Origin: an uncultured Gammaproteobacteria bacterium
Lineage (GTDB): Bacteria; Pseudomonadota; Gammaproteobacteria; DRLM01
Assembly: GCA_963810615.1 (NCBI GenBank)
Contig: CAWEOA010000004.1
Span: 8,874 to 72,873, forward strand
DNA length: 64,000 bases
Direction: 5' to 3'
Numbering within the stretch: position 1 is the first letter of the stretch; every line of letters starts with the position of its first letter. The position numbers were made by a program, and so were the translations under genes. The notes under the pieces are model-generated. The model made no database searches, was not told the DNA's origin, and worked only from the letters and a program-made list of their open reading frames with translations. Of this stretch, positions 1 to 64,000 are shown piece by piece.

Positions 1-201
1 GTAATGGAAAGCTTGATCACAAAAGGCCTGCCGATAGGAACCGCATTGGCATTTTGCATGAGTACAGTAGCGGCTAGTTTTCCTGAATTCATATTACTGA
101 AGCAGGTTATGACATGGAGGTTGCTCGCGACTATTTTTGTGCTCCTGCTGACATCCTTTACAGTAGTAGGATGGACTCTAAATGCAATTCAATTCAACTA
201 G
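1..201 (+). CDS. 3' end of a multi-pass membrane permease (DUF318/ArsP-YraQ-like), truncated by the window start
   Basis: Frame is open to position 1. Hydrophobic helices are present (LPIGTALAFCMSTVAASFPEFILL, LLATIFVLLLTSFTVVGW). A 3-nt gap separates it from a CxxC thioredoxin-fold gene, the usual partner of this permease family. Confidence 0.5.
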   Translation, partial: VMESLITKGLPIGTALAFCMSTVAASFPEFILLKQVMTWRLLATIFVLLLTSFTVVGWTLNAIQFN

Positions 202-204
202 GAG

Positions 205-444
205 ATGCAAATGAAAGAAATTAAAGTTTTAGGCAGCGGTTGTGCCAAGTGTATTAAGACGGCAGAATTAATTCAATCGGTTGCCGCCGAATGCAATATT
301 CCCGTCAATGTAGTAAAAGAAACCAGTCCAGAAGCAATAATGAGCTATGGAGTAATGAGTACGCCAGCCGTTGTTGTCGATAATACTTTAATGCACTCAG
401 GTTCTATTCCCGATAGAAAAAAAGTGGAAAGTTGGCTGAAATAA
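205..444 (+). CDS. small thioredoxin-fold redox protein (redox-active disulfide protein 2 type)
   Basis: 79 aa with an N-terminal CxxC (KVLGSGCAKCIKT) and the beta-alpha-beta pattern typical of thioredoxin_3 proteins. Tightly linked to the upstream permease. Confidence 0.8.
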   Translation: MQMKEIKVLGSGCAKCIKTAELIQSVAAECNIPVNVVKETSPEAIMSYGVMSTPAVVVDNTLMHSGSIPDRKKVESWLK

Positions 445-622
445 GCAACAACGCTCACCTAATTCGGGCGTTGAACGCCAGATTTGGCCAAAAGAGAAAG
501 TCCTATGATCATGCGAATCCGACAACACCCGTCAGGTCAGATCTAACTAATCCAAATTGTAGTAGTCGCGACCTGATCTGACAGTTACCGGTTCCGAGGA
601 AGCAGTATTTGTCAGGTCAAGT

Positions 623-880
623 TCAAGCCACCGACTTTTCCTTCCAAATCTGTTTGCCGTCATTCCAAGTGATTATTGGAGTGCGGCCACAACACATTTT
701 GCCTTGATGCGTGCGTTCATTATTGTAGTACGCGACCCAGGTGTCCAGGTCGGTCTGCAGACCTGCCAGATCAGTGTAGACTTTCTTGCGGAATGTCACT
801 TGATAGAATTCCTGCAATATCGTCTTATGGAACCGTTCACAAATACCATTGGTTTGTGGTGAACCGCCCCGGGTTTTGAG
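623..880 (-). pseudogene. 3' fragment of a DDE (rve/integrase-core) transposase
   Basis: The C-terminal ~85 aa read SPQTNGICERFHKTILQEFYQVTFRKKVYTDLAGLQTDLDTWVAYYNNERTHQGKMCCGRTP, a typical transposase C-terminus. The upstream part of the ORF is non-homologous Pro/Ala-rich junk, so the catalytic core is missing. Confidence 0.7.
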
Positions 881-909
881 GAGGCTCCAACTTTTGAAAG
901 AATGGAGCC

Positions 910-1104
910 ATGAACAAGTCGAACAAGTTGTCACCTGAGGTCCGTGAGCGTGCGGTGCGGATGGTACAGGAGCACCGTGGGGAGTACCCGTCGCTGTGGG
1001 CGGCCGTGGAGTCGATCGCTCCAAAGATCGGCTGTGTGCCACAGACACTGCTGGAGTGGGTCCGACGTCACCTATCCTTACGGGTCCTTTTGCTCGGCGG
1101 TTGA
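910..1104 (+). pseudogene. 5' fragment of an IS3-family transposase OrfA (HTH part only)
   Basis: [54 protein letters not shown] matches the IS3-family OrfA N-terminus. It then degenerates and stops, and no OrfB follows. Confidence 0.65.
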
Positions 1105-1473
1105 TTAACGCATCGCCCCACAAGGGTCGCGGATGGATCCCTACTCCTCTCTTCGCCGCCCGATAAAACCCACTAAACTTATCGACAACTATGGCTTCCC
1201 GGTTACGGCTCCCCTACAAACACGGACCGAACCGCAACCGGCATGGCGCCATCCCGAACCGCCAATACGCCTGGGAACTCAAGCACTAGGGCTTTGGACG
1301 GCGCCGGGCAAAATATAAATAGCTAATTTGGGGAATATGGTATATGGTGCCGCTCGGTAGCAGATTTTTTCTAGCGGTTCCGGTAGCTCCTCGCAGTGTA
1401 AACAGCAGCCCCTCCCGTGACATCTCAGCAACAATCTGCACTATTACATTGTTTTTTTATAGAGGTAACTAGA

Positions 1474-1677
1474 ATGGCTACAGGTACAGTTAAGTGGTTC
1501 AATGACAGCAAGGGTTTCGGATTCATTACGCCCGCCGATGGCAGCGCGGATGTATTCGTACATCATAATTCGATTCAGGCTAGCGGCTTCAAATCGCTGG
1601 CTGAAGGGCAACAGGTGACTTATGACACCGAGCGCGGCCCCAAGGGTCTGAACGCGACCAATGTTGTTCCGCAATAA
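1474..1677 (+). CDS. cold-shock protein, CspA family
   Basis: ATG at 1474 is preceded by AGAGG (1461-1465). [31 protein letters not shown] carries the KGFGFI and VFVHH RNP motifs. Followed by an intrinsic terminator. Confidence 0.95.
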
Positions 1678-1710
1678 GTAATCCTAGGTAGGTTTCTTAC
1701 CTGGACAGAA

Positions 1711-1737
1711 GCCCCGCCACACGGCGGGGCTTTTTTT
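1711..1737 (+). terminator. Rho-independent terminator of the csp gene
   Basis: GCCCCGCC-ACAC-GGCGGGGC perfect 8-bp GC stem followed by TTTTTTT. Confidence 0.85.
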
Positions 1738-1846
1738 ATGCCCGAAACCTGGACGGCATGGATTTCATTGAACCTACGGGACGACGACCCAAGGGGGATA
1801 TTACCCCATGGCATCATTTCAAAGAAAAGACCTTGATTACGCCGTC

Positions 1847-1866
1847 ATTCCGGCGAAAGCCGGAAT
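1847..1866. repeat. REP-like hairpin (GTCATTCCGGC-GAAA-GCCGGAATCC type)
   Basis: Perfect 8-bp palindrome ATTCCGGC/GCCGGAAT with a GAAA loop. A related imperfect copy in the opposite orientation lies at 58564-58584. Confidence 0.5.
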
Positions 1867-1988
1867 CCAGCATTAAAAAAGATATGCCGATATCAGGAGC
1901 CCGCCAGGTCCTTGCAGAAAGATAACTCCACCCCTCAAGGGCTGTCGGTTGAGCTGAACCACGCGAAACCGATGAGGGTAAGTGGGTC

Positions 1989-2879
1989 TTATCCTTTTCG
2001 CGAAACAATGCGAGGGTCGGAACCCATGACGCCGGGCGCTTTCACGCTAAACCCCGACGAACTCTCCCACGCCATGATCGCCCGCTTGCGCACCCGCCCC
2101 CAGCGGTAATCGCCCACCACGCCGGTCTCGCGAATCACGCGATGGCATGGAATAAGATAAGCCAGAGGATTCTTCGCCACTGCGCTGCCCACGGCGCGGG
2201 CGGCGGCGGGCTTGCCGAGTGCAGCCGCCAGACGACCGTAACTGACGAGTGTTCCGGGCTCAAGCTGCAGCAAAGCACGCCACACCCGCAACTGAAACAC
2301 CGTACCCTTTACGAATGCCCGCAAGCCTGGCCCCGAGAAGGCGGCACCCGGCCGTATAAATATTCTCTCGGCCAAGCGCGCAGCGGTGACATCGTCCCGA
2401 TGCAACAACGCCAATGGCCAACTATCCTGAAGCGCACGCCATTCCCCCTCACCGTTTTCAGACTCGACAAAAGCAAGCCGGCAAATACCACGCGGACTCT
2501 CCGCCACCAAACAAGCTCCGAACGGACTGTCGGCATAGCCGGCGGTAATCGTCCAGCCCGCGCCGCCGGATTTCAATTCGCCGGGCGATGCCGCCTCGAG
2601 GCTGACACAAAGATCATGCAGGCGACCGGGACCTGACAGCCCCGACCTCAGCGCGGCAGCCATAACGCTCTCCCCCTTGCGCAGCGATTCCTTGGCATGC
2701 GCCAGAGTAAGGCACTGCAGAAAATCCTTGGGGGTGATCCCCGCCCATGCAGAGAACAGGCGGTGAAAGTGGAATGGGCTTAAACCGACGCAATCCGCCA
2801 AACTCGCCAGATCGGGTTGATCGACGTAGCCTTCGTCCAGATAGCGGATGACGAGAGCGATGCGCTGATAATCGTTCAT
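1989..2879 (-). CDS. AraC-type HTH fused to O6-alkylguanine-DNA alkyltransferase (Ada/Ogt-like regulator and repair protein)
   Basis: N-terminal AraC HTH (LASLADCVGLSPFHFHRLFSAWAGITPKDF). C-terminal methyltransferase domain with active site PCHRV (LIPCHRVIRETG). Start taken at MNDYQRI (2879); the 2915 start in the ORF track is an alternative. Confidence 0.85.
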   Translation of the reverse strand: MNDYQRIALVIRYLDEGYVDQPDLASLADCVGLSPFHFHRLFSAWAGITPKDFLQCLTLAHAKESLRKGESVMAAALRSGLSGPGRLHDLCVSLEAASPGELKSGGAGWTITAGYADSPFGACLVAESPRGICRLAFVESENGEGEWRALQDSWPLALLHRDDVTAARLAERIFIRPGAAFSGPGLRAFVKGTVFQLRVWRALLQLEPGTLVSYGRLAAALGKPAAARAVGSAVAKNPLAYLIPCHRVIRETGVVGDYRWGRVRKRAIMAWESSSGFSVKAPGVMGSDPRIVSRKG

Positions 2880-3044
2880 GGCAACATTCTGCCATGGAGA
2901 GAAGCCGGCTCCCACCCGATTCTTGCGCCTTCAGCGCCCGAAGCCTGCCGTCGAAACTGACAATACCGTTTTTTGCCTGGAAACTATCTCAATATTGGTA
3001 TGTTGCTAAAAATCAATCTGGGGCCATTTTCGCACATAGCATCT

Positions 3045-3165
3045 ACACCCCCTCTCCCTCCGGGAGAGGGCGGGGGTGAGGGGATAAATGCATTGTAATC
3101 ATGATTAGCCCCCTCATCCTGTCGGCTACGCCCCCCTCACTTCGATCTCCCCGGGGGGAGAAGGG
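3045..3165. repeat. GC-rich REP-like composite palindrome
   Basis: CCCTCTCC-N6-GGAGAGGG hairpin (3049-3070), then GGGGGTGAGGGG, which is complementary to CCCCCCTCAC at ~3131-3140, and CCCCGGGGGG at ~3150. Intergenic, with no credible ORF. Confidence 0.5.
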
Positions 3166-3371
3166 ACTAAAATCATTTGTTTCACCAAACCACACAGCTA
3201 AATATTTCGTGACGCGCATAAATCCGATTTTGAGATAGATTCTAGTGAAGACATACCCCGGCGCAAGTTATAAGCCATCAAATAGTTGTAACGATCGCCG
3301 TATTTGCGGCAATATTACAAGTCTTGCCCATACTTCCGATCAATCCTAATGCAAAATCGAAGTGAATCGCG

Positions 3372-3956
3372 ATGAAACCTAACTACGCAACTGCCATCTT
3401 GTGCATCCTCACCTTGGCGGGGTGCGCGGCTGGCAATCGTTACCAGTTGTCCAAAGACGACGAAGGCCGTCTCGTACGTCTCGACACGCGAACCGGTGAG
3501 GTCATGCTGATCGAAGGCGACCAACTGACCCCGGTAAAAGGAGCGGCGGCGACTGCGACCCACAGCGACCCTCAGGACGAACAAATCCCACAAGTCATGC
3601 TGCCCGATGGCGGCAAATCGTGGCCGACGCTCAGCTTGCCGGAACTGGGCAACACCAACGCGGAGCTCACCAGCTACTGGTACAATGGCAAGCTGCACTA
3701 CGTCCTCGAACTGCATCCCATGTCGAAAAGACTAAACCTCGTGTACAGCGGATATTACAGCAATCCCTCTTTCTCCCTGACGGTAAGCAACACGGCCGGC
3801 AAGCATGTGGCATGGACCGCCCTGCCGGCGACTCGCCTCAAACACACGATCAACAAGACGCGCAACGAAGAGCAACTGTCCGCTGAGGGTGTAATACTGA
3901 TGTCCAAAAAGGATTATGACAGCCTAGCCACGTGGAAGTTGCGATGGAATCCGTGA
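3372..3956 (+). CDS. hypothetical lipoprotein
   Basis: Signal peptide with lipobox MKPNYATAILCILTLAGC. Codon usage matches the neighbours. No recognisable domain. Confidence 0.7.
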   Translation: MKPNYATAILCILTLAGCAAGNRYQLSKDDEGRLVRLDTRTGEVMLIEGDQLTPVKGAAATATHSDPQDEQIPQVMLPDGGKSWPTLSLPELGNTNAELTSYWYNGKLHYVLELHPMSKRLNLVYSGYYSNPSFSLTVSNTAGKHVAWTALPATRLKHTINKTRNEEQLSAEGVILMSKKDYDSLATWKLRWNP

Positions 3957-4022
3957 CGGAAGATCAACGTAGCGGGGGAAGATTCACAGACTGAGCTTCG
4001 GCGACGCCTCCAAACCGACACA

Positions 4023-4460
4023 TTACTTGCCAATATCCTCATTCCATAGCCCCGGATGAGCCTTAATAAAGGCCTCCATGAGTTGCCGACACTCGGGGTC
4101 ATCCACCAGCCTTACCTCAACCCCGCGAGATCGCACGTAGTCCTCCGGCCCGCGGAATGTGCGATTCTCACCCACGACGATCTTTGGTATCCCGTACAAC
4201 AGCGCGGCGCCGCTACACATGTCGCAGGGGGACAGCGTCGAATACAAAGTCGCGCGACTATACTCCGAGGCCTTGAGCCGACCGGCATTCTCCAGGCAAT
4301 CCATCTCCGCGTGCAGAACCGCGCTCCCCTTTTGCACGCGCTTATTGTGTCCCCGGCCGACGATGCGACCGTCGATCACCAACACGGAGCCGATGGGGAT
4401 CCCACCTTGCGCTAAACCTTTCCTCGCTTCATCAATTGCGGCTCGCAAAAATTCGTCCAT
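4023..4460 (-). CDS. CMP/dCMP-type zinc deaminase (FCY1-like cytosine/nucleoside deaminase)
   Basis: HAEMDCLE and PCDMC zinc-binding motifs; 145 aa; GIPKIVVGENRTFRG resembles yeast-type cytosine deaminases. Confidence 0.8.
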   Translation of the reverse strand: MDEFLRAAIDEARKGLAQGGIPIGSVLVIDGRIVGRGHNKRVQKGSAVLHAEMDCLENAGRLKASEYSRATLYSTLSPCDMCSGAALLYGIPKIVVGENRTFRGPEDYVRSRGVEVRLVDDPECRQLMEAFIKAHPGLWNEDIGK

Positions 4461-4673
4461 GACACCTTCCTACCCAATATCAGTACGCGACGTCTCTCCA
4501 CCGGCAAGAGTAACACCGCTTCCGGCAAACTCAAACGGATCAGTCCGTGATCCAAGGCATCGATCATCGGCTGGTATAGAGACTATGAATCTTCGTTTTA
4601 TCATTTCGGACTCCTCGTTAGTTTGAGGTGTCCGTTCTAGCGGGGGAAGTTCAGCGTCGGCTTGATGGGTTTA

Positions 4674-5202
4674 TTAGCAGTCCTCTCTCGTATAGAAAAG
4701 CTCGGTTTGCTGTTGCGGTTTGTACTTGTCATGGTAACGGATTATCTCCTCGGCCAATCCCAGTGTGTCTGGAGTTGTTTCGGACCGTTCGATTAGACGA
4801 ATAGTCTCTTTTTCTTTTTTTATATAATCTTCGACATCCTCAGATACTTCGCATTCGCTCTCATCGGCCCAAAGACTATGGCACATGCGCTTCACATACA
4901 CCAGGCAGTCAACAGACGTTATCAATTTCCTCCAGCACCCTCAGCAGACACACACCGTCAATAACATAGCCGTCGAGGTAGGATATCTTTTGTTTTATCT
5001 CGTCGTACTCAGATAAGCTAAAAATCCGCCCCGTTTCTTGACAAGAAAATCTATCCAAATTCAGGTGGAAAATCCCCAATGCACTCGCCAACGCAGCAGA
5101 AAACGTAGATTTTCCGGCACCATTTGTTCCATCTACCCCAATACGGCAACAACCTTTTTCACGAATATAGGCTGCCAATTTACTTACATCATCCGTTTCC
5201 AT
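4674..5202 (-). pseudogene. P-loop kinase-like gene split by a 1-nt frameshift
   Basis: 4909-5202 encodes the Walker A motif GVDGTNGAGKST. The continuation of the fold (DCLVYVKRM...) sits in another frame in 4674-4925. Removing one T within the 4909-4925 overlap joins them. Lies in an AT-rich islet. Confidence 0.55.
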
Positions 5203-5454
5203 CTTCTTTTGACTGCTAACTAAAATTAGTCCCCCTAAAGGGGCATTGTTTTACACCTGCAAGGCGCCTAATCCCATATCGCATATATAAATCCCTTTAT
5301 TATCAATTAGCCGCCCGGATTTAGGTCCCCTAATGAGTTTATCTAAACCCACTTCGCAATTTCGTATATCTGTTTCAATCGCGCCGCATTCTCGAAGCGG
5401 CGGCAACAGCCATAAAAGGAGGCAGATGATATTGTTATGAGACACTCCAAGCCA

Positions 5455-6654
5455 TCACCGCACCGCCACCCTCACCCCATCCTTCACCTGATCATCGGGA
5501 TGGACGATCACTCGATCTCCCGCTTTGATCCCGGACAGTATCTGCGCACTCAGGCCGTTGCGCTGCCCGACCTGCACGTCGCGCTTCACTGCCTTGCCGT
5601 CTTGCACCACGAACAATGCCCACTTCTCGCCGTCGCGGAACAGGGTGCTGGCCGGTACTTGTAAAACATCGTCGCCTTCCCAGAGGATGAAACTGGCCTC
5701 GACGCGGTAGCCGTCACCCAGGGTTTGCCACTGCGCGGCGGGCGAGGTGAAGTCGACGATGACCCATACCCGCTGTTCCTCCACGCCCAGCGCGGAGACC
5801 TTGGTGAAGCCCACCGGTTCGACGACGCGCACCTTGCCCTCCAGTTTGCCGTCACCGCCCCAGCGTTCGAATTCCACTTTGGTGCCGGGGTGGAGTCGCA
5901 CGGCGTCGGCGGAGAGTACGTCGACCTCCACTTCCAGTGCATGGGGGTCGCCGACCTCCATGAGCGCCTGTCCCGCCGCCACCACGCCTTCGCTCTTGCG
6001 CGGGATCTTGAGTACGCGACCCGTCACCGGCGCACGCACCATGATGGGTTCCTTGCCGGCAGCGGGTTGGGCGGCGAAACGCAACGCGGTCTGCGCCGCC
6101 TCCATGTCGTAGCGGGCGGTGTCCACGGCGAATTGCGCGGAGCGCAGTTGCGCCCGGCTGCGTTCCGCTTCGGCGACGGCGCGGTCCACCGCGTCCTGGC
6201 CGATGTGGCCGTCGGCGTGCAGTTTGCGGAGTCGCTGCAATTCCTTTTGCGCCAGGTCGGCGCCGGCCTTAGCGGCCTCCACGTTTTGTTGCGCGACCTT
6301 GACCGCGGCCTTGGCAGCAGCGACCCGCGCTTCAGCGGCGGCTTGCTGGCGCGGGCTCAGCACTTCTGCGGGCATGGGTTCGAGTCGCACCACGGGCGCG
6401 CCCTGCTCAACACTGTCGCCCACTTCGAAATCGATACGCTGGGCGTAGGCGGCCACCGGCGCGGAGATCACATAACGGTCGACCACACGGGTCTTGCCCT
6501 CCTGTTCGATGGTGACGCGCAACGGACCGCGGTTCGCCGCGCCCAGGTCCACCGCCACCGGTTGGGGACGAAAGCCGTAGAACAGTCCCACGGCGATCAG
6601 GATTGCGAGCACCGCGAGAAAGATTCGTCTACGTAACAACACATGATTTTTCAT
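5455..6654 (-). CDS. HlyD/MacA-family periplasmic adaptor subunit
   Basis: N-terminal TM segment, long Ala/Gln-rich coiled-coil hairpin (AAAEARVAAAKAAVKVAQQNVEAAKA...) and C-terminal beta-barrel. Last gene of an ABC efflux operon. Confidence 0.85.
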   Translation of the reverse strand: MKNHVLLRRRIFLAVLAILIAVGLFYGFRPQPVAVDLGAANRGPLRVTIEQEGKTRVVDRYVISAPVAAYAQRIDFEVGDSVEQGAPVVRLEPMPAEVLSPRQQAAAEARVAAAKAAVKVAQQNVEAAKAGADLAQKELQRLRKLHADGHIGQDAVDRAVAEAERSRAQLRSAQFAVDTARYDMEAAQTALRFAAQPAAGKEPIMVRAPVTGRVLKIPRKSEGVVAAGQALMEVGDPHALEVEVDVLSADAVRLHPGTKVEFERWGGDGKLEGKVRVVEPVGFTKVSALGVEEQRVWVIVDFTSPAAQWQTLGDGYRVEASFILWEGDDVLQVPASTLFRDGEKWALFVVQDGKAVKRDVQVGQRNGLSAQILSGIKAGDRVIVHPDDQVKDGVRVAVR

Positions 6655-6658
6655 GACT

Positions 6659-9025
6659 TCACTCCGCGGTCTTCAGTACGGAAATCAAATCGAGTTTATC
6701 CAGGCGGCGGCGTACGATCAGCCCCGACAGCGCAGCGGATATCAGCACCACCGTCACGGCGAAGGCGTAGGTCGCGGGGACCAATATTACCGGTACTCGA
6801 TAAAGATCGTTCTGCATGTTGTGGGCGATGAAATAGCACATTTCGATTCCCAGCCACAGCCCCAGCGGAATGGCAAAGAGAGTCAGGATACCCAACTCGC
6901 CGAGGAGAATGTAGGAGATCTCGCCGCGGGTGAATCCCAGCACCCGCAGGCTGGCCAGTTCGCGGCCGCGCTCGGTAAGAGCGATGCGGGCGCTGTTGTA
7001 CACCACTCCGAAGGAGATAATCACGGCAAACACCGTGGCGACATAGGTGAAAAACAGCATTGTCTCCTCCATGACCTTATTGAAGTTGCGAATCTCCTGG
7101 ACGCGTTCCGCGACGCCGGCAACCCGCGGCATGCCCTTGAGTGCGGTAAACAGTTCCTGGAGGTGCGCACTGTCCACGCTGAGATAGGCGCCGGAGATGG
7201 CTGATCCTTCGCGCATGAAGCGATTTAAGGCATGGATATCCATGTAACCAGACACGCCCATGTACTCCTTCACCACACCCACCACGGTGGTCTCGCGTGT
7301 CGGACGGTCCCCTTCCAGGACCTCTACCGTCAAACGATCGCCCGGATGCACATCCAAACGTTTGGCCAGATAGTCGGTGAGCAGGATACCGTCGTGCGGC
7401 AGCGCGACGCGCTGCAGATCCACATCCAGCAGGCGCTGGATATCGCCTCCCGGTTCCATGCCGCGGATGCCGGTGCGATAGCTGCGCCGGCCGTGGCGCA
7501 GGCGTACCGCCACCTCGCGGAACACCTCCACGTGTTGCACGCCGGGCAAACTCCGCAGATCGAAGCGCGCCTTATACGACGTCGGTTCGGTGAAGGTGAC
7601 GGAGAGATCCTGGCGCTGCGCCATGCCGTACTGGACGTGCACCATGTAGCCGACGGTATCGCGCTGAAACAGACCGGTGAGAATGATGCCGCAGGCCAGG
7701 GCGATGCCCAGCATGGTGAACATGGACTTCACCGCACGACGTTGAATGTGGCGCAGGATCATGCGCGCGGGTTGTGACAACCAGCGCTTGAGCCCTATCT
7801 TCTCCACCCAGCTCGCATGATAGCGGGCGGGCGGTTCGGGGCGCATGGCCTGCGCCGGTTTGAGCTTGGCGGCGCGCCACACGGCAAACAGCGTCCCCGC
7901 CCCGGCGGCCAGCAGGCTCGCCGCGGCCGCCTCCACCACCGTCAAGGGTTGCAGGCTGAACTTCAAATAAGGGAAGCGATAGAACTCGGCGTAGATCGCG
8001 GACAGCTCCTTGCCCAACCACACACCCAGGGCGGTACCGGAAACGATGCCGGCGCCGATGATGGCCGACACCAGTTTGAGATAATGTCCCAGCACCGCGA
8101 GGTTGCTGTAGCCGAAGGCCTTGAGCGTCGCGATCTGCTCGCGCTGCATGGCCACCATGCGCCCGATCACGACGTTGAGCAGGAAGGCGGCGATGCCCAT
8201 GAACAGCGTCGGAAACAGGCTGGCCAGGGTACCGAGCTGCTCAAGTTCCTGGGACAGGAAACGGTGGGAACGCTGATCCTCGCGCGCATAGGCGCCGAGA
8301 CCGCCGTAAGGATCGAGCAGCGCATCGAGGCGATCGATGACCTCTTGCGCATCGGCCCCGGGCCGCAGACTCAGCGCCGCATCGTTGAAAGCGCCTTCCA
8401 GGTCATAGGCCTGACCCAGGGCGCGGCGCCCCATCCACATCACCCCGAAACGCTTGTAATCGGGGAACACCGAACCGGGACGCAGTTGCTGCACGAACTC
8501 CGGCGACAAGGCGGTACCCACCAGGGTCAGCAACTGGCGGCGGCCGTTGAGGATGGCGGCGAAGCGGTCGCCGAGCTTCAGCTTATGGGCCTCGGCGAAG
8601 GGCGTGCTCACCACCACCTCATCCGCGCTGTAAGGCGCGGGCAAGTGCCCCTCGCGCAGATACAAGGCATTCAAACCCTGATGGCCGCTGTCGGGCAAAG
8701 ACACCATCAGCGCCGTCACCGGCTCGTTGAAATGCGGCATGTCGAGACGCACCAGCGAAACCACCCGCGTCTCCACCTGATCCACGCCGGGAATGTCGAG
8801 CATGCGCTGCCGCAACGTCTCCGGCGCCCGTTTCAAGGACACGAACACGTCGGCGAAGCGGTATTCGCGGTAATAGGTCTGTTGCGAGGTGATCAGGGCA
8901 TTCAAGGTGGTGAGAAACATGATGTAAGTGCCGACGCCGCACATCACCACCAAGGCGATGGCCAGGGCCTGGCCCTTCATCTGCCAGAGATCGCGCCACA
9001 TCTTGCGGTCCAGGGCCTTCACCAA
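6659..9025 (-). CDS. ABC transporter permease with two FtsX-type domains (MacB/YbbP-like)
   Basis: 788 aa. N-terminus is [26 protein letters not shown]. Two TM clusters are separated by large periplasmic domains. Overlaps the ATPase gene by 7 nt. Confidence 0.85.
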
Positions 9026-9753
9026 CGCAACTCCGCCGCAGGCTTTTTTTCGGTGTTACGCTCGATGCGCGCCACCTGGCCGTCGCTGATGTACACCACG
9101 CGATCGGCCATGGCGGCGATCACCGCATTGTGGGTAATGACCGCGGTGGTGGTGCCCAGTTCACGGTTGACGCGCGCGATCACGTCCAGCACCAGGATGC
9201 CGGTCTGGGCGTCCAGGGCGCCGGTGGGTTCGTCGCACAACAATACCTGCGGCCGTTTCGCCACCGCGCGGGCGATAGCCACGCGCTGTTGTTCGCCGCC
9301 GGACATTTGCGTCGGAAAATGATCGAGGCGCTCTCCCAGACCGACCAGAGTCAGCGCCTCCTCCGGCGTCATGGGATTGTTGGCGATCTCCGTGACCAGG
9401 GCGACGTTTTCGCGGGCGGTCAGACTGGGAATGAGATTGTAAAACTGGAATACGAAACCCACATGCTCGCGGCGATAGCGAGTCAAGGCCGCGTCATCGT
9501 AGATGCTGAGGTCATGATCGCCGTAGCGCACCTTACCGCTGGTGGGACTGTCCAGACCGCCGAGTATATTGAGCAGAGTGGACTTGCCGCTGCCCGAAGG
9601 CCCCAGCAACACCACAAACTCGCCGATGTAAAGATCCAAATCCACGCCGCGCAGCGCCTGGACCTGAACGTCGCCCATTTGATAGACCTTGGTCAACCCC
9701 CTTGCTTCGAATACGGAGCGCGGCGACTGCGCGGTTTGCTCTTCCTGGTTCAT
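9019..9753 (-). CDS. ABC transporter ATP-binding protein (MacB/LolD-type)
   Basis: Walker [10 protein letters not shown], signature [14 protein letters not shown], Walker [13 protein letters not shown]. Confidence 0.9.
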
Positions 9754-10093
9754 CGAAACTGGCCCAAGCGATTCTTATGCGCTCAGTTTACTAAAGAGTG
9801 GGCGGGAAAGGTTGACCTATATCATCGCCGCCGGCGATACCATTAGGACAGTAACTGCTTCCCGGCGGAGATTAATGAACAATGGCTGATTGTGTCGATA
9901 ATAATTCGGCGTAAGCGTTGTGGCGGTCGCCGTCATCACGGTCTGTACATAAGCGAAAAATTGTGCAGAAACGAAAGTGACTTTGACGATGGCCCGGGTC
10001 ACGAGCCAACTTCAGCAGCGGATGAAATCGAAAAGCGCTAAACCGTCTTAGCAAGCACGTTTGTCGATGGAGAAGATTTATCGGACAAGCAAG

Positions 10094-11056
10094 TTACGCC
10101 GCCGGCGCTTCCTCGATATTGATATAAGGCGACATGGCTTTTGCCAGTTCGCGCGGATCGAACTTGGGTACATAACCGTCAACACCCACGGATTTACCGA
10201 CGGAGATATTGGCATCGGAGGATAGCGATGAATGCATGATGACCGGGATCCCCTTGAAGCGCTTGTCATCCTTAATCTTACGCGTCAAGACATAACCATC
10301 CATGCCCGGCATCTCGATGTCGGTCAGGACCAGCTGTACGAGCTCGGATGTCGGGACCTTCATGATATCGGCCCGTTCCGCAAGCTCGGTCAGACGTTCC
10401 CACGCCTCTTCCCCGTTCTTGGCCGCCATGTGCTTGACGCCGAGAGTATCCAGGGTCTTGGCGATTTGTTTACGCGCAACCGAAGAATCGTCGACATAGA
10501 AAACGGTGGCCTGATTGTGAATTTTCTCCATACCATCAAAGGCGGTATTGTCTTCGAGTTTCCCGGCAGTCTCGGCCAGAACCTTCTCGACGTCGATAAG
10601 CATGACGATGCGTTGGTCCTCCAACTCGGTCACGGCCGTCACCAGCCCACCCAGGCGATCCGCCAGCATCTGCGGCGGTACTTTGATGTCATTCCAATCC
10701 ATGCGCAGGATCTGCTCGACCGAATGCACGAGAAAGCCTTGGGTACTGCGATTGAAATCGGTGACGATCAAGATCTTCGGCGGCTCGTTGACCTGCATCG
10801 CGCAAAAATGCGACAGATCTATCACCGGTATCATCTGGCCGCGCAGGCTGATCATGCCCTGGACCCCGGGCGGCATATCCGGGGCGTGTGTCACCTGAGG
10901 GACATGCATTACCTCGCGAACCTTGAAGACATTGATCCCGAAGACCTCCTCACGGCCGGTCTGCGTATCGACACCCAAACTGAATAGAAGAATCTCAAGC
11001 CGGTTGGCACCGGCGAGACGGGTTCGTTGGTCTACCGACCGCATAAAGTCACTCAT
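10094..11056 (-). CDS. cheV: chemotaxis coupling protein CheV (CheW domain + receiver domain)
   Basis: N-terminal CheW-like domain (FGINVFKVREVMHVP...ISLRGQMIPVIDL). C-terminal REC domain (VFYVDDSSVARK...VLTDIEMPGMDGY...KIK). Confidence 0.85.
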   Translation of the reverse strand: MSDFMRSVDQRTRLAGANRLEILLFSLGVDTQTGREEVFGINVFKVREVMHVPQVTHAPDMPPGVQGMISLRGQMIPVIDLSHFCAMQVNEPPKILIVTDFNRSTQGFLVHSVEQILRMDWNDIKVPPQMLADRLGGLVTAVTELEDQRIVMLIDVEKVLAETAGKLEDNTAFDGMEKIHNQATVFYVDDSSVARKQIAKTLDTLGVKHMAAKNGEEAWERLTELAERADIMKVPTSELVQLVLTDIEMPGMDGYVLTRKIKDDKRFKGIPVIMHSSLSSDANISVGKSVGVDGYVPKFDPRELAKAMSPYINIEEAPAA

Positions 11057-11194
11057 GGCTTCCCCCAGAATTCAAATTAGTTCTGGTCTAAACATCGACC
11101 CTCGCGGCAAATGTTTAAGGGTAAGAATCGGCTATTGCTCCATAAGAAAGCCCTGATTTGAATCAAGCTTTTATTCGAACACACGGAAGAGGAG

Positions 11195-11220
11195 CGGCGG
11201 GCCGACCGTGCGGCCCGCCG
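11195..11220 (-). terminator. strong GC hairpin downstream of the VOC gene (possible terminator)
   Basis: CGGCGGGCCG-ACCGTG-CGGCCCGCCG, a 10-bp perfect stem. No clear U-tract on either strand, so the function is uncertain. Confidence 0.3.
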
Positions 11221-11291
11221 AGCCTTTGCATTTTCAACGCAACTAATTGATAAAAAAATAGAATTTAACGAAAGAGGAGCGGGGGCATCCC

Positions 11292-11705
11292 TCACGGCGT
11301 CACAACGATCATCCACGACACGCCGAAACGGTCGGCGACCATACCGAAGCGCGAAGAGAAGAAGGTCTTGGTCAAAGGCATCTGCACCTGGCCGCCATCG
11401 AGCAAAGCAGTGTACAGGCGTTCCGCCTCCTTATCGTCCGCAACCGTGAGCGACAGCGAAATACCTTGAAAGCTGGGTTGGTCCAGGCAGCGGCCGTCCG
11501 AGGCCATCACCGTCGTTTCCCCGAGGCGAAAGCTGGCATGCATGATCTTATTCTCGGAACCGGGGGGGACCATATCGGGCGGCGGCGGCTCGGGGCTGTC
11601 CTTATAACGCAACAACCCCGTCACTTCGGCGCCAAGCACGTCACAATAGAATTGGATCGCCTCTTCTGCGCGACCATCAAAGAACAGATAGGGTTGGACT
11701 TGCAT
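11292..11705 (-). CDS. VOC/glyoxalase-fold protein (PhnB-like)
   Basis: MQVQPYLFFDGRAEEAIQFY...FGVSWMI is typical of PhnB/3-demethylubiquinone methyltransferase-like VOC proteins. Confidence 0.75.
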   Translation of the reverse strand: MQVQPYLFFDGRAEEAIQFYCDVLGAEVTGLLRYKDSPEPPPPDMVPPGSENKIMHASFRLGETTVMASDGRCLDQPSFQGISLSLTVADDKEAERLYTALLDGGQVQMPLTKTFFSSRFGMVADRFGVSWMIVVTP

Positions 11706-11755
11706 GCTATTTCCTTTCTCGAATTTGAACGTAACTTTAGTGTTGCCGTAGACGG

Positions 11756-12100
11756 CTAGGAACCGGCCATATCGCGAATTGGCCGGATCGGCCGCACCTC
11801 GATGCAGCCGACCTGCGCCGGCGGGATTTTCGCCGCCACTTGGACGGCCTCGTTAAGATCCCGAGCCTCGATGAGATAAAACCCGGCGAGCTGTTCCTTG
11901 GTCTCGGCGAAGGGACCGTCGGTGAGCGTAACCCTTCCGTTGCGCACCCGCACGGTGGTCGCCGTATTCACAGGCTGCAGCGCTTCGGACGCGAGACACT
12001 GTCCCTTGTCACGCAGCGCGGCATCGTACTCAATGCATTCGTCGACCGGCATGGACTGGATGTCCCGTTCATCTCCATATACCAGGCACAGGTATTTCAT
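11756..12100 (-). CDS. YciI-like (DGPF motif) protein
   Basis: 114 aa; DGPFAETKEQLAGFYLIEA motif. Confidence 0.8.
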   Translation of the reverse strand: MKYLCLVYGDERDIQSMPVDECIEYDAALRDKGQCLASEALQPVNTATTVRVRNGRVTLTDGPFAETKEQLAGFYLIEARDLNEAVQVAAKIPPAQVGCIEVRPIRPIRDMAGS

Positions 12101-12170
12101 ATAGCCCTCCCGCTCAGGTTAAGTAATGAGGTGACCCGCCAGTCGTCGGTGCGGAGCGATCACGCTGTGT

Positions 12171-12587
12171 TCAGTGTTGGTTACCGGTATCCAAGTCACG
12201 GAAGCGCTCGATCGCCGCATTAGGCTCGAAGTCTTCCAATTCGAATAATTGCCGCACCTCGATTTCCGCGATGCCGCTGTCACCGGCGGGATTGGGAAAC
12301 CGCTGCGTCCACTCCAACGCCTCTTCCCGGGACTTGGCCTGGATGAGCGTATAACCGGCGATCAACTCCTTGGTCTCGGCGAAAGGCCCGTCGGTCACGC
12401 TGCGTTGCGCGCCGTTGTAGCCGATACGCCAACCCTTGGCGCTGGGCTGCAAGCCGGAGGCATCGAGCAGCATGCCGGCCTGAGCCAGTTTTTCGTGGTA
12501 CTCCACCATTTCGGCCAAGAGCGCCTCCTTGGGCATGACCCCGGCCTCGGTGTCCTGGGTGGCCTTGACGATAATCATGAATCTCAT
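12171..12587 (-). CDS. YciI-like (DGPF motif) protein
   Basis: 138 aa; DGPFAETKELIAGYTLIQA motif. Confidence 0.8.
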   Translation of the reverse strand: MRFMIIVKATQDTEAGVMPKEALLAEMVEYHEKLAQAGMLLDASGLQPSAKGWRIGYNGAQRSVTDGPFAETKELIAGYTLIQAKSREEALEWTQRFPNPAGDSGIAEIEVRQLFELEDFEPNAAIERFRDLDTGNQH

Positions 12588-12665
12588 GCTTGTATCTCCT
12601 TTGCTTATGGAACGGTTAGATACCCTATAGTCGATCCACGAGGCAATAAATCGACACCGCTACCA

Positions 12666-13913
12666 TTAATTTTTCAGCTCGGCCAAACGCCGCTCCAGAA
12701 AGCGCCGTTCCGGCTCCTGGCGAGTGAGCGTCAGCGCCCGTTGGTAGGCGGACACGGCGTCCGCCGTCCGTCCCGCTCTGCGGCATAGATCGGCCCGCGC
12801 CGCATGCGCAAGACGATAATCCGCCAGTTCGCCGCGCGCCAAAATGTCATCGATAAGCGCCAGTCCCGCCGTCGGTCCGTCGCGCATCGCCACCGCCACG
12901 GCGCGGTTCAGCTCGATTACCGGCGACGACTCGATGCGCAGCAATACGTCGTACAAGCCGACGATCTGCACCCAATCGGTTTGAGCCGCTGTGGCCGCCT
13001 CGGCATGCACCGCAGAAATCGCCGCCTGGAGCGAATATGGGCCGAAGCGGCGCGACGCCAAAGCGCGCTCGACCAATGCCAATCCCTCGTTGATATATTC
13101 GCGGTTCCACAGTGTACGGTCCTGCTCTTCGAGCAGGATCAAATCACCCGCCGCCGAGCTGCGTGCCGCGCGCCGCGATTCATTCAACAGCATCAGCGCC
13201 AACAGACCCAATGCCTCGGGCTCGGGCAGCAACTCCACCAATAACCTGCCCAGACGGATCGCCTCGCCCGAGAGATCGTGGCGCATCAATTCCATCCCCG
13301 CCGATGCCAGATAGCCCTCGTTGAACACCAGATAGACGACGCGCAGCACGCTGTCGAGCCGCTCCGCAAATTCCGCCGGCGACGGCACTTGATAGGGAAT
13401 GCGCGCATCGCGGATCTTGGATTTTGCGCGTACGATGCGTTGCGCCAGCGTCGGAGCAGCAGTGAGAAACGCCTGCGCGATCTCTTCGGTGGTCAACCCG
13501 CATACCTCGCGCAGCGTCAAGGCCACTTGCGCGTCCGCCGGCAGGGCCGGATGACAGCAGGTAAAGATCAGCCTGAGGCGATCGTCCTCTACACCTTCGT
13601 CATCCCCCAGCACGCAGTCATCGTCGCCGGCGATCTCTGTAACATCATCGTCCAGAGAGGTAAAGCGTGCGCGGCGGCGCATGCCGTCGATGGCCTTGAA
13701 GCGCGCGGTGGATACCAGCCACGCACGCGGCTTGGCCGGCACGCCGTCCCGCGGCCATTGTTCCAGCGCCGCCCTGAAGGCGTCGTGTAGCGCCTCCTCT
13801 GCGCTGTCGAAATCGCCGAGCAAACGCACCAAGGTGGCGAAGACGCGGCGCGACTCGGTGCGATACAAGCCGTCCACCACCTCGCGCATATTTTCATTTG
13901 TATTTGCGTTCAT
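12666..13913 (-). CDS. ECF-type sigma-70 factor with a long C-terminal extension (COG4941 / ECF42-like)
   Basis: Sigma2 region (RAWLVSTARFKAIDGMRRR) and sigma4 region (LTLREVCGLTTEEIAQAFLTAAPTLAQRIVRAK), then a ~230-aa helical/TPR-like tail. Followed by two DGPF genes, the signature context of this ECF group. Confidence 0.85.
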   Translation of the reverse strand: MNANTNENMREVVDGLYRTESRRVFATLVRLLGDFDSAEEALHDAFRAALEQWPRDGVPAKPRAWLVSTARFKAIDGMRRRARFTSLDDDVTEIAGDDDCVLGDDEGVEDDRLRLIFTCCHPALPADAQVALTLREVCGLTTEEIAQAFLTAAPTLAQRIVRAKSKIRDARIPYQVPSPAEFAERLDSVLRVVYLVFNEGYLASAGMELMRHDLSGEAIRLGRLLVELLPEPEALGLLALMLLNESRRAARSSAAGDLILLEEQDRTLWNREYINEGLALVERALASRRFGPYSLQAAISAVHAEAATAAQTDWVQIVGLYDVLLRIESSPVIELNRAVAVAMRDGPTAGLALIDDILARGELADYRLAHAARADLCRRAGRTADAVSAYQRALTLTRQEPERRFLERRLAELKN

Positions 13914-14238
13914 CGTTCCGTATCCGTCCGGTTTTCATCAAGCACCCTTGATTCGCGGCGGCGGCGATGCCAGAAAGGCGCCGCCGTGACTCCCTCGCGC
14001 GCGCGGGGGCGATTCACCTCATCCCTGACTTGCTGGATGAGTCCGCGTTGCTCGAGGCGATTGAGGATGTGGGTAACCGTGCCCTGACTGAGGCTGACGC
14101 GTCCCGCCAGTTCGCCGACGGTGAGGGGGCCGGCAGACCATGGCTTTCCAACAGCGTGCGGGAATGCAGATCCACGGCGCGAATCACTCGGCGCAGCGCG
14201 ATTATCACCTGGTCGGCAAGATTTGATTTGCCTTTCAT
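13910..14238 (-). pseudogene. decayed MarR-type winged-helix regulator
   Basis: The N-terminus LADQVIIALRRVIRAVDLHSRTLLESHGL is MarR-like. The recognition-helix part (PLTVGELAGRVSLSQGTVTHILNRLEQRGLI) is in a different frame. About 12 aa are missing between the two, and the wing looks degenerate. The shifted frame ends in a TGA that overlaps the sigma ATG (ATGA at 13910-13913). Confidence 0.5.
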
Positions 14239-14457
14239 GAGAGTAGGTTCCGCAAATTATCTCGTGTCATAACTATATTAAATCCCCCCATCACCTTGGA
14301 CGCGCCTTGAAAAAAAGCCAATCTCCTGTAAAATTATGGCCTTAATTCACACATCGCCGCACTGCGGCACGGCGAATATCGTTTTGACCAAAAACAATAT
14401 TGGCAAGGAGCGTCGCCGGCGTACCTTGGGACGGCTCCTCCAATTATCTAAGTTGCC

Positions 14458-14730
14458 ATGACGGCCAAGCTCATCAGCCTCCTCACGCGCCATTGTAGCT
14501 TGCGAATCTCTGCACTGGTCGCCTTGTTATTGATATGGCAGCTGCCGACCGCGCTCGCCGAGACGCCACCGCAGACCCCCAGCCTGTCCAGCGATACCGA
14601 GAAGGTGACCGTGGCCCATCATCCGCCCTATCGCGCGTTTATGTTTTTCGTCGGCCTGGGTATGGTGGTATTGGTCGCGACACTGCCGCTGGAACGCAGC
14701 GCGGAAAGGGAACGCGATGACAGGCACTGA
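14458..14730 (+). CDS. possible small secreted/membrane protein
   Basis: Signal-like N-terminus (ISALVALLLIWQLPTALA) and one TM segment (FMFFVGLGMVVLVATL). No SD sequence and no homology recognised. Overlaps the next gene by 14 nt. Confidence 0.3.
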   Translation: MTAKLISLLTRHCSLRISALVALLLIWQLPTALAETPPQTPSLSSDTEKVTVAHHPPYRAFMFFVGLGMVVLVATLPLERSAERERDDRH

Positions 14731-15958
14731 ACTGCGAGTCAATGCCCAGCGCCTCCGCGAGGATATCGATGCCCTGGCGCGCATCGGCCGTCATGAAGAT
14801 CACGGCATCTATCGCATGTCCTTCAGCACGGGAGACAAGGCGGGCCGCGACTGGTTGCGGCAACGCATCACCGACAGCGGCTTGACCCTTCATCAGGACG
14901 GCGCCGCCAATATCTGCGCCCGCCTCAACTGGGACGGCAAGACTCCAGGCGTCATGGCTGGCTCGCACATCGATACCGTGCCCGGCGCCGGTCATCTCGA
15001 CGGCGCGCTGGGTGTGGTGTGCGCACTGGAAGCGCTGCGGGTCTTGCAGGAAGAAAATATCAGCTTGCGCCGCCCCCTGGAGGCGGTAGCCTTCACCGAC
15101 GAAGAAGGCCGTTTCGGCGGCATGTTCGGCTCGCAGGCCATCGCCGGCCTGGTGACGCCGGAGTATCTGCACAATGCCTGCGACCTAGACGGGGTCAGCC
15201 TGGTCACCGCCATGGCGGAACACGGCCTGGATGCCCGCGAAGCCCTGCACGCCCAGCGCCCGCCCGGCAGTATTCACGCCTATGTGGAACTGCACATCGA
15301 ACAAGGACCGGTGCTGGATCGCAAGGGCGTCAGCATCGGTATCGTCGACGCCATCACCGGCCTGTTCAAATGGGAGATCACCTTGAGCGGCGCCGCCAAC
15401 CACGCCGGCACCACCCCCATGAACATGCGCACCGACGCCTTTCAGGGACTGGCGGAATTCGCCGGCGAGATCGACCGCGTGCTGGAGGAGTACGGCAGCC
15501 CGCGCAGCACCGCCACCATCGGCCGGGTCGAGCTGATACCGGGTGCGGCCAACGTCATCCCCGGACAGGTGATCTTTTCACTGGACGTGCGCGACGCGGA
15601 CGACGCCACCCTGCAGATGCTGGGCGACGCCTTTAACCGCACCCTGGCGGCCATCGCGCGTCGCCGCGGCCTGATGTTCGAGTTCGCGGTGTTGAGCGAA
15701 CTCGCGCCGGTGCGCTGTGCCGCGCAGGTGCTGCAGGCCATCGAACAAGCGGTGGAAAACGCAGGGCTGTCTTCGACCCACATCACCAGCGGCGCCGCCC
15801 ACGACGCCCAGATCATCGCCGGCATCGCCCCCGCCGGGATGATCTTCGTGCCCAGCAAGGAAGGCCGCAGCCACTCGGCGGCGGAGTGGACCGCCTGGGC
15901 CGACATCGAGGCCGGGGCCAACACCTTATTGAACGCATTGCGGCGATTGGCAAGTTGA
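14717..15958 (+). CDS. M20-family amidohydrolase (N-carbamoyl-L-amino-acid hydrolase / allantoate amidohydrolase family)
   Basis: The motifs GSHIDTVPGAGHLDGALGV, FTDEEG, ELHIEQGPVL, GAANHAGTTPM and GAAHDA are characteristic of the AmaB/AllC-type subfamily. AAGGGA lies upstream of the ATG. Confidence 0.85.
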   Translation: MTGTELRVNAQRLREDIDALARIGRHEDHGIYRMSFSTGDKAGRDWLRQRITDSGLTLHQDGAANICARLNWDGKTPGVMAGSHIDTVPGAGHLDGALGVVCALEALRVLQEENISLRRPLEAVAFTDEEGRFGGMFGSQAIAGLVTPEYLHNACDLDGVSLVTAMAEHGLDAREALHAQRPPGSIHAYVELHIEQGPVLDRKGVSIGIVDAITGLFKWEITLSGAANHAGTTPMNMRTDAFQGLAEFAGEIDRVLEEYGSPRSTATIGRVELIPGAANVIPGQVIFSLDVRDADDATLQMLGDAFNRTLAAIARRRGLMFEFAVLSELAPVRCAAQVLQAIEQAVENAGLSSTHITSGAAHDAQIIAGIAPAGMIFVPSKEGRSHSAAEWTAWADIEAGANTLLNALRRLAS

Positions 15959-15960
15959 AC

Positions 15961-16710
15961 ATGAGCAAGGAAAACGAAAAAGACATCAAGGCGGGCATCG
16001 AGGCTTTTCTCGAAGTCGATCCCTTACGGGATACCTATCGGAAATCTATCACCCATACACCGGCGGTAACACGCTCGTTGCGGGCACACAAAACCGCACT
16101 GCTGTGTATCGACCTGCAATATCTGGACGCGGCGCCGGGATACGGCGTGTTCGCCGACGTAGCGGCCTCGGGCGTACCCCTGGAGGCGCAGGAATATTAT
16201 TTCGAGCGTCTGCATAACATCGTATTACCCAATGTGCGCCGCCTACAGGATGCCTTTCGCGTCCATCAACTGGAAGTGATCCACACCCGCATTCAGTCCC
16301 TCACCCAGGACGGCCGCGACCGCAGCGTCGGACACAAGCGTCTCGGCTTGCACGCCGCGCCGGGTTCCAAGGAGGCCGAGTTCATTGAACAGGTCGCACC
16401 CATCGACAACGAGATCGTCATCAACAAAACTGCCAGCGGCGTGTTCAACGCCACCAATATCGAATACATCCTGCGCAACATGGACATCAACGGTCTGGTG
16501 GTGGTGGGCGTCTACAGCAACGAATGCGTGTCCACCGCGATCCGCGACGCCTGCGACCTGGGTTTTCACGTCACCCTCATCGCCGACGGCTGCGCCACGG
16601 TGACCCCCGAACTGCAGAAGGCCACCATCACCACCATGAAGGACCGCTATGCGCGGGTGATGACCGCCGATGAGGCCATCGCCGAGATTCAACAGGTGGT
16701 GGAATCATGA
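15961..16710 (+). CDS. isochorismatase-family cysteine hydrolase (amidase-type)
   Basis: Catalytic-triad contexts LLCIDLQ (Asp), VINKTASGVF (Lys) and VVGVYSNECVSTAIRDA (Cys). Start taken at the ATG at 15961, 2 nt after the M20 stop. Confidence 0.85.
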   Translation: MSKENEKDIKAGIEAFLEVDPLRDTYRKSITHTPAVTRSLRAHKTALLCIDLQYLDAAPGYGVFADVAASGVPLEAQEYYFERLHNIVLPNVRRLQDAFRVHQLEVIHTRIQSLTQDGRDRSVGHKRLGLHAAPGSKEAEFIEQVAPIDNEIVINKTASGVFNATNIEYILRNMDINGLVVVGVYSNECVSTAIRDACDLGFHVTLIADGCATVTPELQKATITTMKDRYARVMTADEAIAEIQQVVES

Positions 16711-16828
16711 ACAACATGCACAGCGCCGCGCTGGCCTGGTTGGCTGGTCGGCATCGCTACTCTGGTCACGGTGCTGGCACCCATCGTGTTGATCATTTTC
16801 TGGATAGAGACTTGGTAAAGGGACGCTT

Positions 16829-17890
16829 ATGGTAGACAACACACTACACCCCAGATTGCAGGAACCCGTCGAGAAACACATCCTGGACACCCAGGGATTC
16901 GAACGTCCCCGCGAACTGCTGGATCACATCGAGGAGGACCTCACCCCTCTGCTGAGTCTGGCGCAGCGCCCGGTGGTCTCGGCGCGTCAATTCAATCGCG
17001 AACAGCTGACCCAACTCGCCCGTCTGGCCGCCCGTTACGAGACCCAGCCGCAGTTGATCACCCGGCCGCTGACCGGCAAGATCCTCGTCAGCGCCTTCTA
17101 CGAACCCAGCACCCGCACCCGCCTGTCGTTCGAGAGCGCCTGGCACCGCTTGGGCGGCGATATCATGTCCATTACCGACCCCGCCTCCACCGGTATCGCC
17201 AAGGGCGAATCGCTTTACGACGTGGGCGAGATGCTCAATCATTACGGCGACCTGGTGGTGCTGCGCGACAGCGACGCCAACGCCGTGTACGAAATGCTGG
17301 AATCGCTGCGCATCCCCATCATCAACGGCGGCAACGGCAGTGACGAGCACCCCACCCAGGCCATGGCCGACATCTATACCCTGCTCAAATGGCGGCCCAC
17401 GCTGTGCACGTCGGACATCGATCCAACCCAGCGCATCCATATCGGCATCATCGGCGTGCCGGGACGCATGCGCACCGTGCGCAGCCTGCTGTCGCTGTTG
17501 TCGCTGTTCGCCAATGCCATCAAGGAAGTGCTGATCATCAGCGATGAGAAACAGCCGTTCAGCAAGGGCCAGCGCGAAGACCTGGAGAAAGCGGGCTTGA
17601 ATCTGCGTGTCGCCTCCAACTTGAAAAAAGAGTTGCCCAAGCTGGATGTGGTCTACATTAATACCATCGCCTGGCTCGGCGACGACTACGAAGAACTGGG
17701 CAGCCGTTACCGCCTGGACAAGTCCTCACCGCTGAAAGAGGACGCCATCATCCTCCATCCCCTGGCGCGTGGCCAGGAACTGCAACGCGAACTCGACGAC
17801 ACGCCCCACAACTGGTACTTCGCTCAGGCCCGCGGCGCGGTGTTCATGCGCATGGCGCTGTTGTCTTCAATCTTGAAGGTGTTTACTTGA
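16829..17890 (+). CDS. aspartate/ornithine-carbamoyltransferase-fold protein with an atypical second-substrate site
   Basis: Carbamoyl-phosphate motifs are present: STRTR (FYEPSTRTRLSFE), HPTQ (SDEHPTQAMAD), KGESLYD. The C-terminal domain has GRMRTVRS and HPLA. See the findings for the deviations from PyrB. Confidence 0.8.
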   Translation: MVDNTLHPRLQEPVEKHILDTQGFERPRELLDHIEEDLTPLLSLAQRPVVSARQFNREQLTQLARLAARYETQPQLITRPLTGKILVSAFYEPSTRTRLSFESAWHRLGGDIMSITDPASTGIAKGESLYDVGEMLNHYGDLVVLRDSDANAVYEMLESLRIPIINGGNGSDEHPTQAMADIYTLLKWRPTLCTSDIDPTQRIHIGIIGVPGRMRTVRSLLSLLSLFANAIKEVLIISDEKQPFSKGQREDLEKAGLNLRVASNLKKELPKLDVVYINTIAWLGDDYEELGSRYRLDKSSPLKEDAIILHPLARGQELQRELDDTPHNWYFAQARGAVFMRMALLSSILKVFT

Positions 17891-17891
17891 T

Positions 17892-19898
17892 ATGTGTGGA
17901 ATAGCCGGATTTATATACGCAGACCGAACCCGTCCCGTCGAACCGGAAACCCTGGTGGCGATGGCGGCCATCCAACATCACCGCGGCCCCGACGGCTTCG
18001 GCTGGCAGGCCAGGGACGGCGTGGGCTTCAGCCACGCCCGCCTGTCCATCATCGACCTTAATGAGCAGCGGGCGCGCCAACCCTTCGTCTCCGCCGACGA
18101 ACGGCTGATGCTCACCCAGAACGGCGAGATCTACGACTATCAACGCCTGCGCGCCGAACTCACCGCCCGCGGCGCGCGCTTTCGCACCAAGAGCGATTCG
18201 GAGCTCATCCTGCATCTCTATCCCTGGCTGGGTCTGGACGGCAGCCTGCCCAATTTGCGCGGCGAGTTCGCCTTCGCCCTGCACGACCGCGATGAAGACT
18301 GCGTGCATCTGGTGCGCGACCGTTTCGGCATCAAGCCGCTGTATTGGACCGAGATCGACGGCGGACTGGTGTTCGGCTCCGAACTCAAGGTGTTGTTCGC
18401 CCATCCCGCGGTGACGCGCCGTTTCGACTCCGCCGGCCTCTATCACCAACTCATGCAGACCATCGTGCCGGGCAGCACCGCCTTCGCCGGCGTCCATCAG
18501 GTCAAGCCCGGCCATGTGCTTACCGTCACGCGCCGCGACGGTCGGCTGCACATCAGCGATCGCCGCTACTGGGACATGCCGTTCCCCCGCGAAGACGCGC
18601 GCGGCACGCCCGATGATGAAGCCGAATACATCGACGGCGTGCGCGAACGCCTGATCAACGCCGTGCAACTGCGCCTGGAAGCGGACGTACCGGTGGGCTG
18701 TTATCTATCGGGCGGCATCGATTCCTGCTCCATCATCGGCCTGGCCGCCGCCAGCACCCAGGGCGCGGTCAAGGCCTTCACCATCGGCTTCGACAACGCC
18801 GACTATGACGAGACACCCATCGCCCGGGAAATGGCCGAGGCCGTCGGCGCCGACCAGGAAGTACTGCGCCTCGACGCCACCCATCTCTACGATCATTTCG
18901 AAGAGACCCTCTGGCACACCGAACGCACCATCTACAACACCCTGGGCGTGGCCAAGATGCTCATGAGCCGCCGTGTCAACGAGCTCGGTTACAAGGTGGT
19001 GCTGACCGGCGAAGGCTCCGATGAGTTGTTCGGTGGTTATCCCGCCTTCCGCCGCGACATGTTTCTGCACGGACTCGACCATCTGCCCGCCGATGAACGC
19101 CGCGAGTGGGAGGCGATGCTGACCGAGAGCAATAAGCTGTTCAGCGGCGCCATGCTCTCCGAAGAGACCATCGACGATCCCGCCCTCAGCGCCAAGGTCG
19201 GCTTCACACCGTCATGCCTGCAGCCGTGGCTGGCCAGCGCGCAACGGGTACCGGCCCTGCTGCATCCCGAGCGCCGCGCCGAATTGAAATCTTACTCGCC
19301 GGGTGCCGCCATCGCCGACGCCTTGGACGGAGATGCGCTGCAGGACCGCCATCCCCTGGACCGCGCCCAATACGTGTGGATCAAGACCATGCTCGAAGGC
19401 CAGATCCTCACCTGGGGCGGCGACCGGGTGGACATGGCCAATTCCATGGAGGCCCGCCCGCCCTTCCTCGACCATCACCTCGCCGAGTACGCGGCACAGT
19501 TGCCGCCGTCCATGCGCATTCACGGCCGCACCGAGAAATACGTATTGCGCGAAGCCATGAAAGGCCTGTTGCCGGAAACCCTCTACAAGCGAGAGAAGTT
19601 CGCCTTCATGGCGCCCCCGGCCCATACCGATCCGCAGAAGTGGCAGGCCATGCAAACCCTGGCCAAACGCCACCTCGACCCGACAACGGTTGCGGCCGCC
19701 GGCCTGCTGGACCCGGACGGTGTCTCGGCCCTGTTCAAGCTGCACGAGTCGCCGGACACCTCCTCCGCTACCCAGACCCAGCTCGACGCTGTCATCAATC
19801 ATCTCATCGGCGTGCAAATCCTCCACGAACGCTTTATCGCTGCCGATATCCCTGCCGAGGCGCGGCGCAAGGCGCAGCAACTCGGCTGGCACCCATAG
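17892..19898 (+). CDS. asparagine synthase-type glutamine-hydrolysing amidotransferase (long AsnB/AsnO-like form)
   Basis: N-terminal nucleophile MCGIAG, a GATase-II domain and the PP-loop CYLSGGIDSC. 668 aa. Starts 1 nt after the preceding stop. Confidence 0.9.
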   Translation: MCGIAGFIYADRTRPVEPETLVAMAAIQHHRGPDGFGWQARDGVGFSHARLSIIDLNEQRARQPFVSADERLMLTQNGEIYDYQRLRAELTARGARFRTKSDSELILHLYPWLGLDGSLPNLRGEFAFALHDRDEDCVHLVRDRFGIKPLYWTEIDGGLVFGSELKVLFAHPAVTRRFDSAGLYHQLMQTIVPGSTAFAGVHQVKPGHVLTVTRRDGRLHISDRRYWDMPFPREDARGTPDDEAEYIDGVRERLINAVQLRLEADVPVGCYLSGGIDSCSIIGLAAASTQGAVKAFTIGFDNADYDETPIAREMAEAVGADQEVLRLDATHLYDHFEETLWHTERTIYNTLGVAKMLMSRRVNELGYKVVLTGEGSDELFGGYPAFRRDMFLHGLDHLPADERREWEAMLTESNKLFSGAMLSEETIDDPALSAKVGFTPSCLQPWLASAQRVPALLHPERRAELKSYSPGAAIADALDGDALQDRHPLDRAQYVWIKTMLEGQILTWGGDRVDMANSMEARPPFLDHHLAEYAAQLPPSMRIHGRTEKYVLREAMKGLLPETLYKREKFAFMAPPAHTDPQKWQAMQTLAKRHLDPTTVAAAGLLDPDGVSALFKLHESPDTSSATQTQLDAVINHLIGVQILHERFIAADIPAEARRKAQQLGWHP

Positions 19899-19983
19899 TG
19901 CCGACAGCAGGCAATACCGCGATAAGGAAGTCCTATTAAAATGTCCCGTCGCCCGGTGCATCGGGCGACCTTATCTCTAGTGG

Positions 19984-20748
19984 GTGGATAAGGACATGCT
20001 GGAACTGGCAAATATCAGCAAACGCTACGGCAAAACTCAAGCGCTGGCGCACTGTGAGTTACAGGTGTCGGCGGGCGAGACCGTGGTGCTCATCGGACCC
20101 AGCGGCTGCGGCAAGTCCACACTGCTGCGGTTGATCGCCGGACTGATCCAGGCGGATTCCGGCACCATCGTCTTCACGGGCGAGACGCTGACGCAGGACA
20201 ATATCCTGCAGGCGCGGCAACGCATGGGCTATGTCATTCAGGAAGGCGGCCTGTTTCCCCATCTCAGCGTACGTGACAATGTCATCGTCATGGCGCGTTA
20301 TCTGCGCCGCGACCCAGCCTGGATAGCAAACCGCATCACCGAACTGGCGCAACTAGTACGCTTGCCGTTGGAACTGATGATGCGTTACCCGGCCGAGCTA
20401 TCGGGCGGACAACGCCAGCGCGTCAGCTTGATGCGCGCCTTGATGCTGGACCCGGAGTTGCTGCTGCTGGACGAACCCCTGGGCGCGCTGGACCCCATGA
20501 TCCGCTATGAACTGCAGCAGGAACTCAAGGCCATCTTCCGCCAACTGGGCAAGAGCGTGGTGATGGTCACCCACGACATCGCCGAGGCCGCTTATTTCGG
20601 CCATACCCTGGTATTGATGCGCGACGGCCGCATCGTCCAGACCGGCCCCTTCAAGGAACTGGCGCGCTCACCGGCCGAGCCATTCGTAGAACAATTCATC
20701 ACCGCGCAGCGCGACCCGCTGGAGCAACTGGCCGAGGCCTTAAAATGA
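19984..20748 (+). CDS. ABC transporter ATP-binding protein, osmoprotectant (OpuC/OpuB) type
   Basis: Walker A GPSGCGKST, signature LSGGQRQRVSLMRA, Walker B LLLDEPLGALD. The ATG at 19996 (MLELANISKRYG) is an alternative start. Confidence 0.9.
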   Translation: MDKDMLELANISKRYGKTQALAHCELQVSAGETVVLIGPSGCGKSTLLRLIAGLIQADSGTIVFTGETLTQDNILQARQRMGYVIQEGGLFPHLSVRDNVIVMARYLRRDPAWIANRITELAQLVRLPLELMMRYPAELSGGQRQRVSLMRALMLDPELLLLDEPLGALDPMIRYELQQELKAIFRQLGKSVVMVTHDIAEAAYFGHTLVLMRDGRIVQTGPFKELARSPAEPFVEQFITAQRDPLEQLAEALK

Positions 20749-22274
20749 AGACCCGGCTGTGGCTGGCAACATTGCTGATGACGCTCTGCAGCATTCAGGT
20801 ATCACCGGCTTTTAGTGCCGCAACACCCGCGACCGTCACCGTTGCCTCGAAAAACTTCACCGAATCGGTGATCCTCGGCGAGATGCTGCGCCTGCTCGCC
20901 AAACACAGCGGTGCCGAGGCCGTGCATCGCCGCCAGCTGGGCGGCACCCGCGTACTGTGGAACGCCCTGCTCAACGGCGAGATCGACGCCTATCCTGAAT
21001 ACACCGGCACCCTGCTGCAGGAAATCATGGTCAAGGAAAACGTGAATAGCGATAAACAACTCGAAGCGGCCCTAGCCGAGCGCGGACTGCGCATGACCCG
21101 CCCCCTGGGCTTCAACAACACCTACGCCATCGGCGTCAAAGAGACGCTGGCAAAAAAACTCGGGCTGTACACCATCTCCGATTTACGCCGGCACCCCGAG
21201 CTGGTGATGGGCTTCAGCAATGAGTTCATGGATCGCGCCGACGGCTGGCCCGGCCTGCAGCGGCGTTATAGACTCCCGCAACAAAACGTCCGGGGACTGG
21301 ACCACGACCTGGCCTACCGCGGCCTGGAATCGGGCACCTTGCAGGTCATGGACCTTTACGCCACCGACGCTGAAATCTCCTATTACAAGCTGCGCACGCT
21401 TAAGGACGATCTCCATTATTTTCCGGTCTATGATGCCGTCATCCTCTATCGCGCCGATATGCAACAGCGCGCGCCAGAGATGGTGGCCCTGCTCAAACGG
21501 CTGGCGGGCCGCATCGACGCCGCCGCCATGAGCGCTATGAACGCGCGGGTGAAATTGAACGGCGAGAGCGAAACGGCGGTGGCGGCGGATTTTCTCGAGA
21601 AGAACCTGGACATCGATGTGGACTATCGCCTGCAAGGCCCGTGGCAACGCTTCCGGCAACACACCTCCGAGCACCTGATCCTGGTGGCCATCTCCCTCTC
21701 CGCGGCGATCCTCATCGCCGTGCCGCTCGGCGTCCTGGCCGCCGTCCGCCCGCGCCTCGGCCAGTTCGTATTGGCTACCACCAGCATCCTGCAGACCATC
21801 CCGTCCCTAGCGCTGTTCGTGTTCATGATCCCCTTGCTGGGCATCGGCGCACCGCCGGCAATCCTGGCCTTGTTTCTCTACAGCCTGCTGCCCATCGTTC
21901 GCAACACCTATGCCGGACTCAAGGATATTCCGCCGACCGTGATCGAATCGGCGCGCGCACTGGGTCTGCCGCCGGGAGCGCGGCTGCGCATCGTGGAACT
22001 GCCCCTCGCCACCCGCGCCATCCTCGCCGGCATCAAGACCTCTGCCGTGCTCAACGTCGGCACTGCCACCCTCAGCGCCCTGATCGGCGCCGGCGGCTAT
22101 GGCCAACCCATCCTCACCGGCATACGCCTCGACGACATCGGCCTGATCCTGCAAGGCGCAGTCCCGGCCGCCGTCTTAGCGCTGTTGGTACAAGGCCTGT
22201 TTGAATTGATCGAGCGCAGTCTCATGCCCAAGGGACTGCGTATACAGACGAGCAAAGTGCGATCTCTCGAATAA
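20745..22274 (+). CDS. fused substrate-binding protein and permease of a glycine-betaine/choline-type ABC importer
   Basis: Signal peptide, then an OpuAC-like binding domain (KNFTESVILGEML, NTYAIGV). The C-terminal 6-TM permease has an EAA-type loop (ESARALGLPPGARLRIVELPLA). ATGA overlap with the ATPase gene. Confidence 0.85.
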   Translation: MKTRLWLATLLMTLCSIQVSPAFSAATPATVTVASKNFTESVILGEMLRLLAKHSGAEAVHRRQLGGTRVLWNALLNGEIDAYPEYTGTLLQEIMVKENVNSDKQLEAALAERGLRMTRPLGFNNTYAIGVKETLAKKLGLYTISDLRRHPELVMGFSNEFMDRADGWPGLQRRYRLPQQNVRGLDHDLAYRGLESGTLQVMDLYATDAEISYYKLRTLKDDLHYFPVYDAVILYRADMQQRAPEMVALLKRLAGRIDAAAMSAMNARVKLNGESETAVAADFLEKNLDIDVDYRLQGPWQRFRQHTSEHLILVAISLSAAILIAVPLGVLAAVRPRLGQFVLATTSILQTIPSLALFVFMIPLLGIGAPPAILALFLYSLLPIVRNTYAGLKDIPPTVIESARALGLPPGARLRIVELPLATRAILAGIKTSAVLNVGTATLSALIGAGGYGQPILTGIRLDDIGLILQGAVPAAVLALLVQGLFELIERSLMPKGLRIQTSKVRSLE

Positions 22275-22329
22275 TGCGGCAAAAAAGCCGGTGTTTCCCG
22301 TCTCGCACCAATGCAAAGCAGCAGCGTAA

Positions 22330-22700
22330 ACGGCGCTTGCAACAGGATGGCTTTTCACAATTGACTTGGGCAATCTGGGTGCCTACTACCGTCAATATCT
22401 ACGGCTCATGGAAAATTGGCGCAAGATGCTCAACGTAGCGATGATGGAGGTCCGCTATGAGGAATTGGTGGCCGACCAGGAAAGTATAAGCAGGAAAATA
22501 GTGGAGCATTGCCGCCTGAAATGGGATGAACGCTGTCTGCGTTTTCACGAGACGCAGCGAGTGGTCGCCACTGCCGGTTATGATCAGGTCCGCCAACCTT
22601 TGTACAGCCGTTCAGTGGGTCGCTGGCAACACTACTAAGTCATCTCGAACCCTTACGCCACGCCCTGGACCAAGCAAGCGCCGGGGAAACTACCGCGTAA
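22330..22700 (+). pseudogene. 3' remnant of a sulfotransferase gene
   Basis: YYRQYLRLMENWRKML...VRYEELVADQESISRKIVEHCRLKWDERCLRFHETQRVVATAGYDQVRQPLYSRSVGRWQHY matches sulfotransferase C-termini. The N-terminal PAPS-binding part is absent. The last ~20 aa (HLEPLRHALDQAS) are in a shifted frame. Confidence 0.65.
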
Positions 22701-22866
22701 GAACCGAAGTGGGTTGATTGGGTCGCTGAAATCACGCGCCCATTCGTCCCCTCCCTAGGCGGATGCTTGTCCACTTGGCCTCTCACGGCCTGCACAAAAC
22801 TCAACCGAAAAGAATTTCCCGAAGATTCATTATGTTTGGCATGGAGTCACGCCGGTAACACAAAAT

Positions 22867-22895
22867 TTGACATCATGTTACCAGAATGCTAGATT
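22867..22895 (+). promoter_or_regulatory. sigma70-type promoter candidate for the NiCoT gene
   Basis: TTGACA (22867-22872), a 17-nt spacer, then an extended -10 TGcTAGATT (22887-22895). This would leave a ~200-nt leader. Confidence 0.4.
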
Positions 22896-22988
22896 TTAAA
22901 AATCGTAGCACTCAATGCGGGCCGGCAATTAGAAGCGACGCCCGCGGCGCCGGCTGTCGATACCGCCAGATGCTCGTCTTTGGTCATC

Positions 22989-23003
22989 GCCCGGAGACCT
23001 CGG
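22989..23003 (+). promoter_or_regulatory. B12-box-like motif in the NiCoT leader (possible cobalamin riboswitch core)
   Basis: GCCCGGAGACCTCGG matches 12 contiguous positions of the B12-box consensus (GYCMGGAGACCK). The other riboswitch core elements are not convincingly visible by eye. Confidence 0.25.
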
Positions 23004-23101
23004 AGAACAGCTCGCACTCAATACCAAATTCAGAACAGAGACGCCGCCTTGCAATCGACCGATAGAGCGAAATCCATTTTCCGAATCCAGGGAGTTGCCG
23101 C

Positions 23102-24253
23102 ATGAGCGACGACAACGCCGCAGCGATCTCTGTATCCGCGCAAGCGGCCGAGACCGCTCCCACGCGATTGTGGTTTACCGCCGCCGAGTGGGCGCGGCTG
23201 GGCGGCCTCTACGGTTTCATCGCCTTCCTGCATATCCTCGGCTGGGGATTGTTTGTGTTCTATTCGGCCCACTACCCGACCCTGGCCGGACTCGGGGTGG
23301 TCGCCTATCTGTTCGGGCTGCGCCACGCCTTCGACGCCGATCATATCTCGGCGGTCGATGACACCATCCGCTACATGCTGCAAAAGGGTAAGAAGCCCTT
23401 GGGCATCGGTTTCTTTTTCTCCCTGGGCCATTCCACCATCGTGTTCGCCCTGGCGGTGGCCATCATCTTCTCCGCCGCCGCTGTCAAACAGGAATTGCCG
23501 CAGTTGCAGAATATGGGCGGCATCATCGGCGCCAGCGTCTCCGGGATATTTCTGTGGATCATCGGCATACTCAACTTCCTGGTATTGTTGGACATCCTCA
23601 AGGTATGGGGCCAGGCCAAGACCGGGAAACACAGTCACGCCCACCTTGACGAACTGCTCTCGCAACGCGGGTTTATGAACCGCCTGTTCGGCGGCAAACT
23701 GCAGAAGGTCATCAACCACAGCTGGCAGATGTATCCGCTCGGCCTGCTGTTCGGCCTGGGCTTCGACACCGCGTCCGAGGTCGGACTGTTGGCCATGACC
23801 GCCGGCGCCTCGGCCGGCAATTTACCGGTCCCCGCCGTGCTGGCCCTGCCGGTGCTGTTCGCCGCGGGGATGTCATTGATGGACACCACCGACGGGGTAT
23901 TGATGGTCAAGGCCTATAACTGGGCGTTCTTGAATCCGGTGCGCAAAATCTACTACAACATCACCACCACCGGCTTATCGGTTGCGGTCGCGCTGGTGAT
24001 CGGCACCATCGAACTGCTGCAGGTGATGATCAATATGTTGAATCTGAAAGGTCCTGTTTTCGATTACGTCGAAAATCTGGATTTTGGAATTCTGGGCTAT
24101 GTGATCGTCGGAATATTTCTGCTCGCCTGGGCTCTCTCGGTCGGCATCTGGAAGTTCTACCGCATCGAAGAACGCTACGGACCCACCGCCCACTCTCATA
24201 ATCATGCCCATAACACCGGCATCGAACACGCTCACAAACATTTTCATTCCTGA
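23102..24253 (+). CDS. HoxN/HupN/NixA-family nickel/cobalt transporter (NiCoT)
   Basis: Signature RHAFDADHISAVDDT in TM2, LGHSTIV, eight predicted TM segments and a His-rich C-terminus (HSHNHAHNTGIEHAHKHFHS). Confidence 0.9.
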   Translation: MSDDNAAAISVSAQAAETAPTRLWFTAAEWARLGGLYGFIAFLHILGWGLFVFYSAHYPTLAGLGVVAYLFGLRHAFDADHISAVDDTIRYMLQKGKKPLGIGFFFSLGHSTIVFALAVAIIFSAAAVKQELPQLQNMGGIIGASVSGIFLWIIGILNFLVLLDILKVWGQAKTGKHSHAHLDELLSQRGFMNRLFGGKLQKVINHSWQMYPLGLLFGLGFDTASEVGLLAMTAGASAGNLPVPAVLALPVLFAAGMSLMDTTDGVLMVKAYNWAFLNPVRKIYYNITTTGLSVAVALVIGTIELLQVMINMLNLKGPVFDYVENLDFGILGYVIVGIFLLAWALSVGIWKFYRIEERYGPTAHSHNHAHNTGIEHAHKHFHS

Positions 24254-24429
24254 TCGGCCACGCACTGCAGTAGCCTCGCACATTGCCACGCGCTGTGCCT
24301 ACGCAGATGCCCGCATCATAGTTATCAGGCGGCGGCATGAGATGAGATGAATCCCGCAAGCCGGTCGCACCCTTCCTTCCCTCAATAACCGGCAGCAAAG
24401 CGCGCTCTGAGGCAAGCCCGCGCCCGTCA

Positions 24430-24459
24430 TTGACCCCGACACCACTAAAGATATATTAT
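24430..24459 (+). promoter_or_regulatory. sigma70-type promoter candidate for the HPP gene
   Basis: TTGACC (24430-24435), an 18-nt spacer, TATTAT (24454-24459); ~55 nt upstream of the ATG at 24517. Confidence 0.35.
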
Positions 24460-24516
24460 AATTGCATCTTTAATGCCGTTACTTATCCGCTTTCTCACCA
24501 TCTCAAGTTCCAAGCA

Positions 24517-25215
24517 ATGTTTTCGCTCATCAAATCACGCATCGATCATGTCTCGTTCAAAGAAAAGCTGATCAATGCTCTGGCAGCGACCTTCGCCATA
24601 CTCGTCCTTGGCTTCGTGCTTAAGATTCTTCCTCATAAGACCTTTGTCTTGCCCCTGATGGCGTCAATGGGCGCATCCGCGTTTCTGTTATTCATCGTAC
24701 CCCATAGCCCGATGGCGCAACCCTGGCCGCTGATCGGTGGCCATCTTGTTTCGGCAATCGTTGCCATCACCATCACCCATTTGACTACGGATGCCATACT
24801 CGCAAGCGCATGCATCGTCGGCGGCTCGATATTGGCTATGCAGTTATTGAATTGCCTTCATCCGCCCGGCGCGGCCACGGCACTAGCGGTCATGGCGGGG
24901 GCACAACTGCAGAATATGGACGTGCAATTCATGGTGTATATCGTGCTCGGCAACGCCCTCATCCTGCTGCTGATGGCCTATATGATCAACAATCTGCTGT
25001 TGAAACGGCGTTATCCCATGCTGAAAAGTCATCACCCGCACCATGCGCAATTTCAGCAGAGCCATTCTCAGGATCCACTGGCCCTGAATATCGATGACAT
25101 CGAGTGGGCGCTGGGCCAGATGGACGGCATCATCGATGCCAGCGAAGAAGATTTGATCGATATATATGAACTTGCCCTGGAGCATGCACTGACGAAAAAT
25201 CAGGCAGCTAAATAA
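24517..25215 (+). CDS. HPP-family membrane protein
   Basis: Four TM helices and the eponymous motif LNCLHPPGAATAL. Start taken at MFSLIKS (24517). Confidence 0.8.
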   Translation: MFSLIKSRIDHVSFKEKLINALAATFAILVLGFVLKILPHKTFVLPLMASMGASAFLLFIVPHSPMAQPWPLIGGHLVSAIVAITITHLTTDAILASACIVGGSILAMQLLNCLHPPGAATALAVMAGAQLQNMDVQFMVYIVLGNALILLLMAYMINNLLLKRRYPMLKSHHPHHAQFQQSHSQDPLALNIDDIEWALGQMDGIIDASEEDLIDIYELALEHALTKNQAAK

Positions 25216-25223
25216 AATTTAGC

Positions 25224-26012
25224 CTACAAATGCAAGCCACATTCCTTTTTCGGTGTATCCACCCAGCGACCGGCGCGGTCATCGCCCGGCACAGTGCAAT
25301 GGGAACAGCCGATGGAAGAATAGCCTTTGGCAACCAGGGGATGAAACGGCAGCTGATGTTCGCGGATATAGGCATCGCGCTCATCCTTGCCGACGTCCAC
25401 CATCGGATAGAATTTGATGATACCTCCCCGCTCTTCGAAGATATCCAAACCGGAGCGATGGGGCGTCTGCCAGCGCATCAGGCTGGATACCCATACCTGA
25501 TAATCCTTCTTCACCTCTTCAAGAGGTTCCACCTTATTTATGGAACAGCAAAAATCCGGATCCGAATTATAGGTCTGCTCCTGCGCGGTAAAATCATGCT
25601 TCCAGTCCTCCGGACGCACGTCTTGCACCACCAAGCCGTATAAGCCGACCAGATAATCCTTATAGCTCAGGGTCTCCGGGAAGTGAAAACCGGTATCGAT
25701 AAAGAAGATGGTTTGCCGGGGCCGGATACGGGAAATGATGTGCAAAAAATAGGCGGATGTCGCCGCGAACGACGAGGTCACCATCACCTTACCAGGATCG
25801 AAATCCCGATAGAGCTGTTCGATGCGCTGCGCAAAACTCAAGGGGCGGTATTTCGCGTTCAACTCCGCAATATCCACCACCGTGCTACCGGAGCCGGAGC
25901 TGCTTTCGGCAAGATCAGACATGACTAGTATCCCAACTACTGAACTGCCAAGCTTAGCAGCATTGGCCGTCCGGAGACAAAACTCCCGCTCCGGGGAGTC
26001 GGGAACACCCAT
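25224..26012 (-). CDS. cysH: assimilatory adenylyl-sulfate (APS)/PAPS reductase, Fe-S-type CysH
   Basis: FIDTGFHFPETL, C-terminal KECGLH, plus the CC (DFCCSINKVEPL) and CxxC (GCSHCT) pairs typical of [4Fe-4S] APS reductases. The alternative start MSDLAES at 25922 is at least as likely. Confidence 0.85.
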   Translation of the reverse strand: MGVPDSPEREFCLRTANAAKLGSSVVGILVMSDLAESSSGSGSTVVDIAELNAKYRPLSFAQRIEQLYRDFDPGKVMVTSSFAATSAYFLHIISRIRPRQTIFFIDTGFHFPETLSYKDYLVGLYGLVVQDVRPEDWKHDFTAQEQTYNSDPDFCCSINKVEPLEEVKKDYQVWVSSLMRWQTPHRSGLDIFEERGGIIKFYPMVDVGKDERDAYIREHQLPFHPLVAKGYSSIGCSHCTVPGDDRAGRWVDTPKKECGLHL

Positions 26013-26355
26013 AAACCTGAATCTTCTTTGTATTTATCCAATGTCTTCGGCCTGCGTGCTGTGTCGACGTTGAAAGTCACGACACCTGTTGCCAAACAAG
26101 GGGATACCCTCACCCTTGCTCCGATTCTGGCTGTGGCATTGGCCGGTATTCAGAAAAAAAACGGGGGGGGGTTGGAGAGAGCAAAGAAGTATATTTTCCC
26201 GGGAAGCGGGTCCCGCTAAGCTCGCAACCTTGAACTTAGCGGTAACACCCCCCATATCGTGTCTTGAGTGTGACTCCCATTACACTCACCCCGTCCTATT
26301 CCCTCCCCCCGGGACGGGGAATGCATGCCTGGTTTCCCAAACGCTAGGCATTTTG

Positions 26356-26393
26356 GATCCCGGCCACCCAATGGGTGTCGGGATCTCTTTTTT
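26356..26393 (+). terminator. orphan Rho-independent terminator (plus-strand orientation)
   Basis: GATCCCG-GC-CACC [CAATG] GGTG-T-CGGGATC followed by TCTTTTTT. There is no plus-strand protein gene upstream. Confidence 0.6.
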
Positions 26394-26775
26394 ACCACAC
26401 TATTTGCAAAAGAATAAGGGGTTTCGACCTTGGCTGGGGCGCTCCGGCTCGCGCCAGCGGTTTCCCGTTCAAGTTCAATTCGAACCCGATGTCATTCCAG
26501 CACTCATCAAGAACGTGGCACAGCTAAATGAACACCGCTTCTTGCATCTATGACGGCAGGGCTTGAAGCGAGTCGTAGCGGTCCTTCAACCGGAAGATAC
26601 TGATATATGGAATGCGTAATTCGCTGAGGCTGGCCGGAACAACGATGAGCGGTTGGTTTCAAGCCTTCGCCACTCCTGAGTACGTTAACAGCTCAAGCGC
26701 TAAGATCAGACTTCGTTATGCGTAACAGGTACGAGACATACTGCGAGGCGATGGGCTTGACGTCAGGCCAAAGAC

Positions 26776-27156
26776 TCATTCACCGTCAAGGCCGAGCCAT
26801 GTAATGGCTTCTTCCCGATCGGTAAATAATTCAATTCTAACGCCCGTATTATATGCCGCATTGATAAAGAATTCGGTGGTCTCGTCCGGATTATACCCAG
26901 GAAGAACGAGCGCCAGTCGAAGCTTGTTTGAAATTCTCGCCGCTCGCTCTGCCGATCTGAAGGCGTCAACCTGGTTCATTTTGCGTTTAGGCGGTGTCGG
27001 CGCTTCTGCCAGCACGCACCAACAATCGTATTTCTCACACGCCTCTCCGATGGCCTCCCATAGCTGCTGCTGGCTTTCGGGAGTGATTTCGTAGTCTTCA
27101 GGATGCAGTATGCGGATGTAGTTACTTAGAAAGTCCAATGTGAAGCTGGTGCTCAT
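26776..27156 (-). CDS. STAS/SpoIIAA-like small protein (paralog 1 of 3 in the window)
   Basis: 126 aa starting at MSTSFTL (ATG at 27156), preceded by GAGGGGGG. The C-terminal block LALVLPGYNPDETTEFFINAAYNTGVRIELFTDREEAITWL aligns with the ORFs at 62748 and 63433. Confidence 0.6.
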   Translation of the reverse strand: MSTSFTLDFLSNYIRILHPEDYEITPESQQQLWEAIGEACEKYDCWCVLAEAPTPPKRKMNQVDAFRSAERAARISNKLRLALVLPGYNPDETTEFFINAAYNTGVRIELFTDREEAITWLGLDGE

Positions 27157-27667
27157 TGCTATTTCCCCCCTCAAACCTCTCTAGAAAGCAACTGCCCTTA
27201 GAATGAAATCGCACCTTGGCTGTTATTATGTATTGCCACAGGTCCACACATGGTCGTGCCGGATGATTACCGGTGCCAATAGTGTAATTTAATTATCCTA
27301 CAAAACAAATCATAACCATTTAATCGAACGGTTATGCGCATCACGCCATTAGGCGAATCTCACTTTTAAAATATAGTACCGGCCACAAAGATCTCCCTAT
27401 TGAATTTTTATTCGAAACAAACCTCATTATAAGGCTGACCCGGTTCATGTGCGCATGCTCGTTGATTCTATAAATATCGTGGAACCTAGGTAATTATCGA
27501 AAGAACGGTCCGCGATTCTAGTGAGCACAATAGATAATCCTGTCGCTGTCTCTATCGTGAGCTCTTACATAAAAACCATATTTTAATAGCTTATTTAATA
27601 ACTTTTGAAATACCCTAGTAATTTGCTAAAGTATTGCTGTCTATATCTCAGATCTTGTGGAGCTGAC

Positions 27668-30298
27668 ATGAATGACCGAGATGATGATGGCAATAACGAA
27701 AGCAACGACGAACGCAAGCAGCAGGAGTCAGTAAACATAGGCCTGTCAATGTACCGTTCGCTATTCGATTACGCACCGGACGGTATCGTCGTTGCCGATC
27801 AGAAAAGCTACTATCTCGACGCCAATGCAAGTATTTGCAAAATGCTCGGCTATACCCGCGATGAACTTGTTGGATTACATGCTTCAGAGATTGTTACGCA
27901 GATAGAGGTAGAACATATCGAGGCTGCATTGGATGCGACCAAGAAAAAGGGGAATTACGTCAGAGAATGGCAGCTCCGTCGTAAGGATGGATCGGTCTTT
28001 TCAGCTGAAGTGATTGAAACCATCATGCCGGACGGCAATCTGTTGGGGATTATTCGTGACATCACTGAGCGCAAACAGGCGGAAATTTATTCAAAACACC
28101 TCGCCGCGATAGTCGAGTCTTCTGGCGATGCCATTATCGGCAAAGATCTGAACGGCATCGTTACCAGTTGGAATCTTGGTGCTGAAAAAATATTCGGCTA
28201 CATGTCCAACGAAATGCTGGGAACATCCATCACTAAACTGATCCCTGCCGACCTGCAAGATGAAGAGCACATGATTCTGGAAAAAATCAGGCGCGGAGAA
28301 AGAGTGAACCACTTTGAAACACTGCGACAAGCAAAGGACCAACGACTGATTGAAGTCTCAATTACTGTATCCCCGATCAAAGATTCCAGGGGAAATATTA
28401 TCGGCGCCTCAAAGATAGCGCGAGACATCAGCATATTAAAAGCTCACGAGCGCAAGATTGTCCGATTATCACAGCTCTATGCAGCACTCAGCCAATGCAA
28501 TCAGGCCATCGTCCGCTGCACAAATGAAATGGAACTGTTACCCCAAATCTGTCGAGACGCTGTCAAATTCGGCGGCATGAAAATGGCCTGGATCGGCATG
28601 CTCGATGAGTCCACCAGATTAGTCAAACCCTGTGCTTCATTCGGCTCCGGCATCGAGTATCTGGACGGGATCGAAATCTCAGTGACCGCGAATAATCCGG
28701 CCGGACTCGGACCCACAGGAACCGCGCTACGCGAACAGAGGCCAATTTGGAGTCAGGACATTAAGCACGATACGACCATGGCTTTCTGGCATGAACGAGC
28801 AACAAAATTTGGCTGGGGTTCCGCCGCCGCCTTACCCTTACATCGCAAGGGAAATGCTGTTGGTGTATTTGTCCTTTATTCCGACGTAGTCAATGCTTTC
28901 GACAAGGCGGTGCAGGACCTTTTGATGGAAATGGCGATGGATATCAGTTTCGCACTGGATCGTTTTCACGACGAAGCAGAACGCAAGCGCGAGCAAGACC
29001 AGTTGGCCTATCTGGCGAATTTCGACGTCCTTACCGGACTCCCCAACCGCACCCAACTGGAAAGAAATCTCAAATATGCACTCTGCTTGGCTAAGCGCAA
29101 TAAAGGCCATTTGGCGGTGTTGTTCATAGATGTTGACCGTTTCAAAGACATCAATGACACGCTAGGTCATAGTATAGGCGATGCCTTTCTGATTGAAATT
29201 GCTCGACGATTTCGATCGATCCTGCGTGAGGAGGATACGCTGTCCAGGCGGGGCGGCGACGAATTCGTTTTGGTGTTGTCCGAGTGTAGCGCCCAAGGAG
29301 CCGCACAGGTGGCGGAAAAGTTGCTTCAGGTCATCTCACATCCCAGCAAGATCGAACAATACGATCTGCTTGTGACTGCATCAATCGGCATTGCCCTTTA
29401 TCCTGAGGATGGCGTCGATATTGAAACACTTGCCAAGAGCGCGGATACCGCAATGTACCGGGCAAAACATGAGGGCAGGAATACTTATCGTTTCTTTACT
29501 ACCGAGATGCAAGTGAATGCGAGGCGCAATATGGAGTTGATTAATTCGCTGCGTCAAGCGTTGGAACGGGACCAATTGCATTTACATTACCAACCACAGA
29601 TATCGATACAGGATGGGCGCATCATCGGGGTCGAAGCCTTACTGCGGTGGCGGCATCCGGAGCTAGGGAATATATCACCGGCCGAGTTCATCCCCGTTGC
29701 AGAAGACAGCAGGCTGATCTTGTCGATCGGGGAATGGGTGTTACGCGAGGCTATCAATCAATTGAAACGCTGGACGGACAGCGGCTACCCGGCCATGGTT
29801 GTTGCGGTCAACCTGTCGGCCGTGCAATTTCGGCATCCCAATCTGCCGGATATGGTCAGCACCATTCTCCGTGAAGCACAGTTGCCCCCCGAATATCTGG
29901 AGTTGGAATTGACCGAACGAGTTGCGATGCACGACCCGCAGGAAGCTATTGCAGTGATGAATGAATTACATCAGCGCGGAATCCGTATGTCGATCGATGA
30001 TTTCGGAACCGGATATTCATCCCTAAGCTACCTTAAAAAGTTCAAGGTATACAAACTCAAAATCGATCAGTCATTTGTACGCGACATCAGCACGGACTTG
30101 GAGGATAAAGCCATTGTTGCCGCGATCATCGGCATGGCGAAAAACCTGGGCATGAAAACTATCGCCGAAGGTGTAGAAACGATAGACCAATTAGATTACC
30201 TGCAGAATGAGGGTTGCGATGAAGCACAAGGATATTATTTTAGCCGTCCGCACCCGCCGCAGCAGATAGAAGCATTCATCACCGGCAAGAATGCGTGA
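27668..30298 (+). CDS. PAS-PAS-GAF-GGDEF-EAL signalling protein (c-di-GMP turnover)
   Basis: Two PAS domains (SLFDYAPDGIVVAD..., IVESSGDAIIGKDLNGIVTSWN...) and a GAF domain. GGDEF is intact (RRGGDEFVL). EAL motifs are EALLRW, DDFGTGYSSLSYL and EGVE. ATG at 27668 with GGAG 5 nt upstream. Confidence 0.9.
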   Translation: MNDRDDDGNNESNDERKQQESVNIGLSMYRSLFDYAPDGIVVADQKSYYLDANASICKMLGYTRDELVGLHASEIVTQIEVEHIEAALDATKKKGNYVREWQLRRKDGSVFSAEVIETIMPDGNLLGIIRDITERKQAEIYSKHLAAIVESSGDAIIGKDLNGIVTSWNLGAEKIFGYMSNEMLGTSITKLIPADLQDEEHMILEKIRRGERVNHFETLRQAKDQRLIEVSITVSPIKDSRGNIIGASKIARDISILKAHERKIVRLSQLYAALSQCNQAIVRCTNEMELLPQICRDAVKFGGMKMAWIGMLDESTRLVKPCASFGSGIEYLDGIEISVTANNPAGLGPTGTALREQRPIWSQDIKHDTTMAFWHERATKFGWGSAAALPLHRKGNAVGVFVLYSDVVNAFDKAVQDLLMEMAMDISFALDRFHDEAERKREQDQLAYLANFDVLTGLPNRTQLERNLKYALCLAKRNKGHLAVLFIDVDRFKDINDTLGHSIGDAFLIEIARRFRSILREEDTLSRRGGDEFVLVLSECSAQGAAQVAEKLLQVISHPSKIEQYDLLVTASIGIALYPEDGVDIETLAKSADTAMYRAKHEGRNTYRFFTTEMQVNARRNMELINSLRQALERDQLHLHYQPQISIQDGRIIGVEALLRWRHPELGNISPAEFIPVAEDSRLILSIGEWVLREAINQLKRWTDSGYPAMVVAVNLSAVQFRHPNLPDMVSTILREAQLPPEYLELELTERVAMHDPQEAIAVMNELHQRGIRMSIDDFGTGYSSLSYLKKFKVYKLKIDQSFVRDISTDLEDKAIVAAIIGMAKNLGMKTIAEGVETIDQLDYLQNEGCDEAQGYYFSRPHPPQQIEAFITGKNA

Positions 30299-30564
30299 TC
30301 CACGCATCAATGATATTCTTGATCTCAGAAGAGAAACAAACTTGAAATTTCAAGTTACTGTAATTCAATGAGATCGGAAAATAATCAAGTCTCTTTTCAT
30401 TTATCACTACCTGGTTTATCAGCTGAAATATCAAAGCGCAACCGACTCGTAATTGGGTAATCCTGATGCTGAGGATAAATATGGATCGGATACTGTCATA
30501 GCTGAATACGGGGATGTTAGTTCACTCTTCGCATTTCACGTCGTTGTAAAGATAAGGAAGCACT

Positions 30565-31290
30565 ATGATCGAGCTTTATTACTGGCCCACACCTAACGGT
30601 CACAAAATCACCATGTTTCTGGAAGAGACAGGGCTTGAGTACCGGATCAACCCGGTGAACATAGGCGCAGGCGATCAATTTAAGCCCGCGTTTCTCGAAA
30701 TAAGTCCTAATAACCGTATGCCCGTCATCGTCGATACCGCCCCCTTGGACAAGGGCGAAGCAATATCGGTATTCGAGTCAGGAGCAATCCTGGTCTATCT
30801 GGCCGAAAAGACCAGGAAACTGTTGCCGACAGATCCGCGCGGCCGGATAACTGGGCTTGAATGGCTGTTCTGGCAGGTCGGCGGCCTCGGGCCGATGGCA
30901 GGGCAAAATCACCACTTCTCCAACTATGCCGAGGAGAAGCTACCCTATGCCATCGACCGTTACGTAAACGAAACCAATCGACTGTACGGCGTGCTGGATC
31001 ACCGGCTTGAGGGCCGAGAGTACATTATCGGCGATGACTACAGCATAGCGGATATAGCAAGCTATCCCTGGGTCGTATCATGGAAGTCTCAACATATGAA
31101 TCTGGACGATTTTCCAAACGTCAAACGCTGGTTCACCGCAATCCGCAACCGGCCGGCCACCGTCAGCGCTTACATACAGGCCAAACCGTACTCAAACCGC
31201 CCGGTGATAACCGAAGAGAGCAGGAAAATCCTGTTCGGCCAGTCAGCCGCAAGCGTCCGGGCGCGCATCAATTCGGGCAATGCTTCATAG
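30565..31290 (+). CDS. yfcG: Nu-class glutathione S-transferase-like disulfide reductase (YfcG-like)
   Basis: Close collinear match to E. coli YfcG as I recall it: MIELYYWPTPNGHKITMFLEE..., ISPNNRMPVIVD, FESGAILVYLAEKT, WLFWQVGGLGPMAGQNHHF, PYAIDRY. Confidence 0.8.
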   Translation: MIELYYWPTPNGHKITMFLEETGLEYRINPVNIGAGDQFKPAFLEISPNNRMPVIVDTAPLDKGEAISVFESGAILVYLAEKTRKLLPTDPRGRITGLEWLFWQVGGLGPMAGQNHHFSNYAEEKLPYAIDRYVNETNRLYGVLDHRLEGREYIIGDDYSIADIASYPWVVSWKSQHMNLDDFPNVKRWFTAIRNRPATVSAYIQAKPYSNRPVITEESRKILFGQSAASVRARINSGNAS

Positions 31291-31592
31291 GATTCCCGCA
31301 GAGCGACATCAAATGTGAATCTTCACAATCTAGTTAGGCCGATTGCATGAGCGCGAGCAACAAAGGGGAGATCGGCTCCAACCATTACTACGCCGACGGT
31401 GGCCTTCCAGTCGCGCTCCAGCTACTGCAGTAATGGAATGGCCAGCAGCACATAGAGTTAATGGTTCACCTGTTCCCCCTACGATGCTTCAATCCTCTTG
31501 TCGACGGCCCGCCATTAGGATGCTATCACATTAACAAAACCCTACTCCTGAAGTACAAATCTGCTCCATAGTCTCAACTCACTTGGTTTGCA

Positions 31593-31606
31593 TTGTGATT
31601 TATCAA
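31593..31606. promoter_or_regulatory. FNR/CRP-type box (8/10) upstream of the cbb3 oxidase gene
   Basis: TTGTG-ATTT-ATCAA, 160 nt upstream of the ATG at 31766. Confidence 0.3.
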
Positions 31607-31765
31607 TGTCCGACAAGGGGTCGTTCCTTAAGATTCACTTCATCAAGCGGGGAAACCAGTTTGCGCGGGATGGGATTTCGCATATTAGCAATGTGCACAC
31701 GCGCTCCATACCGCGGCATCCCGTATCTCGAGCTAGAAAATCAATAATCACGAGGGAGACAGGAG

Positions 31766-34681
31766 ATGGCTCGCACTAACGAATCCTCGCCGCATCTGGT
31801 CGATACCCACTTAGTCAAAACCTGGTTGTACTGGTCCTTGGCGTGGCTGACGGTCTTTCCCCTGGTGGGGCTGTTGGTGTCCATCAAGTTCCACAACCCG
31901 GGATTTCTCGGCACCGAGCCGTGGTTCACCTTCGGCCGATTGCGGCCGGTGCACGTCAACGGCGTGATATTCGGCGCCTTCAGCACGCCCTTCCTCGGCC
32001 TGCTCTATTATCTGGTGCCACGGCTTGCCGGACGACCCATGGCCGGTATGGCCTTCAGCCGCTGGGCGCTGTGGGGCTGGCAGGTCTTCATCGTCACCGG
32101 CACCCTGTCCTTCCTGTTCGGTTACAACCTGGGCTTCGAGGCGGACGAATTCCAATGGCCATGGAACATCCTGCGCTTCGTGGTGCTGAGCATCATCGGC
32201 ACCCAGGTGCTGGTGACTCTGTTCCGGCGCAAGGAGGGCGGTTTCTACGTCGCCCTATGGTACGCGGTGGCCGCGCTGGTATGGACCCTGATGAATCTCA
32301 TCCTCGGCAACGTGGTGCTTCCCTATGTGCACATGTCCGGCATCAGCAACGCCGCGCTGCACGGCTTGTACATCCACTACGTGGTGGGTTTGTGGATCAC
32401 GCCCGCGGGCCTGGCGCTGATGTATTATTTCATCCCGCTGGCGTGCAAGAACCCGTTGTTCAGCCATGCCCTGTCCAAGTTCGGATTCTGGACCATCGCC
32501 CTGCTCTATCCGTTTCTGGGCACCCATCATTATCTGTTCAGCCCCATCCCTTATCACAATCAGACCATCTCCATCGTTACCAGCATGCTGTTGATCATCC
32601 CGGTATGGGCGGTGGTCACCAATCACTTCGGTACCGCGCTGGGACGCTGGGGCGCCATCGCCCACGGCACCGATGCCGACAGCTATGGCGCCAAGTTTTT
32701 ACTGCTGGCGGTGTTCTTCTATCTGGTGGGTTGTTTTCAAGGATCGACCGAAGCCTTGCGCCGCGTCCAGGAGCTCACCCACTTCAGCGACTTCGTGATC
32801 GCCCATTCCCACTTCACAGTGTTCGGCACCTTCGTGGTCGCGGTGGTGGGCTCCATGTATTTCGTGTGGCCGCGCGTTACCGGCCGGCAGTTGTGGAGCG
32901 CGCGCATGGCCAGCTGGCACTTCTGGCTGACCATCGCCGGCGCCAGCGTGATGTTGCTGGGGCTGACCGCGCAGGGCTTCATCCAGGGCAGCATGCTGGA
33001 ATACGGAGCCAATTGGGTGGATACCGTGGTGGAGATGAAACCGTGGTGGGTGGCGCGCACCCTGGCGGGAGCCACCATGGACATCGGTTTCGTGCTGATG
33101 GTCTACAACTTCATCCAGACGGCACGCCATGGGGCGCCGTTCAAGGAGACGCCATACGGCGAGGCGCTGCAGACTCGTCCCGCCGGCGAGGAACGCCGCA
33201 TCATCAGCACGCCCTCGGGCGTGGTGCTGATCGCCGGCATCAGCTACTTCCTGATCGCCGTGGTGGTACAGGGCATCTGGCCCTCGCTGCTGCCGGAGAC
33301 CAATACCCCGGATGTCACCGATGCCGAGACCGGCCTGCCCATCAAGGCCACTGACTATACCCCGTTGCAACGACGCGGCCGCCAGGTCTATATCCGCGAG
33401 GGTTGCTGGTACTGCCATTCGCAATATATCCGCCCGGTTACCGGCGAGACCTCGCGCTGGGGCCCGCTCTCCCAGGCCGGTGAATATGACTTCGATCAAC
33501 CCCATATGCTCAGCACACGGCGCATCGGTCCGGACCTGTTCCGCGTCGGCCGCAAATATGCCGACGGCTGGCATGCGGCGCATCACTGGAATCCGCGCAA
33601 CATCGTGCCCGATTCCATCATGCCACGCTTTCCATGGCTGTTTAAACCGGCGCAGGGCGATAAGGCGCCCGAACTCAATGACGACGGCAAGGCGCTGGTG
33701 GCCTATCTGCAAAAGCTGGGCACCAACATCGGAGACTGGCGCGAAACCTTCACGCCCACGCGCCTGATCAGCGGCGCCGCTATACAATTGAGTGCGCGCG
33801 ACAAGCAGGCTTTGATCCCCAAGGGCAAGCGGGTTTATGAACGACGCTGCATCGGCTGTCACGGCGCCAAGGGCGACGGCAAAGGACCGGCAGCGCGTTT
33901 CTTCAAGACCAAGCCGCGGGATTTTACCACCGGTATTTTCAAATTCCGCTCCACCGGCGGCGGCGCCAATACGCTGCCTTCCGATCAGGACTTGTTCATT
34001 ACCATCAGCCACGGTCTGTGGGGTACGCCCATGCCGCCCTGGTACAAGATCTCCAGCGAAGAACGGCTGGCGGTAATCCAATATATCAAGACCTTTTCCG
34101 ATCGCTGGCAGAAAGAGCCGGTTAATCCGCCCATCGATATCCCGCCCGAGCCGGCGGTGACCGCCGCCTCCATCAACCGCGGCCAAACTCATTTCAATCA
34201 GATCTGTTTCACCTGCCACGGCAAGGACGGCAAGGGTGACGGCCCCCTGGCCGCCAGCCTCACCGACACCTGGGGACATGCGGTCACGCCGGCCAATTTC
34301 ACCCTCCCCGCCGGAGTACCTGGCGGCGTCAAGCTCGGCCACGACGGCACCCACATCTTCAAAACCGTCATGACCGGCGTGGGTGGCACACCCATGCCGG
34401 CCTTCGCCGGGACCTTCAAGCCCGGCGAGGTGTGGGACATCGTGCACTTCGTACAATCGCTGCGGGTGGATGCGCATGTGCAACACATGCAGGTGGTCGG
34501 CCTAGATAAAAGCAATGTGGACAAGGCACGCCGCCGCATCTGGGGCAGCCTGTCCCAGGCCGCCGCGGACGGACACATCGGTGATCCCGTGGTCGCCGGA
34601 AACTATCACCATGCCCCGGCCAAGGCGCGGCACGTCGCCCAGGCCGCCACCGCACAAATACAAGGAATACCATCGCCATGA
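31766..34681 (+). CDS. ccoNOP: cbb3-type cytochrome c oxidase with subunits I (CcoN), II (CcoO) and a dihaem CcoP-like domain fused in one 971-aa polypeptide
   Basis: CcoN His-containing segments RPVHVNG, IHYVVGLW, GTHHY, AHSHFTVFG. CcoO segment GCWYCHSQYIRP...RIGPDL...SIMPRFPWLF. Two further CxxCH sites (RCIGCHGAKGDGKG, ICFTCHGKDGKGDG). Confidence 0.85.
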   Translation: MARTNESSPHLVDTHLVKTWLYWSLAWLTVFPLVGLLVSIKFHNPGFLGTEPWFTFGRLRPVHVNGVIFGAFSTPFLGLLYYLVPRLAGRPMAGMAFSRWALWGWQVFIVTGTLSFLFGYNLGFEADEFQWPWNILRFVVLSIIGTQVLVTLFRRKEGGFYVALWYAVAALVWTLMNLILGNVVLPYVHMSGISNAALHGLYIHYVVGLWITPAGLALMYYFIPLACKNPLFSHALSKFGFWTIALLYPFLGTHHYLFSPIPYHNQTISIVTSMLLIIPVWAVVTNHFGTALGRWGAIAHGTDADSYGAKFLLLAVFFYLVGCFQGSTEALRRVQELTHFSDFVIAHSHFTVFGTFVVAVVGSMYFVWPRVTGRQLWSARMASWHFWLTIAGASVMLLGLTAQGFIQGSMLEYGANWVDTVVEMKPWWVARTLAGATMDIGFVLMVYNFIQTARHGAPFKETPYGEALQTRPAGEERRIISTPSGVVLIAGISYFLIAVVVQGIWPSLLPETNTPDVTDAETGLPIKATDYTPLQRRGRQVYIREGCWYCHSQYIRPVTGETSRWGPLSQAGEYDFDQPHMLSTRRIGPDLFRVGRKYADGWHAAHHWNPRNIVPDSIMPRFPWLFKPAQGDKAPELNDDGKALVAYLQKLGTNIGDWRETFTPTRLISGAAIQLSARDKQALIPKGKRVYERRCIGCHGAKGDGKGPAARFFKTKPRDFTTGIFKFRSTGGGANTLPSDQDLFITISHGLWGTPMPPWYKISSEERLAVIQYIKTFSDRWQKEPVNPPIDIPPEPAVTAASINRGQTHFNQICFTCHGKDGKGDGPLAASLTDTWGHAVTPANFTLPAGVPGGVKLGHDGTHIFKTVMTGVGGTPMPAFAGTFKPGEVWDIVHFVQSLRVDAHVQHMQVVGLDKSNVDKARRRIWGSLSQAAADGHIGDPVVAGNYHHAPAKARHVAQAATAQIQGIPSP

Positions 34682-34899
34682 CACTGCCCACCGGTGAAGA
34701 ACGCAAAGAATTGTCCAGCAAGACCCACTACCGCTCGGATGAGAAGGCGAAGAAGGCCGACATCGTTTTCAAGTATCAGGACGCGGACCTGTTGGAGCGC
34801 CACGGCTATGTGCCTTATTGGCTCAAGCTGGTGACAGTGGGGCTGGTGATCTGGGGAGTCTATTACCTGTGGGCGTATTGGCTGCCGCCGCAAACCTGA
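34678..34899 (+). CDS. small single-TM protein, CcoQ or FixP/CcoP N-terminal-anchor-like
   Basis: ATGA overlap with ccoNOP. HGYVPYWLKLVTVGLVIWGVYYLWAYW resembles the ...PxWW + TM anchor of FixP N-terminal domains. Confidence 0.5.
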   Translation: MTLPTGEERKELSSKTHYRSDEKAKKADIVFKYQDADLLERHGYVPYWLKLVTVGLVIWGVYYLWAYWLPPQT

Positions 34900-34917
34900 A
34901 TAGCAACACAATGGCGC

Positions 34918-35265
34918 TCAGTCGAGCCGTGTGCTTTTCGCCTCCGCTTCCAGCCGTTTTGCGTGTTCCCGGGCTTTACGGAAAAAATCCGGAGTGGGTC
35001 CGACGTCTTCATAGATCGGATCGTCATGGTCGTCCGCGGCTATTACTCTTTTACCCTGCGCGTAGGGGAAGGCCTCCTGCAACTCATCGAGCGCGGCACC
35101 CAGCAATTCGGTGATGATCTGGGTCTCGGTCTTGGAGGGATACATCTCGGCCAGCGCCAGGAGACGCGCCGCATCGTACAGGGGTAATTGGACGGAGAAT
35201 TCCCTGGCGGCGATTTCAGAGCCGGCATGTTTTTCCCAGTATTGCATCAAATCGCGTATTTTCAC
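34918..35265 (-). CDS. hypothetical protein
   Basis: 115 aa, acidic and helical, with codon usage like its neighbours. No motif recognised. Confidence 0.5.
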   Translation of the reverse strand: MKIRDLMQYWEKHAGSEIAAREFSVQLPLYDAARLLALAEMYPSKTETQIITELLGAALDELQEAFPYAQGKRVIAADDHDDPIYEDVGPTPDFFRKAREHAKRLEAEAKSTRLD

Positions 35266-35379
35266 TGCCTTACTCCGTGATCACAATCTGGCTATCGCTT
35301 TGCGCATTACCTGAGCTAGAAACCCGAAAGCGCAGGCGGTCGTTGTTCAACTGTGGCCGCCTGCGCCGGGAACCATCTT

Positions 35380-35721
35380 CTAATGCACCATAGCACCTTC
35401 AAGCGGATAGCCAGCGTCACGCCAGTCTTGAACGCCGCCTTCAAAATCGACGACATGGGTAAAGCCCGACTTGTCCAATTTCTTGGCGGCATTGGGTGAC
35501 GCGGTACAGTCGAAGCTGGCGCAGTAAACAATAACTTTGGCATCCTTGTCGCCGACGCGCTGCTCCACCTTGCGGATAAAATCCTTGTCCGCCACCGGAA
35601 TGTTAAATGACCCAGGAATACGGGCCTTCTCGAACTCGCCGCCGCCGAGGACATTTATCAGGTAAACGGACTCATTGCGATCAAGCAGACTCTTGAGCTG
35701 TTCACGTTTCATGGTTTCCAT
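35380..35721 (-). CDS. single-domain rhodanese-like sulfurtransferase
   Basis: INVLGGGEFEKARIPGSFNIP, active-site loop VYCASFDCTAS, C-terminal WRDAGYPLE. Confidence 0.8.
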   Translation of the reverse strand: METMKREQLKSLLDRNESVYLINVLGGGEFEKARIPGSFNIPVADKDFIRKVEQRVGDKDAKVIVYCASFDCTASPNAAKKLDKSGFTHVVDFEGGVQDWRDAGYPLEGAMVH

Positions 35722-35853
35722 AATCTACCTCCTTCATCATCGTGCGTCTACCGCGCAGCCGGCGCGCGGGGCGCTCAGAAATTTACTGTATCGACGATAC
35801 TCACTCCACCTTCTTCTCTGCCGCGGCAAGCTGTCTCGTCGAGGCGATATATC

Positions 35854-36582
35854 TTATTCCCAATATTTTCGGCGCGCATAATGTTCGAACAGCCTTATTT
35901 CATAGTCGCGACCGATAACGGATTTTGGATCGTATTCGGGCGCACTGCGGATATCGTCCCGGCACAGATCGACGAAGACGCTTTTCCTCGGCCAATCGAT
36001 TTTCGCTATCCAGGCCGGATTAAGCAATACATGCTTGCCCGGCCACCAGTTGCGCGTATCGATCTCCAGATAGCACAACTTGAAATTGTTTTCATCGATT
36101 ACGAAATCCGCCACATGGCCGATCTCGCCATCTTCCGCTGAAATGTTATAACCCACTACCTCTCTGGAACTGCGCAGCCGGCTGTCGGCCTGTCGGTCCC
36201 GCGGCTTGTTCGAGGAGGCTGGCGCGGGTGGTGCATAGGGGATGGAATCCCAATACGGCGGCCAGCCATAGTAGCGAAAGTAATCGACTTCGTAGCGGCG
36301 CGATACAGGCTCCTTACTCTCCATAGGCGGGCTGTCCTTGATTTGATTGCGGGAAAGCTCGACGAATATCTCGTTACTCTTTTCATCGACATTACCGATC
36401 GCAACGGAGGAAATGAGCACCCGCCTTCCCGTCAACCAGTGACCGGTATTCACCACAAAATAGCGAATTGTCCATGTCGAGTCGTCGAAATACACTTCTT
36501 CCACCGAACCTATCTCACCGTCTATTGCGCTGATTGCATAGCGCTGCAATTCACCGAGACGGTGCAACATAACCATAGCCAT
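35854..36582 (-). CDS. protein with two PRC-barrel domains
   Basis: Two repeats of the pattern AIDGEIGSVEEVYFDDSTWTIRYFVVNTG / AEDGEIGHVADFVIDENNFKLCYLEIDT. Confidence 0.75.
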   Translation of the reverse strand: MAMVMLHRLGELQRYAISAIDGEIGSVEEVYFDDSTWTIRYFVVNTGHWLTGRRVLISSVAIGNVDEKSNEIFVELSRNQIKDSPPMESKEPVSRRYEVDYFRYYGWPPYWDSIPYAPPAPASSNKPRDRQADSRLRSSREVVGYNISAEDGEIGHVADFVIDENNFKLCYLEIDTRNWWPGKHVLLNPAWIAKIDWPRKSVFVDLCRDDIRSAPEYDPKSVIGRDYEIRLFEHYARRKYWE

Positions 36583-36799
36583 TTCGAATACTCCATAGCA
36601 TCATCCTACCTCCTATTACGTCGGCGTATTGGCTTGTGGATGTTGCGAATATATCCTTACTATCCTCTTCATCTCCTTTCACGTCCCATAGCCAATTTAC
36701 CTTACTCACCACTTAAATATGCCTATAGGCAAGTATCAGGTCATATGTAATGCGAATACCTGATATCGGGCATTCTATGCAGTACCAAGGAACGCCACA

Positions 36800-36813
36800 T
36801 TGAAAAATATCAA
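36800..36813. promoter_or_regulatory. FNR-type box (9/10)
   Basis: TTGAA-AAAT-ATCAA, 92 nt upstream of the GH100-like gene. Confidence 0.45.
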
Positions 36814-36904
36814 TGAAGTGCGCAGAAAAATCGTCTACTGTGTCGATAATCTTCAATGCTGCTGGATTCTGATGCGGGGTTAAGCACTAAATAGAAAGTA
36901 CTTA

Positions 36905-38161
36905 ATGAAAACCAAACCCATAAATGAGGGCTACAGCAAGGCAATCGGTTTGTTGCATGATTGCGCTGCCGAACATGGCTTCCTCGCCTCGCCGACCAGA
37001 AACTCCAACTACCGGCGCATCTGGGGACGCGACGGCGCCATCATGGCGCTGGCGGCCCTTGTAAGTCGGGACCAGCACCTGATCAACACCGCGAGATGCA
37101 CCTTTGAGACGCTGGCGGAACATCAGGGTCCGCATGGCGAAATTCCCGCCAACATTGACCCCGGCACGAATCGAACCAGCTACGGCGGCACCGCCGGTCG
37201 AATCGACACCGACCTATGGTTCATCATCGGCTGCGGTGAATACTGGTTGGCTACGGAAGACAACCTTTTCCTGGAACGGCTATTGCCTACCCTGGAGAAG
37301 GTGCGTTTCCTACTTGGGGCCTGGGAATTCAACAATAGAGGATTACTCTACGTGCCACTGACCGGTGACTGGGCCGATGAATATCTGCACAACGGTTATG
37401 TCCTGTACGATCAGCTGCTATATCTCCAGGCGCAACGCACTCTCGCCCGCATTCACACCGCCATCCATGGTTCAAGCGACCATGGCCTGCAAGAACGGAT
37501 CGGACGCCTTCACCATCTCATCTGCACTAATTACTGGTTCGAAGACGGTGATACGGTCCCCGACGATGCCTATCATGAAGTGCTCTATAAAAAGGGTCAT
37601 AAAGCGGCGAGTCACCGTCCCGAACGGCATTGGCTCCCCTCCTTTTCTCCGACCGGCTATGGCTATCGCTTCGACAGCCTCGCTAACGTCTTGGCTTCCT
37701 TGCTGGACGTAGCCAGTGACGCACAGAGCGAAACCGTGGATGAATATATCGATAAATTTCTCGTTAGTGACGATCGATTGATATTGCCCGCATTCCACCC
37801 GGTCATCGAGCCGGTGGACGAAGACTGGGAACACTTGCAGGTGATGTTTTCCTACACCTTCAAGAACAAACCCTACGAATATCATAACGGCGGCCTTTGG
37901 CCCATGGTCACCGGATTCTATGTGGCGGCCCTGGCAAAACGCGGCCGAACCGACAGGGCCAGGCGCTTTCTCTCGGCCATACATACCGCCAATGCCTCGA
38001 CCATGGAAGGTGAAGCTTGGGGGTTCCCCGAATATCTCAACGGCAAAACCGGCGAACCCGGCGGCACCCGCTATCAAGGCTGGAGTGCGGCGGCGGCGGT
38101 CATCGGCCACCACACCGCGGCAGGGGATAAGCTATTCAAGATCGATGGGCATGACGTATAA
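36905..38161 (+). CDS. six-hairpin glycosidase, GH100 (neutral/alkaline invertase)-like or GDE_C-like
   Basis: NYRRIWGRDGAIMALAAL and GRIDTDLWFIIGCGEYW parallel the NY..VF.RD and GRV.PVDS.LWWI motifs of GH100. C-terminal YHNGGLWP. The family call is tentative. Confidence 0.6.
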   Translation: MKTKPINEGYSKAIGLLHDCAAEHGFLASPTRNSNYRRIWGRDGAIMALAALVSRDQHLINTARCTFETLAEHQGPHGEIPANIDPGTNRTSYGGTAGRIDTDLWFIIGCGEYWLATEDNLFLERLLPTLEKVRFLLGAWEFNNRGLLYVPLTGDWADEYLHNGYVLYDQLLYLQAQRTLARIHTAIHGSSDHGLQERIGRLHHLICTNYWFEDGDTVPDDAYHEVLYKKGHKAASHRPERHWLPSFSPTGYGYRFDSLANVLASLLDVASDAQSETVDEYIDKFLVSDDRLILPAFHPVIEPVDEDWEHLQVMFSYTFKNKPYEYHNGGLWPMVTGFYVAALAKRGRTDRARRFLSAIHTANASTMEGEAWGFPEYLNGKTGEPGGTRYQGWSAAAAVIGHHTAAGDKLFKIDGHDV

Positions 38162-38191
38162 AACCCTCGCATTGGTGTCGGTCAGCACGTA

Positions 38192-38205
38192 TTGACAAAT
38201 ATCAA
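38192..38205. promoter_or_regulatory. FNR-type box (9/10)
   Basis: TTGAC-AAAT-ATCAA, ~85 nt upstream of the M50 protease ATG. Confidence 0.45.
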
Positions 38206-38285
38206 GGCGCCGCCATGGCAGATTGCTTATGGTTGATATCCATTCCACAGCATTTAACCCCACATCACTTACTAAGAGGCCTATC

Positions 38286-39449
38286 ATGGAAACTCACCTA
38301 GCCCGCAACAGCGGCCCCGGGCATCGCCCGCTTTTTAGACTTTTAGGCTTCGAGGTCAAGATTGATATCAGTTGGATATTATTGGCGTTACTCATCACCT
38401 GGACCTTGGCCGTCGGCCTTTTCCCGCGCACCTACCCTGATCTCTCTCGGCCCACTTATTGGTGGATGGGAGTAGCGGGCGCTGTAGGTGTCTTCCTCTC
38501 CATCGTATTCCACGAACTGTCCCATTCCCTGGTAGCCCGCCGCTTCGGCATGCCCATCAAGGGCATTACCCTGTTTATCTTCGGTGGTGTCGCCGAAATG
38601 GAAGACGAACCGCCTAGCCCCAAGGCGGAGTTCGTGATGGCGGTCGTCGGGCCGCTGGCCAGTTTGCTGCTCGCCGGTATTTTTTTTGAGTCGGCCCGCT
38701 TCGGTGAGGCCCACTCCTGGCATACTGCCATCGTCGGAGTCCTAGCCTACCTCAGCTATCTCAATACCATCGTAGCGGTATTCAATCTGTTTCCGGCTTT
38801 CCCGCTCGATGGCGGCCGCATGTTGCGCGCCGCCTTGTGGGGCTGGAAGCGGCGCCTGACGGATGCGACCCGCATCGCCAGCCGTATCGGCAGCGGCTTT
38901 GCCTGGATACTGATGATTCTCGGCGTGGTGGCATTCGTCCGGGGAAATTTCATCGGAGGCACCTGGTGGTTTTTGATCGGCCTTTTTCTGCGCGGTGCCG
39001 CGGTGACGGCCTATCGCCAGGTGGTGATCCGCGAGACCTTACAGGGCGAAGCCATTCGCCGCCTGATGACCAGCACACCGATCAGCGTGACGCCCACCAT
39101 CACCCTCCAGCAGCTGGTGGATGACTATTTCTATAAGCACCACTTCAAAATGTTCCCGGTGGTGGAGAATGACAAGCTGTTGGGTTGCGTCACCACGCAA
39201 GATATAAAAGATACCCCCCGCCCGCAGTGGTCGGAACGAACCGTCGGTGACGTGTTAAGACCTTGTTCGGGGGACAACACGGTCTCACCCGACAGCGATA
39301 CCGCCAAGGTCCTCGCACACATGATGCTCCCGGATGCGCCCAGCCGGCTTATGGTCGTCGAAAACGAACACCTGCTGGGCGTGGTTTCGATTAAGGATCT
39401 CAAGTCCTTTATCGCCCTGAAACTCGATCTGGAGCCCACTGCCGACTGA
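38286..39449 (+). CDS. site-2 (M50) family metalloprotease with a C-terminal CBS pair
   Basis: HExxH in a TM helix (FHELSHSLVARRFG), NLFPAFPLDGGR, and two CBS motifs at the C-terminus. ATG at 38286 with AAGAGG upstream. Confidence 0.85.
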   Translation: METHLARNSGPGHRPLFRLLGFEVKIDISWILLALLITWTLAVGLFPRTYPDLSRPTYWWMGVAGAVGVFLSIVFHELSHSLVARRFGMPIKGITLFIFGGVAEMEDEPPSPKAEFVMAVVGPLASLLLAGIFFESARFGEAHSWHTAIVGVLAYLSYLNTIVAVFNLFPAFPLDGGRMLRAALWGWKRRLTDATRIASRIGSGFAWILMILGVVAFVRGNFIGGTWWFLIGLFLRGAAVTAYRQVVIRETLQGEAIRRLMTSTPISVTPTITLQQLVDDYFYKHHFKMFPVVENDKLLGCVTTQDIKDTPRPQWSERTVGDVLRPCSGDNTVSPDSDTAKVLAHMMLPDAPSRLMVVENEHLLGVVSIKDLKSFIALKLDLEPTAD

Positions 39450-39555
39450 TGCGATCATTCGTCTCGCACTATACCGCTAATTCATCGTGTATTCTTATGG
39501 GCGGCTGTGTGGTGCCAGTACACCAAAACCAATCTCCACAGACTAGACCGAACCT

Positions 39556-41391
39556 ATGAGCCAGCATCTCGCCGTCAACCTGGGACTGATCGTTGCCCTG
39601 GGCATCGCTGCCCAGTGGCTGGCGTGGCGAATACGCATACCGGCCATCATCCTGCTAGTGGCGGCGGGAGTTACCATCGGTCCAGTGCTCGGCTGGGTTC
39701 AGCCATCGCGTGACTTCGGTAACATCCTTCATGCCATGGTTGCCTTATCCGTGGCGGTGATTCTGTTCGAGGGCGGATTGAACCTGCGCTGGCACGAATA
39801 CCGTGAAACCGGTATCGACGTAATTCGCCTGGTGAGCATCGGCCTGGTGTTGACCTGGACCCTGAGTAGCATGGCCGCCCATTATATTGCGCATCTTTCA
39901 TGGCCGATCGCCGTGATTTTCGGCGCCATCATCGTGGTGACCGGTCCCACGGTCATCACCCCGTTGCTCAAACAAGCCAAGCTACAGCGCCGCCCCGCCG
40001 CCTTGCTCAAATGGGAAGGCATCATCAACGATCCCGTGGGCGCGCTGCTGGCAGTGCTGGTGTTCGAGTACTTCTCCGCATCGGAACATACACCCATTTT
40101 CATTGACGTACTTGGTGATCTGGGAATGTCCCTGGCCATTGCCGTCATCGTCGGCAGTGCCATCGCCTATATGCTCTCATGGAGTTTCCTGCGCGGACTG
40201 GTTCCCGAATATCTCAAGGCGCCGGTGATGCTGGCGACGATCCTGATCCTGTATGTCTCGCTGAATCGCTTTCAGGATGAGGCCGGCCTGTTGGCGGTAA
40301 CCGCGGCGGGCGTGGTACTTGCCAACCGCCATCTGCGCAACATCGATGAATTGCGGCGCTTCAAGGAATACATCACTGTGATCTTGGTCTCCGTGGTGTT
40401 CATCCTGCTCACCGCCGATATCGACCCCGGCGTGCTGACGCATCTCGACAGGCGCAGCGCCGCGCTGCTCGCCGCCATTATTTTCGTCGTGCGGCCCATG
40501 GCGGTATATACAGCCACTCTCGGCAGCCACATGGACTGGCGGGAGCGTTTGCTGGTGGCGTGGGTGGCGCCGCGCGGCATTGTTGCGGCGGCCGTTGCCG
40601 GCTTATTCGCGCCGCGCCTGATTGAAAAAGGCTATGCCGGCGCCGAGCAACTGCTGCCGCTGGTATTCGCCCTAATCGTCACGACCGTGGTGGTGCACGG
40701 CCTCAGCATCGGTTGGCTGGCCCGGCGCCTCAAGCTGGCGGCACAACGCGCCAATGGCCTGCTGATTGTCGGCGCCTCGCCCTGGTCGGTGGAGTTGGCG
40801 CATACGCTCCAGGATTTGAAGATGCCTACCATTCTCAGCGACACCAGCTGGAACCACTTGCACGGCGCTCGCATGGCCGGTGTCCGGCAGACACATCACG
40901 GTGAGATCCTCTCGGAACGATCCGAAGAGACGCTGGAACTCAATGAGATCAGCCATCTGCTGGCCGCCACCGCCAACGATGCCTATAACGCCCTGGTCTG
41001 CACCCGCTTTGCTCCCGAAATCGGGCACAATCAAGTGTATCAATTACCGTCCACGCACAAAGAAGAGAACGGCATCAAAGAGGTGGCGCGCACCCTGCGC
41101 GGGCGCATCGCCTTCGATGAAGACACCCGTTATGAAGATTACGTGCGTTACCACTATGAAGGATGGGAATTCCATAGCACTCAGCTCAGTGATGAATATT
41201 CGTTCGAGGATTTCACCCATGATCTGCCTCTGGACAGCATTCTGATCGTGTCCGTGAGCGCAAAGGGCGAGATAGTCCTGTTTCCCCTTCAGGACAATGC
41301 CCAACTCCAGGCAGGCGACACGATCGTCAGCTACCGGCCGCCCATGCAAACGACGAGCGACCACCTCGATACGCGTTTCTCGCCTCGCTGA
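39556..41391 (+). CDS. CPA1-type Na+(K+)/H+ antiporter (NhaP-like) with a large cytoplasmic C-terminal domain
   Basis: About 12 TM segments and an ...INDPVGALLAV... motif. The ~200-aa soluble tail includes an RCK/TrkA-C-like end (LQAGDTIVSY). Confidence 0.8.
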   Translation: MSQHLAVNLGLIVALGIAAQWLAWRIRIPAIILLVAAGVTIGPVLGWVQPSRDFGNILHAMVALSVAVILFEGGLNLRWHEYRETGIDVIRLVSIGLVLTWTLSSMAAHYIAHLSWPIAVIFGAIIVVTGPTVITPLLKQAKLQRRPAALLKWEGIINDPVGALLAVLVFEYFSASEHTPIFIDVLGDLGMSLAIAVIVGSAIAYMLSWSFLRGLVPEYLKAPVMLATILILYVSLNRFQDEAGLLAVTAAGVVLANRHLRNIDELRRFKEYITVILVSVVFILLTADIDPGVLTHLDRRSAALLAAIIFVVRPMAVYTATLGSHMDWRERLLVAWVAPRGIVAAAVAGLFAPRLIEKGYAGAEQLLPLVFALIVTTVVVHGLSIGWLARRLKLAAQRANGLLIVGASPWSVELAHTLQDLKMPTILSDTSWNHLHGARMAGVRQTHHGEILSERSEETLELNEISHLLAATANDAYNALVCTRFAPEIGHNQVYQLPSTHKEENGIKEVARTLRGRIAFDEDTRYEDYVRYHYEGWEFHSTQLSDEYSFEDFTHDLPLDSILIVSVSAKGEIVLFPLQDNAQLQAGDTIVSYRPPMQTTSDHLDTRFSPR

Positions 41392-41449
41392 CAAGCAGCG
41401 CATTATCGATAGGATTGGCCGCAAACATGCCGAACCAGGTCACAGCGGC

Positions 41450-42719
41450 TCAACGATGCCGAGATTGGGTGCGCACAAAATGCAATTGCGTGACGTCTTG
41501 CGGGAAGAGCATCTCGACATTCCATTCGAAATTGACCTGGAGCTTGCGCAACAAGGTCGGCAGCTTGAAGAGGTAAAACGCCCGCCACAACAGCCATGCC
41601 GGAAACCCGGACAGCTTCATACCGAAGATGCTGGCGACGGCGCGATGATAACCGACGCAAGCCAATTCACCCCGGGGTCTATAGGAGAAGCTGCGGGTAG
41701 CGCGGCCCTGAAGACGACGGACGATATTCTTCGCCGCCTGCTCGCCGTGCCGCACCGCGAATTGGGCGGTAGGCGGACTCAATTCGCCCGTAATGCGGTT
41801 GGGTACGGCAGCGCAGTCGCCCACCGCCCATATATTCCTCATTCCCTGCACGGACATCTCGGGCCGGGTGCTGACGCGCCCCTGCTTCTTAGGCAGTGAT
41901 AAGCGCTCGATCAGCGGACAAGGCGAAGTGCCAATGGTACATACCGCATTTCGGCTCTCCACGCGATTACCGTCTCGGTCTTCAAGGGCTTATGCGCTGA
42001 CCCGGTCGATCCGACGTATTGAGCCTCACCTGCACTCCGTGGTTTTCCAGTGCATGGCGCGCAAAATCACCGAGCGTAACTGGAAACTCGGACAGTAAGC
42101 GCTCGCCGCTTTCGATCAAGATAACCTCGAGCTCTTCGGTATCGATGTTATCGTACTGTCTGCCGGCGGCCACGAGAAAATCACGCATCGCACCCGCCAC
42201 CTCCACACCGCTGGAACCTCCTCCGATCACGCAGAAACGCGTCAAGCTGCGTCGTATTTGTCGATCGTCCTCCAATGCGGCCTGTTCCAGACGTTCGATC
42301 ATCCGATTACGCAGATAGAGCGCATCACCCAGAGTCTTGAGCGCTATGCCATGCTCGGCCATGCCCGGCACGATATCGAGATTGGCCAGGGTGCCGCAGG
42401 CCAGGACAAGATGTTCGTAAGGAAGTTCTCTAATCACCCGTTCCTTATACTGGATCCGTCTGTTAGCGAAATCGATCCCTGTCACGACGCCGCGACGATA
42501 GTCCAGTTTTTTTATAATATGGCGAAGTGGTGCGACAGTATGGGTGGGCAGCAACGAGCCGCCCACCACCTCGGGCAGCAAGGGGGTATACAGCATATAG
42601 GTCTCTTCACTGAGCAAAACGGCGCGCCATCCTGCAGGCAGTTCCTTGGCAAGCTGCTGCATGACCGCGGTCCCCGCAAACCCTCCTCCCACGACAACAA
42701 TGTTGCGGGAGTGCATCAT
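41450..42719 (-). pseudogene. ndh: type II NADH dehydrogenase (NDH-2) disrupted by a frameshift and an in-frame TAA
   Basis: The N-terminal part (IVVVGGGFAGT..., VIGGGSSGVEVAG...) ends at 41982. The C-terminal part (VWAVGDCAAVP...) runs 41450-41962. Between 41990 and 42025 the frame changes, and the continuing frame contains TAA at 41990-41992. Confidence 0.7.
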
Positions 42720-42798
42720 TGATTTTCCGGATTCAGAGATTGGAGCAATCGAGACCTCTGGTGCGTATGTATGATTGCGGTTAACGGCTGTCTTGCCC

Positions 42799-43254
42799 TT
42801 AATGGTGAACATAAACTTCCTTTAGGACATTTATCACATCCTCGTAGGGCAACTCCGCGGACGACTCACCTTTGCCGCCTCCAGGAATATTGGCGACTAC
42901 GTCTCCCATGGACAACATACCCACCAGCCTGCCGTCCCCGTCAACGACCGGCAGTCGCAGCACCTTGGCGTTCGCCATCAATTTGATGGCATCTTTAACA
43001 TCCTGTTCCGTACTGCAGCCGATGATCCGGCCGTCCTTCACAGCGGTCACCGGGATATCAGACAACAGACGATGCTGCGTAGCACCCGCGATGGAGATGT
43101 CGCGATCGGTAATCATACTAACCGATTTGCCTTCGGCATCCGTCACCGGCACAACGCCGCAATCCTTGTTCCACATCATCATCGCCACCGTTGCTAAATC
43201 CGTGCTGGAAGAACAGGTTACAATCTCGCTCATCATAATGTCTTTCACTCTCAT
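42799..43254 (-). CDS. CBS-pair domain protein
   Basis: MRVKDIMMSEIVTCS...GVVPVTD and ...VLRLPVVDGDGRLVGMLSMGDV form two CBS motifs. ATG at 43254 with GGAGG upstream. Confidence 0.8.
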   Translation of the reverse strand: MRVKDIMMSEIVTCSSSTDLATVAMMMWNKDCGVVPVTDAEGKSVSMITDRDISIAGATQHRLLSDIPVTAVKDGRIIGCSTEQDVKDAIKLMANAKVLRLPVVDGDGRLVGMLSMGDVVANIPGGGKGESSAELPYEDVINVLKEVYVHH

Positions 43255-43373
43255 AGCTATCGCCTCCTCTGCATTATTTATCGCTTCGCCTTTCGCCCCC
43301 GGCGCGCGTATAGGACCCGTGCGCGCCTCATCCGGGCACAAAGCAAAAATACAGTTCCAAGACCCACCGCACA

Positions 43374-43387
43374 TTGAAATATGTCAA
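43374..43387. promoter_or_regulatory. FNR-type box (8/10)
   Basis: TTGAA-ATAT-GTCAA, ~125 nt upstream of the CBS gene start (minus strand). Confidence 0.3.
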
Positions 43388-43466
43388 TACGCCGTGATAC
43401 CACATCGCCCCAGGGCAACGAATGTGGAGAGAGGAAAATAGCGGCATATTACGCCGGAAACGTGCA

Positions 43467-43480
43467 TTGATATATTTCAA
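43467..43480. promoter_or_regulatory. FNR-type box (9/10)
   Basis: TTGAT-ATAT-TTCAA, in the divergent spacer between the CBS/ndh and PLD operons. Confidence 0.45.
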
Positions 43481-43704
43481 TGTCACAGACGTAGTGGTAA
43501 TCGTACATTGGGAAACACGCAATCCGGCGTTCGTCGAGCGGCCACAATAAATCACGACGAAGCTCCCGGTATTTCCATAGATTGCAGGCTTCCGCAGTTC
43601 TTTGCATACATGAGCGGAAAAATCGCTGACGGGTATTGTGGCTGACATAGTCCTGACCCATTTGCATGAGGATATTCCTGCCGGAGGGAGTAATACAATT
43701 CGCC

Positions 43705-45114
43705 ATGACTAAACATCTAATCCTCAAACCAGGCCGCAACTGCTGGCGCATAGAACACGCCGATCGGGTCGCCTTTCTCATCGATGGGAACGATTATTTC
43801 CGCGCTCTATATGACGGCATCATCCGCGCCCGGCACTTGATTCAGATCCTGGCCTGGGACATCGACAGCCGCTTCGAGCTGGTGCGCAATACTCCGCAAC
43901 CCTCGCCATGGCCCAGCCGCCTGGGTGATTTGCTGAACGCAGTGATCAAGCGTCGCCCCAACCTACACGCCTATGTCCTCGATTGGGACTTCGCCATGAT
44001 CTACGCCTCCGCCCGCGAATTCCTGCCCATCTACAAATTCGACTGGAGGACCAATCGCCGTCTGCAGTTCCATCTGGACGACAGTCATCCCATTGGTGCA
44101 TCGCAGCATCAGAAGGTAGTGGTCATCGATGACACACTCGCCTTTGCGGGCGGATTGGATATCACCAAAGGGCGCTGGGATACCTCCGAACACCGCCCGC
44201 TGGATCCGCGCCGCTGCGAAGGTGACGATCAACCCCATCGCCCTTATCACGATGTGCAGCTGGCGGTTTCGGGCGATGCCGCCGCCGCCCTGGGTGATTT
44301 GTCGCGCCGGCGCTGGGCGCGCACCGGACGTCAATCTATACCGCCGCCGCACTCAACGGGCGATCCCTGGCCGCCCGCACTGCAAGTGGATTTGACCGAC
44401 GTCACGGTCGCCATCGCCCGCACCGAACCGCACTATCTCGACCGTCCCGAGATACGCGAAGTCGAGGCACTCTATCTGGACGCCATCGCCGCCGCCCACC
44501 GCCTGATTTACATCGAGAATCAATATTTCACCGCTGGCCGGGTGTGCGAGGCCTTGGCGCAACGGCTGGAAGAGATGGATGGACCGGAAGTCGTACTGGT
44601 CCTGCCCTTGAAGACCGACGGCTGGCTGGCCCAGAACACCTTGGACGTGATGCGGGAACGCTTGATCAAACGCCTGCAATATGCAGATCGCCACGGCCGT
44701 CTGCGCGTCTATTATCCCTATGTGCCGCATCAGGATAAACAGGCGATCAATGTTCACGCCAAGGTGCTGGTCGTCGATGATGAACTGCTGCGGGTCGGAT
44801 CGGCCAATCTCAATAACCGCTCCATGGGCCTGGACAGCGAATGCGATCTCGCCATAGAGGCCTGCGGCGAAGCGCGGATTCAACAGGCAATCGCCGGTTT
44901 CCGCAATCGGCTGCTGGGTGAGCACCTGCAGACCGCGCCGCGGGAGGTCGCGCACATGATCGCGACCAAGGCTTCGGCGATTGCCGGGATCGAGGCCTTG
45001 CGCAGTGCAGAACGCAGCCTGCGGACCTTGCCGCTGGATACCGCGCCGCAGGCGAATATCGATCTCTCCACCGCGGAAATGATTGACCCGGAGCGACCCC
45101 GTCGATCCGGATGA
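43705..45114 (+). CDS. phospholipase D / cardiolipin-synthase-like protein (two HKD motifs)
   Basis: HQKVVVIDD...GGLD and HAKVLVVDD...GSANLNNRS. Start taken at MTKHLILKPGRNCW (43705). Confidence 0.85.
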   Translation: MTKHLILKPGRNCWRIEHADRVAFLIDGNDYFRALYDGIIRARHLIQILAWDIDSRFELVRNTPQPSPWPSRLGDLLNAVIKRRPNLHAYVLDWDFAMIYASAREFLPIYKFDWRTNRRLQFHLDDSHPIGASQHQKVVVIDDTLAFAGGLDITKGRWDTSEHRPLDPRRCEGDDQPHRPYHDVQLAVSGDAAAALGDLSRRRWARTGRQSIPPPHSTGDPWPPALQVDLTDVTVAIARTEPHYLDRPEIREVEALYLDAIAAAHRLIYIENQYFTAGRVCEALAQRLEEMDGPEVVLVLPLKTDGWLAQNTLDVMRERLIKRLQYADRHGRLRVYYPYVPHQDKQAINVHAKVLVVDDELLRVGSANLNNRSMGLDSECDLAIEACGEARIQQAIAGFRNRLLGEHLQTAPREVAHMIATKASAIAGIEALRSAERSLRTLPLDTAPQANIDLSTAEMIDPERPRRSG

Positions 45115-45889
45115 ACTCATCCGTCAATTCGTGGATGACGGTGAGCGTCCTTCCGCACGGCGACGCATCATATGGTGGGTAGTCTCGCTGCTGGCGGTCG
45201 TGATGCTGGCGGCGGCCTGGCGCTGGACGCCGCTCAATCACTGGCTGAGCATCGACATGCTGTATGCCGGCATAATGCAGCTCAAGCATCTGCCGGCGAT
45301 ACCCTTGCTGATCCTGGCGGCTTATATAATTGGCAGTATCATCTCCATACCCATCACCTTACTCGTCATCGCCACCATACTGGCCTTCGGTCCGTGGCCG
45401 GGTTTCGCGTATGCCTTCGCCGGCTCCATACTCGGTGCCCTCGGCAGCTTCGCTCTCGGCCGCCTGCTGGGACGCAACACAGTGCGCCAGCTGGCGGGAT
45501 CACGGCTGAACGCCTTAAGCCGCCGTCTGGCGCGGCGCGGCGTATTGGCGATCGTCGCGGTGCGCGTCATCCCCATCGCACCGTTCACCGTCATCAATAT
45601 GGTGGCCGGCGCCTCCCATATCCGCTTTCGTGACTTCCTGCTTGGAACCGGCATCGGCATGGCGCCGGGCATCATCGCCATATCCCTGTTTACCGATCGC
45701 ATCGTCGCCAGCATCGAGTCACCCGATCTCGGCAGCTTCTCCACGCTGGCAGCTGGTCGGCGCCGTCATCCTAGTTGCGGCATTCGCATTGCGGCGCTGG
45801 CTGAAAAATCAGCCTGCAGCCTCGCGGGACACGCCGCACCCATCTTGAATCAGTATCTCGATAAACGAACAGCATGCAGGAACGACTGA
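45083..45889 (+). CDS. TVP38/TMEM64 (DedA-related) membrane protein, probable 3' frameshift
   Basis: VRVIPIAPFTVINMVAGASHIRFRDFLLGTGIGMAPG is the family core. After ~45748 the annotated frame turns Cys/Arg-rich. The frame of ORF 45630-45848 encodes a proper last TM segment (LVGAVILVAAFALRRWLKNQ). Confidence 0.7.
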   Translation: MTRSDPVDPDELIRQFVDDGERPSARRRIIWWVVSLLAVVMLAAAWRWTPLNHWLSIDMLYAGIMQLKHLPAIPLLILAAYIIGSIISIPITLLVIATILAFGPWPGFAYAFAGSILGALGSFALGRLLGRNTVRQLAGSRLNALSRRLARRGVLAIVAVRVIPIAPFTVINMVAGASHIRFRDFLLGTGIGMAPGIIAISLFTDRIVASIESPDLGSFSTLAAGRRRHPSCGIRIAALAEKSACSLAGHAAPILNQYLDKRTACRND

Positions 45890-46569
45890 AACTGGCGACT
45901 TACAACATCCATCGCTGCATCGGCGCGGATGGTCTGGCCCTGCCCGAGAGAATCTTGTCGGTGCTCGATGAAATGAACGCCGATGTCATTGCACTCCAGG
46001 AAGTGGAATTGCATCACGAGCCTGCATTGAATCTGCTTGCCTATCTTGCCCGACACACTGGCTTCACGCCGATCGCCGGCCCGACCGTCACCCATGCCGA
46101 ATCGGGCTATGGCAATGCTCTGCTTACCCGTCTGCCCATACTCGCCGTGCGACGCATCGATCTCAGCCTTCCCGGCCGCGACCCCCGCGGCGCGATCGAT
46201 ACGCGCCTCGACTGGCGGGGTCGCCAGCTACATCTGATCGCGACCCATCTCGGACTCAATCCCGGTGAACGACGCGATCAGGTGAGGCGATTGCTGAAAC
46301 TGCTCGATGTCAGCGGTGATGATCTAACCATTCTCATGGGCGATATCAACGAATGGTTCCTTTGGGGTCGTCCACTGCGCTGGCTGAATCGCGTGTTCCC
46401 GGTCTCGCAACGGCACCGCACTTTTCCCGCCCGCTGGCCCTTGTTCGCATTGGACCGCATCTGGGTATATCCACCGTCCGCTTTGGCGGGTGTTGCAACC
46501 CACGACAGCAAGCTTGCCCGAACCGCCTCTGATCATCTTCCTCTAAAGGCAGTACTCGAGAAGACCTGA
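45874..46569 (+). CDS. endonuclease/exonuclease/phosphatase (EEP) family protein
   Basis: LKLATYNIHRCIG, VIALQEVE, GDINEW and SDHLPL motifs. Confidence 0.85.
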   Translation: MQERLKLATYNIHRCIGADGLALPERILSVLDEMNADVIALQEVELHHEPALNLLAYLARHTGFTPIAGPTVTHAESGYGNALLTRLPILAVRRIDLSLPGRDPRGAIDTRLDWRGRQLHLIATHLGLNPGERRDQVRRLLKLLDVSGDDLTILMGDINEWFLWGRPLRWLNRVFPVSQRHRTFPARWPLFALDRIWVYPPSALAGVATHDSKLARTASDHLPLKAVLEKT

Positions 46570-46610
46570 TGATTGACCCGCTGATTCTCCGTTAGCGACG
46601 ACGATGTCGT

Positions 46611-48056
46611 TCATTCATACGCGTGCCGGGATCCATCGTCATCGCCGACCCTTCCCGATACGGTCACCCGTAACCAGAGGTATCCGCACAGGCCGGCGAT
46701 TAAGGACGCCAGTAAGATAGCGCTCTTGGCGGTCAATAATTGGTCGGCTGAGGACTCGAAATTCAGACCGGCGATGAAAATCGACATGGTAAATCCCATG
46801 CCACCCAGCAGACCGATACCTATAACATGCTTGATATTCATCGCCGGGGAAAGATCGCCGAACCCGGACTTGAGTGCCAACCAGCAAAAGCCGGTAATAC
46901 CAACCACCTTGCCTATCACCAGTCCCAACACAATTCCCAAGGTAATAGGGCTGGTCAGCAACGCCGGCAGTGCCGCGAGATGTATGGGCACTGCAGCATT
47001 GGCCAAGGCAAAGACCGGTAGGATCAACAGCGCAACGGGACTTTCCAGGGTTCGCTCCCACGATTGCAGCGGTGTCGTGACTTCATGGGCCGTTTCCTGA
47101 ATACGTTCGACCACGGCATGCTGATCTTCCGCCGCCAGTATGCTGGCGGAGCCCTGCACGCCTTGCTCTTTTCGCTGCTCTAGGTTTTCGAACTTATCCA
47201 TCAAACGTCGCGTCCTTCCCAAGAACCAAAACGGCCCGCGCCGCGGCCGCGCCGGCACGGTAAATGCCACCAGGATACCGGCCACCGATGCATGTACACC
47301 CGATTCGAGCATCGCCAGCCATACCAGCCCCCCACCCAGCAAATAGGGCACGGCATGGCGTACCCCCAGCAGATTGAGTAACACCAGACCTGCCAATACT
47401 ATGAATGCCAGTAGCAGGTGCGCCAGGCTGAGCGAGTCGCTATAGAACACGGCGATCACCATGACCGCGCCGATGTCATCAATGATGGCGAGAGCCGTGA
47501 GAAATGCCGCCAATGCCGCGGGGATGCGACTACCGAGCAACGCCAGCACGCCCACCGCAAAGGCGGTATCGGTCGCCAGGGGGATACCCCAGCCGTGGGA
47601 TGAAGCCGTTCCGGCATTGAATCCGGCGTAGATCAAAGCCGGCACAGTCATCCCGCCGACCGCGGAGGCGATCACCGGAATGGCGAGTCTGACATTTTGC
47701 AGTTCCCCCGCCAGCAACTCACGCTTAATTTCCAACCCTATCACGAAGAAGAATAGCGCCATGAAACCATCGTTTATCCAGTGATGCAGATCCTTGCCGA
47801 AGGTGAAATTCCCCACGCTCATGCCGATACGCGTGTGCAGCAGGTTTGTATATGCTTCGCTCCATGACGAATTGGCGAGCACCAGAGCTGCCACCGTGCA
47901 AATCAGCAGCAGCACACTTGCCGTAGTCTCATCGCGAATGAATCCCTGAAACGGAGTCACAATCTTCTCGAATCCCCTTTGCATGGGATTACTGAAGAGC
48001 TCGTCGTCCGCACGCTCCTCATGGGCGGTTTTCGTTTGCCTGACGTCATCCTGCAT
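46611..48056 (-). CDS. nhaA: Na+/H+ antiporter NhaA
   Basis: FFFVIGLEIKRELLAGEL and AIIDDIGAVMVIA (the DD pair) are NhaA signatures. Longer N- and C-terminal tails than E. coli NhaA. Confidence 0.9.
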   Translation of the reverse strand: MQDDVRQTKTAHEERADDELFSNPMQRGFEKIVTPFQGFIRDETTASVLLLICTVAALVLANSSWSEAYTNLLHTRIGMSVGNFTFGKDLHHWINDGFMALFFFVIGLEIKRELLAGELQNVRLAIPVIASAVGGMTVPALIYAGFNAGTASSHGWGIPLATDTAFAVGVLALLGSRIPAALAAFLTALAIIDDIGAVMVIAVFYSDSLSLAHLLLAFIVLAGLVLLNLLGVRHAVPYLLGGGLVWLAMLESGVHASVAGILVAFTVPARPRRGPFWFLGRTRRLMDKFENLEQRKEQGVQGSASILAAEDQHAVVERIQETAHEVTTPLQSWERTLESPVALLILPVFALANAAVPIHLAALPALLTSPITLGIVLGLVIGKVVGITGFCWLALKSGFGDLSPAMNIKHVIGIGLLGGMGFTMSIFIAGLNFESSADQLLTAKSAILLASLIAGLCGYLWLRVTVSGRVGDDDGSRHAYE

Positions 48057-48203
48057 GAATTGGAGCCTTCTGTTTTTGGCATCGGTATAGATCCCGTGTT
48101 TTTCACAGGTAACCCGGACTGGTGCAGTGTTATTTCATCCTTCAGTTTCTTATACACCGCTGAATTTCATCAACTACCGTATCATGACCATCCCGGAATC
48201 GGA

Positions 48204-48217
48204 TTGATGAAAATCAA
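48204..48217. promoter_or_regulatory. perfect FNR/Anr consensus box
   Basis: TTGAT-GAAA-ATCAA (10/10), ~120 nt upstream of the ferritin-like gene and ~150 nt upstream of nhaA (divergent). Confidence 0.6.
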
Positions 48218-48329
48218 TGACCTGGGGAGTGTATTTTTGGCACAGTCCACGACTGGAGAAATAAAAGTAATGCTTATCGCACATCACGCATAACTACTAT
48301 CCGCAATATTAATCAGAAAGGACTTTGCT

Positions 48330-48881
48330 ATGAACGAAGAGAGATTTATTACCGATATTCAGACCATACGCGACCGCGCCAGGCACCATATCGAGCACGG
48401 CGCGGTAACCGAAGGCTACAAGGCGAATCGAAAAACGGTCATCAAGCTACTGAATGAAGCACTGGCCACCGAGCTGGTATGTGTATTACGGTACAAACGC
48501 CACTACTTCATGGCCACCGGAATCAATGCGCAGAGTGTCGCAGCTGAATTTCTGCAACACGCCGGCGATGAGCAGGGTCATGCCGACATGATCGCCCAAC
48601 GCATCGTACAGCTCGATGGCGAACCGAATTTCTCTCCCGCCGAACTCGCTTCACGTTCTCATTCGGAATATATAGAGGGCGAATCACTCATTAAAATGAT
48701 CAAAGAAAATCTCATCGCCGAAAGAATAGCCATTGACAGCTACCGGGATATGATCAATTTTCTCGGCAATGACGACCCGACCACCCGCCGTATGATGGAG
48801 GATATTCTTGCCGTCGAAGAAGAGCATGCGGATGACATGGCCAATCTTCTGGAAGACTTTACCGGCTCCGGCCAGGGTTAG
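48330..48881 (+). CDS. ferritin-like / bacterioferritin-family protein
   Basis: LNEALATELVCVLRYKRHYF, EQGHADMIAQRI and EEEHADDMANLL match the di-iron four-helix-bundle ligand pattern (E, ExxH x2). Confidence 0.75.
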   Translation: MNEERFITDIQTIRDRARHHIEHGAVTEGYKANRKTVIKLLNEALATELVCVLRYKRHYFMATGINAQSVAAEFLQHAGDEQGHADMIAQRIVQLDGEPNFSPAELASRSHSEYIEGESLIKMIKENLIAERIAIDSYRDMINFLGNDDPTTRRMMEDILAVEEEHADDMANLLEDFTGSGQG

Positions 48882-48957
48882 GAGCTATCGTGGAAGTCAA
48901 GCCGAGCCCCTCCACACAGTCAACGGGAACAATAAGCAGGCGGTTTGTCGATAAAGA

Positions 48958-49683
48958 TCAATGTTGCGCAATCATATCCAGCGCCGATGTATTGCGCTGA
49001 TATAACTCAACGGGATGCGCTCGTGACTGGGAGAGTATATTTAAGCGCTTAAATTCGGCCAGTACGCGACTGACGCTTTCCGGAGTAGCCCCTAGAATCT
49101 CACCCATTTCTTCACAAGTCAGCAGCTTCACTTCGCCCGACGGTGTCTGGTCTTCGATCTTCGATAGAAAATTCACCAAGCGGGCGACACGCGCCTTGAT
49201 ACTACCGGTGGAGAATTCAGCTATCCACAGATCCGCTTCCTGCAAGTAATCGAACCAGCACTCAATCAAACGGCAATACAGATAAGGATTATCCGATTTA
49301 ATGCGCAGCAGCTCGCTCACCGGTATGCGATACGCATCGGTACTTTCTACGGCAATAGCGGTATGCTCATAAGGCTGCCCCAGCACACCGCCAAGACCCA
49401 GCCATGAACCCTTAGAATGAACGCGCACGATACGCGCCCTGCCGTTTGCCAAATGACTGATCAGCTTCACCATCCCACTACGAATGACAATGACTGTGTC
49501 CGCCTCCGTTCCTTCGCTGTATAAAGTCTCCTTCGAGGAATAGTGTGCGGGTTTGGCGGGGAAAAGCTGTCGGATTTCAGCATCGTCGAGAATGAGCGCC
49601 TGGTCAGCGGCGACATCATATGCCGACGATTTCCTGTATTCTGAATAATCTATATCCGCCAAGGGTATTCTTCCGTTCAACAT
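48958..49683 (-). CDS. Crp/Fnr-family transcriptional regulator (no N-terminal Cys cluster)
   Basis: cNMP-binding-like beta-roll and a C-terminal HTH EMGEILGATPESVSRVLAEFKR with the E--SR recognition pattern of FNR-class proteins. AT-rich gene. Confidence 0.8.
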   Translation of the reverse strand: MLNGRIPLADIDYSEYRKSSAYDVAADQALILDDAEIRQLFPAKPAHYSSKETLYSEGTEADTVIVIRSGMVKLISHLANGRARIVRVHSKGSWLGLGGVLGQPYEHTAIAVESTDAYRIPVSELLRIKSDNPYLYCRLIECWFDYLQEADLWIAEFSTGSIKARVARLVNFLSKIEDQTPSGEVKLLTCEEMGEILGATPESVSRVLAEFKRLNILSQSRAHPVELYQRNTSALDMIAQH

Positions 49684-50664
49684 AACGCACCTCCTGTTCG
49701 CGGATGCTAATTTAAATTACTAAAGTTGCCTTCGTTATTCACCGTATAATTGCCCAGTGCATTCCAGAAAAAACGCATTGGAGTTCATCTCCAATCAATC
49801 ATGTTCGCGATGGTAAATAAATATGAAGGAATAACTGGACCGTAAAGCACCGCTAAATATCCACACAGACGATGCTTCAATAGGAAGAGTGCTTAAACCT
49901 ACCATAAAATCCAGCAGTTTTCACGGCAGATACGCGCAAATAACTCCATATACAATGAATGATAATTCCATGACTAAAGTCCGACATTATTCTGAATCGG
50001 TAAATTCAACTATATAACGCGCCTTGACACATCATATTGAATAACGTGCATGCACTTATGATCACCAGAAGTTATGAATAGTTCAATGGATGTAGATGGG
50101 ACTTCTCGAGCACTGCAATATACCGTATCGGGATTCATATCGGCGTTTTTATTACGCATTCAAACTGCTCATGCCGCGACTATTAGCGATGACCGTTAAT
50201 TCCAATAGGGCTCACCTGGAAGCATGTCGTCAACAATCAATCAAGACCACTTCCGCAAATGCGCCATCAGTCCCGCCGTAAAACTGGGTTCTACGCGCTC
50301 AATACAAGGCGGCGGATCATGTCCTGTGAGCTGATGTCGGTTGTAAATAAGCCTGAAATTAACCGGCGGGATTTGCCTTACCAGATCCTTATAGATGCCG
50401 CCTGATACTTGACGCCGCACACGCATTCTGAAGCGCCCATGAAACTCAAACATCCCCTAAGCGTCGGTAAAATTTACAAAAGTTCTGACCGGGCATCGCT
50501 CGGCCAAATTCCGGCAAACGGGATTACATTTATCCGGCAATCAGTTGCGATCAATTATTTCCCAATGGCATGAATACTGCGTAACAACACCATAATTGGC
50601 AGAACGAATATTGCGTGATCAGTCTCTGTCAGCCCATTAACATTAACCGCATAGGTGTAATAAG

Positions 50665-51357
50665 ATGGTAAGAAAATCATTTATCGTTTGTTTGGTTTGC
50701 CTCCCGGCCCTGGTCGGCACAGCTCATGCGCTGCCTGTGAATCTGCTTTCCAACGGTAGTTTTGAATCTGGCTTGACTGCTTGGAGCGCGGGCGGAAGTT
50801 ATTATTCAAATCCAATTTCTGTCATTCTCACCGACGGCACGACCGGCTCGGCCTACGGCGAATCGATAATGCCTGACAGTGCCTCCGGCGGCAGCCCCGA
50901 CTCAGCCGGATACCATGGGGTCTATTTCGTCGATGACTTTGCTCATCAGACTCTGGACCAGTTGGTATATCTATCCGCCGGCAATTATGAAATCGGTTTT
51001 GACGCCTACGCTCCGCTGAATGGCTTCCAGAATGCGGGAGACGCGTCTTTCAGCGGCACGATAGCCGGCGTCACCCTGGCCAGTTACAACGTCCACGACC
51101 ATCCAGACTATGTACAGACATGGGTCAATTTCTCCGGGCTCGTCACAGTGTTAGCGGATGGATTCTACGACGTATCATTCGCCTATGACACCAACCTCAA
51201 TCCATCCGCCGATGTGGTCGTCGACCGTGTATATATCACCGCTTCTGAACAGGGTGGTGGCACGCAGATAAGCACTGTTCCGGAGCCGGCAACATTTGCG
51301 CTTTTGGCCATGGGCCTGGCCGGACTCGGCATCACGCGTCGCCGCAAGCAGGATTGA
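50665..51357 (+). CDS. PEP-CTERM sorting-domain secreted protein
   Basis: Signal peptide, a beta-rich domain (LLSNGSFESGLTAWS...) and a C-terminal VPEPATFALLAMGLAGLGITRRRK motif. Confidence 0.85.
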   Translation: MVRKSFIVCLVCLPALVGTAHALPVNLLSNGSFESGLTAWSAGGSYYSNPISVILTDGTTGSAYGESIMPDSASGGSPDSAGYHGVYFVDDFAHQTLDQLVYLSAGNYEIGFDAYAPLNGFQNAGDASFSGTIAGVTLASYNVHDHPDYVQTWVNFSGLVTVLADGFYDVSFAYDTNLNPSADVVVDRVYITASEQGGGTQISTVPEPATFALLAMGLAGLGITRRRKQD

Positions 51358-51368
51358 ACCATCCAATC

Positions 51369-51410
51369 GGAGTGTCGAGCCTGTCGGCGCACGGCAGGCT
51401 CGCCCACTCC
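51369..51410 (+). terminator. long GC hairpin after the PEP-CTERM gene (possible terminator)
   Basis: GGAGTG-T-CGAGCCTG [11 nt] CAGGCTCG-CC-CACTCC; no U-tract. Confidence 0.3.
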
Positions 51411-51569
51411 GATCTCACCTGAGCATCCTTCATCCCCAGGCGGCCTGGCCGCCCATCATCACCATGCCCCGTGAGGGCACACTGCCTCAGAGAACTGTAG
51501 AGACGCTGACTGGAATGGGATACGGCTCAACATTTGCCTGTTGCCCCCGTTCTTCCTTATGCTTGTCAT

Positions 51570-52622
51570 ATGACCACCCGGAAAAAAACCAACAAACCGG
51601 CACTGAAGGAGCTGCAACGTTGGACACGCTGGCCCAAGGACAAGCTGCTGGACATGCGCATTTGCGATCTTGGCCTGCATATCAGCGGCTCGGTCCTGGA
51701 ACCCCGCGTTCAGCAGTTGCACCGCGAATTGGAACGGCGCGGTTTCGAGTTCCGACCGCATTTCTGGTTATCCGATGATTGGTACTGTCCGGACGGCGTA
51801 CCGGGCGTCGCCATTCCGTTCTTTTTGTCACACCCGCGACTGCGCCGCCTCGAACTCGAATCGGTCATGGAATTGGAGGGCGGCACGCGCGACTGGTGTA
51901 TGCGCTTGCTGCGCCATGAAAGCGCCCATGCCCTGCTAAACGCCTATCAGCTCCATGAACGCCGCGACTGGAAACGCATTTTCGGCCGTCCCAACACCCC
52001 GTATCCCGACACCTATCTTCCAAAACCCTATAGCAAGCGCTACGTACTCAATCTGCCCAACTGGTACGCCCAGGCGCACCCCCACGAAGATTGGGCGGAA
52101 ACCTTCGCCGTGTGGCTGAGGCCGAAATCGGACTGGCGGCGACGCTACCGAAACTGGCCGGCCATCAAGAAAATCGAGTTCGTCGATCAGCTCATGCACG
52201 AGATCCGCGGCAAACGTCCGCGCCTGCGCAACCTCCGCGAAGAATACCCGGTGGAGAAAATGCGCATGACTCTGCGCGAGTACTACGCCGACAAGGTTGC
52301 ACGCTATGGCTATGATAGCCCACAATTTTTCGATAGAGATCTGCAAAAACTGTTTTCCTGTAATCCCGAATATGCGCACAGAGAAAAGGCGTCTCGCTAT
52401 CTCCGTCGCAACCGTGATGACATTCTTGATGTCGTCGAACGCTGGACAGGAGAGTATAAATATCGTATCAACGAGGCGCTCAAGGAGATGGTGCGGCTAT
52501 GCGATAAACTCGATCTGCGCGTGACGCGCGAGGATCAGGAAATGAAACCGGAAATGGTCGCATTCCTGACCATGGTAGTGATGCACAAACTCTACAGCGG
52601 TGGATTTAGCATAAACTTATGA
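51570..52622 (+). CDS. putative zinc metallopeptidase (Peptidase_Mx-like)
   Basis: HExxH in LLRHESAHALLNAY and a downstream HPHEDWAETFAVWL. Start taken at MTTRKKTNKP (51570). Confidence 0.65.
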   Translation: MTTRKKTNKPALKELQRWTRWPKDKLLDMRICDLGLHISGSVLEPRVQQLHRELERRGFEFRPHFWLSDDWYCPDGVPGVAIPFFLSHPRLRRLELESVMELEGGTRDWCMRLLRHESAHALLNAYQLHERRDWKRIFGRPNTPYPDTYLPKPYSKRYVLNLPNWYAQAHPHEDWAETFAVWLRPKSDWRRRYRNWPAIKKIEFVDQLMHEIRGKRPRLRNLREEYPVEKMRMTLREYYADKVARYGYDSPQFFDRDLQKLFSCNPEYAHREKASRYLRRNRDDILDVVERWTGEYKYRINEALKEMVRLCDKLDLRVTREDQEMKPEMVAFLTMVVMHKLYSGGFSINL

Positions 52623-53650
52623 AAAAGAAAAAACTGCGAGTCATCATGCTGGTACACACCGACCTGGTGCCGCCGGATAATCTGGTGGACGAAGATGACC
52701 CACGCATGAGCAAATACCGCACCGAGTACGATGTACATAAAGCCTTGCTGTCTCTCGGCCATGAAGTACGCATGGTCGCCGTGGCGGACGATCTGACGCC
52801 AATCCGCAGCGCGATTCAGGAATGGAAACCTCATATCGCCTTTAACTTGCTGGAAGCTTTCGCAGACAATGCTGCAATCGATTACTACGTGGTCAGCTAC
52901 CTAGAGATGCTCAAAGTACCCTATACCGGCTGCAATCCACGCGGCCTGCTGCTGGCCAGGGATAAGGCGCTGTCCAAGAAACTATTGAGCTATCATCGCA
53001 TCAAGGTGCCGCGCTTTCGTGTATTCCGCTGGGGTCGAACCGTTTCGGTAGACAATGTGCGAAAGCTGTCTTATCCGCTGGTCGTGAAATCACTGCTGGA
53101 ACAAGGCTCCGTGGGCATCGCCCAGGCATCGTTCGTGAACAACGCCGAAGAACTCGTCCAACGCGTGATACAAGTCCAGGAGATGACCGGCGGCGACGCC
53201 ATTGCCGAACAGTACATCGACGGGCGTGAGCTTTATGTGACCGTCATGGGCAATAAGCGCCTACAGGTATTGCCGGTGCGCGAGCTGATCTTCGGTGGCC
53301 ACGAGGAAGGTGAACCGCGTATTGCCACCTACAAAGTCAAATGGGATCCGAAGTATCGCGAACGCCATGATATCGACTATCAGTTCGTGCGCAATCTACC
53401 GGTCGGCATGGCCGATGCCATCCCCAAACTGGGAAAACGCATTTATCGCATCCTGGAACTGAGCGGTTATGCGCGCATGGACCTGCGCCTCAGCAAGGAC
53501 GGCGTCATCTATGTGCTGGAGGCCAATCCCAATGCCGCGCTGGCCGACAACGAGGACATGGCCTTCTCCGCCGAGAAGGCCGGCATGAGCTACCCGCAAT
53601 TCATTCAACGCCTACTCAACCTGGGCCTGGCCGCACGCGGCAGTCACTAG
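52619..53650 (+). CDS. ATP-grasp enzyme of the D-alanine--D-alanine ligase family
   Basis: ARDKALSKKLL, PLVVKSLLEQGSVGI, AEQYIDGRELYV, DLRLSKDGVIYVLEANPNA. ATGA overlap with the peptidase gene. Confidence 0.85.
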   Translation: MKKKKLRVIMLVHTDLVPPDNLVDEDDPRMSKYRTEYDVHKALLSLGHEVRMVAVADDLTPIRSAIQEWKPHIAFNLLEAFADNAAIDYYVVSYLEMLKVPYTGCNPRGLLLARDKALSKKLLSYHRIKVPRFRVFRWGRTVSVDNVRKLSYPLVVKSLLEQGSVGIAQASFVNNAEELVQRVIQVQEMTGGDAIAEQYIDGRELYVTVMGNKRLQVLPVRELIFGGHEEGEPRIATYKVKWDPKYRERHDIDYQFVRNLPVGMADAIPKLGKRIYRILELSGYARMDLRLSKDGVIYVLEANPNAALADNEDMAFSAEKAGMSYPQFIQRLLNLGLAARGSH

Positions 53651-53689
53651 TCTCACCTCCGTGGGGGGAAGATCACAGGAATATATTTT

Positions 53690-53786
53690 CATAAGGATGG
53701 CACGCGCCCAAGCTGCTGAATCCGGACACCTGACTGAGTGTCTTACCTCCTCACATAATGCTTGCAAAGGGTGGCTTACGACCCTA
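53690..53786 (+). repeat. island-associated repeat, copy A (arm 2 + tail)
   Basis: GCGCCCAAGCTGCTGAATCCGGACAC...CACATAATGCTTGCAAAGGGTGGCTTACGACCC aligns with copies at 54853, 60131, 62474 and 63939. Confidence 0.6.
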
Positions 53787-53923
53787 TACGGGCGTCACCG
53801 ATGAATTTTGGTACTGTTTGCGGCGTGTGGGGCGGGTAGCCTCGAACTGGCTTCTCACTCCGAGCCTTGAATTCTCGAAATGGCTGAATCAGGCCTAGAT
53901 TGAAGATTATGTGACGTATGACC

Positions 53924-53951
53924 TTGCATTTCGCCAATTCCTTACTATATT
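53924..53951 (+). promoter_or_regulatory. promoter candidate for the small-peptide unit
   Basis: TTGCAT, 16 nt, TATATT; ~60 nt upstream of the ATG at 54014. Confidence 0.3.
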
Positions 53952-54013
53952 TGTACAAATAAGACACTTTATCTCACACCGTCTTATACAAACTCTTAAC
54001 ATGCAGGGGAAAC

Positions 54014-54124
54014 ATGACTATGCAATCGACAGTTCCAGAAAGTACCGGCAGCAACATGGCCACAGCCGCTGTGGTCGTAATGATTTTATTCGCACTCTAT
54101 TCAATGGCTCACGTCTGGGGCTGA
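54014..54124 (+). CDS. 36-aa hydrophobic peptide (candidate small membrane protein or type I toxin-like)
   Basis: MTMQSTVPESTGSNMATAAVVVMILFALYSMAHVWG. GGGGA SD 4 nt upstream, followed 40 nt later by an intrinsic terminator. Not in the ORF track because it is shorter than 60 aa. Confidence 0.4.
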   Translation: MTMQSTVPESTGSNMATAAVVVMILFALYSMAHVWG

Positions 54125-54164
54125 TAGCGCCAAGCTTCACCTAAGACAAATTATTTCCTCTTAG

Positions 54165-54190
54165 CCCCGGCACTAGCCGGGGTTTATATT
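54165..54190 (+). terminator. Rho-independent terminator
   Basis: CCCCGGC-ACTA-GCCGGGG followed by TTTATATTT. Confidence 0.6.
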
Positions 54191-54852
54191 TATTGAGCCC
54201 ATAAATCTTTTATCAAATCGTCAATAGTAAACTGCAAACCTAACTGGCACATTGATGCATCAACAGCCTGTTGCTGCTACAACAGACACCGAGTCCCGCT
54301 GGAGATTACCGCAGGCGGTGTCCGGCGGCGGCCCTTGACGCCTTGTGGCCATTTGGCTCATGAATTCGAGCGCCTGCTTCGCGACGCGTTGATCAGATAT
54401 TGGCCGCACGTACGAGGATAATCAGATCCCAGTTCCACGGCCATTCACTTTTTTTAGTTGAGAATAGAAACAGATTGTCGCGCAGTAACCTACACTCGGT
54501 TTGGACCAATTACCAGCTTGGTCGCCCCAAGACATCGCAATTTTGAATAGAAGAGCGCCCCGTTAGACTGAGGTAGGCGCCCGGCCTATCGGGGCTAACC
54601 ACTATTATTCCCGGAGGGCAAATACCAGTGGCTTTAGAATTTTATGCATATCTGAAGCCAGCACACCTCTTCCTTGTAATATCATAAGGTTAATAGCATT
54701 TTATTGAGATGATCAACCGGACCAATTTTGCAGTCCGCAAATTTTGTCTGCAAATTTTGTGATCGTTATATAGGCGGTAATATAGATATCGAGATAGTTG
54801 TCTCTCAATCCAATCGGAGAAAAGGGCGATTATTGGTCGGAGACGTCTGGCC

Positions 54853-54950
54853 GCAGCACCCAGATTTATTCTGTCGGCCGGTCGTTTGCATTTGGGAAAG
54901 ACTAAAGACTTAATGTTGATGCGCGCCCAAGCTGATGAATCTGGGCACTG
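54853..54950 (+). repeat. island-associated repeat, copy B (arm 1 + loop + arm 2), interrupted by the IS
   Basis: GGAAAGACTAAAGACTTAATGTTGATGCGCGCCCAAGCTGATGAATCTGGGCACTG is near-identical to copy C. The IS starts at 54951, and tail-like sequence resumes after 56230. Confidence 0.6.
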
Positions 54951-55003
54951 TGACCTGCCCCGAAAAAAGGATCCAATTTCTCAGTTAGTTTTTGGCCGAA
55001 ATT

Positions 55004-55858
55004 TCATTGTAGTGTCTCCGGTGTCGGCGTGACAAATCGGAGAGCTATCGGCTTGGACAGTACAGTCTGCGGGGCGGGCGGCCTGTACCCCAGTGAGCTA
55101 TGCGGTCTTTTGTGTTGTAGTGGATACGCCAGGCCTCGATGATCGTTTGCGCTTCCTTCTTCCTTTAAGGTGAAAAAGATTTCGCCATTCAATAACTCAT
55201 CCCTGAGCTTGCCATTAAAGCTCTCATTGTAACCGTTCTCCCAAGGCGAACCCGGTTCAATAAACAGGGTTTTCACCTGAGCCGCTGCCAGCCATTCCCG
55301 AACCGCCATGGCCGTAAACTCTGCCCCATTGTCGGATCGGATATGTTCCGGGACCCCGTGCTGCATGAACAACTGACCCAGGCAGTCCAGTACATCGGTG
55401 GAGTTCAGTTGTCTTCGTGTCTTGATGGCCAGGCATTCATGCGTATATTCATCAATCACCGTCAGCATGCGAAAGGCCTTGCCGTCATGAGTGCGATCCA
55501 TGACAAAATCGTAAGACCAAACATGGTTGCGATGCGTTGCCCGTAACCGGATACAGGAACCGTCATTGAGCCACAGCCGAGCCCGTTTGGGCTGTTTCTG
55601 CGGGACTTTCAGCCCCTCGCGCCGCCAGATCCGCTCCACGCGCTTATGGTTTACCACCCAACCTTGCTGCTGAAGCAAGGCGGTCACCCGCCGGTAGCCA
55701 TAGCGTCCGTATTCCGTAGCCAGATCAATAATGGCTCGGGTCAACAGATCCTCGTCATCACGCTGCACCAGGGTTCGACGCTGGGTCGTACAGGGTTGGT
55801 TCAGTAACTGACAGGCCCTGCGTTCGGAGATCCCTAGTTGTTGCTGTACGTGGTTCAC
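55004..55858 (-). CDS. IS3-family transposase OrfB (DDE/rve), expressed as an OrfAB fusion
   Basis: DDE context ([10 protein letters not shown]..., [36 protein letters not shown]). The frame is open upstream to the slippery site. Contains a locally scrambled 17-aa segment (see findings). Confidence 0.85.
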
Positions 55859-55881
55859 GCACCGTCGGCGGCGCTCGGGGC

Positions 55882-56160
55882 TTAGTAGTTTCCCTTGAGG
55901 GCCTCGTTGAGAATGTCCTTGTCCAAGGAAAGCTCTGCAACCATCTTCTTCAGCCGGGCATTTTCCTTTTCCAAGGTCTTGAGCCGCTTGGCCTGGCTGA
56001 TCTCCAGGCCGCCGTATTCCTTGCGCCAGCGGTAGTAGCTTTGCTCGGTAAAGCCCAGGGTCTTGCAGTCCTGGGCCGTGGTCTTGCCGCGCCCGACCTC
56101 AATCTCAACAAGGCGCAGCAATTTGATGATCTCCTCGGGAGAATAATGTTTTCTTGGCAT
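55882..56160 (-). CDS. IS3-family transposase OrfA
   Basis: HTH ([25 protein letters not shown]) and a leucine-zipper-like [27 protein letters not shown]. Confidence 0.9.
55888..55894 (-). promoter_or_regulatory. -1 programmed frameshift heptamer G_GGA_AAC
   Basis: An X_XXY_YYZ motif in the orfA zero frame, 2 codons before the orfA stop. The -1 frame is open from here into orfB. Confidence 0.6.
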
Positions 56161-56648
56161 ATTTGACCTCCTTCATGGTCCAGTTTAAGCGGATTACTAA
56201 CTTAATTTCTGGACCGTTTTAGGGAGTCAGATCACCTGCGCGAGCCGTAACACTGATTGCGGACACTCATTGGGCTCGTATTGACCGTCCAGTTTGTGTC
56301 TATTCTGTTGAAAAACTCGAATTATCCAACCCTCCGATATTTGCCAAAAGACAAATCTTTCGAGAGTTATACCCAATATTTGCGTACGTCTCATTGTGAG
56401 ACCACACAGCGGGACATCTAGAGAACTTGCTGCTCTTTGCAAGCTTCTCGCCCTATAAAGGCTGTAATTATTTCATCCCCCCTGGAAAAGAAGTATTTCA
56501 GCAGAATAGGCGGGAGCTGACATTCGCTACATAAGCCCATGGTAGGGATCTAACCGTATTCGAAAGTACCGAAACTCCGGAGATCAAGGATGGTCGAAGT
56601 TGTACGGGTTTTCGTTATTTCCACTAACTGACAGGATTGAGGTGCAAA

Positions 56649-57233
56649 ATGTCTGAACCTGAAAGAGCATCTTGGCGTGAGAAGAACCGTGTTCTAGTCG
56701 CTGTATATCCCGATGAAAAGGGGACGGAAGCTGTTGTGAGATCCCTGATCGACAAGGGTTACCAGATGGATCTTATCTCCGTCTTGGGAAAGCCACATGC
56801 GTCGGGTGACGATACTTTGGGGATTTATCACCTAAACGTCGGCGACCGCATGAAGGCTTGGGGGAAACAAGGCGTATTCTGGGGTGGACTGTGGGGAATG
56901 CTTGCAGGAGCCGCCGGATTGTTCATGATTCCCGGGGTTGGTACTGTGGTGGCAGCAGGTTACATTGTGGAAGCTATTGCCAGTGGTGCAGTAGTAGGCG
57001 CCACCGCCATGGGCGGCGCTGCAGCATTGTCGCAACTGGCAGTCGCCTATCACCGGGCAGGAATTCCACAAGAAAAAATAGAGTCTCTACACAAGGCCAT
57101 AGTAGAAGGCAAATATGTGTTGATGCTGCGCGGAGCAATGTCTGAGCTCGATCAATGGCGTGAAGTGCTCGCATCAGGAAAACCTGTCTTAATCGATAAC
57201 TTGCCCTATTCGCGAATTATCGACAAAGGTTAG
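56649..57233 (+). CDS. DUF1269-like (general stress protein 17M-like domain) membrane protein
   Basis: N-terminal VLVAVYPDEKGTEAVVRSLIDKGYQMDLISVLGK, Gly-rich TM helices (GGLWGMLAGAAGLFMIPGVG...) and a second soluble repeat. ATG at 56649 with GAGGTG upstream. Confidence 0.6.
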   Translation: MSEPERASWREKNRVLVAVYPDEKGTEAVVRSLIDKGYQMDLISVLGKPHASGDDTLGIYHLNVGDRMKAWGKQGVFWGGLWGMLAGAAGLFMIPGVGTVVAAGYIVEAIASGAVVGATAMGGAAALSQLAVAYHRAGIPQEKIESLHKAIVEGKYVLMLRGAMSELDQWREVLASGKPVLIDNLPYSRIIDKG

Positions 57234-57365
57234 CCTTCAGCATACTAGTATCGGCCAAGGCGAGAACTAGCAGACGGTTTAGGGCAGTGGATTATTTCGA
57301 CTCCCCTTCAGCGCCAGCCATTCTATAAATAAGAATTCTTGTGATATCTTCCTTTGGAGCCTGAG

Positions 57366-57977
57366 ATGAGCATGCGGTGTCCATGGATTTTAGCGGTGCT
57401 TATGATAAGCACCTTTCTCCTTGAAGCGTGTGCTTCCGTCCCGACGATACATACCGAGATCATCGGGAGTTGGAAGGCGAATAACTACAACGGGAAGTTT
57501 TCCAATGTCCTGGTTATTTCCCACGCGGCCGAACCGGGGATCAGAGAAAAAGTCGAATCCATCATGGTAAAGAGTCTGGAGAAGCGAGGCTTGCATGCGA
57601 TAGCATCGTCCGACATCATGCCTGCCAATGAAAAGATAAATCGGAAGACGGTTAGGGCCGCGATGGCGGGCAAGGGCTTTGATGGAGTGTTGGTGTCGCG
57701 CTTGCTTGACGTGGATCGGAGCACGATATATATACCACCGTCCCAAGACACTAGCTTTGACGAATCGTTTGACGGCGTTAGCCCTATTAATATTTCGCCC
57801 GGTTACGTAGAACACCTTTCAGTTGTTTCCTTACAAACCAACCTCTATGACACGGCATCGAGACGACTGGTCTGGTCTTTGAATTCGCAAACCTCTAATT
57901 TCAGCACCGTGAGCGACATAGTGCTAAGTGTGTCCCAGACCGTCATTAATGACTTACGGGCCATGGGCCTGATCTGA
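57366..57977 (+). CDS. lipoprotein (DUF4136-like)
   Basis: Signal peptide with a Cys (ISTFLLEAC). The pattern ...SLQTNLYDTASRRLVWS... resembles DUF4136. ATG at 57366 with GGAG upstream. Confidence 0.55.
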   Translation: MSMRCPWILAVLMISTFLLEACASVPTIHTEIIGSWKANNYNGKFSNVLVISHAAEPGIREKVESIMVKSLEKRGLHAIASSDIMPANEKINRKTVRAAMAGKGFDGVLVSRLLDVDRSTIYIPPSQDTSFDESFDGVSPINISPGYVEHLSVVSLQTNLYDTASRRLVWSLNSQTSNFSTVSDIVLSVSQTVINDLRAMGLI

Positions 57978-58309
57978 GCAATACCTTTAAAGTACCTTCG
58001 TAATTATTCCAACCCCTGCAAAGCAGTCATTCCAATTCACTAACAGAAGGACCGTAGCAGGTCGATAGTTCCAGTTTGCGGTTCCGTTGATCGGGCTTCC
58101 ACCCTAGGCCAACAGCGTCTACTCGTCTTCCCACCCTGTTCTACAAGAGCTCTGTCAGAATATTAATATCAATAGCACTGACACCACGGTATCCATTTCA
58201 TTGCACATCAAGCAATTGCGGTGGCATTATGGGCGTCCGTATATTAAACAATGACCGGGCGTCAGTGCCCATCTATTACCTGTTATGAGCCAACTAGACT
58301 GGAGATTTT

Positions 58310-58531
58310 GTGCCTAGAAGGATGACCGCGACAAAAGAAGGAAATCACCAGATGTTCAAGGATTCCTCTTTTGAAAGCCTAGTTGTTAGCTGGTTAATGC
58401 AAGATGGCTGGCAAGTTTTTATACCCATTTTAGATAATGGGCATCAAACAGATATTCTCATCTCTTATGGGCCAAATTATCATCGCGTCCTAGCTAAAAC
58501 AGTTGAAGCGACTCGTCAAGCCGGCGACTGA
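58310..58531 (+). pseudogene. truncated PD-(D/E)XK endonuclease-like fragment
   Basis: FESLVVSWLMQDGWQVFIPILDNGHQTDILISYGPNYHRVLAKTVEA fits the E...GW.V..P...D(L/I)(L/I)...Y.R(I/V)Q.K core. The ORF stops right after the K motif. Confidence 0.4.
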
Positions 58532-58563
58532 TTCCGACTTTCTCGATGGAACGACGATGTAAG

Positions 58564-58584
58564 ATTTCTCGCTACGCTCGAAAT
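58564..58584. repeat. REP-like hairpin, same family as 1847-1866 (opposite orientation)
   Basis: ATTTCTCGC-TAC-GCTCGAAAT (7/9 bp). The reverse complement GTCATTTCGAGCGTAGCGAGAAATC parallels GTCATTCCGGCGAAAGCCGGAATC. Confidence 0.4.
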
Positions 58585-58679
58585 GACATATACCACGGCG
58601 GATTGGCTGCGATCGACACGACACTTCGTGAGCATCACGGGGAAAAAAACCCGGGCTTCGAAATGAGACCCTGGCTATT

Positions 58680-59993
58680 ATGAAAGTACACATGCTATCA
58701 GTATTACTGCGGGCTCTGCGCCACCGCAATTACCGCTTATTCTTCATCGGGCAGAGCATTTCCCTGGTCGGGACGTGGATGACTCGGCTGGCGGCAACCT
58801 GGCTTTTGTGGCGACTTACCCACTCCGTAGAGATGCTCGGCCTACTGGGTTTCGCCGGCCAGGTGCCGACCTTCCTGTTCGCGCCCATTGCCGGCGTCTG
58901 GGTGGATCGTCTCAACCGTCACAGCCTGCTGGTGGCGACGCAGGTGTTAGCGATGCTGCAGGCCTTTACCCTGGCGGCGCTGGTGCTGTCGGGGAGCATC
59001 ATGGTCTGGGAAATCTTCGCGCTACAGCTGTTGCTGGGTCTGGTCAATGCCTTCGACATGCCCGCCCGCCAGTCGTTACTGATCGACTTGATCGAGGACC
59101 GCGCCGATCTGTCCAATGCGGTGGCGCTCAATTCGTCGATGGTCAACGGGGCGCGCCTGATTGGTCCGAGTATCGCGGGGCTGCTGATCGCGTGGGTGGG
59201 CGAGGGCTGGTGTTTCTTAGCCGACGGGGTGAGTTATCTTGCCGTGATCGCGTCGCTGCTGATCATGCGGGTGGCGCTGAAGCCGCGCGCCGTCAAAGGC
59301 AAGCGGGTGCTCCATGATCTTCGCGACGGGCTGCGCCACGCCTTCGGTTTCGCACCGATCCGGGCAATCCTGCTGTTGCTCGCGTTGCTGGGCCTGGCGG
59401 GGATGCCGTACCGGGTGCTGATGCCGGTGATCGCGGCACAGACGCTGCACGGCGGACCGCATACCCTGGGTTTTTTGATGGCTGCCATGGGTGGCGGAGC
59501 GTTGATCGGGGCCTTGTACCTCGCCTCGCGCAGCACGGTGCTGGGCCTCGGGCGCCTGATTCCCTACGCCGTCGTCATCTTCGGCGTGAGTCTGGTGGGG
59601 GTGGGCCTGTCACGGTGGCTGCCGCTGTCGCTGCTACTGATGTTCACTATGGGGGTCGGCTTCATGGTTCATCTGGCCGCCAGCAACACCCTCATACAGA
59701 CTCTGGTGCGCGAGGAGATGCGCGGGCGGGTGATGGCACTCTATCTCATGGCGTTCATGGGCACGGCGACCTTCGGCAGTCTGCTGGCCGGCGTTGTCGC
59801 CGCTGCGGTGGGCGCGCCGCTGACCCTGGTGGGCGGCGGCCTGGTGTGTGTGGGCGGCGCTGTGGTTTTTTGGTTCAAATTACCCAGGTTGCGGGAGCAG
59901 GTGCGGCCCATCTATATCGAGAAGGGAATCCTGCCGGGGGTCGCCGAGACCTTGCGGGATGCGACGGTGCTGAGGGAAGAGGTGGAGCGGTGA
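58680..59993 (+). CDS. MFS transporter (EntS/MFS_3-like)
   Basis: 12 predicted TM segments. N-terminal LRHRNYRLFFIGQSISLVGTWM and VWVDRLNR are typical of this subfamily. Confidence 0.85.
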   Translation: MKVHMLSVLLRALRHRNYRLFFIGQSISLVGTWMTRLAATWLLWRLTHSVEMLGLLGFAGQVPTFLFAPIAGVWVDRLNRHSLLVATQVLAMLQAFTLAALVLSGSIMVWEIFALQLLLGLVNAFDMPARQSLLIDLIEDRADLSNAVALNSSMVNGARLIGPSIAGLLIAWVGEGWCFLADGVSYLAVIASLLIMRVALKPRAVKGKRVLHDLRDGLRHAFGFAPIRAILLLLALLGLAGMPYRVLMPVIAAQTLHGGPHTLGFLMAAMGGGALIGALYLASRSTVLGLGRLIPYAVVIFGVSLVGVGLSRWLPLSLLLMFTMGVGFMVHLAASNTLIQTLVREEMRGRVMALYLMAFMGTATFGSLLAGVVAAAVGAPLTLVGGGLVCVGGAVVFWFKLPRLREQVRPIYIEKGILPGVAETLRDATVLREEVER

Positions 59994-60130
59994 GGGACTG
60001 CTGTTTGATGCTGCGGACAACCTTATCTGCTTCGTCCTTCTCGTCATGTTTTTGACTCATCTTCGTTCCTTTCGTCACTTCGACCAGCCAAAACATCACC
60101 TTAGCAATTCCCCGCTATCTGTCCAACTTG

Positions 60131-60192
60131 TGCTGACGGGGTACACTCTTGAACGAATCTCTTCATTACCTAAAACACATAATGCCATGCAT
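60131..60192 (+). repeat. island-associated repeat, degenerate partial copy E
   Basis: TGCTGACGGGGTACAC...TCTTCATTACCTAAAACACATAATGC aligns loosely with arm 2 and tail of copy A. Lies at the GC-rich to AT-rich transition after the MFS gene. Confidence 0.3.
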
Positions 60193-60231
60193 CAGCCGAC
60201 GCGCTTTAGCGCGTTTAGCTGTATGCGCTAG

Positions 60232-61221
60232 TTATGTTCGTTTGTTTATCAGCCACTCTGTCAACCCCGCATTAACAACAAGCCCAGCTACCTTATTCAG
60301 CCCCCAAAGATGAACTTTTGGATCGAGAGATTCCATATCAGATAAGTCAGTGTGGCAGGTGTGATACACAAAATACATTTCATTAAATTGCTCATACTCC
60401 TTATACGTGTCAATGTAAGACTGGATTTCGGCACGTGTTGTTGTTAACTTAATTTGCACGAAAGCTCTTTTTTGTGTGGAGGGAGAGTAAACATCAAGAT
60501 CTACATCTTCCTCCATCCTTCCCAGGACAGAATATCTTTGCCAACCTTCTTTTGAGAAGACCAAGTCAATTAACAACTCAAAATCGTGCCACCAAAGCCC
60601 CTTGATTAACTCTTCAACGTCAGCCCTTAGCGCTTCAAGAGAAGTTTTTGTCTTTTCTACCTCAGGAATGGTTAGTCCATTAATTTTTTTGACAAGATAG
60701 TCCTGCATGTCAATGGAGCTAATTGATCCGCGAAACTCCTGAACTTTTATTACGCGCCCATCTATATTCTCAATGCGAAGTGCCTTGCCATTAATATCGG
60801 TTGATGACCAAGAACCAATAACGTTTCTAATTCGGCTCTTGTCGTTCAGTTCTATGACATCGCTCGCGGCACGACACCAATATAGTTTTTTCTCGTAGAA
60901 AGTAATCCAAACATCAGTTTCTTTTAGTTCATAAAAATCGCGTATTTGGTTTACATCTCGCGTTGCTGCGCCCTCGTCGCCATTGTGAGCATTTAGCCAA
61001 TATTGCCTTACAGCATTCCAATTTCCGTCTAAGGAGTCTTGGTGATGGGGGCTGTGGTCGCCCAGTCGGATAGTACCCTCAAGAATGCATGACTGTTCCC
61101 ACTCGCCGTCTTCACCGAGCTTGATAAAACGAATTTTTTCTGGGGTGATTGGCGTCAATTTAGCAGACCTCAATAAGAACATAACAGTAATATGAACGGG
61201 ACCCCGTGCCCCGTTATACAT
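60232..61221 (-). CDS. Mrr-like PD-(D/E)XK restriction-endonuclease-domain protein with an unknown N-terminal domain
   Basis: The C-terminal WHDFELLIDLVFSKEGWQRYSVLGRMEEDVDLDVYSPSTQKRAFVQIK fits the Mrr_cat pattern (FE...G...D.D(L/I)D...(V/C)Q(I/C)K). AT-rich. The alternative start at 61182 is possible. Confidence 0.6.
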   Translation of the reverse strand: MYNGARGPVHITVMFLLRSAKLTPITPEKIRFIKLGEDGEWEQSCILEGTIRLGDHSPHHQDSLDGNWNAVRQYWLNAHNGDEGAATRDVNQIRDFYELKETDVWITFYEKKLYWCRAASDVIELNDKSRIRNVIGSWSSTDINGKALRIENIDGRVIKVQEFRGSISSIDMQDYLVKKINGLTIPEVEKTKTSLEALRADVEELIKGLWWHDFELLIDLVFSKEGWQRYSVLGRMEEDVDLDVYSPSTQKRAFVQIKLTTTRAEIQSYIDTYKEYEQFNEMYFVYHTCHTDLSDMESLDPKVHLWGLNKVAGLVVNAGLTEWLINKRT

Positions 61222-61604
61222 TTTTTAGCATTCCCTAAAAATGCTTAATATTTCCCTGTATTTATCAGACGTTACGCCATGGACATGACTCTTTCAAGCC
61301 CTGCAAGGGCGGACCCGTACTTGCGAGCCACTGCAGCAGGGTGCCCACCTCTTTCAAGGGTCCGCTCAGGGTTGCGAAGGCGGACCTAACAGCAACATTC
61401 GACACAATACACCTCACCAGGACCACCCAGACTTTGAACCCAGTCCCAGCGACACGATACAAGTAGTCACCATCCCTCTATATACCCTAAGACGTTTTTG
61501 TCTATGGCAATAGATGCAGTCTTTTGCCATTTGAACATGAATTTCTCCTTAATAGTGTGCAAATGAAAGCCGCAATACTGCGACCACAACTTAGGATAAA
61601 TTGA

Positions 61605-62015
61605 ATGAAACATACAGGTGAAAAGATACAAAGCGATCTTTGGAGATTACGCAATCTTTATATGACCGGGCTAATCTTTGTCGCATATTATGATGGCGAA
61701 GAACCGTACGATGAATATGGCACTGATCGTATAGGTTACAGAACGGCGGGAGATCCGGGCATACACTTTGAATATTCCGACTGCCTTGAAGATCATCCCC
61801 GAAATCTTTACGGCATGATCGCTGAGCTTGCACGGGCGGTAGTGCATTTGCGGATTGGCGCTTACGCAGAGAGGGTAAAGGATTTCGTGAATGGGTATGA
61901 TGAAGAGCAATGGGAATTTTACGAGAAAATGGTTGCGGATTACAAAGTCGGTAAAAGACGCCCTGCTTTACGCGTGTTGCGTGAGGATGGTGAACACAAT
62001 TTGGATCAACCGTAG
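61605..62015 (+). CDS. hypothetical protein (orphan)
   Basis: 136 aa, acidic, balanced composition, AGGA 9 nt upstream. No motif recognised. Confidence 0.45.
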   Translation: MKHTGEKIQSDLWRLRNLYMTGLIFVAYYDGEEPYDEYGTDRIGYRTAGDPGIHFEYSDCLEDHPRNLYGMIAELARAVVHLRIGAYAERVKDFVNGYDEEQWEFYEKMVADYKVGKRRPALRVLREDGEHNLDQP

Positions 62016-62473
62016 GCCTACAGAGCCACACATTACCGGGAGGCGGCACAACCACGACTACCCGGACGCACCTGGCACAAAACCGGTACCAACATTACGA
62101 ACCCCGGGCCAGCCAAGCGGCCTATCGACAGACCCGTCACGCCTCGTACGACACCCAACCAAGGGATAAGCCACCCCCACCCACTCGGACGTCCTAGGCG
62201 ATCCCACAGATAAGCCGCCTTAAACCTTAAACCCACAGGTATACCCAGCATTATCTTTAGGCTTTTGTTGGGGGGGATTACCTTCTTGCGTTGTTCTGTT
62301 TAATAGGTGTGGTCAACAATTTCAGCAATGACGCATATAACGCGGCTCTGACGATAAGTTACCCATGCGGAACCTCGTGGATGGTATTTCTACTGATTCG
62401 TGAAAAAAGAAGGGCTCTCAAGATCTAGCTTCTCCGTGAGAGATGCAGAGTAGTAAATGGGCTGAATGATATC

Positions 62474-62620
62474 GGAGTGCCCAGGTTCATCTCCTCGGGT
62501 GGTCATTGGAATTAAGGAAAGTCAAAGACTTCTAATGGTGGCGCGCCCGAGCTGATGAATCTGGACACTGGTTTGAGTACATTTCCCTTACATAACGGCG
62601 GACAAGGGTGGCTATACCCA
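62474..62620 (+). repeat. island-associated repeat, copy C (complete: arm 1, loop, arm 2, tail)
   Basis: Arm 1 (62474-62499) and arm 2 (62546-62570) are inverted, with 20/25 complementary positions. The tail CATAACGGCGGACAAGGGTGGCTATACCC aligns with copy A. Confidence 0.65.
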
Positions 62621-62747
62621 CAGCTGTTATATCATTTCTTTGCCGAAAATAGGTCTAACTATTCGATAGTTATGGCTTATATAGTAGTTAATTGAGATAG
62701 TCTGATATGTGTAATAATATTAAATAAACTAACTGGGGGGATCGTAG

Positions 62748-63128
62748 ATGCCGTACACCATCAACCATCTTACAAACCTAGATATAGTGGAACTGGCGCT
62801 CACTGGCTTCGTTTCTGGCAGTGACCTACGCGAAGCAACTACCAAGTGCATTGACCTTCAGAAAGAGGCAGGCGTAACAAGATTTCTCGTTTATATAAAC
62901 GGCTCTGAGATCCTCGCATCATTTGTTGACGTTTACGATATAGCTGAAAAGCAATATCACAGAGAAGGAGTCGATAGACAAAGTCGTATCGCAGTAATTT
63001 TCCCCACTACTTTAAGCGCACAAGCCGCTTCAAATTTCTACGAGACTGTCTGCCAAAATCGTGGCTGGAATGCACAGGTTCATCCAAACCGTAAAATTGC
63101 GCTTGACTGGTTGATGGACGCTACCTAA
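62748..63128 (+). CDS. STAS/SpoIIAA-like small protein (paralog 2)
   Basis: 126 aa, with a GGGGGG SD 7 nt upstream. RIAVIFPTTLSAQAASNFYETVCQNRGWNAQVHPNRKIALDWL follows the SpoIIAA-like (DUF3478-type) C-terminal pattern. Confidence 0.65.
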   Translation: MPYTINHLTNLDIVELALTGFVSGSDLREATTKCIDLQKEAGVTRFLVYINGSEILASFVDVYDIAEKQYHREGVDRQSRIAVIFPTTLSAQAASNFYETVCQNRGWNAQVHPNRKIALDWLMDAT

Positions 63129-63432
63129 TTCGACGTCTCACATTTAGTCAGGCCTATTTTCCTAGCTTAATTCCCACACCGACTGCCTGGCTCGAAGTGA
63201 CAACTTATTGTTAATATAAATTTAATATCAATTCCTTATAAGGTCCGCCCTCACCCTTCTTTGCGCCTAGCATCGCTGGGCATCGTCGAGAATCCTAGAC
63301 GCTCTACGTATCGACGTGATATTTATTGAATGTTGGCCTATTAGCGGCCAATTGTCGCATCCTATGCATGAGAAAGTAATTGCATTATAAGATTATGTGC
63401 AGGGTGTTAGCGTACTTGAGGGGGGGGTCGCT

Positions 63433-63822
63433 ATGAATTGGGAATTTAATTATTTTAAGGATCACAATTATCTTGAAGTCATCGTTCATGGAAATCCTTC
63501 GTCTGATCAGCTCAACCAAATGGCTAAAGAACGGTGGAATATGCTACAGGAGCTCAATTGCAAAAAGGTCTTGTTTGATTTCACTAGAATCACAAGCATG
63601 TTAGCCACTGTTGCTATTTATCATCGGCCTGAAGAGACCGAAAGTATTGGTGTGCGAAGAGTAAATTATACGGCGGCTGTAGTACCAACCACCTATTGGA
63701 GCGATTTTAAATTCATGGAGACTGTATATCAAAATCGCGGATATGACTTGCACGTATTTCAGAGTAAGGAAGATGCCCTAAATTACCTGATCGCAGCCCC
63801 CGTACCTGAATCGAAAAGTTGA
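63433..63822 (+). CDS. STAS/SpoIIAA-like small protein (paralog 3)
   Basis: 129 aa starting at MNWEFNYF, with GAGGGGGGGG 5 nt upstream. YTAAVVPTTYWSDFKFMETVYQNRGYDLHVFQSKEDALNYL aligns with paralog 2. Confidence 0.65.
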   Translation: MNWEFNYFKDHNYLEVIVHGNPSSDQLNQMAKERWNMLQELNCKKVLFDFTRITSMLATVAIYHRPEETESIGVRRVNYTAAVVPTTYWSDFKFMETVYQNRGYDLHVFQSKEDALNYLIAAPVPESKS

Positions 63823-63938
63823 GATCGCAAACATGAGTGTAGTGTTCTCAAGATAATTCGTCTCTAGGCTAGTTACCAGCCCAGAGTCGATATGGGCCAA
63901 TTGGCGATGTATGGCAATAGCTAGAGCGAATTAACTCA

Positions 63939-64000
63939 AAGTGCCAGATTCATCTTTTATGCTTGCAACGAGAAGGGTAATAATTCAAGTACTTCAGTTG
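63939..64000 (+). repeat. island-associated repeat, copy D (arm 1 joined to tail), cut by the window end
   Basis: AAGTGCCAGATTCATC matches arm 1. TTATGCTTGCAACGAGAAGGGTAA matches the ATGCTTGCAAAGGGTGG tail of copy A. Confidence 0.45.

Follow-up and report, generated by a model that had tools for sequence, protein, structure and literature searches.

Four adjacent enzyme genes in a 64,000-nucleotide stretch from an uncultured gammaproteobacterium (hereafter the window) raise the question of which compound they act upon. The preliminary description had interpreted the region 14717-22274 as a six-gene operon for the synthesis and breakdown of an N-carbamoyl amino-acid amide, coupled to a compatible-solute ABC importer, and had named N-carbamoyl-L-glutamine 1-amide (CGA) as a solute with this chemistry. 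According to our analysis the four enzymes may make and degrade CGA, with a Na+:solute symporter as their usual partner and the Opu-type importer as an independent neighbor, a reading to which we assign a probability of about one half. These genes are the best candidates so far for the synthesis and breakdown of this orphan salt-protective solute. No competing annotation for the cluster was found, and no gene assignment for CGA appeared in text searches of the literature.

An ORF check of the window recovered the six forward-strand ORFs, and profile matches bore out the families to which they had been assigned. These were an M20 amidase of the hydantoinase/carbamoylase family (M20, 14717-15958; PF01546, PF07687, TIGR01879, NF006771), an isochorismatase-fold Cys hydrolase (Iso, 15961-16710; PF00857), an ATCase-fold transcarbamoylase (TC, 16829-17890; both ATCase/OTCase domains), an AsnB-type glutamine-dependent amidotransferase (Asn, 17892-19898; PF13522/PF13537 and PF00733), a 254-aa ABC ATPase (19984-20748; PF00005), and an OpuAC-type binding domain fused to a permease (20745-22274; PF04069, 208 bits, and PF00528). 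Intergenic distances were 2 nt from M20 to Iso, 118 nt from Iso to TC, 1 nt from TC to Asn, and 85 nt from Asn to the ATPase gene, which overlaps the following one by 4 nt.

The neighborhoods of 168 non-redundant loci from other genomes, 99 of them with full flanks, were compared. Asn adjoined TC in 138 of the 140 assessable loci, and M20 and Iso agreed in their presence or absence in 132 of 133 loci (104 with both, 28 with neither, and one discordant). The proposed division into an anabolic TC+Asn pair and a hydrolytic M20+Iso pair held in this gene-neighborhood search, as did the co-occurrence of the transcarbamoylase-like and AsnB-like genes. The four enzymes cluster far more often than chance would allow, and the conserved unit comprises these four enzymes, not six genes. 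Transport is usually represented by a Na+:solute symporter accompanied by two small membrane proteins, frequently together with a MarR-family regulator (51 of the 99 loci with full flanks), which in many related loci is divergent from the cluster. Relatives were confirmed in 468 species representatives in one scan and, among the matches listed, in at least 578 in a second one; the carriers amount to hundreds of species, mostly marine, some members being MAGs from habitats that are not evidently saline (for instance locus L003, labelled Methylomonas).

In the window, the symporter, both small membrane proteins and the regulator are all reduced to relics. A MarR pseudogene on the reverse strand (13985-14238) matched the MarR of L003 by tblastn over residues 1-38 in one frame and 50-97 in another (71% identity in each), with around 11 codons missing and the C-terminal half absent. 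Between it and the first cluster ORF lies a forward-strand sigma-70-like match, TTGAAA-16-TAAAAT (14307-14334), which is a candidate only, as such matches were no more numerous in the region than in shuffled sequences. One of the two small proteins, designated f5, is secreted and membrane-anchored, matches no Pfam or NCBIfam family, and accompanies the symporter elsewhere (97 of 117 symporter-containing loci vs. 0 of 16 symporter-free loci). Its 90-aa relic (14458-14730, forward strand, overlapping the M20 start by 14 nt) matched only residues 17-52 and 116-148 of the L003 protein by tblastn; it retains a signal peptide and a C-terminal TM helix, whereas a deletion has removed the central domain of around 65 aa. 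The 118-nt interval between Iso and TC had been regarded as a possible boundary between modules; this was not borne out, since the interval is occupied by an open 42-codon forward-strand ORF (16707-16835) that overlaps the stop codon of Iso (ATGA) at one end and the start of TC (ATGGTAG) at the other. This ORF joins the first nine or so codons of the symporter (MNNMHSAAL in the window, MNGMQSASL elsewhere) to the last nine or so of a conserved 40-aa micro-ORF that otherwise precedes TC (RDLVKGRLW before the stop codon, consensus RDwkrGxLW), whose TM-coding part lies in a different frame. The interval is the scar of a deleted symporter gene and micro-ORF, and decay of the four genes leaves a translationally coupled string M20-Iso-relic-TC-Asn. 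As the regulator and the symporter of the window are pseudogenes, nothing within the window itself indicates osmotic control.

The transcarbamoylase scored below the cutoff of the PyrB equivalog model TIGR00670 (198.6 vs. 236.95), although it shares with PyrB the fold, both Pfam domains and the equivalents of STRTR, K84, R105, HPTQ and R167 together with HPLxR. In ATCase, Arg229 and Gln231 hold the aspartate β-carboxylate and Arg167 is the α-carboxylate arginine. At the former position TC has YINxIAW instead of the YMTRVQKE of PyrB, R229 being replaced by T, A, K or S and Q231 by A or S, and this replacement was invariant across phyla in its relatives; ATCase-like subfamilies with different motifs at the same position also exist. 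TC further differs from PyrB in an N-terminal extension of about 45 aa and in its neighbors (Asn, M20, Iso and the symporter instead of pyrI/pyrC), and it grouped with other non-PyrB proteins and not with the canonical PyrB representatives, in which TR(I/V)Q is retained. Placement inside canonical PyrB had been named as a possible refutation; the separate grouping, the score and the replaced residues instead mark TC as a non-PyrB paralogue. Retention of the carbamoyl-phosphate residues and Arg167 with loss of Arg229 and Gln231 fits an acceptor amino acid with a free α-carboxylate and a non-acidic side chain. We propose that TC is an L-glutamine Nα-carbamoyltransferase, the choice of glutamine following only from the two lost residues.

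The AsnB-type identity of Asn was confirmed by PF00733, by Cys2 and an SGGIDS PP-loop, and by the generic model TIGR01536 (439 bits, cutoff 267); this enzyme is proposed to amidate the 1-carboxyl of N-carbamoyl-L-glutamine. M20 matched its family models over the full length (TIGR01879, 389 bits, cutoff 204; NF006771, 507, cutoff 399) and remained below the cutoffs of the ErtE N-carbamyl-L-glutamate amidohydrolase model, which ranks third among its strongest named matches (388 vs. 520), and of AllC (273 vs. 598), hydantoinase and ureide-pathway genes being absent nearby. The chemistry predicted for it is N-carbamoyl hydrolysis beside a free carboxylate, and we propose an N-carbamoyl-L-glutamine amidohydrolase. 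Iso (PF00857, 114 bits) has the intact D/K/C triad previously claimed (Asp51, Lys156 and Cys189, from its own sequence and alignment to solved Cys hydrolases). The solved proteins closest to it comprise a "cysteine hydrolase" (6xix/6xj4), biuret hydrolase (6xjm), a "putative amidase" (6azo), N-carbamoylsarcosine amidohydrolase (1nba) and RutB. It shares the triad with biuret hydrolase, N-carbamoylsarcosine amidase and RutB, whose substrates are all carbamoyl or ureido amides, whereas its scores lie far below the BiuH (76 vs. 370) and RutB (52 vs. 378) cutoffs. We propose that Iso is an amidase with the carbamoyl amide solute as its substrate; since its closest characterized relatives cleave ureido C-N bonds and not α-carboxamides, it is uncertain which step belongs to Iso and which to M20.

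CGA was isolated from Ectothiorhodospira marismortui and is reported from that organism only, as a minor solute (PMC1224877, PMC3857566). The genome of strain DSM 4180 (FOUO; PMC8877833) carries M20-Iso-TC-Asn in the same order as the window and likewise without the symporter (NZ_FOUO01000006.1), and the YINxIAW signature is unchanged between the two TC proteins. In each of the nine species representatives of Ectothiorhodospira that were retrieved, DSM 4180 included, a sucrose synthase gene lies divergently upstream of the cluster, and in most of them a fructokinase gene lies downstream. Sucrose-osmolyte genes occurred in 18 of the 99 loci with full flanks, in several lineages besides Ectothiorhodospira; in L026 and L055 the cluster is followed immediately, and in the same orientation, by genes for SPS-SPP, SPP and fructokinase and by one resembling amylosucrase, and SPS, fructokinase and SuSy genes are present in L023. 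Presence in the sole reported producer and adjacency to sucrose genes give strong circumstantial support to the carbamoyl-amide chemistry, and to the link with CGA, put forward in the preliminary description. In Thioalkalivibrio versutus, which also carries the cluster, the main solute is reported to be glycine betaine, in a paper that does not mention the cluster (PMC9062515).

We infer the substrates, product, order of reactions and osmotic role of the cluster as follows. TC would use carbamoyl phosphate to carbamoylate the α-amino group of L-glutamine, and Asn would then adenylate the free α-carboxylate and amidate it with glutamine-derived ammonia. In breakdown, Iso would take off an amide nitrogen and M20 strip the carbamoyl group, yielding glutamine, CO2 and NH3, or the two steps could follow the reverse order. 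The symporter and the two small membrane proteins may serve for recapture or uptake of the solute, and MarR for control. This architecture parallels the N-acetylglutaminylglutamine amide (NAGGN) system (MarR PA3458, asnO PA3459, ngg PA3460 and peptidase PA3461), in which an AsnB-type enzyme makes the terminal α-carboxamide on an N-acylated glutamine to give an uncharged osmolyte, and which further comprises an N-acylating enzyme, a hydrolase encoded on the same transcript and a MarR repressor encoded divergently (PMC8070244); the parallel counts in favor of CGA. The present cluster differs in that the N-blocking enzyme is an ATCase-fold transcarbamoylase and not a GNAT/ligase, no dipeptide step is involved, the hydrolases are an M20 carbamoylase and a Cys hydrolase instead of an aminopeptidase, and Asn scored 314 against the AsnO equivalog cutoff of 570. 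Counting against CGA, the canonical locus has its genes for synthesis and hydrolysis in one orientation, with overlaps or tiny gaps, so that expressing them together would carry the risk of a cycle that wastes ATP. Likewise against it, the cluster is found in several hundred species representatives, T. versutus and MAGs of not evidently saline habitat among them, as compared to one organism for CGA.

A possible but rather unlikely alternative keeps the same enzyme logic with another product, an N-carbamoyl amino-acid amide or ureido-amide derived, for example, from asparagine, alanine, glycine or β-alanine and serving as osmolyte, nitrogen store or signal, the CGA of Ectothiorhodospira being made through TC+Asn or by another route. 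The derivation of the TC substrate from two lost residues, the other motifs of related subfamilies, and a spread far wider than the CGA reports (PMC3857566) agree with it. However, among natural products of organisms that bear the cluster only CGA is known to need N-carbamoylation as well as carboxyl amidation (PMC1224877), the TC proteins of DSM 4180 and the window have the signature in identical form, and the ErtE match of M20, albeit below cutoff, concerns an enzyme of N-carbamoyl-glutamate. It is improbable that the cluster serves mainly for uptake and catabolism of an exogenous ureido or carbamoyl compound by the symporter, f5, M20 and Iso, with TC run phosphorolytically or TC+Asn in unrelated salvage. 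These four genes are translationally tight (median gap from Iso to the symporter of -4 nt) and enzymes of the M20 and Iso families usually act in catabolism, but AsnB-type enzymes spend ATP to form amides, an activity that does not belong in a catabolic pathway, the TC+Asn pair is retained in Idiomarina and its relatives where M20 and Iso are missing and in Ectothiorhodospira and the window where the symporter is missing, and carbamate kinase, for harvesting carbamoyl phosphate, is absent from the cluster. A cassette tailoring a peptide or secondary metabolite, in which a larger scaffold would be carbamoylated and an amide or lactam formed on it, is very improbable: lasso-peptide/macrolactam cyclases are among the AsnB homologues and the micro-ORF upstream of TC is conserved, but the cyclase models matched weakly and far below cutoff (197 vs. 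525 and 110 vs. 300), the micro-ORF encodes a hydrophobic TM segment that is lost along with the symporter and absent in Ectothiorhodospira, and no protease, NRPS/PKS or exporter is conserved within the cluster. That TC is PyrB and Asn an asparagine synthetase, housekeeping paralogues adjacent by chance or by loose co-regulation among nitrogen-metabolism genes, agrees with the generic database name "aspartate carbamoyltransferase" given throughout the TC family and with the TIGR01536 match, but is hardly credible given the position of TC apart from PyrB, its 31-36% identity to E. coli PyrB vs. at least 58% within its own family across phyla, the absence of pyrI and pyrC nearby, and the conserved synteny of Asn.

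Coupling of the CGA candidates to the downstream importer was not upheld. The importer was close to the cluster in only 3 of the 168 loci, being found beside it only in the window, L002 and L009, and a GC-rich forward-strand hairpin of 9 pairs with a weak T tail (19948-19969) separates it from Asn, although terminator-like sites were no more numerous in the region than in shuffled sequences. PF00005 was the sole relevant domain of the ATPase, in which no CBS domains were detected and whose match to a proV-type model (216 bits) was below cutoff. The binding domain matched OpuBC, OpuCC, EgtUC and ProX at E-values of 1e-29 to 1e-45, its best solved relatives being OpuBC-derived sensors, Lmo1422, EgtUC, OpuCC/OpuBC and ProX. 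As in the OpuB/OpuC/EgtU systems the permease domain is fused; the window protein differs in the order binding domain-permease, in the ATPase without CBS domains, and in not being conserved with the enzyme cluster. The binding domain keeps all four motifs of the aromatic cage seen in proteins that bind choline, betaine and ergothioneine, YPEYTGT, NNTYA, DLYATD and FPVYD aligning with the aromatic positions of those relatives. The predicted ligand is a quaternary-ammonium solute and not the product of the cluster, and the importer is probably an independent betaine-type solute importer.

All six genes that the preliminary description had assigned to the operon were found again, on the forward strand and at the same positions, neighboring genes overlapping or lying at most 118 nt apart, and Pfam and NCBIfam bore out the family proposed for each. 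The first gene (M20; 14717-15958, +) encoded an amidase of the hydantoinase/carbamoylase family, with matches over the full length of the family models TIGR01879 (389, cutoff 204) and NF006771 (507, cutoff 399), whereas its scores stayed under the equivalog cutoffs for ErtE (388 vs. 520) and AllC (272.6 vs. 597.75). The isochorismatase-fold hydrolase encoded by the second gene (Iso; 15961-16710, +; PF00857) presented a triad D51 (in CIDLQ), K156 and C189 that aligned with that of solved Cys hydrolases; its nearest solved structures were 6xix/6xj4, biuret hydrolase 6xjm, 6azo, N-carbamoylsarcosine amidohydrolase 1nba and RutB, and it was also under the equivalog cutoffs for BiuH (75.6 vs. 370) and RutB (52.2 vs. 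378). These two genes were followed by those of the ATCase-fold protein (TC; 16829-17890, +) and the AsnB-type amidotransferase (Asn; 17892-19898, +; PF13522/PF13537/PF00733; TIGR01536 439 vs. 267). The latter protein begins with MCGIAG, providing the N-terminal Cys2 nucleophile of the GATase domain, and carries the PP-loop SGGIDS at residues 273-278. It scored under the equivalog cutoff (TIGR03104, 314 vs. 570) for AsnO, the corresponding enzyme of N-acetylglutaminylglutamine amide (NAGGN) synthesis, and the GNAT/ATP-grasp neighbor (ngg) was absent from the window and from the related loci. The four enzyme genes were intact and 84-92% identical to the copies in the nearest MAGs. The last two genes encoded an ABC ATPase (19984-20748, +) and an OpuAC binding domain fused to a permease (20745-22274, +; PF04069, 208 bits).

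TC scored below the PyrB equivalog cutoffs (198.6 vs. 236.95 for TIGR00670 and 191.2 vs. 263 for NF002032). Alignments with E. coli PyrB showed the carbamoyl-phosphate site (S-T-R-T-R, Arg105, and His134-Pro-Thr-Gln137) to be invariant in TC, and Lys84, Arg167 and H-P-L-x-R were also kept. Where PyrB has Y-M-T-R229-V-Q231-K-E, TC has Y-I-N-x-I-A-W, Arg229 being replaced by T/A/K/S and Gln231 by A/S; the asparagine, the tryptophan and the small residue (Ala, occasionally Ser) of this segment were conserved across TC members from Gammaproteobacteria, Spirochaetes, and Myxococcota. The residues that bind aspartate in ATCase are Arg167, on the α-carboxylate, and Arg229 and Gln231, on the β-carboxylate. 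Thus, the retention of Arg167 together with the loss of Arg229 and Gln231 fits an acceptor amino acid with a free α-carboxylate and a non-acidic side chain. Relatives of TC were collected by searching 1.84 billion representatives exhaustively and were then aligned; a rough NJ tree (23 sequences) placed the window TC among non-PyrB ATCase-like proteins, and the canonical PyrB representatives, all of which retained T-R-(I/V)-Q, formed a separate group. On its sequence, TC is not PyrB, in agreement with what had been proposed for it. A more distant ATCase-like group of about 355 aa (P0132 and P0135-P0150) had an N-terminal extension in common with TC; its carbamoyl-phosphate motif was degenerate (e.g., SRTR, SETR, CTGR), it was without KGES and HPLxR, and its members may be either pseudo-enzymes or enzymes with another activity.

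Three scans of species-representative genomes (the best 80 loci in two of them) gave 221 loci, with 168 unique TC loci. The ATCase-like and AsnB-like genes formed a nearly constant pair, Asn adjoining TC in 138 of the 140 assessable loci. M20 and Iso were either both present (104 loci) or both missing (28 loci), with a single discordant case. A Na+:solute symporter gene (SSF, PF00474) occurred in 117/133 loci, and about half of the loci with full flanks (51/99) contained a MarR gene. The commonest gene order was f5-M20-Iso-SSF-TC-Asn (81 loci), f5 being a gene for a small secreted, membrane-anchored protein; SSF-TC-Asn (32 loci, e.g., in Idiomarina), M20-Iso-TC-Asn (16 loci), f5-SSF-TC-Asn (10 loci) and, in Leptospirales, f5-SSF-TC-M20-Iso-Asn (3 loci) were also found. 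Halorhodospira was without a match among the best 80 loci of two scans, a result that is not proof of absence.

Two small proteins accompanied the symporter. The f5 protein, of around 170 aa, consisted of a signal peptide, a domain of some 70 aa and a C-terminal TM anchor (L003:5989-6462, with 96 further loci). It was found in 97/117 symporter-positive loci and in none of the 16 symporter-negative ones, had no Pfam or NCBIfam match, and may be an accessory subunit of the symporter. The constant spacer of about 115 nt between SSF and TC turned out to be a conserved micro-ORF (L003:9889-10007, with equivalents in 116 or more loci), 40 aa long in 102 of 116 detected cases, with a single TM segment, the consensus MtISvtaLxxLVxxAlavTalAPvvLLxLwiRDwkrGxLW and, again, no Pfam or NCBIfam match. 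Its stop codon overlapped the TC start (ATGGTAG or GTGGTGA). The micro-ORF decays upon loss of the symporter, with the exception of Thiorhodospira sibirica, where it was kept beside an orphan TC (L164:7974-9059) flanked by genes for a patatin-like protein and a lipid A acyltransferase; Asn, M20, Iso and the symporter were all missing within 8 kb of this TC.

Read against these loci, the cluster in the window is a stripped derivative of a fuller one. It presented a frameshifted and truncated MarR pseudogene (about 13985-14238, reverse strand), a 90-aa f5 relic whose central domain is gone (14458-14730) and a 42-codon ORF (16707-16835) in which about nine first codons of the symporter are fused to about nine last codons of the micro-ORF. 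As this relic is still open and overlaps Iso at its stop (ATGA) and TC at its start (ATGGTAG), the 118-nt gap at 16711-16828 is not the boundary between a catabolic and an anabolic module that had been suspected there. Judging from the nucleotides, it is a deletion scar of the symporter and micro-ORF across which Iso and TC are still linked translationally, and its interpretation as a regulatory spacer was ruled out for the same reason. No RNA family was matched by Rfam in the whole window, so a riboswitch explanation of the intergenic regions was dropped; promoter and terminator scans gave matches no better than shuffles.

The coupling of the enzymes to a compatible-solute importer, also part of the preliminary description, was not supported. 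Homologues of the binding-domain/permease fusion were near the cluster in only 3/168 loci (the window and its two closest relatives with an Opu-type importer, L002 and L009), and in both relatives further genes stood between cluster and importer. The best solved relatives of the binding domain were OpuBC-derived sensors, Lmo1422, EgtUC, OpuCC/OpuBC, and ProX, and alignments to an OpuBC-derived sensor, Lmo1422 and EgtUC revealed that four aromatic motifs were kept (YPEYTGT, NNTYA, DLYATD, and FPVYD), whose aromatics we take to be quaternary-ammonium cage residues. On grounds of conservation and of this cage, the importer was rejected as the transporter of the cluster; it is read as an independent system, probably for betaine, choline or ergothioneine-type solutes, which suits a salt-stress neighborhood yet does not show that it transports an uncharged carbamoyl amide. 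Its ATPase was only 254 aa long, with no CBS domains detected; osmosensing ATPases of OpuA/OpuC-type systems carry such domains. In the two relatives a protein of about 275 aa directly followed Asn (L002:13138-13971 and L009:13199-14020) and contained a glycine-rich motif, VLDVGAGNG, that by eye resembles that of class I SAM-methyltransferases. The window lacks it and has in its place, from Asn to the ATPase gene, 85 nt of spacer that include a 9-bp GC-rich hairpin. A 90-aa ORF immediately following the importer (22366-22638) matched only the C-terminal 50 or so positions of sulfotransferase PF13469 and is probably a gene fragment.

N-carbamoyl-L-glutamine 1-amide (CGA), the salt-protective solute proposed as the product of the cluster, has had orphan status among compatible solutes since 1991, the original reference reportedly being Galinski and Oren of that year. 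So far it has been described as a minor solute of a single organism (PMC1224877, PMC3857566), Ectothiorhodospira marismortui, the genome of whose type strain DSM 4180 is available under FOUO accessions (PMC8877833). This CGA-making strain has M20-Iso-TC-Asn (L157, NZ_FOUO01000006.1), without symporter as in the window. The other eight Ectothiorhodospira species representatives that were retrieved all had the same arrangement, except that one locus stopped before Asn. All nine loci had a sucrose synthase gene divergently oriented upstream of the cluster, and most of them a fructokinase gene downstream and a MarR gene directly upstream. Sucrose genes were present in 18/99 loci with full flanks. 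Loci of unrelated arrangement also had such genes after Asn: directly behind it in L026 and L055, with a fusion of sucrose-phosphate synthase and phosphatase, SPP, fructokinase and an amylosucrase-like gene, and also in L023, with SPS, fructokinase and SuSy. Sucrose is among the compatible solutes listed for purple sulfur bacteria (PMC7824335). This repeated, independent juxtaposition of sucrose genes, together with the presence of the cluster in the CGA producer, is the strongest evidence short of experiment. Literature text searches found neither a gene assignment for CGA nor a carbamoyltransferase/AsnB osmolyte cluster, and database names for the cluster included no dedicated annotation of the pathway.

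According to the pathway that we propose, TC would N-carbamoylate L-glutamine, a step placed before amidation because Arg167 is retained, and Asn would then amidate the α-carboxylate. Iso and M20 would undo both steps; which enzyme takes which step is uncertain, since the characterized relatives of Iso cleave ureido bonds. Symporter, f5 and microprotein would recapture or import the solute. In the NAGGN system, AsnO likewise amidates the α-carboxylate of N-acetylglutaminylglutamine, and the system also includes a co-transcribed hydrolase and a MarR repressor in divergent orientation (PMC8070244); by analogy, the cluster would be one for osmolyte synthesis and degradation with NAGGN-like logic. 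It probably represents a pathway dedicated to a small amino-acid derivative, both N-carbamoylated and carboxamidated, and would have no relation to the making of pyrimidines or asparagine. The CGA chemistry put forward earlier is the best explanation, with a probability of about 0.5, and is backed by the comparative genomics. There are weak points in this reading: the synthetic and hydrolytic genes appear co-transcribed, the cluster is far commoner than reports of CGA, and it is carried by Thioalkalivibrio (L189), for which reliance on glycine betaine has been reported; the cluster genes are not mentioned in the T. versutus salt-transcriptome paper (PMC9062515).

That the ATCase fold has been newly used to N-carbamoylate a neutral amino acid into an osmolyte, and that a "one-organism" solute is in fact widespread, is put forward tentatively. 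If so, the solute would occur in Ectothiorhodospira, Thioalkalivibrio, lucinid-clam symbionts (Thiodiazotropha), Idiomarina and marine spirochaetes, among others, with two enzymes dedicated to its degradation and a Na+ symporter made up of three parts (SSF, f5 and the 40-aa microprotein). Confirmation would establish a new osmolyte biosynthetic logic, transcarbamoylase plus AsnB-type amidation, and a solute rich in nitrogen, with four N per molecule, among marine sulfur oxidizers and symbionts of ecological importance; it would also make the current labels "aspartate carbamoyltransferase", "asparagine synthase" and "allantoate amidohydrolase" a pervasive mis-annotation. CGA now has a concrete four-gene candidate in the producer strain and hundreds of other genomes, and two-gene heterologous expression makes the question directly testable.

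In the wider window, an NhaP-type exchanger (39556-41391) and NhaA (46611-48056), previously taken as osmotic context of the cluster, were present, 15-25 kb downstream and too distant to count as linked. A GH100 (neutral invertase)/MGH1-like glycosidase was encoded at 36905-38161, likewise within this distance and not linked, and its substrate could be sucrose or a glycoside osmolyte. In one 971-aa ORF (31766-34681), COX1 (cytochrome oxidase subunit I) was joined with FixO and a pair of cytochrome c domains; this looks like a CcoN-O-P fusion belonging to a cbb3-type oxidase. The G+C content, in 2-kb windows, ranged from 0.45 to 0.64, with low values at 26-32, 48-50, and 60-64 kb; in the cluster region (14-22 kb) it was uniformly 0.60-0.64.
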